NCBI GenBank assembly: GCA_029269845.2
Contig: CP149973.1
Span: forward strand, 840,001 to 872,000
Source of the DNA: Opitutia bacterium KCR 482
Lineage (GTDB): Bacteria; Verrucomicrobiota; Verrucomicrobiia; Opitutales; Intestinicryptomonadaceae
Length of the DNA: 32,000 nucleotides
Direction of reading: 5' to 3'
A program made the translations under genes and the position numbers. The notes beneath the pieces are model-generated. The model had not been told where the DNA came from and searched no databases. It saw nothing but the letters and a program-made list of their open reading frames with translations. This document shows positions 1 to 32,000 of the stretch, one piece after another (positions within the stretch are counted from its first letter, which is position 1; each line of letters starts with the position of its first letter).

Positions 1-1
1 G

Positions 2-529
2 GGGATTTATTCGAGAAACGAATACAGGCGCACGCTCTATTCCTTTTTCAAATTTTGCAAGATGCAGGACTGGCTCGACGTCAACCCCGTTGAGAAAGTG
101 GAAAGCTGGCGAGCAAGGGGCAGAACGCCCGGAATATTCACGCCCGAAGAAGTGCGAAAAATTCTAAACTCCACGCCGCCGCAAAGCGAAATCCGCGCAT
201 TTACAGCCATAGCCGCCTTTACAGGAATACGCAACGCCGAGCTAAAAAGGCTGACTTGGGACAAAATAAGGCTCGACGACCGAGAAATCATACTCGACAG
301 CGAAATTACAAAAACGGCGTCGCGCAGAATCGTAAAGATTCCAGAAAACTTGGCGAAATGGCTCGAACCGTACGTCTGGGATCTCGGCACGAAGAAAAAG
401 ATTCTTACAAGGCGAAAAGTTCCAGTGTTAAAAAAGCTGCACGAGAGCCTCGGCAAAGGCAACTGGATAAAGAACGGCCTGCGCCATTCAGCGGCGACCT
501 ACTACCTCGCTCTGACAAAGAACGCATAA
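2..529 (+). CDS. Tyrosine recombinase (phage-type integrase) fragment. The 5' end runs off the window and the 3' end appears truncated before the catalytic Tyr, so it is probably a pseudogene.
   Basis: The reading frame is open from nt 2, so the ATG at 62 is internal. It has a box I-like TGIRNAELKRLTWDKI and the start of box II, NGLRHSAATYY. It stops 10 codons later (TAA 527-529) without the usual LGH...Y segment. Confidence 0.75.
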   Translation, partial: GIYSRNEYRRTLYSFFKFCKMQDWLDVNPVEKVESWRARGRTPGIFTPEEVRKILNSTPPQSEIRAFTAIAAFTGIRNAELKRLTWDKIRLDDREIILDSEITKTASRRIVKIPENLAKWLEPYVWDLGTKKKILTRRKVPVLKKLHESLGKGNWIKNGLRHSAATYYLALTKNA

Positions 530-533
530 CTCG

Positions 534-1619
534 TTGCCACCCTTGCCACCTTCTTTTGATGTCGAAACAAAAGATGTTTTAAAGGCATGTTTAGAAGCAA
601 CCAGATCATTAGCCGAACTGAAAGGGATTGGAAGTATTCTTCCTGATCAGTCTATATTGATAAATTCAATACCATTACAAGAAGCAAAATTAAGCTCAGA
701 AATTGAAAATATAGTCACAACTCAAGACAAGCTATTCCACGCTAATTTGATAAATGAGAGTAATATTATAAAAGAATCTTCTTATAGCGAAGATAAAATA
801 GACCCTGCGACAAAGGAGGTCATAAAATACAGAACTGCATTAAAATACGGTTACGATGAAATAAGACTACGTAAAAGACCGTTTGATTTAAGATTGATTA
901 GAGACATTTGCTCTATCTTAAGAGGGAAAAGTGTAGATTTTAGAGATTATGGATCTAATGTTGCTCTCGCAAATCCTTATACGCAGGAACGAAGATATAC
1001 TCCGCCAGAAGGTGGAGTCGTTCTAAAGAATAAACTTGATGATTTAGAAAAATATATATTCGAATATAACGAACATGATCCATTAATAAAAATGGCGTTA
1101 ATACATTACCAATTTGAAAGTATTCACCCTTTTGATGACGGAAATGGAAGAACGGGTAGGATTATGAATATTCTATACCTTGTACACGCAGGATTGTTAG
1201 GTATTCCAGTTTTATATCTAAGTAAATATTTGATAGAAAATAAAAACGAATATTATAAGAAGCTGCGCTTAGTTACTGAAAATTCAGAATGGGAATCATG
1301 GGTTCTGTATATGTTAAAAGGCGTCGCCGAAACTGCCCAGATAACAACGAACCGTATAAAACAAATATCTACCCTTTTTTCAGAAATAAGCGATGAAGTT
1401 AAACAAAAAGCTCCCAAAATATATTCTAAGGATCTAATAGAGTCTATATTTAAGCAAGCATATACAAAGGTTTCTTTTCTTGTTCACGACAATATTGCAA
1501 AAAGGCAAACTGCGTCTATATATCTTCAAGAGCTTTCCGCTTTAGGGATATTGGAAGAAATAAAGATAGGCAGAGAAAAAGTATATATAAATTCAAGACT
1601 TGTAGATCTGTTAAGATAA
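534..1619 (+). CDS. Fic/DOC family protein (AMPylase-type, class II with an internal inhibitory helix). The N-terminus may be clipped.
   Basis: HPFDDGNGRTGR matches the Fic motif HxFx(D/E)GNGRxxR. SSEIEN fits the inhibitory motif (S/T)xxxE(G/N). The N-terminus LPPLPPSFDVETK..LAELKG looks like a Fic_N domain. Only a TTG start at 534 is available and the frame opens at 516. The gene is visibly AT-rich compared with the integrase. Confidence 0.85.
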   Translation: MPPLPPSFDVETKDVLKACLEATRSLAELKGIGSILPDQSILINSIPLQEAKLSSEIENIVTTQDKLFHANLINESNIIKESSYSEDKIDPATKEVIKYRTALKYGYDEIRLRKRPFDLRLIRDICSILRGKSVDFRDYGSNVALANPYTQERRYTPPEGGVVLKNKLDDLEKYIFEYNEHDPLIKMALIHYQFESIHPFDDGNGRTGRIMNILYLVHAGLLGIPVLYLSKYLIENKNEYYKKLRLVTENSEWESWVLYMLKGVAETAQITTNRIKQISTLFSEISDEVKQKAPKIYSKDLIESIFKQAYTKVSFLVHDNIAKRQTASIYLQELSALGILEEIKIGREKVYINSRLVDLLR

Positions 1620-1620
1620 T

Positions 1621-1652
1621 TCATGTCGATTTTTTTAAAAAAATCGACATGA
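1621..1652. terminator. Perfect 32-nt A/T-centred palindrome, a likely bidirectional terminator hairpin.
   Basis: TCATGTCGATTTTTTT/AAAAAAATCGACATGA begins 2 nt after the Fic stop. Related TCGACA/ATGTCGA words recur at 1660-1700 and 1989-2010. Confidence 0.45.
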
Positions 1653-2023
1653 ATGTATGATATGTCGATTCGATAAACATATCGAAAAACTTTACTTTGA
1701 TTCTTTTTGAACATTAGATACTTATCTATTTACCAGATGGTATTTTTTTAGGGTCAAGCGCATAATCCATTTATTTTTTAATCCCATTACCATTTGATAA
1801 TAGCCTATTTGAGAATTTTTATTTGGCTGTTTTTTAATAAGACAAATAAAGGCTCTGAAAAACGGAACGCATGGCAAATTTTGCGGAAAATGGAAGTTTA
1901 TATCTTGGAATTCCATTTGTATAACCAGTGTTACATCCTACCCCAAGCAATTTTTGCCAAATTTTTTTGCGCCATATAATCCAAAATCGACACACTTTTA
2001 TTTTGTGTCGTTTTTCAACCTGC

Positions 2024-2043
2024 TTGGGAAACCAGTTTCCCAA
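2024..2043. promoter_or_regulatory. Candidate operator palindrome upstream of the HTH gene.
   Basis: TTGGGAAAC-CA-GTTTCCCAA has 9-bp perfect inverted arms and lies about 85 nt upstream of the ATG at 2129. Confidence 0.4.
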
Positions 2044-2128
2044 CTATTTTTTTCAGCCCTCCAATTCGATTTTTTGCGCAATTTTGCGGCTATTGATTTT
2101 TGAAAAATTTGACACGCGGACATTCTGC

Positions 2129-2386
2129 ATGGAAAAGAAAAAATCCGCAATAACTCAAACATTAACGCAGCCTGACGCAAGCGACAGGCTTTTTACACGC
2201 GCAGAGGTGGCGGAGTATCTCAATATTGGCACAACCTTTATTGAGCAGCTCCGCAGGCAGGGCAAACTGCCGAGCTACCGTCTTTCGGGCAAGTGCATTC
2301 GCTACAAGAAAAGCGATTGCGACGTCCTGCTTGACCACTGCTTTATAGTCCGCCCCGCCAAAAGCGCGAAGAAAGGAGAAATCTAA
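2129..2386 (+). CDS. Small MerR-type HTH DNA-binding protein (AlpA/excisionase-like, HTH_17).
   Basis: LFTRAEVAEYLNIGTTFIEQLRRQGKLPSYRLSGKCIRYKKSDCDVLL matches the excisionase/AlpA HTH pattern. I chose the internal ATG at 2129 rather than the ORF-track start at 1928, because the upstream part is AT-rich with odd composition. The stop overlaps the next start (TAATG). Confidence 0.8.
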   Translation: MEKKKSAITQTLTQPDASDRLFTRAEVAEYLNIGTTFIEQLRRQGKLPSYRLSGKCIRYKKSDCDVLLDHCFIVRPAKSAKKGEI

Positions 2387-3171
2387 TGAGAATTCGCACG
2401 ATAAGCCAAATTTTAGCCGAAGAAAACGAGTCGATGTTTTCATTTGACGACGTTGTTATCGATAAAAACTTTCTGAGCAAGGGTCAAACGTGGGTGATTT
2501 CGGGCGCGACAGGAATCGGCAAAAGCGTTCTTGCCATGCAGCTTTCCCTCGGGCTCGCTTTTGGAGAAAAAACGCTGGGCCTTGAAATTTTTAAGCCCGC
2601 CAAAACGCTTTTGCTCCACAATGAAAACCCGATTATCGACGAGAAGATTTATTTTCGAGGGATTGTCTCGCAGTTTGCGCTCGATGAAAAGCCGAACGCT
2701 GACAGGCTAAACGAAAACCTGCGCATCTCCTGCAAAACAGGCCGCTACTATTCGGTGGACGAATTCATATCGAAACTGGACGCCTCTTTAAGCGCGGGCA
2801 AGTACGATGTGGTAATTGTGGATTCGCTGTCGTCGTTTGTGCATTGCAACTTTTCAGACCATGCGGCGGTTGCCGACCTCTTTTGCAAAATAAATGGGCT
2901 AAAATCGAAGCACAACTTCGCAATGGTCTTGATCCACCACTTCGACAAGCCGATGTTTTGGAGCAAAAGGATTCACCCCGCAAAGTGGTGCATGGGCGGG
3001 AAGGCAATCGGGATTTACGCAAACATAATGTCGGCGCTCGTGGGGACGAAAGAGGAGTCGGTTTTCTCGTTCAGGCATTACAAGCCGTTTGAGGATTCCG
3101 AAATTTCGCAGACGCTCATCGCGCAATGCCAAAACGGCAACACAGCTTGGGAAGAGGTGGAAAATGTCTAG
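2386..3171 (+). CDS. RecA/DnaB-like AAA ATPase (AAA_25-type).
   Basis: Walker A is GATGIGKS and Walker B is YDVVIVDSLSSF. A strong RBS (AAAGGAGAA) lies upstream. The gene is translationally coupled to its neighbours on both sides. Confidence 0.8.
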   Translation: MRIRTISQILAEENESMFSFDDVVIDKNFLSKGQTWVISGATGIGKSVLAMQLSLGLAFGEKTLGLEIFKPAKTLLLHNENPIIDEKIYFRGIVSQFALDEKPNADRLNENLRISCKTGRYYSVDEFISKLDASLSAGKYDVVIVDSLSSFVHCNFSDHAAVADLFCKINGLKSKHNFAMVLIHHFDKPMFWSKRIHPAKWCMGGKAIGIYANIMSALVGTKEESVFSFRHYKPFEDSEISQTLIAQCQNGNTAWEEVENV

Positions 3172-4624
3172 GTTCGTGGCACAAAAAACTCCGCAATTTT
3201 TTGCGACCATGGAGACGCTTTCGGAAGCCTACAAAGAGTTTTACGAAAGCGAATGCCCCATTGACGCCTTTCCGAGGGCTATCCGCGACGTCGCAAGGAC
3301 GTATTCCGTTGGCAGAAATCTGCCAATGGAGCTTCTTTGCTTCTGCGCCTGCGGAATTTTAAGCGGCGCTATGGGCAGAGTGTTCAAGACGAAAAACGCA
3401 GTAAGCGGCGGATACACGCAAACAGGGAATATCTTTGTCCTCGGCGTGGGCGAAAGCTCCACTGGCAAAAGCGCAAGCATTCGCGCCCTTTTCTCCAACT
3501 TGGAAAGAAGGGTTTTGGACGAAATCTTCGAATACAAAAAGGAGCTTGAAAAATTCAAGAAAGCGAAGACAAAGCTCATGCAGGACAAGCTTAACGGCGA
3601 GGACAAATTGGGCTTTGACGACGAAATTGCGGACACGCCCAAGCTCCCGAGAAACCCCGACTTCATCGTGAAAAATTCGACGTCGGAAGCCATGATAAAG
3701 GCGATGGAAGCAAGCGGCGGCGAAATTTTTTCGGTATGCGAGGAAGCCCGCGACAGCATCTATATTGTGGCGGGCAACTATCGCAAGCAGGGCGACGACA
3801 CCGAAACTCTAAACAGCGGCTGGTGCGGCGAGCCCATAAAGCACAACCGAATTGTAAACGGGATTTCAAGCGTTCCCAACCCCTGCATTTCCCTGCTTTG
3901 GATGGTGCAAAACGACGTCATCGACACCATCGTTTCAAAGAACAAAGGCAGCTTTATCGGCAGCGGGTTTCTTGGAAGATTCCTCTACTGCAAAGGCGCT
4001 CCAAAGGCCATTCCAGACTCGAAAGAAATTATCCCGCTCGACGAATCCGCAATTCTCAAATGGGAAAACCTTCTTGCTCAAACCTACCAAACCCGCAAGA
4101 AAGGCCTGCCAGTATGGTTTGACACCGACCAAGACGCCTTCGAGTATTTCTGGGACTTCGACGCATTCAACACGGAACTCATGAACGGCAAACTGCGCAC
4201 GCAGGCTTCTTTGCTTGGCAAGGCAAGGGAAAACGCAATCAGGCTTGCGGTCATTTTCGCGCAGGCTGAAGGCGCGGACCGCATCACCGCCGACATCGCA
4301 AAGCGCGCATGCAGGGTTGTGTCGTATTCAATCTGCGTTTCGGTTGTTTTGTTCTCAAGCGGAATGCTTCCAGAAATCGAAAACGACAGGGCAAAAATGG
4401 ACGCCATGATTCGCCAGAACGACGGCTTCTACAAAAAGATTAGCTTTTTCGACCAGTATTCGAGTTTGCGCAGCGAACGTGTGGAATTTATCGTCCATAC
4501 GTTCCCTGACCTTTACGAAATCGTCAAAAAAGGCAAAGGAAGATACGTCGTTTTAAAGGATAGACTATCCGACGCAAAACAGGCGCTTGGCATCGAAACC
4601 GACGATGACGACGATCTGTTTTAG
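3164..4624 (+). CDS. P-loop protein, DUF3987/YfjI-like (putative replication or helicase-type protein of integrative elements).
   Basis: Walker A-like VGESSTGKS is present. The start ATG at 3164 overlaps the upstream stop (ATGTCTAG). The order int-alpA-like-ATPase-large P-loop protein recalls int-alpA-yfjI modules. The family assignment is from memory and was not searched. Confidence 0.55.
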   Translation: MSRFVAQKTPQFFATMETLSEAYKEFYESECPIDAFPRAIRDVARTYSVGRNLPMELLCFCACGILSGAMGRVFKTKNAVSGGYTQTGNIFVLGVGESSTGKSASIRALFSNLERRVLDEIFEYKKELEKFKKAKTKLMQDKLNGEDKLGFDDEIADTPKLPRNPDFIVKNSTSEAMIKAMEASGGEIFSVCEEARDSIYIVAGNYRKQGDDTETLNSGWCGEPIKHNRIVNGISSVPNPCISLLWMVQNDVIDTIVSKNKGSFIGSGFLGRFLYCKGAPKAIPDSKEIIPLDESAILKWENLLAQTYQTRKKGLPVWFDTDQDAFEYFWDFDAFNTELMNGKLRTQASLLGKARENAIRLAVIFAQAEGADRITADIAKRACRVVSYSICVSVVLFSSGMLPEIENDRAKMDAMIRQNDGFYKKISFFDQYSSLRSERVEFIVHTFPDLYEIVKKGKGRYVVLKDRLSDAKQALGIETDDDDDLF

Positions 4625-4625
4625 C

Positions 4626-4728
4626 AAATAGGGAAAATAGGCAAATAGATAAATAGGCAGAATGTATGAGACCTGCCAGTCGGGGAGAAAATAGGCAAAT
4701 AGGTAAATAGGTGAAATAGACAAATAGA
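4626..4728 (+). repeat. Iteron array 1, forward: nine AAATAGG/AAATAGA words in two clusters.
   Basis: Cluster 4626-4657 has 4 words and cluster 4688-4728 has 5 words, at 8-9 nt spacing. The array starts 2 nt after the stop of the upstream gene. Confidence 0.85.
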
Positions 4729-4800
4729 TTGCAATGCGCATAAAACTTGAAATTTAGTTGACTTTCAAACCGACATCTGGTCTCATGCTTTCTTTATCCC

Positions 4801-4872
4801 GCCCCTGTAGTTCAACGGATAGAACGGGCGTTTCCTAAACGCTAAATCGTGGTTCGATTCCACGTGGGGGCG
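4801..4872 (+). tRNA. tRNA-Arg (anticodon CCU).
   Basis: Manual cloverleaf: acceptor GCCCCTG/TGGGGGC (two G-U pairs), D arm GTTC-AACGGATA-GAAC, anticodon arm GGCGT-TTCCTAA-ACGCT, 4-nt variable loop, T arm CGTGG-TTCGATT-CCACG, discriminator G. No CCA is encoded. Confidence 0.9.
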
Positions 4873-4888
4873 CGGGTATGTTTTTGTT

Positions 4889-4927
4889 AAGCAGCATATT
4901 GCCATTTTTGCGCTCGCTGCTTTTTTT
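4889..4927 (+). terminator. Possible intrinsic terminator after the tRNA.
   Basis: AAGCAGC ... GCTGCTT stem followed by a T7 run. The 20-nt loop is large, so this is tentative. Confidence 0.35.
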
Positions 4928-5058
4928 GTGGGCATAATGCCGTAAGTCCCTAGTAATTGACCTAAAATCTGGCAGAAATCCAGTATATGCCCTTACCATT
5001 TTGGCTTAACGATATGCCCCAAATGGAAGAAAAAATTTCCCCACTGGAAGAATTAATA

Positions 5059-5099
5059 TCTATTTACCTATTTGTCTATTTTACCTATTTCCCCTATTT
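5059..5099 (-). repeat. Iteron array 1, reverse: five CCTATTT/TCTATTT words inverted relative to 4626-4728.
   Basis: Words lie at 5059, 5067, 5075, 5084 and 5093. Extra single copies lie at 5172 and 5444. Together with 4626-4728 they bracket the tRNA gene. Confidence 0.8.
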
Positions 5100-5252
5100 T
5101 GCCGGCAGTGGAGTTGCAGCCCGAACGCCCCGAAGGGAACAGGCGGAGGGCGAAACTTCACTTAGGCAAAATCTATTTCTTAAAAACTCTTTTTTATTCC
5201 ACCTGTTCTATCCCTTGCAGTTTGTCCAACCATTTGGACAAGTTATCGGGTT

Positions 5253-5640
5253 CTGTGAAATAGTCTATGACGTTAAATTCACAAGGTTGGCGATATGGGT
5301 CGAGTTCCATGGTGAAGCCCTCGTCGGTGAAATTAAACCAAGCTCAGTTAGTGAGCAAGTTTTATGCCCCATGAATCCACTGATTGTAAAGCTTTCGGGA
5401 GATGTTTGCTATGGCGTGGTGAAGTTGTGAATTTAACCCAATTTCTATTTAACTTCACCAGTGAAATTAGACCTGTGAAGTTGGGGTATTTTCTTTTTCA
5501 CCCATCGCGCCCGTCTGTGGAGCTGTGAAATTAGGGGGAGATATATACCGTAGGTATATCCCCCAAGTTCACAACTTCACAAGGCGCGAAGGGCGCGGTT
5601 GGGAGGCTTCTTTCTTCTCTCCACAACTCACCGCTTCACA
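5253..5640. repeat. Iteron module 2: GTGAA(A/G)TT words in both orientations around a 31-bp palindrome (5534-5564).
   Basis: Forward words include 5327, 5419, 5427, 5461, 5475 and 5525. The core is GGGGGAGATATATACC-GTA-GGTATATCCCCC. Reverse words AAGTTCAC and AACTTCAC follow at 5566-5581. The tail is AGGCGCGAAGGGCGCGGTTGGGAGGC. Outer inverted TGTGGAG (5516) and CTCCACA (5609) bound the module. Confidence 0.75.
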
Positions 5641-5659
5641 GACAGGTTCGCTATGATGC

Positions 5660-5830
5660 GGAGAAACGGGGAATATGGTGTAATTTCGTTTCTCTGTTTC
5701 TCTGGGGAAACGGACAAACGGGGAAACGGGGAATATTATTTTCCCTATCGCACCGTTAGTGGGGAAACGGGGAAACAGGGAGAGTATATATACCATAGGT
5801 ATATACTCCCGTTTCACCGATTCTCCACAG
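5660..5830. repeat. Iteron module 3: GGGGAAACGG-type words around a 33-bp palindrome (5778-5810), paralogous to module 2.
   Basis: The words are GAGAAACGGGG (5661), CGTTTCTC and TGTTTCTC (reverse, 5686-5702), GGGGAAACGG, ACAAACGG and GGAAACGG (5704-5730), and GGGGAAACGGGGAAACAGG (5761-5779). The core is GGGAGAGTATATATACC-ATA-GGTATATACTCCC. Reverse CCCGTTTCACC follows, then the tail AGGTGCGAAAGGTGCGGTAGGC. Confidence 0.75.
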
Positions 5831-6335
5831 GTGCGAAAGGTGCGGTAGGCTCATCGAGCTGACGAGATTCTCCATGCACCAAAGCAAAGCCGATTAATGG
5901 CTCTATACGAACTCGGGGCGACTTATGAATGTCAAGACTCATATTCGGCAATAGAGCGCCTTTAACGGGTAAAAGACTGCGTTTATTGGCGGGTTAAATT
6001 CGGCGTCATATACAGATGGGGGGGGTATCTAAGGAATCTATTAAACGCTGAGGAACGGCAGGGACGTTCGGCAGGGCGTTTTCTCCTTGCGAATGGCATT
6101 TTTGAAATGTTCCACTTTTTTTCGTTAAGACAGCCCACAATCCAAGTAAAATAGCGCATTCGCAGGCATTTTTTACAGCGGAAAAACTATGGAAAATGTT
6201 CCGTCTTTACGCGGCGCAATCTCCCATTAGCTTAACAACAAGCAACTTGGGAAACGAAAGATTTCCACCCTGCAATTTGCAAACAAAACCAATACGAAAT
6301 CTTAGGTAAAATTAGGAATACATATTGATAAAATA

Positions 6336-7292
6336 TCACTTCAAAAAGTATCCGCCATTTTTGGGCGCGCCCCTAAATTCGATAAACTCGCTTAACGATT
6401 TCAAGTATCGACTAAGCGTTCTGACGGGAATATTCAAGGCCTTTGCAATATCGTTTGTGTTTGCGCCTTGGTTGTTTCGGATAAACTCAAGCACGTCATT
6501 TACTCTGCCATTTAGTCTGCCGTTTACTCTGCCACTTTGGCTTGTTTGGTGCAGTTTTAGAGTCTTTAAAATCTCGCCAAGCATAAAATCCACGAATATT
6601 CCCGAATCGTTTTTTGCGGAGCTATCGTTAATTGCCTCATAATAATTTTGCTGATTATTATAAACCATTGTTTCCACCGGCAAATATTGAAATAATGGAT
6701 TGAACTTGGATAAAATTAAAGACTGCCAAAGCCTTCCCATTCTGCCGTTCCCGTCCGCAAACGGGTGTATAAACTCAAATTCATAATGGAACACGCAGCT
6801 TTTTATAAGCGGGTGGTCTTCCGAATTTTTCAGCCAATCAAATAAATTTTCTATCAATTCCGAAACCATTTCAGCTGGCGGAGCTATGTGGACGGCTTTA
6901 TCGTCGTCAAAGACCCCGACGCCGCCCGACCTAAATTTGCCCGCTTCCGAGACGAGAGATTTCATCATTTCGGAATGCGCTTTCAACAGGTCTGATATGG
7001 AAAAAGGATCATATTTTTGAAAACTATCGTAAGCTTTAATCGCGTTTTTTACTTCCATAATTTCCCTAAGAGGCGCGACAACTTTTTTTCCGTTTAAAAT
7101 ATCGCTAACTTGCTCCTCGGAAAGATTGTTTCCCTCTATCGCAAGCGAGGAATGAATTGTTTTTATCTTGTTGGATTTTCGCAGTCTTAGGGAGTCCTTT
7201 TCCATTAAAATCGAATGCCGTTCTAAGAGCGCGGAAATTTCGGCAATCATAGATATTGCTTTTGCGGACACTGTAAACGGCGGTTTCTTCAT
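6336..7292 (-). CDS. Fic/DOC family protein (class II) with a C-terminal winged-helix DNA-binding domain.
   Basis: HPFADGNGRMGR is the Fic motif. SLAIEGN fits the inhibitory (S/T)xxxE(G/N) motif. The C-terminal NDIAKALNIPVRTLSRYLKSL is HTH-like. Confidence 0.88.
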   Translation of the reverse strand: MKKPPFTVSAKAISMIAEISALLERHSILMEKDSLRLRKSNKIKTIHSSLAIEGNNLSEEQVSDILNGKKVVAPLREIMEVKNAIKAYDSFQKYDPFSISDLLKAHSEMMKSLVSEAGKFRSGGVGVFDDDKAVHIAPPAEMVSELIENLFDWLKNSEDHPLIKSCVFHYEFEFIHPFADGNGRMGRLWQSLILSKFNPLFQYLPVETMVYNNQQNYYEAINDSSAKNDSGIFVDFMLGEILKTLKLHQTSQSGRVNGRLNGRVNDVLEFIRNNQGANTNDIAKALNIPVRTLSRYLKSLSEFIEFRGAPKNGGYFLK

Positions 7293-7404
7293 ACGATTTT
7301 AACAAGCAAACATAGTAAGAATTTTCGTTCCCTTTTCAAGACTTTTAACGCCCAAAGTGCCATTTTGGCACTTTAGAAAATCTCTACATGGCACTTTGGA
7401 ACTT

Positions 7405-7698
7405 TTAGTAATCTTCTGGAAATAGCATAGTGGTAACGCTTCTGTCCCATTCGGTGATTATCCAGATTTTTTCACCGTCTGGAAGCGTGTATGCGGACAG
7501 CAATCTTTCGCCTGTTTTAAGGGCTTGGTCGTTTGCGTCCTTGTCCTCTTGGCAGACATCGCCCCAATCTCCTTGGGCGTGGAGGACAAGATATGGAAGC
7601 AATGCAAAGCGGTTCCTTTCACAATGCTCGAATAAATGTGTTGTTGATACGATTTCACCTAGGCGGAACTTTGATTCTATGAATACTCTTTCTTCCAT
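7405..7698 (-). CDS. Small conserved hypothetical protein (GDWG motif).
   Basis: The 97-aa ORF is tightly packed with its upstream neighbour (2-nt gap). HAQGDWGDVCQEDKDANDQAL...IWIITEWDRSVTTMLFPEDY resembles a small family I recall seeing on plasmids and ICEs, but I cannot name it. Confidence 0.6.
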   Translation of the reverse strand: MEERVFIESKFRLGEIVSTTHLFEHCERNRFALLPYLVLHAQGDWGDVCQEDKDANDQALKTGERLLSAYTLPDGEKIWIITEWDRSVTTMLFPEDY

Positions 7699-7700
7699 GA

Positions 7701-7970
7701 TTACGCTATGTTGAAGGTCGTTTTGATGTATTCTTTGCCTTTGTCCGTAAGCATTAGGACGGCGTCCCGATGCCCAGACCTTGAAATTATGTAGCCTTTC
7801 TTGTTAAGCGAGGACAGCACTCCAGATCGTGTTCTTGCGTTAAGCCCTCGGGCTTTGAGATTGTCCGAAAAGGCGTCAGCCCAAAGTGTGGACTCCACCC
7901 CGCTATCGCAGAATTCGTCCTCTATATAGGCTTGCAGGACTATCTTCTCTTTCTCGGTTAGCTTATCCAT
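7701..7970 (-). CDS. Small hypothetical protein, possibly winged-helix-like.
   Basis: The 89-aa ORF overlaps the upstream gene by 8 nt. I recognise no diagnostic motif. Confidence 0.55.
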   Translation of the reverse strand: MDKLTEKEKIVLQAYIEDEFCDSGVESTLWADAFSDNLKARGLNARTRSGVLSSLNKKGYIISRSGHRDAVLMLTDKGKEYIKTTFNIA

Positions 7971-8166
7971 TGGAGACCTCCTGCACGTCGTCTATTTCAA
8001 AGGTTCTGCTTACGTCGATTTCGTTGCTCGTATCGTAGAGGTCGTATTCCCTTTGATTGTCGCTTACCTCTTGGCGGGCTTCGTCGGCATTTTCAGCTTC
8101 GATTTCAATCTCGCCAGTTTTGATTGTCGTTACGATGTATGTGTATGTGATTTTGTATGTCTTCAT
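7963..8166 (-). CDS. Small highly acidic hypothetical protein (67 aa).
   Basis: I chose the internal ATG at 8166 (MKTYKITYTY...) over the ORF-track start at 8256. It has 17 Asp/Glu against 6 Lys/Arg. It is first in a three-gene minus-strand operon divergent from hsdM. Confidence 0.5.
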   Translation of the reverse strand: MKTYKITYTYIVTTIKTGEIEIEAENADEARQEVSDNQREYDLYDTSNEIDVSRTFEIDDVQEVSNG

Positions 8167-8603
8167 TTTCGCCCTTTGTTGCTTATTGGTTGACTTGCCT
8201 GATTGGCGGTTTGTCCATGTTGCTATTATACCATAATTTAAATAAATTTGCAACATTTTTATTTATCTTTTTTATTGCGCACCAACCACTTACATAAATA
8301 ACCGAGAGCAAAAAAGACGAAAAATAATCTTGAATTTTTTAGCGGGAAATCTGATAGGTTCGAAATCTATATTATTCCGAGTGTATTTTTTGTACCTATA
8401 GAAGTTGTACTTTCTTCAATGTTCAAAAAGATATTACAAGTATCACATCCTGAAACGAAGAATTTTTAGGGTAAATATTTTTTATTACAAATCGGCTTTT
8501 GGGCATTTTAGGATTGAACGGTTATAAAAAATATTTATCGTGTTGAGCGTTTAAATTTGCTAGGGAATTTCAATGATTATATTCACATAATAAAAGGTGA
8601 AAT

Positions 8604-10325
8604 ATGTTAAATAAACAGTTGAAAGAATTAAAAGATAGGTTGTGGGCGACGGCGGATCAACTCAGAGCAAACTCCGGTTTGAAGGCCACCGAGTATGCAG
8701 AACCAGTGTTAGGTTTGATTTTCCTTAGATTTGCCGACGTGAAATACTCTAAGCATGAAGCAGAGATAATCCGTGAATTTAACAAGCTCAAAGGTTCTCG
8801 TATGGGAAGGCCTATTCACGAGATTGCTATTGAAAGATGCGGATATTATCTCCCGAAAGAATCCAGATATAATGAACTCTTGAATTTACCAGATAATGCT
8901 AACCTTGCCCAAGCCGTCAAAAATGCAATGATAGCGATTGAAAAGTACACTAAAGAGCTTGAAGATACGCTTCCCAAAGATATTTATTACAATGTAAACA
9001 CTCAAGAAAATCCGTTGGTACTTTCCAACCTCTTGAGAAACTTCAAAGATATTCCAGAGAATGTGGAGCTGGATATTTTCGGTGAAATATATGAATACTT
9101 TTTAGGTAAGTTTGCATTGGCAGAAGGCCAAGGCGGGGGAGAGTTCTTCACGCCATCAAGCGTTGTTAAATATATGGTTGAAGTTCTGAACCCCAAAGAA
9201 GGTAAGATACTTGACCCCGCATGTGGTTCTGGCGGTATGTTCGTACAAACAGCACACTACATTGAAAGACACAAAAATAAAGGCGAGCATATCAACTTGA
9301 GAGCTTATGGAATTGAGAAAACTCAACAGACCGTAAGACTTGCCAAGATGAACCTTGTGTTAAACAATGTCAGAGGGGAAATAACCCACGCTAACTCTTA
9401 TTATAGCGACCCTTATGAAAGCTATGGGAACTTTGATTATGTAATGGCGAATCCCCCATTCAATGTTGATGATGTTTTACTGGGGAAAGTAAAAGGCCAG
9501 CCAAGATTTAATGAATATGGAATTCCTCAGAACAAGCCCAAGAAAAAGAAGAATGATGTTAAAGAAACCGTTCCGAATGCCAACTATTTGTGGATAAACT
9601 TGTTTGCTACTTCCTTGAAAGATACTGGAAGAGCAGCTTTAGTTATGGCAAACTCAGCTTCTGATGCTGGGAATAGCGAATTAGATGTAAGAAAGAAACT
9701 TATTGAAAGTGGAGTTATCAAACAAATGGTTACTCTTCCTTCAAATATGTTCTCTTCTGTAACACTCCCAGCTACATTGTGGTTCTTTGATAAGGCTAAA
9801 GAACATAAAGACGAGATCCTTTTTATTGATGCAAGAAATGTCTTTACTCAGATAGACAGAGCACACAGGAAGTTTTCAGCAGAACAGATTAGAAACTTAG
9901 GTGTTATAACAAGACTCTATGAAGGTGATACAGAAGAATTCACCAAGTTAATTAAAGAGTATGAAACCAACATAGATAATGCTCCAGAAACTTCTGATGA
10001 AGAAGATAATCCACCTAAGAGCTACTGGCAAGAAAATATAGATTGGTTAAAGGAACGCTTCCCAGAAGGTAAATACAGAGATGTTATTGGTCTGTGTAAA
10101 GTAGCTAAACTTGAAGGTGAAGACGGTGTTAAAGACCAAGACTATTCCTTAAATCCCGGCAGATATGTAGGAGTTGTCATTGAAGATGACGGAATGACAG
10201 AGGAAGAGTTCAAGAAGAAAATATTGGCACTACATACAGAATGTCTAACTATATCAAAAGAAATAATTGATCTAGAAAAAGATATAAACAGTAATATTCA
10301 AGAACTATTTGGAGCTAATTCATGA
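8604..10325 (+). CDS. hsdM: Type I restriction-modification system, DNA methyltransferase subunit M.
   Basis: The N-terminus is HsdM_N-like (LWATADQLRANSGLKATEYAEPVLGLIFLRF). SAM motif I is DPACGSGGMF and catalytic motif IV is NPPF (VMANPPFNV). An RBS (AAGGTGA) is present. The stop overlaps the hsdS start (ATGA). Confidence 0.95.
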   Translation: MLNKQLKELKDRLWATADQLRANSGLKATEYAEPVLGLIFLRFADVKYSKHEAEIIREFNKLKGSRMGRPIHEIAIERCGYYLPKESRYNELLNLPDNANLAQAVKNAMIAIEKYTKELEDTLPKDIYYNVNTQENPLVLSNLLRNFKDIPENVELDIFGEIYEYFLGKFALAEGQGGGEFFTPSSVVKYMVEVLNPKEGKILDPACGSGGMFVQTAHYIERHKNKGEHINLRAYGIEKTQQTVRLAKMNLVLNNVRGEITHANSYYSDPYESYGNFDYVMANPPFNVDDVLLGKVKGQPRFNEYGIPQNKPKKKKNDVKETVPNANYLWINLFATSLKDTGRAALVMANSASDAGNSELDVRKKLIESGVIKQMVTLPSNMFSSVTLPATLWFFDKAKEHKDEILFIDARNVFTQIDRAHRKFSAEQIRNLGVITRLYEGDTEEFTKLIKEYETNIDNAPETSDEEDNPPKSYWQENIDWLKERFPEGKYRDVIGLCKVAKLEGEDGVKDQDYSLNPGRYVGVVIEDDGMTEEEFKKKILALHTECLTISKEIIDLEKDINSNIQELFGANS

Positions 10326-11437
10326 ATTATAAGAAACTTAGTGATGTAGCTTATTATTCAGAGTTACGCACAAAAGATATAACTATTGAAAATTACATAA
10401 CGACAGACAATATGCTTCCTAATATTGGGGGAGTATGTTTAGCTTCTTCAATCCCAGACAGCAAGACAGCTAAATATTATAAAGACGGAGACATTCTTCT
10501 CTCTAATATCCGACCTTATTTCTGTAAGATATGGTATGCAAATAGATGTGGTTCTGCTTCAAATGACATATTAGTGATAAAGAATAATAAAGATGTTAAT
10601 TCAAAGTTCCTATACTATGTCTTATGTGATAAGAACTTCTTTAATTATGATACTGTTACATCAAAGGGCACTAAAATGCCCAGAGGAACCCCTAATGCAA
10701 TAATGAAATACCTTGTTCCTGATATTGATGATAAAGTACAAATAAAAATAGCTTCTATATTATCTGATTATGATGATTTGATTGAGAAGAATAACCGTAA
10801 GATTGAGATTCTGCAAGAAATGGCAGAAGAGTTATATAAGGAATGGTTTGTTCGCTTCCGTTTTCCCGGCTACAAGACAGCTAAGTTTGAAAATGGTATT
10901 CCTAAAGACTGGGGTGTTGATAAGATAAAGAATAAGGTAAATAGACTTCCATTTAATAAACTGTATAAAGAAGCTGACCTTGAAAAAGAAGGAAATGTTA
11001 TTGTTATTGACCAATCTGAAAAAGAATATTTAGGATTTCATAATAATGAACCTTCACATGTTGCAAGTATTGATGAACCTATTTGTTTGTTTGGAGACCA
11101 CAGTTGCAAGTTTAAACTCATGTCTGAACCATTTTCTCTAGGTGAAAATGTTGTACCATTCAAGGGGCAAGGTGTTAATCCTTACTATCTTTTCTATGCT
11201 ACACACCACATTATTGAAACAGAAGAATATAAACGACATTGGGGTTTATTCACATCAAAGAAAATTCTTATTCCAACAGAACCAATACAAGATAAGTTTG
11301 CAGAGTTTATAAAAGTTATACAGCAACAAACGAATACAATAACCAAATGCCAGAGATTATTGATTAAACAGCGTGATTTATTGTTACCAAGACTAATGTC
11401 TGGTAAACTGGAAGTGAAGGTAAAACAAGAGGTGTAG
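10322..11437 (+). CDS. hsdS: Type I restriction-modification system, specificity subunit S.
   Basis: The central conserved region is LIEKNNRKIEILQEMAEELYKEWFVRFRFPGY and the C-terminal conserved region is LLIKQRDLLLPRLMSGKLEV, giving a two-TRD layout. It sits between hsdM and hsdR. Confidence 0.92.
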   Translation: MNYKKLSDVAYYSELRTKDITIENYITTDNMLPNIGGVCLASSIPDSKTAKYYKDGDILLSNIRPYFCKIWYANRCGSASNDILVIKNNKDVNSKFLYYVLCDKNFFNYDTVTSKGTKMPRGTPNAIMKYLVPDIDDKVQIKIASILSDYDDLIEKNNRKIEILQEMAEELYKEWFVRFRFPGYKTAKFENGIPKDWGVDKIKNKVNRLPFNKLYKEADLEKEGNVIVIDQSEKEYLGFHNNEPSHVASIDEPICLFGDHSCKFKLMSEPFSLGENVVPFKGQGVNPYYLFYATHHIIETEEYKRHWGLFTSKKILIPTEPIQDKFAEFIKVIQQQTNTITKCQRLLIKQRDLLLPRLMSGKLEVKVKQEV

Positions 11438-11438
11438 T

Positions 11439-14400
11439 ATGGCGAACTTTATATCAGAAGATAATATAGAACAAGCGGCCATTAAGTTATTGGTTGAAAA
11501 CCATAACTATAAAGCAATCCGTTGCTTTACGGAAAGTCCTGATACACTTCCTGATAACTCAGGTAGAGAAAATAAGAAACAAGTTGTTCTCCCGGAAATC
11601 CTATTGGAACAGTTGATTAAACTGAATCCGAATATCCCGGAAGAGACTGTTAAAAGTCAGTGGATAGAATTATGCCATACTCCAGCGACCTATGAGATAA
11701 TGGATGAAAACTATAAGAACTATTTGAAAATCAAAAATGGTATTGATGTTACATACCAAAAGGATGGCAAGAAAGAATCCAACAAGTTAATACTTATAGA
11801 TTTCAATAACCCGGAAAATAACAGCTTCCATGTTGTATCTCAGCTATGGATTAAAGGTGAAACATATAACAGAAGACCAGACCTCATAATATATGTAAAC
11901 GGTTTACCTCTGGTATTCATAGAATTAAAGAACTCAAATATCCCGGTAAAAAATGCTTATGACAAGAACTTGAAGGATTATTTGAAAGATATTCCGTACT
12001 TATTTAATTATAACCAGATATGCGTATTATCTAACGGTATTGAAACAAGACTGGGAAGTTTCAAGGCAGATTATAACTACTTCTTTGAATGGTTAAAAAT
12101 TGAAGGTGAAGATGAAACCCCGGATAGAAAGCGTATCCGAGAGCAAGGAGTAAGTTTGGAATACTTCATCAAGGGTCTTTGTAAACCAGAGAACTTGCTG
12201 GATTATGTTGAAAACTTTATTCTGTACGACAGAAAGAGTACAAAGATTATTGCCAAGAACCACCAGTTCTTCGGTGTAAATAATGCTTATGAGTCATTCC
12301 TTCACAGAAAAGAGAAAGGCGGAAAACTCGGTGTATTCTGGCACACTCAAGGCAGTGGGAAAAGCTATTCCATGGTATTTCTGGCAAACAAGATTAACAG
12401 AAAGTGTGCTGGTAATTATACATTCCTTGTTGTTACGGACAGAGCTGATTTAGATACTCAGATTTATAAGAACTTCCTAAGAACAGGATTTATTAGCGAA
12501 AAGGAACAAGTAAGACCGAAGAACAGCAAAGAGCTGAGGAAAGAACTCACTACAAATAAGAAGATATTGTTCACTTTAATTCACAAGTTCCGTTATGACA
12601 AGGGGAAAGAATATCCCATTTTGTCTGAAAGAGACGATATTGTTGTGGTTGTTGATGAAGCTCACAGAACCCAGTATAAAGACCTTGCGGAAAATATGAG
12701 AAAAGGTCTGCCAAATGCCCAATATATCGCATTTACGGGTACGCCATTATTGGGTTCAAAGAGACTCACTAACCAATGGTTTGGTGATTATGTAAGTGAA
12801 TATAACTTTTCTGATTCAATAGAAGACAATGCAACAGTCCCTTTGTACTACGTCAAAAGAGTCCCGGAAGTCAGCCTTGAAAACGACTTTTTTAATGACG
12901 ATTTCATTGAAATATTGGAAGATGAAAACCTAACAGAAGAAGAACAAAAGAGGCTTGAAACCCATTATGCCAAAGAACTGGAAGTTATCAAGAGAGAGGA
13001 CAGACTTGATACTATCGCTAAATACATTGTGAAGCATTTCCCATACAGAGGATTTCGCGGCAAAGGTATGGTAGTTTCTGTCGATAAATTCACGGCAGTT
13101 AAGATGTACGATAAGGTTCAGCATTATTGGAAAGAAGAGATAAAAGAACTAAACAGAACCATATCCCAGACAAGAGATGAATTTGAAAGACAACGCTTGA
13201 AAGATATAGTTAATTATATGAACAGCGTTGAAATGGCCGTTGTAATAAGTACAGAAGGAACAGAAGACGAAGAGAAAAATTTCAACAAGGAAGGGCTCAC
13301 CATTAAACCGCATATCCTGCGAATGAGCCAAGTTGATGAAAACGGTTATGATATAGAAGATAACTTTAAGGATCCAAAACACCCGCTCCAATTGGTATTT
13401 GTATGCGCAATGTGGCTGACAGGATTTGATGCGCCTTCTGTTTCAACGCTATACCTTGATAAACCTATGAAAGGTCATACCCTGATGCAGACAATCGCTA
13501 GGGCAAACAGAGTGTACGAAAACAAAACCTGCGGTTTGATTGTAGACCATATCAATGTATTTAAGCACTTGAAAAGAGCATTGGCGGATTATGCTTCAAA
13601 TGATAATGTTGATACGCCAGTAAAGGATATTGAAATATTATTCCGTAAATTAAACGAATGTATAGATATGGCTTGCAAATTCTGCTCAGCTCACAATGCA
13701 GAATTGAAAGATATTGTTGATGAAGATGAAGTGTTCAAGAACATAGAGAAGTTTGAATCTTATGCAAACAGTATTGTTGGTAATGATGAAGTGAAGAATG
13801 AATTTCAAGTGTTGGCAAATACGGTTGAGAATATATATGAGTCATTGAAACCAGAAATATTCACTATGGAATTTGCAAACAAGCCGTATAAAGAAGCTAT
13901 TTTGTACCTTCGAGACATCATTAACGGTAAAGTAAGACCAGAGAAAATTGAATCGGCGCAGGGAAGAATAAACAAGCTATTAGACCAAAGTGTAATTGCA
14001 ACTGATGATGCGAAGAAATATATCATCAATGAAGAAGGGAAAGAGTTGGATTTATCTATTATCGATATAGATGAATTAAAAGCTGAGTTTAAAAAAGTTA
14101 CCAACAAGAATCTTGTTATATCTGACCTTAGAAAACATATTGAGGGTAAGTTAGAAATAATGCTCAAGAAGAACAAGACTAGAACCAAGTTCGCTGAACG
14201 GTTTAAGGGTATTATCGACGAATATAATGCTGGTGGTTCGCAGAATGAAGACTTCTATGAAAAACTCCTTGAGCTGATGCGAATGATGAAAGAAGAAGAG
14301 GCGCGACATGTTAAAGAAGAGCTTTCAGAAGAAGAACTGGAAATCTTTGATTTGTTATGCAAAGACTCATTAACCAAAGAAGAAGAAAAAAAGGTTAAGT

Positions 14401-14633
14401 TGGCGGCCAAAAGCTTATATAATGCCTTACTCGAGAATAAAAAAGAGCTCTTTGTTGTTGATTGGCAGAACGACCCAACCCCGAGAGAAAAAGTAAGAAG
14501 TAAAATTAATTCTGTATTGAATGAGTATCTTCCGAAATCCTACGACAGAATTATATTTCAAACAAAGAGCGACATCATATTTCAGCACATAGTAGAACAA
14601 GCGACAATGGGATATAATTGGATAGCCGCATAG
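11439..14633 (+). CDS. hsdR: Type I restriction endonuclease subunit R.
   Basis: The N-terminal PD-(D/E)xK core is RPDLIIYVNGLPLVFIELKN. Helicase motifs are HTQGSGKS (I), VVVDEAHRTQ (II), FTGTPL (III) and QTIARANR (VI). An RBS (GAGGTG) is present. Confidence 0.95.
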   Translation: MANFISEDNIEQAAIKLLVENHNYKAIRCFTESPDTLPDNSGRENKKQVVLPEILLEQLIKLNPNIPEETVKSQWIELCHTPATYEIMDENYKNYLKIKNGIDVTYQKDGKKESNKLILIDFNNPENNSFHVVSQLWIKGETYNRRPDLIIYVNGLPLVFIELKNSNIPVKNAYDKNLKDYLKDIPYLFNYNQICVLSNGIETRLGSFKADYNYFFEWLKIEGEDETPDRKRIREQGVSLEYFIKGLCKPENLLDYVENFILYDRKSTKIIAKNHQFFGVNNAYESFLHRKEKGGKLGVFWHTQGSGKSYSMVFLANKINRKCAGNYTFLVVTDRADLDTQIYKNFLRTGFISEKEQVRPKNSKELRKELTTNKKILFTLIHKFRYDKGKEYPILSERDDIVVVVDEAHRTQYKDLAENMRKGLPNAQYIAFTGTPLLGSKRLTNQWFGDYVSEYNFSDSIEDNATVPLYYVKRVPEVSLENDFFNDDFIEILEDENLTEEEQKRLETHYAKELEVIKREDRLDTIAKYIVKHFPYRGFRGKGMVVSVDKFTAVKMYDKVQHYWKEEIKELNRTISQTRDEFERQRLKDIVNYMNSVEMAVVISTEGTEDEEKNFNKEGLTIKPHILRMSQVDENGYDIEDNFKDPKHPLQLVFVCAMWLTGFDAPSVSTLYLDKPMKGHTLMQTIARANRVYENKTCGLIVDHINVFKHLKRALADYASNDNVDTPVKDIEILFRKLNECIDMACKFCSAHNAELKDIVDEDEVFKNIEKFESYANSIVGNDEVKNEFQVLANTVENIYESLKPEIFTMEFANKPYKEAILYLRDIINGKVRPEKIESAQGRINKLLDQSVIATDDAKKYIINEEGKELDLSIIDIDELKAEFKKVTNKNLVISDLRKHIEGKLEIMLKKNKTRTKFAERFKGIIDEYNAGGSQNEDFYEKLLELMRMMKEEEARHVKEELSEEELEIFDLLCKDSLTKEEEKKVKLAAKSLYNALLENKKELFVVDWQNDPTPREKVRSKINSVLNEYLPKSYDRIIFQTKSDIIFQHIVEQATMGYNWIAA

Positions 14634-14646
14634 TAATCTTTTTCAC

Positions 14647-14689
14647 TTGTTCGGAATTTCCGAACAACTTGTAAGAAATCCTTACAAGT
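14647..14689 (+). terminator. Two tandem hairpins after hsdR.
   Basis: TTGTTCGGAA-T-TTCCGAACAA (14647-14667) is followed by ACTTGTAAG-AAATC-CTTACAAGT (14667-14689). No strong T-run follows. Confidence 0.5.
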
Positions 14690-14910
14690 TCAGACTTGTG
14701 AGAAAACGAGCCTCAAGAAAATGATATCGAGTTTTTGACGATTTTCCTGCGAAGTGATAGCGCAAATCAATTTTCGCCTAACAAAATCGCTCCTTAAAAT
14801 AAAACATCTGATTCCTGACAACAGGCATTCCTTCTCCCTTTTTCCCAGAATTTGTCTTTAAAAAACGCACAATAAAAATAGGCAAAAAGGAAGTAGCCTG
14901 TTTTTTCATT

Positions 14911-14939
14911 TTGACTCATTATCCCATTGTGGCTCTAAT
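14911..14939 (+). promoter_or_regulatory. Possible sigma70-type promoter for the 1,234-aa ORF.
   Basis: TTGACT-N17-TCTAAT lies about 145 nt upstream of the ATG at 15085. The host's promoter rules are unknown. Confidence 0.3.
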
Positions 14940-15084
14940 AGATTTAAGATTCTTTTTCTGTAACTTTAGATAATCTTTTCTCTTGAAAATAAAAACACAG
15001 GATTACATAATAATAATCATGTTAAACAACATACGTTTTTACTATCTATAAAAGTAATTCCTACGAATAGCAGTCTATAAACAT

Positions 15085-18000
15085 ATGGAAAACAATTATA
15101 CATACGACATAACCCGTTTGGATTTAGAAAATTTAGCACAACGAACTTCGATGAGGTATAATATGTCAACCCATATTCGAGATCTTCTTTTCAATTTTTT
15201 TGGGATTAGAGCAACGGTAAAATTTCAGGGAAGTGAAGATGTCGGTTCGCCTGGATATGACGGGGACTTATTTATACCGGAAGACATGAAGAATCCAATT
15301 TTCCCAGAGGGGAATAGTGTCTGGGAATTGAGTAATCAAGTAGATATAGATGGCAAAGCAAATTCAGACTATAATAAACGGCTTGCGAATGCTGATTCAC
15401 AGAAAACATATGTCCAAGCAACTTTTAGAAGATGGGATAATAAAGAAAAATGGGCAGAAGAAAAAAGAAATGAGGGAAAATGGAAAGATGTAATTGCGCT
15501 CGATAGTCGCGATTTTGAATCTATTTTTAACAATCCACAATCTGGTTCGGCGAGATTGCGATTATTAACCTGCCTGGGAAAAGTTACTACAGGAGTGAAA
15601 TTTGTAGAATCAGAATGGGAAAGAATTTATTCGAGATTGGGAGAAAAACAACTCCTTCCTAAATCATATTTAATGGGGCAAACAAAAGCAATAACAGATT
15701 TGAACGAATTCTTATGCAGCGAAGATAGGATTATATATGTAAGAAGTGATTTTTCATCAAGCGATTCAAAAGCTTTTTTATTGGCATTTTTTGTGCACAA
15801 TAAAGAACATTCTCCATCGGTTGTTATAGTTGAAAACAAAGATGTTCTTGATTATTTAATAGATATGGGATTCTCGGGAATTATCATTGTGGATCCAAGT
15901 TTAAAATTAAGCGGAGAAACTTTTTATAGGTGTAATTCTTCCAATGCTAAAATTTTGCTTCCTATTTATTCAATAACTAACGCTAAAAAGGCAATTCAAC
16001 TAAATAGATTACCTAATACGAGTTACGTAGAGCTATTGCAGAATATTGGGTTTTCGGAAGAAGATTCTATGCGATATTCTAATATGACGAACGGCTCATT
16101 GACTTGTTTGAGGTGTTTTATCAATGATTCATTTCCAGTATCGCCATGCGCTCTAAACGACAAATCTTATACGCTTTTTGCTGTTGGTTCTTGGGATGTA
16201 AATTTCCCTGGCGATGTAAATACATTAGAGAGATTAGCCAAAGTTTCATATGCTGAAATTGAAACCACAGTAAGGGATATGGAACAATATGAATACCCTT
16301 TTATTGTGGGCGCAAAAAAGAAAGTTTCAAGTTATAATAAGATTGGGGCATGGTTCTTTTTTGCGCCACATATAACTTCATCTTTCATTGATTCATTTTT
16401 AAACGAAGCTTATAATGTATTAACAGATGTTGATCCAAAATGGGATTTAACTGCAGATAAAAGATTCGCGGCAGAATTATATGGTAAAAAAGCCAAATAT
16501 TCTAATACTATAAAAAGGGGTATTGCAGAAACATTATTGTATATGATGGCCTTTGCAGACAGAGCGCCTGATATGAAAAGCCATTTAGTTGCAGGTATAA
16601 AACGCCTATTAATTCGTGTTTATGAATGTTTAGATACTTGGGAGAAATGGGCTTCTGTTGATTCTATATTACCTTTGCTTGCAGAAGCAGATCCAGATAT
16701 ATTCTTAGAATATATGGAAAGGACTATTGCTAGTAAACAACAATTGTTCATAGAATTGTTAAGCGATGATAAAGATTCCTTCACATTTGGAGATTGTAAA
16801 CATTCTGGATTACTTTGGGGATTGGAGTTAGTATTATGTTTTCCTGAACACTCTCGACGTACAGCTGATGTTCTTGTTGATCTAGCAGTTATTGATCCTA
16901 TGGGGAATTGGGGGAATAGACCAAAAAATTCATTGACTAGAATTTTTCTTTATTGGCTACCGCAGATACCATTAAAAATTGAAGATCGACTTTCGATTTT
17001 AAAATCTCTATACAAAAAACATACCAATATTGCTATATCTATTATAAAATCCATTATAAATACACATACATCTGGACAAATCTATTATCCTAAAATCACA
17101 AAGTACGAGCTTTGGAAAGACAATAAAGAAGATTCCACATTTTATTACTCGGAACTGTGTAATTTCTATCTTGAAGTCGCGAGGGATCACCCCAAGGAAA
17201 TAGTATATCTATTAGACAATCTTGGGTTTCATCGTGGATTACAGTTTAAGTTGTACGAACTTTTAAACGGAATAGATATTTCTGCTTGGAATGATTCTGA
17301 TCGTTTAAAAATTTGGGAAAAAGTACGGAATGACATATGGTCCTACAATCAATTTGAAGGACATCAGAATTGGCAAATAACTCCACAAAGGAAAGAAACG
17401 CTTCGAGTATTATACAATAAATTTAAACCGAAAGACAAAATTGTATTGTATTCAAAATATTTCGAACAGGGATTAAGATTAGCAGAATATAATGATGTTC
17501 CAAAGGATCTAAAAGAACGTGAAATTTATAATAGGGACTTCCAAAAAAAAGCATTGGAAGAGTTCCTAAGAGAATTCGGAGTAGATGGACTTTTAAGTTT
17601 AGTTAAAATATCCGAAGATGTGAATGCTATTGTTCGTGCGATTGAAGATGCGAAAGATATTGACGCCATTTTTAATTCTATCCCGTCATGTCTTAATTCT
17701 GACAACCCAAAGTTATTTAATTTTGCGCAACTACTATTATACCATATATATAATGTAAATCGTCAGTTCGTTTTGTCATATATCGCGAATTCTTCTTTTG
17801 ATGATATTATGAAATCAAAGATTTTCGCTTCATTGCCCTATGACGATGGTGTAAAACTATTACTCGATCAGGCTTCTTCTACAATAAAAGAAAACTACTG
17901 GGTAAACCTTTCTCTTATACCGATAGACCCTAATTCGGAATATATAGAAGAAATCGCTTCTGGACTTTTGTTTGCTGAACGCATCAAAGACCTTATAAAA

Positions 18001-18789
18001 ATACTGTGGTTATCAAATAAAACTTTTACAATAAATTTCCTATGCGAAGTCTTAGATAAAGCAAGGGAGCGCAAATATCATGAATTTATAGCGTCTTCTT
18101 ATTATGAAATTATTATAATTTTTAAAAAAATATATTCACACCCTGAGATTAAAAATGTGGATAAAAATTTGATGGTAGGATTAGAAATATCATATTTGGG
18201 AATTTTTAATGGATATAACGACATTGAACCCTTATTTCTCCAAGATAATATTTTTTCTAGTCCACAATTCTATATAGATCTTGTAAAGGGCGCATATAAG
18301 AATGATAAAATGGAGGAATTCGTTAAGGATTCTAATTTGTCCGAGATGAGTTATCGCATACTAGATGAAATTAGAAATGTTCCTGGAAAAAATGAAGAAA
18401 CTTTTGATGATACAATTTATAAAGAATGGATTCAGGAAATAATTAAGTTATCTAAAGAACAAGAATATTTCGTTGGTGTAAAATGCGCCTTACCTAAGGT
18501 TCTTATACATACGCCTGCAGACGAAAAAGATGGGATATGGCCGCATCGTGCATTAAGAGATATTTTAGAAGAACTTAAAGATCCTGATTTAGAATTAAAT
18601 TTAGTCATTGCAAAAATGAATTCTAGAGGAGTTCGGTCAGGAAGTTTTAAACAAGAAAAAGATGAAGCAAAATATTACAGAGAACAAGCATCGAAATTAG
18701 CAATAATCTACCCACGAACTTCTTTAATTTTAAATAAGATCGCAGCCGAATTAGATTCATATGCAGATTTTTTTATCGATGAATTCTAA
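15085..18789 (+). CDS. Large hypothetical protein (1,234 aa), no recognisable family. It has a short mixed N-terminal domain followed by a long, apparently helical-repeat body.
   Basis: A single uninterrupted low-GC ORF with only short antisense ORFs. Scanning by eye found no Walker A (GxxxxGK[ST]). The N-terminal GYDGDLFIPE...SVWELSNQVDIDGKANSDYNKR is only loosely nuclease-like. Confidence 0.85.
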   Translation: MENNYTYDITRLDLENLAQRTSMRYNMSTHIRDLLFNFFGIRATVKFQGSEDVGSPGYDGDLFIPEDMKNPIFPEGNSVWELSNQVDIDGKANSDYNKRLANADSQKTYVQATFRRWDNKEKWAEEKRNEGKWKDVIALDSRDFESIFNNPQSGSARLRLLTCLGKVTTGVKFVESEWERIYSRLGEKQLLPKSYLMGQTKAITDLNEFLCSEDRIIYVRSDFSSSDSKAFLLAFFVHNKEHSPSVVIVENKDVLDYLIDMGFSGIIIVDPSLKLSGETFYRCNSSNAKILLPIYSITNAKKAIQLNRLPNTSYVELLQNIGFSEEDSMRYSNMTNGSLTCLRCFINDSFPVSPCALNDKSYTLFAVGSWDVNFPGDVNTLERLAKVSYAEIETTVRDMEQYEYPFIVGAKKKVSSYNKIGAWFFFAPHITSSFIDSFLNEAYNVLTDVDPKWDLTADKRFAAELYGKKAKYSNTIKRGIAETLLYMMAFADRAPDMKSHLVAGIKRLLIRVYECLDTWEKWASVDSILPLLAEADPDIFLEYMERTIASKQQLFIELLSDDKDSFTFGDCKHSGLLWGLELVLCFPEHSRRTADVLVDLAVIDPMGNWGNRPKNSLTRIFLYWLPQIPLKIEDRLSILKSLYKKHTNIAISIIKSIINTHTSGQIYYPKITKYELWKDNKEDSTFYYSELCNFYLEVARDHPKEIVYLLDNLGFHRGLQFKLYELLNGIDISAWNDSDRLKIWEKVRNDIWSYNQFEGHQNWQITPQRKETLRVLYNKFKPKDKIVLYSKYFEQGLRLAEYNDVPKDLKEREIYNRDFQKKALEEFLREFGVDGLLSLVKISEDVNAIVRAIEDAKDIDAIFNSIPSCLNSDNPKLFNFAQLLLYHIYNVNRQFVLSYIANSSFDDIMKSKIFASLPYDDGVKLLLDQASSTIKENYWVNLSLIPIDPNSEYIEEIASGLLFAERIKDLIKILWLSNKTFTINFLCEVLDKARERKYHEFIASSYYEIIIIFKKIYSHPEIKNVDKNLMVGLEISYLGIFNGYNDIEPLFLQDNIFSSPQFYIDLVKGAYKNDKMEEFVKDSNLSEMSYRILDEIRNVPGKNEETFDDTIYKEWIQEIIKLSKEQEYFVGVKCALPKVLIHTPADEKDGIWPHRALRDILEELKDPDLELNLVIAKMNSRGVRSGSFKQEKDEAKYYREQASKLAIIYPRTSLILNKIAAELDSYADFFIDEF

Positions 18790-18833
18790 AATAGCGCAAG
18801 AGAAATATTATCTAAAAATAATAAATAAAAATG

Positions 18834-18862
18834 TTGCGTATTTTGTCGTGATGTGGTAATAT
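18834..18862 (+). promoter_or_regulatory. Sigma70-like promoter with an extended -10 element.
   Basis: TTGCGT-N17-TAATAT with TGg immediately upstream of the -10. It lies 23 nt upstream of the ATG at 18885. Confidence 0.45.
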
Positions 18863-18884
18863 AGATACCATAACGGGACAGGGT

Positions 18885-19367
18885 ATGATGATAAGCAAGA
18901 CGAAGATTTCAACTGAGGGGTTTGAGAAGGTTGAGATTACTGCGGAGATGGCTGAGATATTCGGGCTTCCGAAGAAAGCCATTGGGAAATGGGCGGTTGT
19001 TGCAGAAGATGATGTTGAGCGTCGCTTAATGAAAGTTCGTTTAGACGGCTATTTTGCGGACGACAAGTACAACAATCATCAGCGCATTTCCAACAGGATT
19101 TGGGGGCAGATGTTTGGCGGGGTGCGCTGTGCAAAATTTGAATTTTCCAAGCTATGCACGCGCAAGAAGAACTGGATATTGGCGCTTATTGACGAATTTG
19201 AGAAAATCCCCGAACTTGCCGTATCTCTGCGGAAGTTGAGCTTTGACGACATCGTTTTGCAAATTATAGACGACACGAATTCTGAGCGTCCGCAGGGCAA
19301 GGCGTACAGCTCGATTGCGAGCGCGATAACCTATTGGAAATACAAATATGGAGACAATGGAAGATGA
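18885..19367 (+). CDS. Hypothetical protein (160 aa).
   Basis: The ORF has mid-range GC, unlike the AT-rich gene upstream. A GGGACAGGG purine run precedes the ATG. I recognise no motif. Confidence 0.6.
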   Translation: MMISKTKISTEGFEKVEITAEMAEIFGLPKKAIGKWAVVAEDDVERRLMKVRLDGYFADDKYNNHQRISNRIWGQMFGGVRCAKFEFSKLCTRKKNWILALIDEFEKIPELAVSLRKLSFDDIVLQIIDDTNSERPQGKAYSSIASAITYWKYKYGDNGR

Positions 19368-19410
19368 AAATCCGTCAAAATGATTGGTCAGAATTTGGTA
19401 AGGATTTTAT

Positions 19411-19482
19411 CGTAAAAATGCGCAAAAATACAGGGTTTTTGCCTTGTATTTGTGCTTACCACATACGTAAAAATGCGCAAAA
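19411..19482 (+). repeat. 17-bp perfect direct repeat, two copies 55 bp apart.
   Basis: CGTAAAAATGCGCAAAA occurs at 19411-19427 and 19466-19482, about 90-160 bp from the tRNA fragment. Confidence 0.8.
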
Positions 19483-19570
19483 GTTTTTAAAAACCGACAT
19501 TTGCAACATCACAAGCATCAACAACATACAAAACCAAGAAAGCCCGAAAATGAATACAACCAGAAGGAGA

Positions 19571-19616
19571 TTAGGAAACGCTCGTTCTATCCGTTGAACT
19601 ACATGGGCGGGATAAA
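19571..19616 (-). pseudogene. Fragment of tRNA-Arg(CCU): the 5' half through the anticodon loop plus 8 nt of 5' flank. Not a functional tRNA.
   Basis: The reverse complement TTTATCCCGCCCATGTAGTTCAACGGATAGAACGAGCGTTTCCTAA matches 4793-4838 at 44 of 46 positions. The downstream sequence (TCTCC...) cannot form the anticodon stem or a T arm. Confidence 0.85.
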
Positions 19617-19786
19617 TTAGGTAAAAGAATGCACAGCTTCCTTTTAAAGTCAATCTAATTTCAGCCGTATAGGGTGTGTTTTAGCGGTATACGATTTTTG
19701 TTTTTTTGAAAAAAAACGCATCGTCGAATATTATATCTTTTCATTATATAGCAACTATGTCTTGATTTTCGTTATATGCTTGCGCG

Positions 19787-19818
19787 AAAAAGCCTTCGGG
19801 AAATCCCGAAGGCTTTTG
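19787..19818 (-). terminator. Intrinsic terminator downstream of the secretin gene (hairpin with A/T runs on both sides).
   Basis: AAAAAGCCTTCGGG-AAAT-CCCGAAGGCTTTT lies 17 nt beyond the secretin stop. Confidence 0.8.
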
Positions 19819-19834
19819 CATTACAAATTCAGCT

Positions 19835-22618
19835 TTACTTTTCTGCGCCTGCGTTTTCCGTTTCCAGCACGCGCTGTACCGCTCCGCCGGGGGATACGAT
19901 AATCGGGTTCTGGAACACGCTGCCGGGGCGCATTTCTTGGAACTGTTCGCGGCCTGCGCTGCCTCCGGGGGAGATTCTGTTGACTGTGACGAATATCAAC
20001 AGGTTCTTCTTCTGGCGCGTTTCACCCTTCGACTGGAACAGTCTGCCGACCCACGGAATATCGCCAAGTACCGGCACGCGGTCGTCAACTGTGATAACTT
20101 GTTCGCGTGTCAAACCGCCCATTACCAGTGTTGCGCCGTCGAACACCGTTACCGATGTGCGTACTTCGCGTACCGAGAACACGGGCTGAATGAAGCCGGA
20201 CGGTACTGTTACCGTTGTGCCGCTCGAGATAGCGACTGCGACGCCGCCGTATTCGAGGAAGCCTTCGAATTCTGTTACGCGGGGGTTCAAGACTAAGTTT
20301 ATCGAGCCGTCTTCTTCGACGTTCGGGGTTACTTCCATAACGACACCGACGTCGTATTTTGTAAAGTCGGTCGGAGTACCGGGGGTGATTGTTACACCAG
20401 CCGAACCAGAGCTACCAGAGCTGCTACTCGACGAAGTACCGACGTTCGACTGCATGTCGCCCCAGCTTTCGGGGTAGCGCATTTGTTGCGAAACCGTAAT
20501 CGAAGCTGTCGAGCCGGAGATTACCGTTACTTTCGGAGCGCAGAGCAGGTCGGAACCGTTCTTCTGTTCCAGTGCGCGGACTTGGAGGTCGAACGCATAG
20601 GAATTGAGGAAGCCGATGAAGCCCGACGTTGTATCGGTCGAATTTCCGCCGATATTGATTGTCGAAGGCAGGGAGGGAACCGAGGGATAGAGAGTTGTCG
20701 GTTCGACAGCACTACCCGCTTCGGTAATCTGAATCGGGGTTCTGCCCGCGTTTGTACTCTGAGCGGAATCTTTCAGCGAGCGGTTGCTCGAAGCGAACAT
20801 TGTCGTTTTGCCGAGAATTTCGTTCTTGGAGTCGAACTGCGCGACTGTCCAGTTGAAGCCGAGTTCTTTAAGGTCGCCCTGGCTGACTTCCATGAATTTG
20901 GCTTCGATTTCGACCTGCTTGATTTCGCTATAACGCAGGAGGATATTGCGAACCTTATCGAGGTTGCGGCGGGTGTTTGTTACCCAAAGTTTCGTTCCGT
21001 CGAACGCGAGGTTTGCGCCCTGACCGAATTCAACGCCCGCTTTGATGAGGAATTGCTTGATGGCTTCGCCTTTGTTGTCGTCGCCGCCGCCTGCCGCAGC
21101 CGTGTCGAACGGATTGTCCGAGCCTGCGCTGCCCGCCGCTTTGATACCAATCATGCGCGTTACCGCCGCCTGGGTAATCGGGAAGTCGAGCGTATCCATC
21201 GAGCTTGTCGCGCTGGAAGTGTCGGACGCCTTGCGGACTACGATTGTGTCGTTTTCGATGTCGTACTGGTATCCCGCCTGTTGCGTTACCCAATTAAGGA
21301 TTTGTCCGAGGGGAAGGTCGCGGAGAGTAAGAACAACGTTCTTTGTTTCGCCGCCCGTATCAAAGAGGACGATGTTTACGCCCTTTTTGCCTTCTGTGGA
21401 TTTGTCGTAGTCTACCGACAGAACCGACAAAGTGTTGATAGCCTGCGCGAGCGGAACTCCGGGATCGGGGAAGCTTACGTTGGGGATAACGATATTGCGC
21501 AGTTTTGCGTCTACAACCGAATCCGTGCGCGTACCGCCCATATCGACGCTTGCGCCCGAATATACCTGCGGGCGAACCCAGCTCTGGTTTACTTCGTCAA
21601 GCATCGATTCGCGGGTTGCGAGGTAGGAGAGTTTTCCGGGGGTCAGCAACTTTTCGGCGACGAGGCGCAGGTACGCTTTTGCCTGAATGTTGTTGGCGTC
21701 GAGAGTTTCGATTTGGCGGAATGTCGAGCGGGCGCCCGCGTAGTCGCCGTAGAGGTACTGTCTGCGACCCTTTTCGAGGAGCGCGTTGACTCTTTCGAGT
21801 CTGACAGAGTAGTCGGGGCTTACGTCCGAAATCTTGTTGTTATAGGGGTTTTCCTCGAAAGCGTCAACTTCCGCGGTAAATTGCTGGGCCTTTGCCTGAT
21901 TTTCTTCGGCGGCGGCGTATTCGCCTGCGAATTTCTTGGCGTTCTTCACGTCGCGGTCGGCCATTGCGATGTTCGCGCGTTCCTTTGCCATTGTGGCTCT
22001 TGCGCGTTTGAGTTCCGAGCGGACTTGGTCGCTTGCGGGCGAGTATTCGTAGGAGGCGATTTTTTCGTCGGCAAGAGTCAGTTTTTCCGTCGCGACGTCC
22101 CAGTTACCCGAATCCATTGCGTCGTAGGCTTCGTCGATGAGGTCGAAAGCCGCGAGAATCGAGAGCTGTTGTTTGCGGGTCGCCTCCGAGACTACTGCGT
22201 CTGAGGGGGCTTCGGCTTTTGCCTCTTCCTTGTCTTCAACCTTGGCGGCTTCAGCTTTTTCAGCTTCCGCCTTTACGGCTTCTTCCTTTGCGACTTTCTG
22301 CGCCGCTTCAACCTTGTCCGCCGCAACCTGACCCGTCAAAACGGGCGTTTCGCCCTTGGACTGGCGTTCGATATCGGCGTTGACGTCTGCGAGCATGCGC
22401 TGTACGCTTTCGTCGTTCGGTGCGAGCTTCACAAGCTCTTCGAGAGCCTGTTTCGACGCCTTAAAGTCGCCGCTGTCGCGCGCCTGAACGGCCGTAACCA
22501 TCAAGCGTATTTTCTCTTGCGTATTGTCTGCCTGTGCGGCGGACGCAACGCCCGCGAACGCCGTGCACGCCATTATAGCCGCCACAGCCGCCCGTTTCTG
22601 GATTCTGTTTATTTTCAT
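19835..22618 (-). CDS. Secretin (type II/III secretion / PilQ family outer-membrane channel) with a long N-terminal extension.
   Basis: The signal peptide is MKINRIQKRAAVAAIMACTAFAGVASAAQA. The C-terminal secretin signature is DRVPVLGDIPWVGRLFQSKGETRQKKNLLIFVTV. The N-terminus has an Ala/Glu/Lys-rich low-complexity stretch and TPR-like helices. Confidence 0.92.
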   Translation of the reverse strand: MKINRIQKRAAVAAIMACTAFAGVASAAQADNTQEKIRLMVTAVQARDSGDFKASKQALEELVKLAPNDESVQRMLADVNADIERQSKGETPVLTGQVAADKVEAAQKVAKEEAVKAEAEKAEAAKVEDKEEAKAEAPSDAVVSEATRKQQLSILAAFDLIDEAYDAMDSGNWDVATEKLTLADEKIASYEYSPASDQVRSELKRARATMAKERANIAMADRDVKNAKKFAGEYAAAEENQAKAQQFTAEVDAFEENPYNNKISDVSPDYSVRLERVNALLEKGRRQYLYGDYAGARSTFRQIETLDANNIQAKAYLRLVAEKLLTPGKLSYLATRESMLDEVNQSWVRPQVYSGASVDMGGTRTDSVVDAKLRNIVIPNVSFPDPGVPLAQAINTLSVLSVDYDKSTEGKKGVNIVLFDTGGETKNVVLTLRDLPLGQILNWVTQQAGYQYDIENDTIVVRKASDTSSATSSMDTLDFPITQAAVTRMIGIKAAGSAGSDNPFDTAAAGGGDDNKGEAIKQFLIKAGVEFGQGANLAFDGTKLWVTNTRRNLDKVRNILLRYSEIKQVEIEAKFMEVSQGDLKELGFNWTVAQFDSKNEILGKTTMFASSNRSLKDSAQSTNAGRTPIQITEAGSAVEPTTLYPSVPSLPSTINIGGNSTDTTSGFIGFLNSYAFDLQVRALEQKNGSDLLCAPKVTVISGSTASITVSQQMRYPESWGDMQSNVGTSSSSSSGSSGSAGVTITPGTPTDFTKYDVGVVMEVTPNVEEDGSINLVLNPRVTEFEGFLEYGGVAVAISSGTTVTVPSGFIQPVFSVREVRTSVTVFDGATLVMGGLTREQVITVDDRVPVLGDIPWVGRLFQSKGETRQKKNLLIFVTVNRISPGGSAGREQFQEMRPGSVFQNPIIVSPGGAVQRVLETENAGAEK

Positions 22619-22686
22619 ATTAGCTGTATTTGTAATTTGTTGGAGAATTAATGTAGACGTTTTTCGAAAAAATTAAAGAATTATTT

Positions 22687-23571
22687 TTATCTTTTCGATT
22701 TTTTTACGGGCGCGACGCCCGCTTCTGACAAAGTCATGGTTTGCGGAGTAATGTCTTTATCGGAGGGTACCATTTCCACTACCGCGCTTCCTTTGTCAAA
22801 ATCAACCGACTTCACCGTGTATGTCGCGTTGGCGACTTCCTTCGATTCGCCCGCGCCCTTCACGTGCCACTGGCCGCCGTCGGGCAGCAGGAACGTCATT
22901 CTGCGACTGTCCTCAATCACGGTCGGTTTATTCGAATACACCGTGATTTCCTTGCCCAATTTTTTGTCGAACAAAACGACTTTCACAACCTGCGCAATCG
23001 TATTGTCGGCGTTCTTTACGCGCTGGCGGTCGAACGATTTTACAACCAGCCCGACATCGACCGTTTCCGCCGTGCCGTTTTTGCCCATTACCTGCATTGT
23101 CACGGGCTGGTTGAGGCGGGCGTTGAAGAACGCCTTTGTCGATTCGTTGCGAAGCTGGATGAGCGGGTTTTCAAAGCTGCCCATTGCGCCGACGTATTTA
23201 ATCGGATACGGTTCGTTCGAGATTCCGCCGAATTTGAGCGCGAACGACTGCCGCGCCATCGCCTTGATAAGCGGCGATTCCGTGATGAATTTGCCGTCTT
23301 CGTCGACCCAGATTTGCGGGGGCGTGAAGACCTGGAAGAACCATCTGCCGTCTTCGTCCTGCGGGCGGACTTCCGGCCATTCAATCGGCTTGATTTCCAA
23401 GCGCGGAACGGCCACTTCCTTCCATTCCATGCCTTTCGCCTTTTTTGCGAGCAACGCCTCCGCCTTGTCCGCCGATTCGGCGATTTTGGGTTTGTTCATT
23501 ACATAGTATCCGCACGATGCGCCGAGCACAACAAGCGATACCAGAAAGAAAATTTTGTCGTAATATTTCAT
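22687..23571 (-). CDS. Membrane-anchored hypothetical protein of the pilus-like cluster (positional equivalent of Amuc_1099).
   Basis: The N-terminal TM segment is IFFLVSLVVLGASCGYYVM. It is packed between the secretin and the Amuc_1100-like gene. Confidence 0.7.
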   Translation of the reverse strand: MKYYDKIFFLVSLVVLGASCGYYVMNKPKIAESADKAEALLAKKAKGMEWKEVAVPRLEIKPIEWPEVRPQDEDGRWFFQVFTPPQIWVDEDGKFITESPLIKAMARQSFALKFGGISNEPYPIKYVGAMGSFENPLIQLRNESTKAFFNARLNQPVTMQVMGKNGTAETVDVGLVVKSFDRQRVKNADNTIAQVVKVVLFDKKLGKEITVYSNKPTVIEDSRRMTFLLPDGGQWHVKGAGESKEVANATYTVKSVDFDKGSAVVEMVPSDKDITPQTMTLSEAGVAPVKKSKR

Positions 23572-23582
23572 ATCGCGTTCCT

Positions 23583-24668
23583 TTATTTAGCTTCGGCGGC
23601 GGGCTTTTTGTTTTGGTCGGGCTTTACGACCTCGACGTATTCTATTACAACCGTAAATTCCGAAACGTTGTCGGTTACAACAGGCGTGCGCGACGCCTGC
23701 TGCTGTTGCTGCTGGTCCGAGCCGTCGGTCTGGGCGGCGGCGGCCGCTTCGGCGTTTGCCGCCGCGCCGAAGATTGCGTCAAGACCCGTGGGCGCGGACT
23801 GCGCGTTGGCGTCTCCGAAATCGTCGGAGGGCTTTTCTTTGAGCTGTTCGAGCTGGGAGTAGTCGGCGGGTTTTACGTCGATACTGCGCACAACGAGCAT
23901 TGCGTCGAAATCTTTGAGCTGGTTGAGGAATCTGCGGAGCACGTCGGTGTGCCCTGCGAACGTGAATTTGTATGCAATCGTATCGAGACTGCCGGCCTTG
24001 CGGGCGGTGATTGCGGGGTCGATTTTGAAGTTGTCGCCCGACTGCAAGTCCGCATTGCGGCGGGCGCGCGCGTTGCGGCGTTGTTTGCCGTCGTCCTTGA
24101 CGCCCTCTTCGGGGAGGAGTTCGCGCTGGACGTTCAGAATCCACATCGGCGACTTGTCCGACTTGCATGCGAAGAGTTTTTTATTCACATAATTGAGAAC
24201 GCACGCCTGTTTCCAGATTGCCGCAAGCGCCTCTTCCTTCGGGGGTTCTGCGTTGGGGGCTACGTATTTTTTGAAGCCGAAGTCCATCGAGTCGGAAAGG
24301 TCGATTTCGAGCTTTCTTGCCTCCTTGCGCCACGAGTTTACGAAGCCGCGGAGCTGTTCGACCAGCTGGTAGCCCTCTTTCGCGGTGAGCGGCTTGAAGA
24401 TTGACGCCGACGCGCGGGTCAGGTCTTTTTCGAGAAATGCCAAGTGGCCTTTGAGTTTGTCGATGTTAGACTTCGACGCGTCGATTGCCTTTTGCGTGGG
24501 ATCGTCCGCGAGGGCGTCTCTGTACGAATTCATTTCGCGCGAGAGTTTTTTGGAGACCGTTGCGCGCTGCGAATTCAGGTAGACGTCGAAGCCCGCCATG
24601 CCCGCAAACGCGAGAAGCAGCACCGCCGTCACGACGAAAAACAGGGGATATTTCTTAAAGTATTTCAT
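23583..24668 (-). CDS. Amuc_1100-like pilus-associated membrane protein.
   Basis: The architecture matches my memory of Akkermansia Amuc_1100. It has an N-terminal TM and a coiled coil. The segment FTFAGHTDVLRRFLNQLKDFDAMLVVRSIDVK compares with Amuc_1100 LEIAFQGDRESVLKAMNAI...FTVNSIRIRNE. An Ala/Gln-rich linker and a terminal beta segment (EFTVVIEYVEVVKP) follow. Confidence 0.55.
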   Translation of the reverse strand: MKYFKKYPLFFVVTAVLLLAFAGMAGFDVYLNSQRATVSKKLSREMNSYRDALADDPTQKAIDASKSNIDKLKGHLAFLEKDLTRASASIFKPLTAKEGYQLVEQLRGFVNSWRKEARKLEIDLSDSMDFGFKKYVAPNAEPPKEEALAAIWKQACVLNYVNKKLFACKSDKSPMWILNVQRELLPEEGVKDDGKQRRNARARRNADLQSGDNFKIDPAITARKAGSLDTIAYKFTFAGHTDVLRRFLNQLKDFDAMLVVRSIDVKPADYSQLEQLKEKPSDDFGDANAQSAPTGLDAIFGAAANAEAAAAAQTDGSDQQQQQQASRTPVVTDNVSEFTVVIEYVEVVKPDQNKKPAAEAK

Positions 24669-24692
24669 AGGGATTTTTCTCTCCGCAATAAA

Positions 24693-26342
24693 TTATATGG
24701 GCTTGTCGGGGTTTACCGTCAAAGTGAAGTCGAACTTCAAGATTCTGGGGTTTGTCGGGTCTGTCCTGACGTTCGAGTAATCCTTGATGAACGACGAGCT
24801 TTTGAAGGAGTCGAGCAGCTTGTTTATGCGTTCGATAGCCTTGTTTGTGTCGTAGGCTTCGGGGTCGTCGGGATTGGCGTCGCGCAAAAGCAGGCGTCCC
24901 GAAAGTTCCAGATTGTACATGGGCTTTTTCGGGTCGGCGGAGCGCACGACGTGCAACTTGTCGAGCCAAACGTCCTTCTGCTCCATGAGTTTCTGCTCGA
25001 TATCGATGAACAGGTTAATCCAGTTCGACTTGGATTTCGCCAAGCCCTCCAAGCCCTCTATTTTCGAGGAGAGAAGCTTTACTTCCTTTTCGTTGTTTTG
25101 AAGCTCTTCAATTCGCTCGTTGATTGCGGGCGTGCTTTCGGCGAATTTTGCGATGTACGCCTTGTCCGACGAAATCGCGCCCGATACGAAAAGGAACGGG
25201 GGAACAGCCGCCAGCGCGAGCAACGCCGCGCCCAAAACCATGAGCGGTCGCTTCGCCGCGAACTCTGTTTCCTCTATAATGTGCCTGGGCAAAAGGTTTA
25301 CACCCATCGCGCCCTGCACCACCATTCGCGCAGCCTCGCCGACGAGTTCGCTCATCTGCTGGGAGCAGGCGTTGAGAAGCGCCTGATTCACGCCCGCCGA
25401 AACGGAGACGTTTGCGAGCGAGTCCAAAAATTCCACGTCCATCTTCTCGTCTTCGGCGATGTATTCGGCGAAGCCGGGGAGGAGCGAGCCTCTGCCCGTG
25501 AGGTAGATTTTCTTCGGAGTCGCCACGCGCCCCGTTCTGCGGTAGTTGAGAATCGAGCGTTTCAGCTCCAAGCCGATTCTCTGCATTACGCTCTTGGCGT
25601 TCGAAGTGAAGTGTTCCGCCGCGCTCGACGCCGTGGACGACATTTCGACGTCCTCGTTATTCTTGAAATATTTGCATTTGAGGTCTTCGACAAAATCGAA
25701 GCTCTGCCCCATCGAGTCCGCAATCGCCTGAGTGAGGGCGTTGCCGCCGACGGGAATGCTGCGGGCGAAAAGCCCGTCGTCGCGCACGACAAGCATGTTC
25801 GAGAACCGCGCGCCCACGTTGAGCAGAACGACGTCGCTTTCAAGACCGCAGTACTTCCAAGTGTTGTAGTCGAGAATCGACGACGCCTCGATAGTGTCGG
25901 CTACGATTCCCACCGACGCCAGCGCCGCGCAGAATTCGTCCGCCGCGCTCGACTTCATGGAGGCGAGGAAAATTTCGGTTTCAATGCCGTCGTCGGCAAT
26001 CACCTGATAGTCCCACGAGACTTCGTTGATGGGGTACGGAATGTTCTTTTCCGCCTCGAACGAAACGACCTCCTTTTGGCGGGCGGCGTCCACATGGGGA
26101 ATTTTGATTGTCTTTGTAAGCAGGAGCATCGAGGGGGCGATAACCGTCGCCCTGCCCGAAACGTTCATCGATTTTAACGCCGAACGCAGAGCTTCCAACC
26201 AGTCTTCCTGAACGGAATAGTCGTAGGAAAGCTCCTGCATTTTGAAATCTTCAAGCACCAGCCTGCCGTTCTGCGCCGAGAACTTCGCCGCAGTGACATG
26301 CGTGGCCTGACAGTTTATTATGAGCTTATTTTTTTGAGCCAT
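24693..26342 (-). CDS. PilM-like actin-fold ATPase fused to a PilN/PilO-like transmembrane and coiled-coil module.
   Basis: PilM-type N-terminal patterns are present (LTKTIKIPHVDAARQKEVVSFEAEKNIPYPINEVSWDYQVI; IYLTGRGSLLPGFAEYIAE). The TM segment is LMVLGAALLALAAVPPFLFVSGAI. A coiled-coil C-terminal domain follows. Confidence 0.85.
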   Translation of the reverse strand: MAQKNKLIINCQATHVTAAKFSAQNGRLVLEDFKMQELSYDYSVQEDWLEALRSALKSMNVSGRATVIAPSMLLLTKTIKIPHVDAARQKEVVSFEAEKNIPYPINEVSWDYQVIADDGIETEIFLASMKSSAADEFCAALASVGIVADTIEASSILDYNTWKYCGLESDVVLLNVGARFSNMLVVRDDGLFARSIPVGGNALTQAIADSMGQSFDFVEDLKCKYFKNNEDVEMSSTASSAAEHFTSNAKSVMQRIGLELKRSILNYRRTGRVATPKKIYLTGRGSLLPGFAEYIAEDEKMDVEFLDSLANVSVSAGVNQALLNACSQQMSELVGEAARMVVQGAMGVNLLPRHIIEETEFAAKRPLMVLGAALLALAAVPPFLFVSGAISSDKAYIAKFAESTPAINERIEELQNNEKEVKLLSSKIEGLEGLAKSKSNWINLFIDIEQKLMEQKDVWLDKLHVVRSADPKKPMYNLELSGRLLLRDANPDDPEAYDTNKAIERINKLLDSFKSSSFIKDYSNVRTDPTNPRILKFDFTLTVNPDKPI

Positions 26343-26445
26343 TTCTCTTTTTTAAATTGGGATAGGAGCAAAATTGTTTGCGGGGTATTTCTTGAAACTA
26401 TCAAAACCGCCCCTTTATAGTAAAGCAATTTTTTCCGCAAAATGC

Positions 26446-26488
26446 AAAAAAAACGAATCCGCCGGGGGCTTCCCGCGCCCGACGGATT
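26446..26488 (-). terminator. Intrinsic terminator after the 224-aa gene.
   Basis: On the minus strand, AATCCGTCGGG-loop-CCCGGCGGATT is followed by a T8 run, 9 nt beyond the stop at 26497. Confidence 0.75.
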
Positions 26489-26496
26489 GCAAGTGG

Positions 26497-27171
26497 CTAT
26501 TTGGTCGGCAAATAGGTGGGAATTGCGCCGCTGGTCTTGTTGTACTCGTAGCGTTGGACGTTCAGGGGAACGTCGCGCAGGGTCATGAGCACGTTTTCGT
26601 TGGCGGCGGATGCCGACTGCACAAGCTTCTGGTAGCTGTCGTAGACTTTCTTTACGTCTGTCGAACGCGCGATATTTTTGGAAAGCATCGTCTTCATGTT
26701 CTCGCGCGAGAGCGCCACGGGCGTGCCGCCGACGCTAAGCTCTATGCTGTACGCAAAGGGGTCTTTTGATAGCCTGTAAATGGGGAACGCCTCCGGCGGT
26801 ATATAGAATACTACGGGGACTTTCTGGTTGCATTTTACCGCGAAGAGCTTTGCCTTGTTTTTTAGCACAATCATGTTTTCGGGCTTGTTGCGCTCCGACT
26901 TTTTAGCCTTTTCGTCGAGGTATACGAGAGTCAGCGCAACTTCTACATCGCGCACCCACTGCTCGTTGTTCGACTTGTCGTCGGGGTTTTCGTTGCCAGC
27001 AACTTCGACCATGATTCGCGTCCACTGCCCGGTCGACGCCAAGATGTCGGAGGGTTGCAGTCTTTTGAACTCGATTTTCGAGACGCTCACGGGGTCTGCT
27101 TTTGCGAAGAGGGAAGTCGGAAGCAGAGCCGCCGCGAATAAAGCGATAAACAAACTTTTCATAGATTTCAT
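26497..27171 (-). CDS. Secreted hypothetical protein (224 aa), positional equivalent of Amuc_1102.
   Basis: I chose the start at 27171 (MKSMKSLFIALFAAALLPTSLFAKA, a signal peptide) over the ORF-track start at 27243. It is the first gene of the minus-strand cluster. Confidence 0.7.
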   Translation of the reverse strand: MKSMKSLFIALFAAALLPTSLFAKADPVSVSKIEFKRLQPSDILASTGQWTRIMVEVAGNENPDDKSNNEQWVRDVEVALTLVYLDEKAKKSERNKPENMIVLKNKAKLFAVKCNQKVPVVFYIPPEAFPIYRLSKDPFAYSIELSVGGTPVALSRENMKTMLSKNIARSTDVKKVYDSYQKLVQSASAANENVLMTLRDVPLNVQRYEYNKTSGAIPTYLPTK

Positions 27172-27370
27172 GAAGTCGATTAAACTATTTTCCCCCCTTA
27201 GGTCAAACAAATTTTGAGCAACCCGCCCTCCCCGAAGCTGCAAATCCCCCGTTTGAGCTTCCCGCCGATACCGAAAAGCGGACTCCGATTATTGTTGACA
27301 AATAGGGATCGAATTTATTTTGTAGAGCGAATATTGGAACAACCAATAAAACCAACAGCACGAAAATTCC

Positions 27371-29896
27371 ATGAAAAAACTGACAACAATACTCCTACTC
27401 GCAGCCGCGCAAATCTTTGCGGCGGGAGCGATTGCCGCCGGCACAATCAGCACGAAAATCATTTCGCCCAAAGGCGCGACAAACCTTGCGGTTTTCGAGG
27501 GAGACCCAATAACGCTTGAAGCCGAAACAGAGGCACAATCAACAACGGAATCTTCAATGTACGCCTGCTGGTTCGTATCAACAGACGGCAAAAATTGGAC
27601 ACCCGAATACGAAGTAAACGACTTAAAAATAGCATCAAGTCATCAATATTTATATCAATACCGTGACCTTTATACGCTCGAAATCAAAGAGCTAAAAGAG
27701 ACCATGAAATTCAAGTTCGAAGTAATGGGCAGAGACAGGAAAAAAGCGACTACTGGCGTTTACACGGTTTCGGTCTACCCGCGCACGACGGTCGATGTCG
27801 GGCTTACTACGCGCTACGTTTTCGACGGCTCGAACAAAAAATACAAGGACGCCGACTGCAAGTTAAAGTTCACCGCAAGGGCGAGCGGCAAAGCCCCCTT
27901 TAAATACCAGTGGTACGAAGTTGTTGGCGGCGAAAAGACTCCCATCAAAAACGCAAAAGCCGCAAGCTACACCACGCCCAGAATTACCGACTTCAACAAG
28001 CAGTACATGGTTGAAGTCTCCAACGCCGCGGGCACGGTGGAATCTAAGCCAATCACGATAAAGCGGGCGGTTGCGGCGAAAATCGCAACGCAACCCGCAA
28101 ACGCGTTTAGCGGCGACAAAAACAGCTCCGGAACATTCTCCATTGTCCTTTCAGCCGATTCGGGCGAAAACCCCAAATTCCAGTGGCAGCGTTGCGACGT
28201 CGGCAAAAGCACCGCAGTCGAAAGCAACTGGAAAAGCGCGGGCGCGGCAAGCACATCGGGAGTTTGCAGCACTTTGGTTGTAAAAAATCCCACGGCAAAG
28301 CTCAACGGCGCACGCTACCGCTGCATTGTCTCAAACGCGGCGTCCGAAAAGCCGATTGTCTCAAACGCGGCAAAGCTCACGGTCTACCCCTCGGCTAAGA
28401 TAACCGCGCAACCCAAGGCGGCGACGGTGATTGCGGGCAACGAGTTCGAGCTTAACTGCGCGGCCACGGGCGTAAACGTAATCTACATTTGGGAAAAGAG
28501 CGACGACAACGGCAAGACTTGGTCGGTGCTTCAAAGCGGCAAAAGCGGCAGCCTTAAAATCACGCTCGACGAAGCCCAGAAAGCCAAGTTCCGTTGCAAG
28601 GCGGTAAGCCGCACCGAAAGAGGAAATTATATCTATCCCGAAGCCGCAAGCTCGGCGGTCTTGATTACCGCAAACGAGCCTGCGAAAATCGACGAAATCC
28701 TGATTACGCAACTCGGCGACGAAACGGAGACGGTCTTCATAGACTATCCTTTCGAGCTTAAAGCGGTCGCAAGCGGCAAGGCGATAAAGTACCAGTGGTA
28801 CGAGTCCTCCGACGGCGGCGCAAGCTTTGCGGAAATCCGCGGGGCGAGAGCGGCTACATACAAAGTCGCAAAGGGCAAATACAAGCGGGAGGCAAGCATG
28901 CTCTTCAAATGCGAAGTCTCGAACAAGTTCGGAACGCAGACTTCGGAAGCGTCCAAGACGGTCGCGGCGGAGCTTATGAATTCGCCCGTGCCCGTTTCGC
29001 TCGAAGGCTACGGATTTGTCGGCTACATCGACGGCGCGTTCACAAACGCAATCTTTACGGACAAGTCGAACATGCGCATGGCGGCGAAGGTCGGAAAGGT
29101 GAAGAAAGAGGTGAGATACACCTGCAAAAGAACCTCGCCCGTTTCGGCGGACATCTCGATTACCCTGACACCCTTTGACGATTACAAGGGCAAATTCGGA
29201 AAAGCGCAAACGCTCAAATACGAGCTGTCCTACGCCGACGGCACATACATGCTTTGCGAAAGCACAATGCCGTTCGATTACGCCGACAGAATCACCCTTT
29301 ACAAGCCTGACGTACCCGCATTTAAGGCGAACGAACTCAAAGACGGCATGACGTTTAAGTCGAAGACTACGCTCTACTCGACTATGACGTTTAAAATTAC
29401 GGACGCAAAAAAGCGGCAGTTCACATGCTTTAATTCCGACGGAATTGAATTCGGAAGCGGCACATACACTTACGCCGTAAAATCGCCCTCGACGGCAATC
29501 ATTACGTTCAAGCTCCCGAAACCTCCCTCAATATACGATTTGAAAACGCTCGAATTCGAATATGCCATCGCGTTCGAGACCCAGTCGTCCGCGTCTGTTA
29601 AGGGAGCTGCAATCTGCAACGAATACGCCGTAAGCAAAAAAAATGTGTCCAGATATTACGCTTGCTCCACCACGTTTGAGATGAAGACCGCAGAGCAGGC
29701 GGCGGGAAATTCCGTTGAAATAGTCAAAGCCCCGAACATCGACTTCAATGACAACCCGAATATCGGCTTCGAAGGCGGCGACCCGAACCTCGACCTCGGA
29801 GACTTCGACATCGGCGAAGACGGCGAAATAATCGGCATAGGCGACAATACTTGGGGAATCGGCGAACTTGCGCCCGTAGGCGCGGACGCCGAATAA
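27371..29896 (+). CDS. Secreted protein with four Ig-like repeats and an acidic C-terminal tail (putative adhesin or surface protein).
   Basis: The signal peptide is MKKLTTILLLAAAQIFAAGA. Four repeats each carry (K/Y)(F/Y)QW(Y/Q) (one variant is YIWEK) and end in a C/V-x-V-S-N-type strand (VEVSNAAGT, YRCIVSNAASE, FRCKAVSRTERG, FKCEVSNKFGT). The C-terminus is Asp/Gly/Glu-rich. Confidence 0.85.
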   Translation: MKKLTTILLLAAAQIFAAGAIAAGTISTKIISPKGATNLAVFEGDPITLEAETEAQSTTESSMYACWFVSTDGKNWTPEYEVNDLKIASSHQYLYQYRDLYTLEIKELKETMKFKFEVMGRDRKKATTGVYTVSVYPRTTVDVGLTTRYVFDGSNKKYKDADCKLKFTARASGKAPFKYQWYEVVGGEKTPIKNAKAASYTTPRITDFNKQYMVEVSNAAGTVESKPITIKRAVAAKIATQPANAFSGDKNSSGTFSIVLSADSGENPKFQWQRCDVGKSTAVESNWKSAGAASTSGVCSTLVVKNPTAKLNGARYRCIVSNAASEKPIVSNAAKLTVYPSAKITAQPKAATVIAGNEFELNCAATGVNVIYIWEKSDDNGKTWSVLQSGKSGSLKITLDEAQKAKFRCKAVSRTERGNYIYPEAASSAVLITANEPAKIDEILITQLGDETETVFIDYPFELKAVASGKAIKYQWYESSDGGASFAEIRGARAATYKVAKGKYKREASMLFKCEVSNKFGTQTSEASKTVAAELMNSPVPVSLEGYGFVGYIDGAFTNAIFTDKSNMRMAAKVGKVKKEVRYTCKRTSPVSADISITLTPFDDYKGKFGKAQTLKYELSYADGTYMLCESTMPFDYADRITLYKPDVPAFKANELKDGMTFKSKTTLYSTMTFKITDAKKRQFTCFNSDGIEFGSGTYTYAVKSPSTAIITFKLPKPPSIYDLKTLEFEYAIAFETQSSASVKGAAICNEYAVSKKNVSRYYACSTTFEMKTAEQAAGNSVEIVKAPNIDFNDNPNIGFEGGDPNLDLGDFDIGEDGEIIGIGDNTWGIGELAPVGADAE

Positions 29897-29941
29897 CCCG
29901 CCGATAGCCCTACAAAGCCGAACAAACAAGGCAAAGCAAAA

Positions 29942-29973
29942 GCCCCGCATTCAAAAAAACGCGGGGCTTTTTT
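29942..29973 (+). terminator. Intrinsic terminator.
   Basis: GCCCCGC-loop-GCGGGGC followed by TTTTTT. Confidence 0.8.
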
Positions 29974-30157
29974 GCGCAAAAATTCCGCGACGCGCAACGC
30001 AAAAAATGGCACGCCCCCAAAGTGCGATACACTACAAAACGCGCTTCGCCCAAAACAAAGCGCAAGCCGCCCGCAAGGCACGCCGCGATAAAAACAAAAT
30101 CCGCGGGCAAACAAAGCGCGCCGCGCTTCAAAAAAAATCGCGACGCGCCGCAAAAAA

Positions 30158-30534
30158 GGGAAGACTGCGGAGCGTAAGCCGGATTCTGTGGCTCTTGCGA
30201 ACCGGCATTCATTTATCTGCGCGGGCGGATTGCTCCGACCCCGCGCCTCCTTGCGGAGTGCGACATACCCGATGTGTTATGGACGAGCCGCCCCACACCC
30301 TACATTGTCTTGCACCGAACTGGGTTTGCAATGCCCGTCGGGATTGCTCCGACGGCGGTGGTCTCTTACACCCCCTTTTCACCCTTACCGCTTGCGCGGC
30401 GGTATATTTTCTGTTGCACTATCCATGCGGAGGCGTTTTCCGCCGCCGCCCCGTCCTTTCAAACGGAGTTCCGCCCTGTGGTGTCCGGACTTTCCTCTCG
30501 GCGAACCGAGCGAATGCCTGCCCCGCAGTCTTCG
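30158..30534 (-). ncRNA. rnpB: RNase P RNA, bacterial type A.
   Basis: The minus strand carries the universally conserved GAGGAAAGTCCGGAC (P4 5' strand), GGTAAGGGTGAAAAGGGGGTGTAAGAGACCACC and ACAGAATCCGGCTTACG (P4 3' strand). A P1 helix forms between GAAGACTGCGGGGC (5' end) and GCTCCGCAGTCTTC (3' end). The ends are accurate to a few nt. Confidence 0.92.
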
Positions 30535-30603
30535 AAAAAAAAGCTCTCACAAAAACGGCGCAAAGCGCAAGCAAATTCGCATCGAAACACGCCGCGCGAA
30601 CGC

Positions 30604-30644
30604 AAAAAAAACGCCGCCCGCCGGCGTTCGGCAAGGGGCGGCGT
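30604..30644 (-). terminator. Intrinsic terminator after the glycoside hydrolase gene.
   Basis: On the minus strand, AACGCCGCCC ... GGGCGGCGTT is followed by a T8 run, about 24 nt beyond the stop at 30668. Confidence 0.7.
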
Positions 30645-30667
30645 TCGGCGCAAAAGCCGCGCGGACG

Positions 30668-31999
30668 CTAAAATTTCAGCTCAAACTTCGCAAAGCCCTC
30701 CTTGTTGTCGGGCGATTTCAGCAGGCTAAGCTCCACCGAATTGTTGTCGGGCTTTGCCGACATCTTCGCGCCGGCCGCCGTTGCCGACTTGAACGAATAG
30801 CGCGCAGGAACGTGGATTGCAACCGTCGTCGGGAAGCCGTCCACAAGGGCGATTTTGCCTTTGAGCGTCTTTGTTTTGGCGTCCCACTTTTCGTCGAGAA
30901 TTTCGAAATTCGTCTGCGCAATGTGGCGGTCGGTTGCGAGAATGCGCGGGCGGTCAACCGTCGGGCGGGCGACGAGCACGCGGACTCCGTGCGCGGGCAC
31001 ACGGATTGCGTAGGGCGGATTGAAGTTGGTGTAGGTTTCGCCCGTCCAAAATTCGCGGCAGGTATACGAACCTTCGGGCATGCCGAGTTCTTTCGCGCTT
31101 GCCTCGACGAGCTTTTCCTCGTCGCCCCAGTTGAAGAATGCAATGACGTTATATTTGCCCATAACGGGGTGCTTTACCGCCAAGTTCCAGACGGGGAGCA
31201 TGTCGAAGTACGGATAGAGCGCGGCGGGGCGCACAATGGCGGCGGGCAGCGTCTGTTGGAGAATCTTCATGCGGTCGGGCGCAAGGTTTGCGAGCTTGTC
31301 GCCGAAGAACGTGAGCTGGCCGGGGAGCGCGACGATTGTGGCTGTCGTTCGAGCCTCTTCAAGCGGAAGGTCGCGGACAAGCACGGTGTCTGGGTCGGCA
31401 ATCATCGAGATGTTGTGCGTGAAAATCTGGTTGACGGTGCAACGCCCCTGCAAGAGCACGTTTTTCCACATGACGGGCTTGTTGGGGTGCACGATGTCCG
31501 CGCCCGTACGCGCCATTTCGGCGTACGCCGCCTCGGGCCCCGACGTGTGCCCCTGGCACGCAAGGAAAAGCCTGTCGCCGCCGATTCCCCTGCGGAACGC
31601 CTGCACGGTAAGCTCGAACGGGTTTGCGCACTTGGGATTCTTGAAGCGCGCGCGGATTGACGGACGCTCGTAGAGGTGCGCGCAGTAGCCCGCGTCGCGC
31701 CCCGACATGCCGTCGATTTTGAAGAACTCGTAGCCCCACTCGCGCGACGCCCTGCGCATGATTCCCTCTATGTGCGCAAGGGCTTCGGGAACGGTCGGGT
31801 CTATCGTATACAATCCGTTCCACGACCAAATAGGCTTGCCGTTTGCGTCGTGCAAAAACCAGTCTTTGTGCTTTTCGTAGAAGTCGCGGTTGCCCGTTCC
31901 GTATGGGGAAATCCAAATTCCCGGGCGGAAGCCGAGGGCGCGAATGTCGTCGGCGAGCTTCTTCATGCCGTCGGGGAACTGCTTTTCGTTTACCTCCAA
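30668..31999 (-). CDS. Glycoside hydrolase, alpha-galactosidase-like TIM barrel (GH27/GH36-type). The N-terminus lies outside the window.
   Basis: FPDGMKKLADDIRALGFRPGIWISPY and GYEFFKIDGM resemble the FPxG...GxKxGxW and (Y)xKxD blocks of clan GH-D enzymes. The ORF is open to the window edge. The family call is from memory only. Confidence 0.6.
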   Translation of the reverse strand: MEVNEKQFPDGMKKLADDIRALGFRPGIWISPYGTGNRDFYEKHKDWFLHDANGKPIWSWNGLYTIDPTVPEALAHIEGIMRRASREWGYEFFKIDGMSGRDAGYCAHLYERPSIRARFKNPKCANPFELTVQAFRRGIGGDRLFLACQGHTSGPEAAYAEMARTGADIVHPNKPVMWKNVLLQGRCTVNQIFTHNISMIADPDTVLVRDLPLEEARTTATIVALPGQLTFFGDKLANLAPDRMKILQQTLPAAIVRPAALYPYFDMLPVWNLAVKHPVMGKYNVIAFFNWGDEEKLVEASAKELGMPEGSYTCREFWTGETYTNFNPPYAIRVPAHGVRVLVARPTVDRPRILATDRHIAQTNFEILDEKWDAKTKTLKGKIALVDGFPTTVAIHVPARYSFKSATAAGAKMSAKPDNNSVELSLLKSPDNKEGFAKFELKF

Positions 32000-32000
32000 A

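Follow-up and report, generated by a model that had tools for sequence, protein, structure and literature searches.

A bacterial island with three probable iteron-type origins, two of them matching units found in related phages

Results

The window analysed here is the whole 32,000-nt stretch of Opitutia bacterium KCR 482 (contig CP149973.1, positions 840,001 to 872,000), numbered below from its first letter. Its island carries an int-HTH-rep module in which three genes follow one another on the forward strand: an AlpA/excisionase-like HTH_17 gene (2129-2386; Pfam HTH_17, 2.7e-10; PHROG 'excisionase and transcriptional regulator'), a gene for a RecA/DnaB-like AAA_25 ATPase (2386-3171; Pfam AAA_25, 1.7e-18) and a gene for a DUF3987 helicase-like protein (3164-4624; Pfam DUF3987, 7.7e-41; PHROG 'DNA helicase', 3e-27), the presumed initiator of the array that follows it. 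The start of the DUF3987 gene was placed at 3164 because homologues are 484-486 aa long. An exact-sequence look-up found no identical protein on record for this product, a PDB sequence search with it gave no useful match, and its AlphaFold2 model, made from an alignment of 13 close homologues only, had a mean pLDDT of 36.

Array 1 begins 2 nt past the DUF3987 stop codon with a forward half of nine AAATAG[GA] copies in two clusters (4626-4728, forward strand). An AT-rich spacer with a putative tRNA promoter, read off the sequence, follows (4729-4800, forward strand; TTGACT at 4758), then an island-borne tRNA-Arg(CCT) gene (4801-4873, forward strand; ARAGORN; Rfam, 58.7 bits) and a reverse half of five copies (5059-5099, reverse strand), in which 11% of columns vary across five island copies. 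The nine forward and five reverse copies and their bracketing of the tRNA gene, described in an earlier note on this DNA, are recovered with the degenerate word A[AG]ATAG[GA]. The array is followed by a 70-nt imperfect hairpin (5098-5170, no strand assigned) whose arms, GTGGAGTT / AACTTCAC, enclose a GC-rich centre; it has a DNA fold of -18.2 kcal/mol (z = -3.5) and is highly conserved, with 4.6% variable columns.

Two further modules lie on the forward strand. Module 2 (5408-5650, word GTGAARTT) is preceded by extra GTGAA[AGT]T[TA] words that a word scan placed at 5154-5334 in both orientations, and module 3 (5651-5862, word GGGGAAACGG) directly adjoins it. In each, forward words lead into an AT-rich palindrome and then into reverse words, the core being GGGGGAGATATATACC-GTA-GGTATATCCCCC in module 2 (5534-5564) and GGGAGAGTATATATACC-ATA-GGTATATACTCCC in module 3 (5778-5810). 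Both end in imperfect hairpins of about 100 nt (5501-5603 and 5744-5840), with DNA folds of -31.8 and -31.4 kcal/mol (z = -7.9 and -7.6), and in each case the two strands fold about equally well. The two modules are homologous, as had been proposed from their cores and tails: over about 245 nt the two align as paralogues, 73% of columns being identical, and cores and tails read as the note quoted them. The weaker tail that it had placed at 5129-5152, after array 1, lies within the hairpin described above and has no convincing homology to the tails of modules 2 and 3.

Over the whole window, exact AAATAGG occurs 16 times against 5.9 ± 2.6 in shuffled sequence, a count that 0 of 100 shuffles reach, and 9 of the 16 copies fall within 4626-5099. 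GTGAARTT is found 10 times (3.4 ± 1.8 expected), with 8 of these within 5154-5580, and the module 3 word GGAAACRG 8 times (2.5 ± 1.6 expected), with 4 within 5706-5778. All three words are strongly clustered, and their observed counts were reached in no shuffle. When 4600-5900 was compared by DNA similarity with PLSDB plasmids and INPHARED phages, the tRNA was the sole match; Rfam, at the gathering cut-off and at E <= 1, returned the tRNA alone plus one chance miRNA match. A promoter and terminator scan of 4500-6400 gave counts not above those of shuffles, and a literature search with the palindrome string found no paper. Farther on, a non-coding block at 6020-6318 (no strand assigned) has a counterpart of 80.5% identity over 302 nt in a related locus (L001, 15164-15462), where it follows the putative origin of a second DUF3987 family.

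The array 1 word is kept in all 16 relatives (76-97% protein identity), in each of which the array has the same start past the DUF3987 stop codon, while spacers and copy number (3-9) differ. A DUF3987 paralogue with 43% identity is followed, with the same layout and position, by a different word, CTTTAGAC, in two forward and three reverse copies around a terminator and a 105-nt AT-rich centre that lacks a tRNA gene. Two DUF3987 families have two words. Three observations count against reading array 1 as an origin. The two families, in spite of their different words, have a fairly conserved DUF3987 C-terminus; the spacer of array 1, at 330 bp with a transcribed tRNA gene in it, is far larger than those of SaPI origins; and the two half-arrays stand apart in about a quarter of the related loci, so that the intact pair is not always retained.

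Recombination has a hotspot at the tRNA-Arg anticodon loop (about 4828-4840, GCGTTT-CCT-AAACGC), where the 5' half of the gene is fused to at least four different partners in related loci. An inverted copy of this 5' half and loop lies at the island/host boundary (19571-19616, reverse strand; 95.6% identity over 46 nt to 4793-4838), and the two sites are the ends of a 14.7-kb invertible segment, whose inversion parts array 1 or brings its halves together. Metagenome contigs contain both orientations of the segment, three loci having the inverted one (L143, L145, L151), and in five others a second element is inserted at the loop (L001, L002, L115, L127, L129). In either state, the polymorphic tRNA position 27 goes with its own flank, which places the crossover within positions 28-38.

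Conservation was assessed on five island copies from Akkermansia and Opitutales. Variable columns make up 1.8-2.7% of the module pair (2.3-2.7% in module 2, 1.8% in the module 3 hairpin), compared with 16-49% in the adjacent non-coding DNA. The pair is nearly invariant in Akkermansia and three Opitutales hosts, one of the latter having the matching prophage as well, and persists in two islands with different cargo and a DUF3987 protein only 76% identical (L124, L144). It is wholly absent from some island variants (L003, L149, L152), and two island copies have lost about 60 nt of module 3 words (L033, L036). The earlier note had suggested looking in related genomes for modules that occur singly or with other words; in islands they are always carried as a pair, and single units and units with other words are found in phages.

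The phage counterparts are non-coding units that begin at the stop codon of a primase-helicase (Rep) gene. Module 2 is 90.3% identical over 196 nt to the unit directly 3' of such a gene in a virus contig (L039), and units of its type also occur in a prophage (L153) and in L155. Module 3 matches, at 93.1% identity over 203 nt, the unit that follows a PriCT_2+AAA_25 gene in a Puniceicoccaceae provirus (L035/L037); in the cultured isolate Puniceicoccaceae Marseille-Q1082, the island and a prophage with a module-3-type unit share one host. Other words stand in an identical layout in L040 (CGGTGAG), L041 (TTTGGATG), L156 (GGTGAAY) and L028 (TGCTCCAC, after a Prim-Pol+PriCT_2+AAA_25 gene), and in eight further relatives words of both orientations follow the gene at its 3' side, with none in coding controls. 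The position of the unit is kept even though the Rep genes are just 46-57% identical and their words differ. This Rep family aligns over 73% of its length, at 32% identity, with primases from temperate phages of Streptococcus, Enterococcus and Paenibacillus; a PDB sequence search with a phage Rep gave nothing useful.

Across the phage family, the type of word tracks the C-terminal ~90 residues of the initiator and not its core. Between L035 and L039, Rep identity is 89% in the core but 62% in the C-terminus. In L155, the Rep core stands at 69-71% identity to both types, whereas the C-terminus is closer to Reps of the module 2 type (79-80% identity) than to those of the module 3 type (60%). Between the L153 and L155 units, substitutions affect 4 of 64 positions within words and 64 of 217 outside them (Fisher p = 5e-5). 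A 15-nt direct repeat flanks the phage unit, but a reading as MITE or transposon ends was rejected: the repeat is a duplicated ribosome-binding site with an ATGA stop/start overlap, and the unit keeps its place after divergent Rep genes with different words.

Neither initiator has a counterpart beside the modules in the island. A tblastn search of the window with the phage Reps and their downstream gene found no decayed rep next to modules 2 and 3, and the Reps matched at 2350-3084 only, at the AAA_25 ATPase gene. The island ATPase shares 28% identity with the AAA_25 portion of the phage Reps and is without their C-terminal domain.

Discussion

We consider it probable that the 1.2-kb region is a set of three iteron-type origins, namely the island's own (array 1) and two orphan copies of phage origins (modules 2 and 3). 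Among the four functions that the earlier note had offered, it is the replication origin that the evidence favours. Its picture of one scaffold with diversified binding specificity is right for modules 2 and 3; that diversification occurred in the phage family, alongside the C-terminal domain of the primase-helicase. Its assignment of the arrays to the adjacent ATPase/DUF3987 module fails for modules 2 and 3, which are 90-93% identical to phage units. These two modules are foreign to the genes around them, and sequence comparison makes orphan origin copies from two related temperate gut phages the best reading of them.

Iteron origins are a known kind of element; the arrangement seen here is new, and the function we give it is a proposal. 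The note knew of no described element with such a design, but SaPI origins, plasmid pRN1 and phage BIP-1 provide precedents. SaPI origins have 6-12 iterons immediately 3' of rep, with an AT-rich centre and at least two iterons per side in opposite directions; copy number differs among elements, and words are specific to their initiators (PMC9371898). Array 1 and the CTTTAGAC array share this layout, and the gene order int-HTH-rep-ori agrees as well. Iterons directly after the initiator ORF are found in array 1 and the phage units, at least two opposed iterons on each side of an AT-rich centre in array 1, modules 2 and 3 and the array of the second DUF3987 family, and a word that co-varies with the C-terminal domain of the initiator in the phage Rep family. 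Modules 2 and 3 themselves do not directly follow a rep ORF, as no rep gene adjoins them. Other differences are words of 7-8 nt here as against 5-6 nt, an initiator that would consist of a DUF3987 protein and a separate AAA_25 ATPase, for which the PDB sequence search with the DUF3987 protein brought out no relation to SaPI Rep (an MCM-like helicase that loads itself and has a C-terminal winged helix), and the 330-bp spacer of array 1, whose tRNA gene doubles as a recombination site.

Since its layout matches the SaPI/PICI design, array 1 is, by analogy, most likely the island's own replication origin. Multimers of the initiator, presumably the DUF3987 helicase-like protein and probably together with the AAA_25 ATPase, would bind the AAATAG[GA] words that flank the AT-rich spacer in opposite orientation, melt the spacer and load themselves as SaPI Rep does. 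Unusually, an island-borne tRNA-Arg gene occupies this spacer, and its anticodon loop is a site-specific recombination core, so that inversion or insertion at the loop parts or joins the two halves of the putative origin.

For the phage counterparts of modules 2 and 3, whose role as origins we infer, pRN1 is a precedent. A stem-loop of ~100 nt 3' of its primase-helicase gene (ORF904) is required for replication, a similar one is predicted in BIP-1, and the initiators combine Prim-Pol/PriCT_2, a helicase and a C-terminal DNA-binding domain (PMC4234260). The phage units share the position and size of the pRN1, BIP-1 and BPP-1 stem-loops. They differ in being built of iterons, the absence of which the pRN1 authors stress (PMC4234260), and in a helicase that is AAA_25 (RecA/DnaB-like) and not of superfamily 3; the stem-loops in the window are, in addition, detached from any primase-helicase gene.

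Array 1 could instead consist of arm-type sites (P/P' arms) for the island's tyrosine integrase, with an attP-like core in the anticodon loop at which Int/Xis carry out inversion and insertion. The anticodon loop between the half-arrays is a genuine crossover point, with insertions in five loci and inversion in three, and a recombination core between repeat clusters is seen in several loci. An excisionase-like HTH_17 gene is present in the island, the arrangement in the window looks like attP and attB placed in inverted order, and the one after inversion like attL and attR. Flanking words around a core in a tRNA anticodon loop, near a tyrosine integrase and an excisionase-like HTH, are indeed what likens the locus to lambda attP and to tRNA islands, although the latter differ in that the island here has a complete tRNA gene in inverted orientation and not just a 3' fragment. 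However, the words start 2 nt past the DUF3987 stop codon, and the counterpart linked to the paralogue uses another word with neither tRNA nor core between its half-arrays. The 14 copies spaced 8-9 bp apart are far above typical numbers of arm sites, and the AAATAG[GA] cluster is absent from the other junctions with the same core, at the cargo end (19480-19570) and at the left end of the second element; next to int there is one AAATAGA copy only. A domain scan of the island integrase detected no arm-binding domain, although one may still be present. We regard this explanation as unlikely; as the loop inside array 1 is a real recombination site, the recombinase arm/core idea of the earlier note keeps some weight there, and it has none for modules 2 and 3. 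The note's centromere-like partition site and oriT are unsupported, because no ParA, ParB, ParM or relaxase domain was found among the scanned ORFs. Clusters of short direct or inverted repeats are known at parC sites and near nic sites too, and the island moves between orders of Verrucomicrobiota; yet a Pfam scan of about 25 window ORFs detected no such domain and no coupling-protein domain either, with proteins of 1234 aa and 160 aa lacking annotation, and in the phages, as in both DUF3987 families, the arrays go with the 3' ends of replication genes. A parS/parC-like centromere or a mobilisation oriT is the least credible of the explanations considered here.

Modules 2 and 3 might also be functionless scars of island-phage recombination, still carried since their acquisition is recent. 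The window has no cognate phage initiator, the Shine-Dalgarno motifs of the phage unit (GGAGGTG) are degraded in the island and the module 2 reading frame is broken; the loss of module 3 words in two islands and of the pair in three others point the same way. Against this, decay is confined to parts irrelevant to DNA binding (ribosome-binding sites, reading frame and the linker between units), whereas hairpins and words hold to 1.8-2.7% variable columns beside neighbours at 16-49%, and the pair outlasts changes of cargo and DUF3987 divergence. Scars therefore seem to us improbable, to about the same degree as arm sites, although the conservation could stem in part from recent acquisition or gene conversion with phages and not from selection in the island. 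Much less plausible still is that the modules are genes for a structured RNA or a small protein, with the words a by-product. In six phages an ORF of 82-94 aa, running from ATGA at the Rep stop to ATGA at the start of the next gene, crosses the entire unit and stays open even though the forward words contain TGA in one frame; this counts against a pure-origin reading of the unit, and a coding role may therefore exist in the phages. The module hairpins are also very stable. But the peptides have no PHROG match, the L153/L155 substitutions fall 21/17/30 by codon position as against 44/30/102 and 50/40/89 in the flanking genes, and they avoid the words in any frame, the words being read in different frames. 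In the island, the module 2 frame meets a stop after three codons. No Rfam family matches the modules even at E <= 1, and structure is not strand-specific, the two strands folding about alike as expected of a DNA palindrome. Decayed coding sequence, which the earlier note had named as an alternative for the repeat region, was likewise rejected on the evidence of reading frames, substitutions and the missing PHROG match.

The 8-10-nt words of the phage units go with the C-terminal domain of the adjacent primase-helicase. If modules 2 and 3 are captured phage origins, as we favour, they would act only on phage infection or induction, both phage initiators being absent from the island, when the initiator of the phage would bind them and fire replication of the island. 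The island may in this way be copied by, or soak up, the replication proteins of two phages. What the sequences show is homology, position, the co-variation of word and initiator domain, conservation and the inversion; protein binding, origin firing and a benefit to island or host are what we infer.

The PER effect (phage-encoded resistance) is known mainly from cloned plasmids. There, a 302-bp non-coding origin taken from the replication module of phiSfi21 (Streptococcus thermophilus), present in trans, is fired by the infecting phage and replicated, accumulation of phage DNA is lowered and the phage is blocked (PMC6356513). Modules 2 and 3 resemble it as putative phage origins, at 90-93% identity, that lack the phage initiator; amplification of the island and its defence cargo while phage initiator is drawn off would amount to the same effect. 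Unlike the multicopy, copy-number-dependent plasmids of PER, however, these are single-copy origins in an integrative island with a replicon of its own, and two specificities stand in tandem. In the integrative satellite P4, iterons are grouped at two sites, ori and crr. Its two clusters share one word and one protein, whereas here there are three words and two of the matching initiators are absent from the island. Octamer iterons are recognised in P4 by the C-terminal winged-helix domain of alpha, a multifunctional primase-helicase (PMC4234260), and the phage satellites known so far are described as using an origin of their own for replication (PMC10803314).

A bolder extension, which we hold to be doubtful though worth stating, is that of a satellite-like island with a cassette of pirated origins, one for each phage initiator specificity, and an origin of its own switched by inversion at the tRNA loop. 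If this were true, the island would have itself replicated by the phage, which would multiply its restriction genes and other defences and might also feed packaging, and the phage would lose initiator to decoy origins, while inversion at the anticodon loop would turn a replication origin on and off by recombination.

A natural island with two conserved orphan phage origins would show origin capture as a route by which such elements sense and exploit phages, and the spread of this island spans orders of gut Verrucomicrobiota, Akkermansia included. The phage family would offer a clean natural case of initiator C-terminal domain and iterons swapped together as one specificity module, within a widespread design of putative origin in which Rep-specific words surround a palindrome of the TATATACC-GTA-GGTATATA type. 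Array 1 would be a testable instance of an origin interrupted by a recombination site, and the arrays are candidate origins for replicon construction in Akkermansia and its relatives.

Word arrays and paired hairpins

The earlier note had claimed three short-word iteron arrays, two of them in homologous modules, and on reading 4300-6300 we found all three word sets where it placed them. The observed counts are reached by none of the dinucleotide shuffles: exact AAATAGG occurs 16 times against 5.9 ± 2.6 (9 of the 16 within 4626-5099), GTGAARTT 10 times against 3.4 ± 1.8 (8 within 5154-5580) and GGAAACRG 8 times against 2.5 ± 1.6 (4 within 5706-5778). In its degenerate form, A[AG]ATAG[GA], the first word makes up array 1, with 9 forward copies at 4626-4728 and 5 reverse copies at 5059-5099 around a tRNA-Arg(CCT) gene at 4801-4873. 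Modules 2 (5408-5650) and 3 (5651-5862) do align as paralogous units, with 73% column identity, and at the end of each the words form the arms of an imperfect ~100-nt hairpin. As DNA the two hairpins fold at -31.8 and -31.4 kcal/mol (z = -7.9 and -7.6), and the minus strand folds about equally well. The weak version of the module tail reported after array 1 is not convincingly homologous to those tails and is instead a separate conserved 70-nt hairpin. This GC-rich, imperfect structure (5098-5170) directly follows the reverse half-array, has 4.6% variable columns among island copies, and has arms (GTGGAGTT and AACTTCAC) similar to the module-2 word.

Modules 2 and 3 resemble probable phage origins

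A scan for core plus tail, with one genome per species, gave five loci, all in Opitutales, and four of the five are the same island at 87-96% nucleotide identity. The fifth, L035 (the 75-kb IMG/VR provirus L025/L037), carries module 3 alone within a phage replication module of AAA_24, exonuclease, DEAD helicase and a 675-aa PriCT_2+AAA_25 primase-helicase (Rep), and the unit fills the interval between the Rep stop codon and the following gene. Relatives of this Rep in IMG/VR and metagenomes have the same design with other words: GTGAAATT, of module-2 type, in L039 and L153 (Rep identity 83-88%); GTGAARTT in L155 (68%), with a core identical to that of island module 2; GGTGAAY in L156 (57%); CGGTGAG in L040 (52%); TTTGGATG in L041 (46%); and TGCTCCAC in L028, which encodes a Prim-Pol+PriCT_2+AAA_25 protein. 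Eight further Rep relatives possess 7-mers in both orientations 3' of the gene, a pattern not seen in coding controls. Module 2 is 90.3% identical to the L039 unit over 196 nt and module 3 is 93.1% identical to the L035 unit over 203 nt, and both appear to be copies of putative phage origins. The pRN1 stem-loop origin is an experimental precedent for their position and shape, and that of phage BIP-1 a predicted one (PMC4234260). Over 73% of its length, the Rep family shares 32% identity with primases from temperate phages of Streptococcus, Enterococcus and Paenibacillus, and Streptococcus phage origins are located downstream of the replication module (PMC13575424). The DEAD/ResIII helicase encoded ahead of the primase-helicase in prophage L153 (7440-10016) reaches 858 aa, compared with 524 aa in L035, and its Hom_end_hint matches point to an inserted intein or homing endonuclease.

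The words go with the initiator. Across core residues 215-580, the module-3-type Rep of L035 and the module-2-type Rep of L039 share 89% identity, a figure that drops to 62% over the last ~90 residues. The core of the L155 Rep is equidistant from both types (69-71%), whereas its C-terminus has 79-80% identity with Reps of module-2 type and 60% with that of module-3 type; a C-terminus that follows the word type beside an equidistant core points to inheritance and exchange of the C-terminal domain together with the adjacent origin. Substitutions between the L153 and L155 units number 4/64 in the words versus 64/217 outside them (Fisher p = 5e-5), and the words are probably protein-specific DNA sites. 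A frame of 82-94 aa runs through the unit in six phages, ATGA-coupled at both ends. Its peptides matched no family in a PHROG search, its substitutions by codon position (21/17/30 versus 44/30/102 and 50/40/89 in the flanking genes) show a weak third-position bias, and it reads the words in different frames; we take it to be a bridging frame within the operon. The lambda origin is also situated within a gene, O.

On the island, the motif GGAGGTGnnCnATGA links modules 2 and 3 in head-to-tail order; in the phages it forms both flanks of the unit and comprises a ribosome-binding site and an ATGA stop/start overlap. With this motif on either side of the phage unit, the tandem is explained as the product of unequal exchange between two phages. 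A tblastn search around the modules found no remnant of either the phage Rep or the gene that follows it, the only match being the island's own AAA_25 gene (28% identity). Variable columns, counted over five copies of the island that come from four host genera, amount to 2.3% in the module-2 words and 2.7% and 1.8% in the two hairpins, to 13% in the linker, and to 16-49% in neighbouring non-coding DNA. Ribosome-binding sites around the modules have decayed on the island, and a stop ends the module-2 frame after three codons; such decay would spare whatever DNA binding needs. Island loci having either module always have both, and the pair is found also in islands with other cargo, one with a DUF3987 protein only 76% identical, and is absent from the variants L003, L149 and L152. 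In Puniceicoccaceae Marseille-Q1082 the island (L036) coexists with prophage L035, which bears the putative module-3 origin. A non-coding block of ~300 nt (6020-6318, 49% variable columns among island copies) follows the module pair in the window and, at 80% identity, the CTTTAGAC origin described below in the related contig L001 (15164-15462).

The 19-nt palindrome ATATATACC-GTA-GGTATAT recurs in the unrelated IMG/VR contigs L023, L024, L027, L029, L030 and L031, which are very different in GC content and have other flanking inverted words, such as GTCTATA and GGACA; two AT-rich phages each have two copies, 50 nt apart. Its C-GTA-G centre could form a GNA-type triloop.

The island and its spread

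The low-GC island occupies ~1-19.6 kb of the window in a host of 55% GC, which was counted as Akkermansia because it carries a pilus/secretin operon, RNase P RNA and a gene of the Amuc_1100 family. Its order is integrase (3' part), Fic, HTH_17, AAA_25, DUF3987, the non-coding region, Fic/HTH, type I restriction-modification and a 1234-aa protein; PHROGs labels DUF3987 a DNA helicase and the HTH protein an excisionase/regulator. The two Fic-domain genes (534-1619 and 6336-7292) are different, and the first is replaced by a DUF6088 gene in some relatives (L147, L149, L152). The 1234-aa (15085-18789) and 160-aa (18885-19367) proteins have no Pfam match; their genes directly follow those for type I restriction-modification at the far end of the island, variants of the former have 1208 and 1212 aa in other contigs, and the two may be an undescribed defence gene pair. 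Aligned with window 1-8300, L032, L033, L034 and L036 are 87-96% identical at the nucleotide level. The Opitutales hosts are Intestinicryptomonas porci, uncultured Opitutales and Puniceicoccaceae Marseille-Q1082, and identity this high in four Opitutales loci indicates, with the window's host counted as Akkermansia, recent transfer between orders of Verrucomicrobiota.

Array 1 and the tRNA recombination site

The first word of array 1 begins 2 nt past the DUF3987 stop codon. The word is kept in 16 metagenome relatives (76-97% protein identity), in which copy number ranges from 3 to 9, spacers differ and the tRNA 5' half lies 100-220 nt further on. A second DUF3987 family (L001, L133-L142; 43% identity), with DnaG zinc-ribbon and Toprim genes upstream in place of AAA_25, has a different word, CTTTAGAC: two forward copies right after the DUF3987 stop and three reverse copies ~110 nt on, separated by a terminator-like hairpin and an AT-rich stretch, without a tRNA. 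Origins of Staphylococcus pathogenicity islands (SaPIs) likewise place 6-12 iterons immediately 3' of rep; these surround an AT-rich centre, with two or more on each side in opposing orientation, and are recognised by the C-terminal winged helix of Rep (PMC9371898). Given this shared layout, with iterons 3' of rep in opposite directions, we read array 1 as the island's own putative origin. A replication origin was among the options of the earlier note; the layout supports it, and binding and firing we infer. Its tentative assignment of the arrays to the adjacent ATPase/DUF3987 genes probably holds for array 1 and fails for modules 2 and 3, which match phage units. The two DUF3987 families are least alike at about residues 105-165 and 285-330, not at the C-terminus, and a search for a solved structural relative of DUF3987 found none.

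The island splits the host's own tRNA-Arg(CCT): the displaced host-type 3' half is on the minus strand just left of int (L143 6436-6482), the 5' half is on the minus strand at window 19571-19616, and a complete tRNA-Arg lies on the island in the opposite orientation. T stems are CCGTG/CACGG in the displaced half, CGTGG/CCACG on the island (4839-4873) and CGAGG/CCTCG in other loci, all self-consistent. A ~14.7-kb segment lies between two inverted 46-nt repeats (4793-4838 and 19571-19616), each made of the tRNA 5' half with the anticodon loop; it contains the tRNA 3' half, the reverse half-array, the module pair, Fic, type I restriction-modification and the 1234-aa gene. From the anticodon loop (4838) to 19570, this segment is inverted in L143, L145 and L151 (the same contigs as L006, L012 and L007), placing the tRNA and reverse half-array beside the host flank and the forward half-array toward the cargo end. 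Both orientations are present, in different gut metagenome contigs, and either has one intact tRNA-Arg with a different upstream driving region. Polymorphic tRNA position 27 stays with its flank, so the crossover falls in positions 28-38, and other loci have their junction with a second element, or with a different 3' half, at this same anticodon-loop point. These inversions and joins at a single point identify the core GCGTTT-CCT-AAACGC, in the array 1 spacer, as a site-specific recombination site.

A recombination core within its spacer would suit array 1 as a set of integrase arm sites. We rate that reading lower, because other junctions with this core are without the word and the rep-linked CTTTAGAC array has no core, and retain array 1 as the probable island origin. 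Candidates for the real arm sites are CGTAAAAATGCGCAAAA, with two direct copies 54 nt apart at 19412-19482, ~90-150 nt from the right-hand island core, and the related TTTTGCGC, near the core at the end of the second element in L001 and just after the tRNA (4905-4913). That element, in the anticodon loop of the island tRNA (L001 10670-15160; also L002, L115, L127 and L129), has a constant left end (...TTATTATCAACGTTTTGCGC...) and combines a 164-aa ORF with genes for HTH_17, a DnaG zinc ribbon, Toprim and a DUF3987 paralogue; it also has a putative CTTTAGAC origin to itself, and the stretch covered included no integrase belonging to it.

Discussion

The earlier note knew of no described element with this design. 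There are precedents for iteron origins 3' of rep, for words specific to a Rep and for stem-loop origins, and it is the arrangement that is new: two orphan copies of putative phage origins kept in tandem beside the island's own; a tRNA recombination site inside the latter, with natural inversion variants; and a TATATACC-GTA-GGTATATA palindrome widely recurrent as origin centre in unrelated viral contigs. Searches of plasmid and cultured-phage collections gave no similar DNA. We propose that the primase-helicase of an infecting or induced phage would recognise its words in the island, open the AT-rich palindrome and initiate island replication. Initiator used on the island would be lost to the phage, akin to phage-encoded resistance, in which a phage origin is supplied in trans, an effect known from the cloned phiSfi21 origin (PMC6356513). 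Two specificities would broaden the range of phages to which the island can respond.

What the first reader, a model, noticed from the sequence alone, without database searches (positions are those of the whole stretch)
15085..18789. Orphan 1,234-aa low-GC ORF docked to the type I R-M operon: candidate uncharacterised defence gene
The gene sits directly downstream of hsdMSR and shares its AT-rich composition. It is a separate transcription unit: two hairpins lie at 14647-14689, followed by a 400-nt leader with a possible promoter.

I found no P-loop, no DEAD/DEAH box, no HEPN Rx4-6H that I could trust, and no obvious TM or signal peptide. About 150 N-terminal residues (GYDGDLFIPE..SVWELSNQVDIDGKANSDYNKR) are vaguely PD-(D/E)xK-like but lack the Lys. 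The remaining roughly 1,000 residues read like helical repeats.

Large single-gene systems next to R-M loci are a common signature of anti-phage functions. I cannot match this one to any named family.
Basis: partly seen in the sequence, partly recalled or inferred. Interest (0 to 1): 0.72.

Follow-up and report, generated by a model that had tools for sequence, protein, structure and literature searches.

The report
Avs8-like phage sensor nuclease lacking P-loop
The 1,234-aa gene is real and is probably a stand-alone anti-phage sensor-nuclease; it is not an orphan but a divergent member of a large unannotated family distantly related to the known defence protein Avs8 (PD-lambda-4), and the family has lost the ATP-binding motifs such receptors normally have.

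Summary
The ORF (15085-18789, +, 1,234 aa, GC 0.33 against ~0.55 host) is as described. No Pfam, NCBIfam, PADLOC or PDB-sequence model recognises it.

It is not an orphan. A profile of its first 350 residues finds 4,255 clusters (50% identity) of collinear ~1,260-aa proteins.

AlphaFold models (pLDDT 86 and 91) show three parts:
- An N-terminal restriction-endonuclease-like domain with invariant D59, E81, K91, D95 and R99.
- An AAA+/STAND-like alpha/beta domain.
- A ~780-residue helical solenoid.

The best structural match of the N-terminal half is Avs4, followed by Avs5 and Avs3. At profile level, 15 of 73 family members weakly but specifically match PADLOC's PD-Lambda-4_A (= Avs8A), at the equivalent position of an equally long protein. 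Walker A and B are absent family-wide, so the NOD is a pseudo-NTPase.

The type I R-M neighbour is incidental. Relatives at 76-97% identity carry other systems in that slot, which is a cargo hotspot of an integrative element bounded by a tRNA-Arg remnant. Distant members sit among R-M, Abi, SIR2, toxin-antitoxin and retron-like genes.

Most likely it is a single-gene, Avs8-like abortive-infection sensor-nuclease that assembles without ATP. This is a new variant of a known kind.

The parts
15085..18789 (+). Complete 1,234-aa ORF: Avs8-like sensor-nuclease with a degenerate NOD
   Evidence: ORF and translation. Family of collinear ~1,260-aa proteins. Models with pLDDT 86.2 and 90.6.
15085..15579 (+). 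Residues 1-165: restriction-endonuclease-like (Mrr/PD-(D/E)xK-type) effector domain with alpha-beta-beta-beta-alpha-beta-alpha-beta topology
   Evidence: Secondary structure. Foldseek hits to the Avs4 N-terminal half and to MspJI, FokI and EcoT38I. It is the most conserved domain of the family: 46% mean pairwise identity, with 21.5% of columns strongly conserved.
15259..15261 (+). Codon D59 (GYDG motif, start of strand beta2): predicted catalytic Asp
   Evidence: 100% conserved in 145 full-length members. It occupies the position of the 'PD' Asp in the fold. The catalytic role is inferred.
15325..15327 (+). Codon E81 (SVWE motif, strand beta3): predicted catalytic Glu. The +2 position is Ser/Gly instead of Lys.
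   Evidence: 100% conserved. Alignment.
15355..15381 (+). K91-A-x-x-D95-Y-x-K-R99 at the start of the helix after beta3: candidate relocated catalytic Lys plus conserved Asp/Arg
   Evidence: K91 0.99, D95 0.99 and R99 1.00 conserved. The role is inferred, not tested.
15592..16014 (+). Residues ~170-310: AAA+/STAND-like alpha/beta domain without Walker A or Walker B (pseudo-NOD)
   Evidence: Foldseek hits to Avs4, Avs5, Avs3, NSF, TRIP13, RFC, ClpB and ORC/Cdc6. After beta1 the consensus is [DE][ST]x[ED]EAxAF with no GK[ST]. Strand beta3 ends L[ILV]L[IV]P. It is among the least conserved domains (28% pairwise identity).
16015..16434 (+). Residues 311-450: small helical/winged-helix-like modules following the NOD-like domain (invariant W370, D377)
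16435..18786 (+). Residues 451-1234: all-helical solenoid, the presumed sensor. Conserved block 451-700 (LAEAAP, GLLWALE, NRPxxSL, WxPQT), variable block 701-950, conserved C-terminal NxRG...GGxQER motif.
   Evidence: Structure. Only generic HEAT/ARM solenoid matches. In P0023 the equivalent block 586-694 aligns to PD-Lambda-4_A profile positions 595-707 of 1283. Conservation.
14776..15084 (+). Leader that travels with the gene (left end of the DNA block shared with relatives)
   Evidence: blastn: the shared block starts at 14776 (L009, 97%) or 14857 (L002/L003, 79.5%). No promoter can be called above chance.
14648..14689 (+). Two adjacent hairpins just after the hsdR stop. They belong to the hsd side, outside the block shared with relatives.
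18885..19367 (+). 160-aa ORF downstream: a backbone gene of the integrative element, not an obligate partner
   Evidence: 65% identical copy in L002. Absent next to the 91%-identical homologue in L001. Its own family is far more abundant (143 clusters) and sits after T5orf172 plus HipBA in sister elements. No PADLOC, Pfam or NCBIfam hit. GC 0.46 against 0.33.
19540..19616 (-). Truncated or degenerate tRNA-Arg copy marking the island boundary (best-matching part 19569-19616)
   Evidence: Alignment to the intact tRNA-Arg(CCT) at 4801-4873. Homology with L002 and L009 ends at 19616-19619. GC rises to host level beyond it.
8604..14633 (+). hsdM-hsdS-hsdR type I R-M operon: a neighbouring but independent cargo
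   Evidence: Pfam and PADLOC. Not shared with any relative's locus.

Best explanation
The gene encodes a single-polypeptide anti-phage sensor-effector of the Avs type. It is a distant, divergent relative of Avs8A (PD-lambda-4A).

Proposed mechanism:
1. In uninfected cells the protein is an inactive monomer.
2. The C-terminal helical solenoid binds a conserved phage protein. By analogy with Avs8 this would be an HK97-fold major capsid protein, but the target is not established here.
3. Binding relieves autoinhibition and drives oligomerisation through the central NOD-like module.
4. Oligomerisation juxtaposes the N-terminal Mrr/PD-(D/E)xK-type nuclease heads, which then degrade DNA and abort the infection.

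Unlike canonical Avs/STAND receptors, the NOD-like domain of this whole family has no Walker A or Walker B motif. Assembly must therefore be nucleotide-independent. The nuclease appears to use a rewired active site: D59 and E81 in their canonical strands, with the Lys supplied by K91 from the following helix.

Shown: the ORF, the family, the fold and domain order, the loss of P-loop motifs, invariance of the putative catalytic residues, specific weak profile matches to PD-Lambda-4_A, the variable defence/MGE context, and head swapping.
Inferred: defence function, the trigger, oligomerisation, DNase activity and the role of K91.
For: - **Architecture.** The models have pLDDT 86.2 (residues 1-1200) and 90.6 (residues 1-350, pTM 0.88). 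For the N-terminal 350 residues the top PDB match is Avs4 bound to portal (8dgf_B, E 3.1e-5, prob 1.0, ~400 aligned columns spanning nuclease and NOD). Next come Avs5 filaments (9nc9, 9jap), Avs3 (8dgc_B), AAA+ ATPases and REases. The full-length search also lists SAMD9 and the Avs5 filament among the solenoids.
- **Profile link to Avs8A.** PD-Lambda-4_A matches 2 of 34 members. In P0023 the match is residues 586-694 against profile positions 595-707 of 1283, E 1.7e-4. It matches 13 of 39 further diverse members, best E 2.2e-7, and a second PD-Lambda-4_A model matches 2. No other PADLOC model recurs in the core. The chance expectation for one given model in 39 scans at E <= 1 is about 0.008.
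- **Identity of PD-lambda-4.** PD-lambda-4 is Avs8: Mrr nuclease plus P-loop NTPase plus repeat sensor, ~142 kDa, triggered by HK97 capsid proteins, with DNase activity (10.1101/2025.07.02.662641; 10.64898/2026.01.04.697583). KpAvs8 already shows degenerate Walker motifs (same preprint, Extended Data Fig. 10 legend).
- **Effector-like conservation.** D59, E81, K91, D95 and R99 are 99-100% conserved in 145 members. The nuclease head is the most conserved domain and the NOD-like domain among the least.
- **Head swapping.** The Shewanella OS117 homologue keeps profile positions 387-1288 (E 3e-241) but has a different N-terminal module with a classical D...QxK signature. 17% of members carry extra HTH heads resembling defence-system regulators such as capH and C proteins.
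- **Context.** The gene occupies a variable cargo slot of an integrative element. Neighbours at distant loci include type I R-M plus a REase (L011), Abi/SIR2/RES-Xre/AbiEii (L012), RT-SLATT/Shedu/DUF2357 (L015), a PDDEXK nuclease plus ImmA/IrrE (L014), Abi plus SieB (L017), MvaI/BcnI and HigB/HicB (L001), and PLD-SNF2 plus an Eco57I-type methylase (L009). It is present on 24 plasmids, 11 of them conjugative.
Against: - No experiment exists for any member.
- The window protein itself gives no PADLOC hit. Its link to Avs8A runs through family membership at ~22-26% identity.
- The only located PD-Lambda-4_A match covers the helical block, not the nuclease or NOD. Avs sensor domains are known to be shared with non-STAND systems such as Dsr1. 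Strict homology of the whole protein to Avs8A is therefore not proven.
- Foldseek TM-scores are low (0.3) because inter-domain angles differ. The REase matches are weak (E ~0.02).
- The helical body has many invariant polar residues (E534, E581, N611/R612, E1034, E1191). That is unusual for a purely shape-complementary sensor and could indicate a catalytic or small-ligand site.
- Some loci (L007, L008, L013) show no recognisable defence neighbours.
- I could not retrieve an Avs8A sequence for a direct profile-profile test.
Confidence: 0.6

Rival explanations
1. A nucleic-acid-directed restriction-like enzyme (type IV-like or 'genome-integrity' sensor). The helical body, and the HTH head where present, would bind DNA or RNA directly. 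The N-terminal nuclease would cut foreign or modified nucleic acid without sensing any phage protein.
For: The REase-like head has invariant acidic residues. HTH heads occur in 17% of members. Many invariant charged residues in the solenoid could line a nucleic-acid or nucleotide-binding groove. The gene is frequently adjacent to R-M systems and other nucleases. HEAT-like repeats can bind DNA (general knowledge, e.g. AlkD).
Against: The specific profile matches are to a protein-sensing Avs (Avs8A). The NOD-like module and its Avs4/5/3 fold matches point to an oligomerising receptor. The HTH heads match transcriptional regulators of defence systems (capH, C proteins) rather than target-recognition domains, and 83% of members lack them.
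Confidence: 0.17
2. A mobile-element maintenance or regulatory protein (addiction module, exclusion of competing elements, or a large transcriptional regulator, as RefSeq annotates HTH-bearing members), rather than phage defence.
For: It is located on integrative elements and on 24 plasmids or chromids, 11 of them conjugative. Neighbours include parAB and toxin-antitoxin genes. RefSeq names such as 'helix-turn-helix transcriptional regulator' and 'HigA family antitoxin' are applied.
Against: Those names derive only from the accessory HTH head, which is absent from most members and from the window protein. The conserved core is a nuclease plus receptor-like scaffold with an Avs8 link. The gene also occurs as a solo chromosomal insertion between housekeeping genes (L008). 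Defence genes are commonly MGE cargo, so MGE location does not discriminate.
Confidence: 0.08
3. An accessory or fourth subunit of the adjacent type I R-M system.
For: Same strand, directly downstream of hsdR, with similar low GC. One distant homologue (Acetobacter plasmid) also lies ~3 kb from a type I system.
Against: hsdMSR is not part of the DNA block shared with any of four close relatives. Their upstream slots hold unrelated systems. Sister elements keep hsdR and replace this gene with T5orf172 plus HipBA. A 451-bp gap with two hairpins separates the genes. Most distant homologues have no hsd genes nearby.
Confidence: 0.02

Closest known systems
Avs8 / PD-lambda-4 (Avs8A; PADLOC PD-Lambda-4_A)
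   Same: Same size (~1,250-1,280 aa) and same domain order: Mrr/PD-(D/E)xK-type nuclease, then NOD, then C-terminal helical repeat sensor. It is the only defence-protein profile that recurrently matches the family core (15 of 73 members, best E 2.2e-7), and it does so at the equivalent position of the protein. One described member (KpAvs8) also has degenerate Walker motifs (10.64898/2026.01.04.697583).
   Different: The similarity is far below annotation thresholds, and the window protein itself gives no hit. The Walker A and B motifs are entirely absent across this family, not just weakened, whereas EcAvs8A appears to need ATP hydrolysis (10.1101/2025.07.02.662641). The nuclease lacks the canonical (D/E)xK lysine. 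There is no conserved Avs8B-like partner: the downstream 160-aa ORF is element backbone and has no PD-Lambda-4_B hit. The trigger is unknown.
Avs4 (and Avs3, Avs5): antiviral STAND NTPases with solved structures
   Same: These are the best structural matches for the nuclease-plus-NOD half (8dgf_B E 3.1e-5; 9nc9, 9jap, 8dgc_B). They share the tripartite effector-NOD-sensor logic, N-terminal effector swapping and defence-island location.
   Different: No sequence-level similarity. The NOD here cannot bind nucleotide by the canonical motifs. The sensor is a HEAT/ARM-like solenoid with no specific match to the Avs3 or Avs4 sensors.
NTPase-less sensor-effector defence proteins: DSR1/DSR2 (SIR2 plus helical sensor) and Upx (sensor plus PD-(D/E)xK)
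   Same: They are functional analogues: large single proteins that couple a helical or large sensor to an effector without ATP-driven assembly. Upx uses a divergent PD-(D/E)xK nuclease and senses terminase (PMC13601566). The Dsr1 sensor is shared with Avs7 (10.64898/2026.01.04.697583).
   Different: Different effectors (SIR2) or the opposite domain order (the Upx nuclease is C-terminal and its sensor is beta-rich). No profile hit to the PADLOC Dsr or Upx models. This family retains a NOD-shaped module.
Mrr-type / PD-(D/E)xK restriction endonuclease fold
   Same: The alpha-beta-beta-beta-alpha-beta core, with Asp at the start of beta2 (GYDG) and Glu in beta3 (SVWE). Weak Foldseek matches to MspJI, FokI and EcoT38I.
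   Different: The Lys two residues after the Glu is replaced by Ser/Gly. An invariant Lys (K91) sits ten residues later in the next helix, with invariant D95 and R99. No Pfam Mrr_cat or other nuclease model hits.

Membership tests
Avs (antiviral STAND NTPase) superfamily | Tripartite architecture: N-terminal effector, central NOD (alpha/beta P-loop-type domain plus helical/winged-helix modules), C-terminal repeat sensor | tested here: met
   AlphaFold models. Foldseek top hits Avs4, Avs5 and Avs3 spanning the effector and NOD. Helical solenoid C-terminus.
Avs (antiviral STAND NTPase) superfamily | Functional STAND NTPase: Walker A (GxxxxGK[ST]) after beta1 and Walker B acidic residues after beta3 | tested here: not met
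   In 145 full-length members the post-beta1 turn is [DE][ST]x[ED]EAxAF and beta3 ends in Pro. Only 8 members have chance Walker-A-like strings, at non-homologous sites. None occurs in the window protein.
Avs (antiviral STAND NTPase) superfamily | Activation by direct binding of a conserved phage protein, leading to oligomerisation and effector activation | not testable with these tools
   Needs co-expression toxicity screens, AF3 or multimer co-folding, and biochemistry.
Avs8 / PD-lambda-4 | Significant match to the PD-Lambda-4_A profile over most of its length | tested here: inconclusive
   15 of 73 family members match (best E 2.2e-7). The one located match is a ~110-residue collinear block. 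The window protein and most members give no hit. This indicates distant homology, not membership by annotation criteria.
Avs8 / PD-lambda-4 | Two-gene operon Avs8A plus small Avs8B | tested here: not met
   There is no conserved downstream partner across loci. The 160-aa ORF has no PADLOC hit and is an element backbone gene found mostly without the big gene.
Avs8 / PD-lambda-4 | Sensing of HK97-fold major capsid protein | not testable with these tools
   No complex prediction or experiment is available here.
PD-(D/E)xK (Mrr-like) nucleases | Restriction-endonuclease-like alpha-beta-beta-beta-alpha-beta core fold | tested here: met
   Model topology H23-42, E44-47, E60-64, E76-83, H88-102, E107-113. 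Foldseek matches to the Avs4 nuclease half and to MspJI, FokI and EcoT38I (the REase hits are weak, E ~0.02).
PD-(D/E)xK (Mrr-like) nucleases | Catalytic signature D ... (D/E)-x-K | tested here: inconclusive
   D59 and E81 are invariant at the canonical positions, but the +2 residue is S/G. The invariant K91 in the next helix is a plausible substitute.
Type I R-M system (as accessory component) | Conserved genomic linkage with hsdR/M/S | tested here: not met
   hsdMSR is absent from the shared block in L001, L002, L003 and L009. The slot holds alternative cargo in relatives.
Defence-island gene (guilt by association) | Homologues preferentially flanked by known defence, toxin-antitoxin or MGE genes | tested here: met
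   This is a qualitative result. Clear defence or TA neighbours lie within ~10 kb in the window and in L001, L002, L009, L006, L010-L012, L014, L015 and L017. They are absent or unclear in L007, L008 and L013. No genome-wide statistic was computed.

The most novel reading that the evidence does not exclude
This family may be a widespread class of NLR-like immune receptors (at least 4,000 clusters at 50% identity across Proteobacteria, Bacteroidota, Actinobacteria, Firmicutes and Verrucomicrobia) whose NOD has become a nucleotide-free scaffold. Ligand binding alone would drive assembly and fire a nuclease with a relocated catalytic lysine. Surveys and annotation pipelines that are seeded on NTP-binding-domain sequences would miss such a family systematically. 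Its strongly conserved polar pocket in the solenoid may recognise something other than the capsid protein sensed by Avs8.
Probability: 0.3. Interest if true: 0.72.

Novelty: new variant of a known kind. Interest (0 to 1): 0.55.

Why it matters
If the reading is right, thousands of proteins now labelled 'hypothetical protein' or, misleadingly, 'helix-turn-helix transcriptional regulator' are Avs8-like immune sensors. None of the libraries scanned here (Pfam, NCBIfam, PADLOC v2) recognises them.

The family would also be a natural experiment on what the NOD does in STAND/NLR receptors. It keeps the NOD shape but has lost every nucleotide-binding motif. This makes a specific question directly testable: can ligand-induced oligomerisation and effector firing work without ATP? 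The published note of degenerate Walker motifs in KpAvs8 raises the same question.

For the window itself, the finding shows that a gut Verrucomicrobia integrative element stacks a type I R-M system and an abortive-infection-type sensor in a swappable cargo hotspot.

Tried and rejected
**Direct scans with no core hit**
- Direct Pfam, NCBIfam and PADLOC scans of the protein found nothing at E <= 0.1.
- A PDB sequence search with the single protein and with the family profile found nothing meaningful.
- Scanning all 34 first-round members against Pfam gave only HTH-head hits.

**Structure searches**
I worked around this with residues 1-1200.
- The full-length Foldseek search against PDB returned only generic HEAT/ARM solenoids (CAND1, importins) at TM ~0.2, which is uninformative.

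**Locus and sequence retrieval**
- The search for related loci with the whole-family alignment failed because no stretch was conserved enough. The single-protein scan of genome contigs found only one locus.
- Attempts to obtain an Avs8A sequence failed. The supplements of two papers are not held. A C-terminal-profile homologue search returned only family members. tblastn of plasmids with P0023 found no Enterobacterial Avs8.

**PADLOC follow-up**
- Four PADLOC scans of 27 individual members were needed to locate the PD-Lambda-4_A match. The first three found nothing in the core.

**Hypotheses rejected**
- The small downstream ORF as an Avs8B-like partner.
- The type I R-M accessory idea.
- HEPN: no conserved R...H.
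- Upx-like layout: opposite domain order and no PADLOC Upx hit.
- A phage-borne origin: no tblastn hit in 50,697 phage genomes.
- An att direct repeat of the tRNA 3' end. Instead I found an inverted, truncated tRNA-Arg copy.

Full report
**1. Observation**

The ORF is exactly as reported: 15085-18789 on the + strand, ATG start, 1,234 codons, no internal stop. Its GC content is 0.328. The type I R-M genes directly upstream are similar (hsdM 8604-10325, hsdS 10322-11437, hsdR 11439-14633; GC 0.32-0.38; identified by Pfam and PADLOC). The flanking secretin gene has GC 0.558.

The two hairpins after hsdR (14648-14689) are real (dG -25.6 kcal/mol, z = -4.8), but they lack a T-tract. Promoter-like matches in the region are no more frequent than in shuffles (22 against 23.5), so the 'possible promoter' is not supported.

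There is no Walker A, no DEAD/DEAH box, no conserved HEPN motif and no hydrophobic segment.

**2. It is not an orphan**

Pfam, NCBIfam, PADLOC and PDB-sequence searches give nothing for the protein. A homologue search nevertheless found 33 clusters of collinear ~1,250-aa proteins. Five are close (60-91% identity) and the rest are at 22-26%. All are unnamed or 'hypothetical'. The close clade is in Verrucomicrobia/Opitutia.

An exhaustive HMM search with the first 350 residues found 4,255 representatives at 50% clustering with E <= 1e-3, of which 2,624 have E <= 1e-30. Almost all are ~1,260 aa. Members occur on 24 plasmids or chromids of alpha-, beta- and gamma-Proteobacteria, Actinobacteria and Bacteroidota, and in no phage genome.

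The window protein belongs to a divergent branch. Its median identity to other members is 24%, against a family median of 33%.

**3. Anatomy**

AlphaFold2 on residues 1-1200 gave mean pLDDT 86.2. On residues 1-350 it gave pLDDT 90.6 and pTM 0.88. There are three parts.

*(i) Residues 1-165: nuclease-like head.* This is an alpha-beta-beta-beta-alpha-beta-alpha-beta domain of restriction-endonuclease type. D59 (GYDG) sits at the start of beta2 and E81 (SVWE) in beta3. The canonical +2 Lys is replaced by Ser/Gly. K91, D95 and R99 in the next helix are conserved. These five residues are 99-100% conserved in 145 full-length members. This is the most conserved domain.

*(ii) Residues ~170-450: NOD-like module.* This is a Rossmann-like alpha/beta domain plus small helical modules.

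*(iii) Residues ~450-1234: helical solenoid.* It has a conserved block (451-700: LAEAAP, GLLWALE, NRPxxSL, WxPQT), a variable block (701-950) and a conserved C-terminal NxRG...GGxQER motif.

**4. Fold comparison**

The full-length model matches only generic HEAT/ARM solenoids. The N-terminal model is more informative. Its best match is Avs4 bound to portal (8dgf_B, E 3.1e-5, probability 1.0, ~400 aligned columns). Avs5 filaments, Avs3, AAA+ ATPases (NSF, TRIP13, RFC, ClpB, ORC/Cdc6) and the REases MspJI, FokI and EcoT38I follow. The layout is therefore effector nuclease, then NOD-like domain, then helical sensor, which is the Avs plan.

**5. The NOD is a pseudo-NTPase**

Across 145 members, the turn after beta1, where Walker A should be, reads [DE][ST]x[ED]EAxAF. 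The Walker B strand ends L[ILV]L[IV]P. Walker-A-like strings occur in only 8 members, at unrelated positions. The domain is also among the least conserved (28% pairwise identity, one strongly conserved column).

**6. Link to a named system**

Scanning family members against PADLOC gave hits only to the accessory HTH head (capH, C-protein-like), with one exception: PD-Lambda-4_A.

I located that match in P0023: residues 586-694 against profile positions 595-707 of 1283, E 1.7e-4. It falls on the most conserved helical block, at the same relative position of an equally long protein.

A scan of 39 further diverse members gave PD-Lambda-4_A in 13 (best E 2.2e-7) and a second PD-Lambda-4_A model in 2. 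Four other models hit once each. For one given model among 5,027, about 0.008 chance hits would be expected in 39 scans.

PD-lambda-4 has been renamed Avs8. Avs8A is an Mrr nuclease plus P-loop NTPase plus C-terminal repeat sensor of ~142 kDa. It binds HK97-fold major capsid proteins and then degrades dsDNA (10.1101/2025.07.02.662641; 10.64898/2026.01.04.697583). The latter preprint notes that KpAvs8 has degenerate Walker motifs.

I conclude that the family is a distant relative of Avs8A with the same plan. It is not a member by annotation criteria.

**7. Context**

The R-M linkage is incidental. The DNA shared with relatives covers only ~14.8-19.6 kb. The upstream slot holds different cargo in each relative:
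- MvaI/BcnI REase plus a methylase-like gene in L001, whose copy of the big ORF is 91% identical.
- DUF4268 in L002 (76% identical).
- PLD-SNF2 helicase plus an Eco57I/TaqI_C methylase in L009 (97% identical).

Sister elements from human-gut metagenomes keep hsdS-hsdR and the 160-aa ORF, but carry T5orf172 plus HipBA where this gene sits. The 160-aa ORF is therefore element backbone. Several results agree: its family has 143 clusters, many with hundreds of members. It is absent next to the L001 homologue. It has no PADLOC hit.

The island carries HTH_17/AAA_25/DUF3987 and Fic genes. It ends at a truncated, inverted tRNA-Arg copy at ~19.57-19.62 kb.

Distant members lie among:
- Type I R-M plus a REase (L011).
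- Abi, SIR2, two RES-Xre pairs and AbiEii (L012).
- RT-SLATT, a Shedu fragment and DUF2357 (L015).
- A PDDEXK nuclease plus ImmA/IrrE (L014).
- Abi plus SieB (L017).
- Helicases, RT and transposases (L006).
- A SACS-UPF1-like helicase and RhuM (L004).

Three loci (L007, L008, L013) are uninformative.

**8. Modularity**

The Shewanella OS117 homologue matches the family HMM only over profile positions 387-1288 (E 3e-241). It has a different 280-residue head with a classical D...QxK signature. 25 of 145 members carry extra N-terminal (mostly XRE-HTH) heads. Swapping heads on a constant body is what one expects if the head is the effector and the body is the sensor.

**9. Mechanism and rivals**

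The best-supported reading (confidence ~0.6) is a single-gene abortive-infection receptor. The solenoid binds a phage protein. The NOD-like scaffold mediates nucleotide-independent oligomerisation. The clustered nuclease heads then cleave DNA. The Avs8-like capsid trigger is only an analogy.

Rivals:
- A nucleic-acid-directed restriction-like nuclease (0.17). The many invariant polar residues of the solenoid keep this alive.
- An MGE maintenance or regulatory protein (0.08).
- A type I R-M accessory subunit (0.02, essentially refuted).

**10. Limits**

- No experiment exists for any member.
- The window protein has no direct PADLOC hit.
- The one located Avs8A match covers only the helical block.
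- No Avs8A sequence could be obtained for profile-profile comparison.
- Model coordinates could not be inspected to check the geometry of K91.
- I cannot exclude that the 2026 STAND survey already includes this family under Avs8 or another clade.

**11. Verdict**

This is a real gene and very likely a defence gene. It is a new variant of a known kind: Avs8-like, with the P-loop lost and the nuclease rewired. It belongs to a large family that current libraries do not recognise. Interest is 0.55.

Noticed in passing
window 19540-19616 (-), compared with 4801-4873 (+): A truncated or degenerate copy of tRNA-Arg(CCT), nearly identical over ~45 nt of the 5' part plus 8 nt of upstream flank. It lies inverted at the point where homology with the related elements ends and GC rises to host level. 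In L001 a full tRNA-Arg-like stretch lies just downstream of the homologous big gene. It looks like an att or boundary remnant of the integrative element, but the inverted orientation is unexplained.
   Followed up: partly
window 18885-19367 (+); L018-L021: The 160-aa ORF of unknown function has no Pfam, NCBIfam or PADLOC hit. It belongs to an abundant family (143 clusters at >=59% identity, several with 100-480 member sequences). The family marks the end of a cargo slot in gut Verrucomicrobia integrative elements, followed by an HTH_17 gene, Fic and an integrase.
   Followed up: partly
window 1928-4624 (+); L002 5574-7809 and 14706-17195: An HTH_17 / AAA_25 / DUF3987 (primase-helicase-like) module of an integrative element. 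L002 carries two such modules flanking the big gene, which suggests tandem or nested elements. In the window, the intact tRNA-Arg lies between this module and the defence cargo.
   Followed up: no
window 534-1619 (+) and 6336-7292 (-); L009 14988-15959: Two different Fic-domain genes lie in the same island: Fic_N+Fic+SoFic-like_C, and Fic plus a wHTH. A Fic gene is also present in the related elements.
   Followed up: no
L009 1942-9521: In the 97%-identical relative the slot upstream of the big gene holds three genes: a 1,106-aa PLDc_2 + SNF2/Helicase_C protein, a 1,123-aa Eco57I/N6_Mtase/TaqI_C protein, and a separate 292-aa TaqI_C specificity protein with a resolvase nearby. This may be a phase-variable type IIG/ISP-like system.
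   Followed up: no
L017 5128-8691 (Shewanella baltica OS117 pSBAL11702, WP_014620926.1): A family member whose first ~280 residues are replaced by a different module with a classical D...QxK nuclease signature and no NOD-like match. It is flanked by an Abi protein and superinfection-exclusion protein B.
   Followed up: partly
L016 3546-8646 (Buttiauxella plasmid pBTX_57): A family member that has lost its N-terminal ~370 residues. A group II intron reverse transcriptase/maturase lies directly upstream, so insertional inactivation is likely.
   Followed up: no
window 15085-18789, residues 17, 199, 222-229, 344, 585, 628, 651, 850, 1137, 1172, 1188, 1231: The window clade departs from residues that are otherwise >=90% conserved (W17L, R199Q, R344C, W585C, T628I, W651I, G850V, G1137P, G1172N, G1188F, D1231I). 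In the first-round alignment (A1) it also has a Ser-rich insertion (SDFSSSDS) in the turn that replaces the P-loop. The putative catalytic residues are intact. This suggests a fast-evolving, AT-rich branch.
   Followed up: no
L004 14138-19180 (GCA_029781115.1): Directly downstream of a distant family member lies a 1,680-aa protein combining a SACS (sacsin HATPase-like) region with an AAA_11/AAA_12 UPF1-like helicase, followed by RhuM. This may be another uncharacterised defence gene.
   Followed up: no
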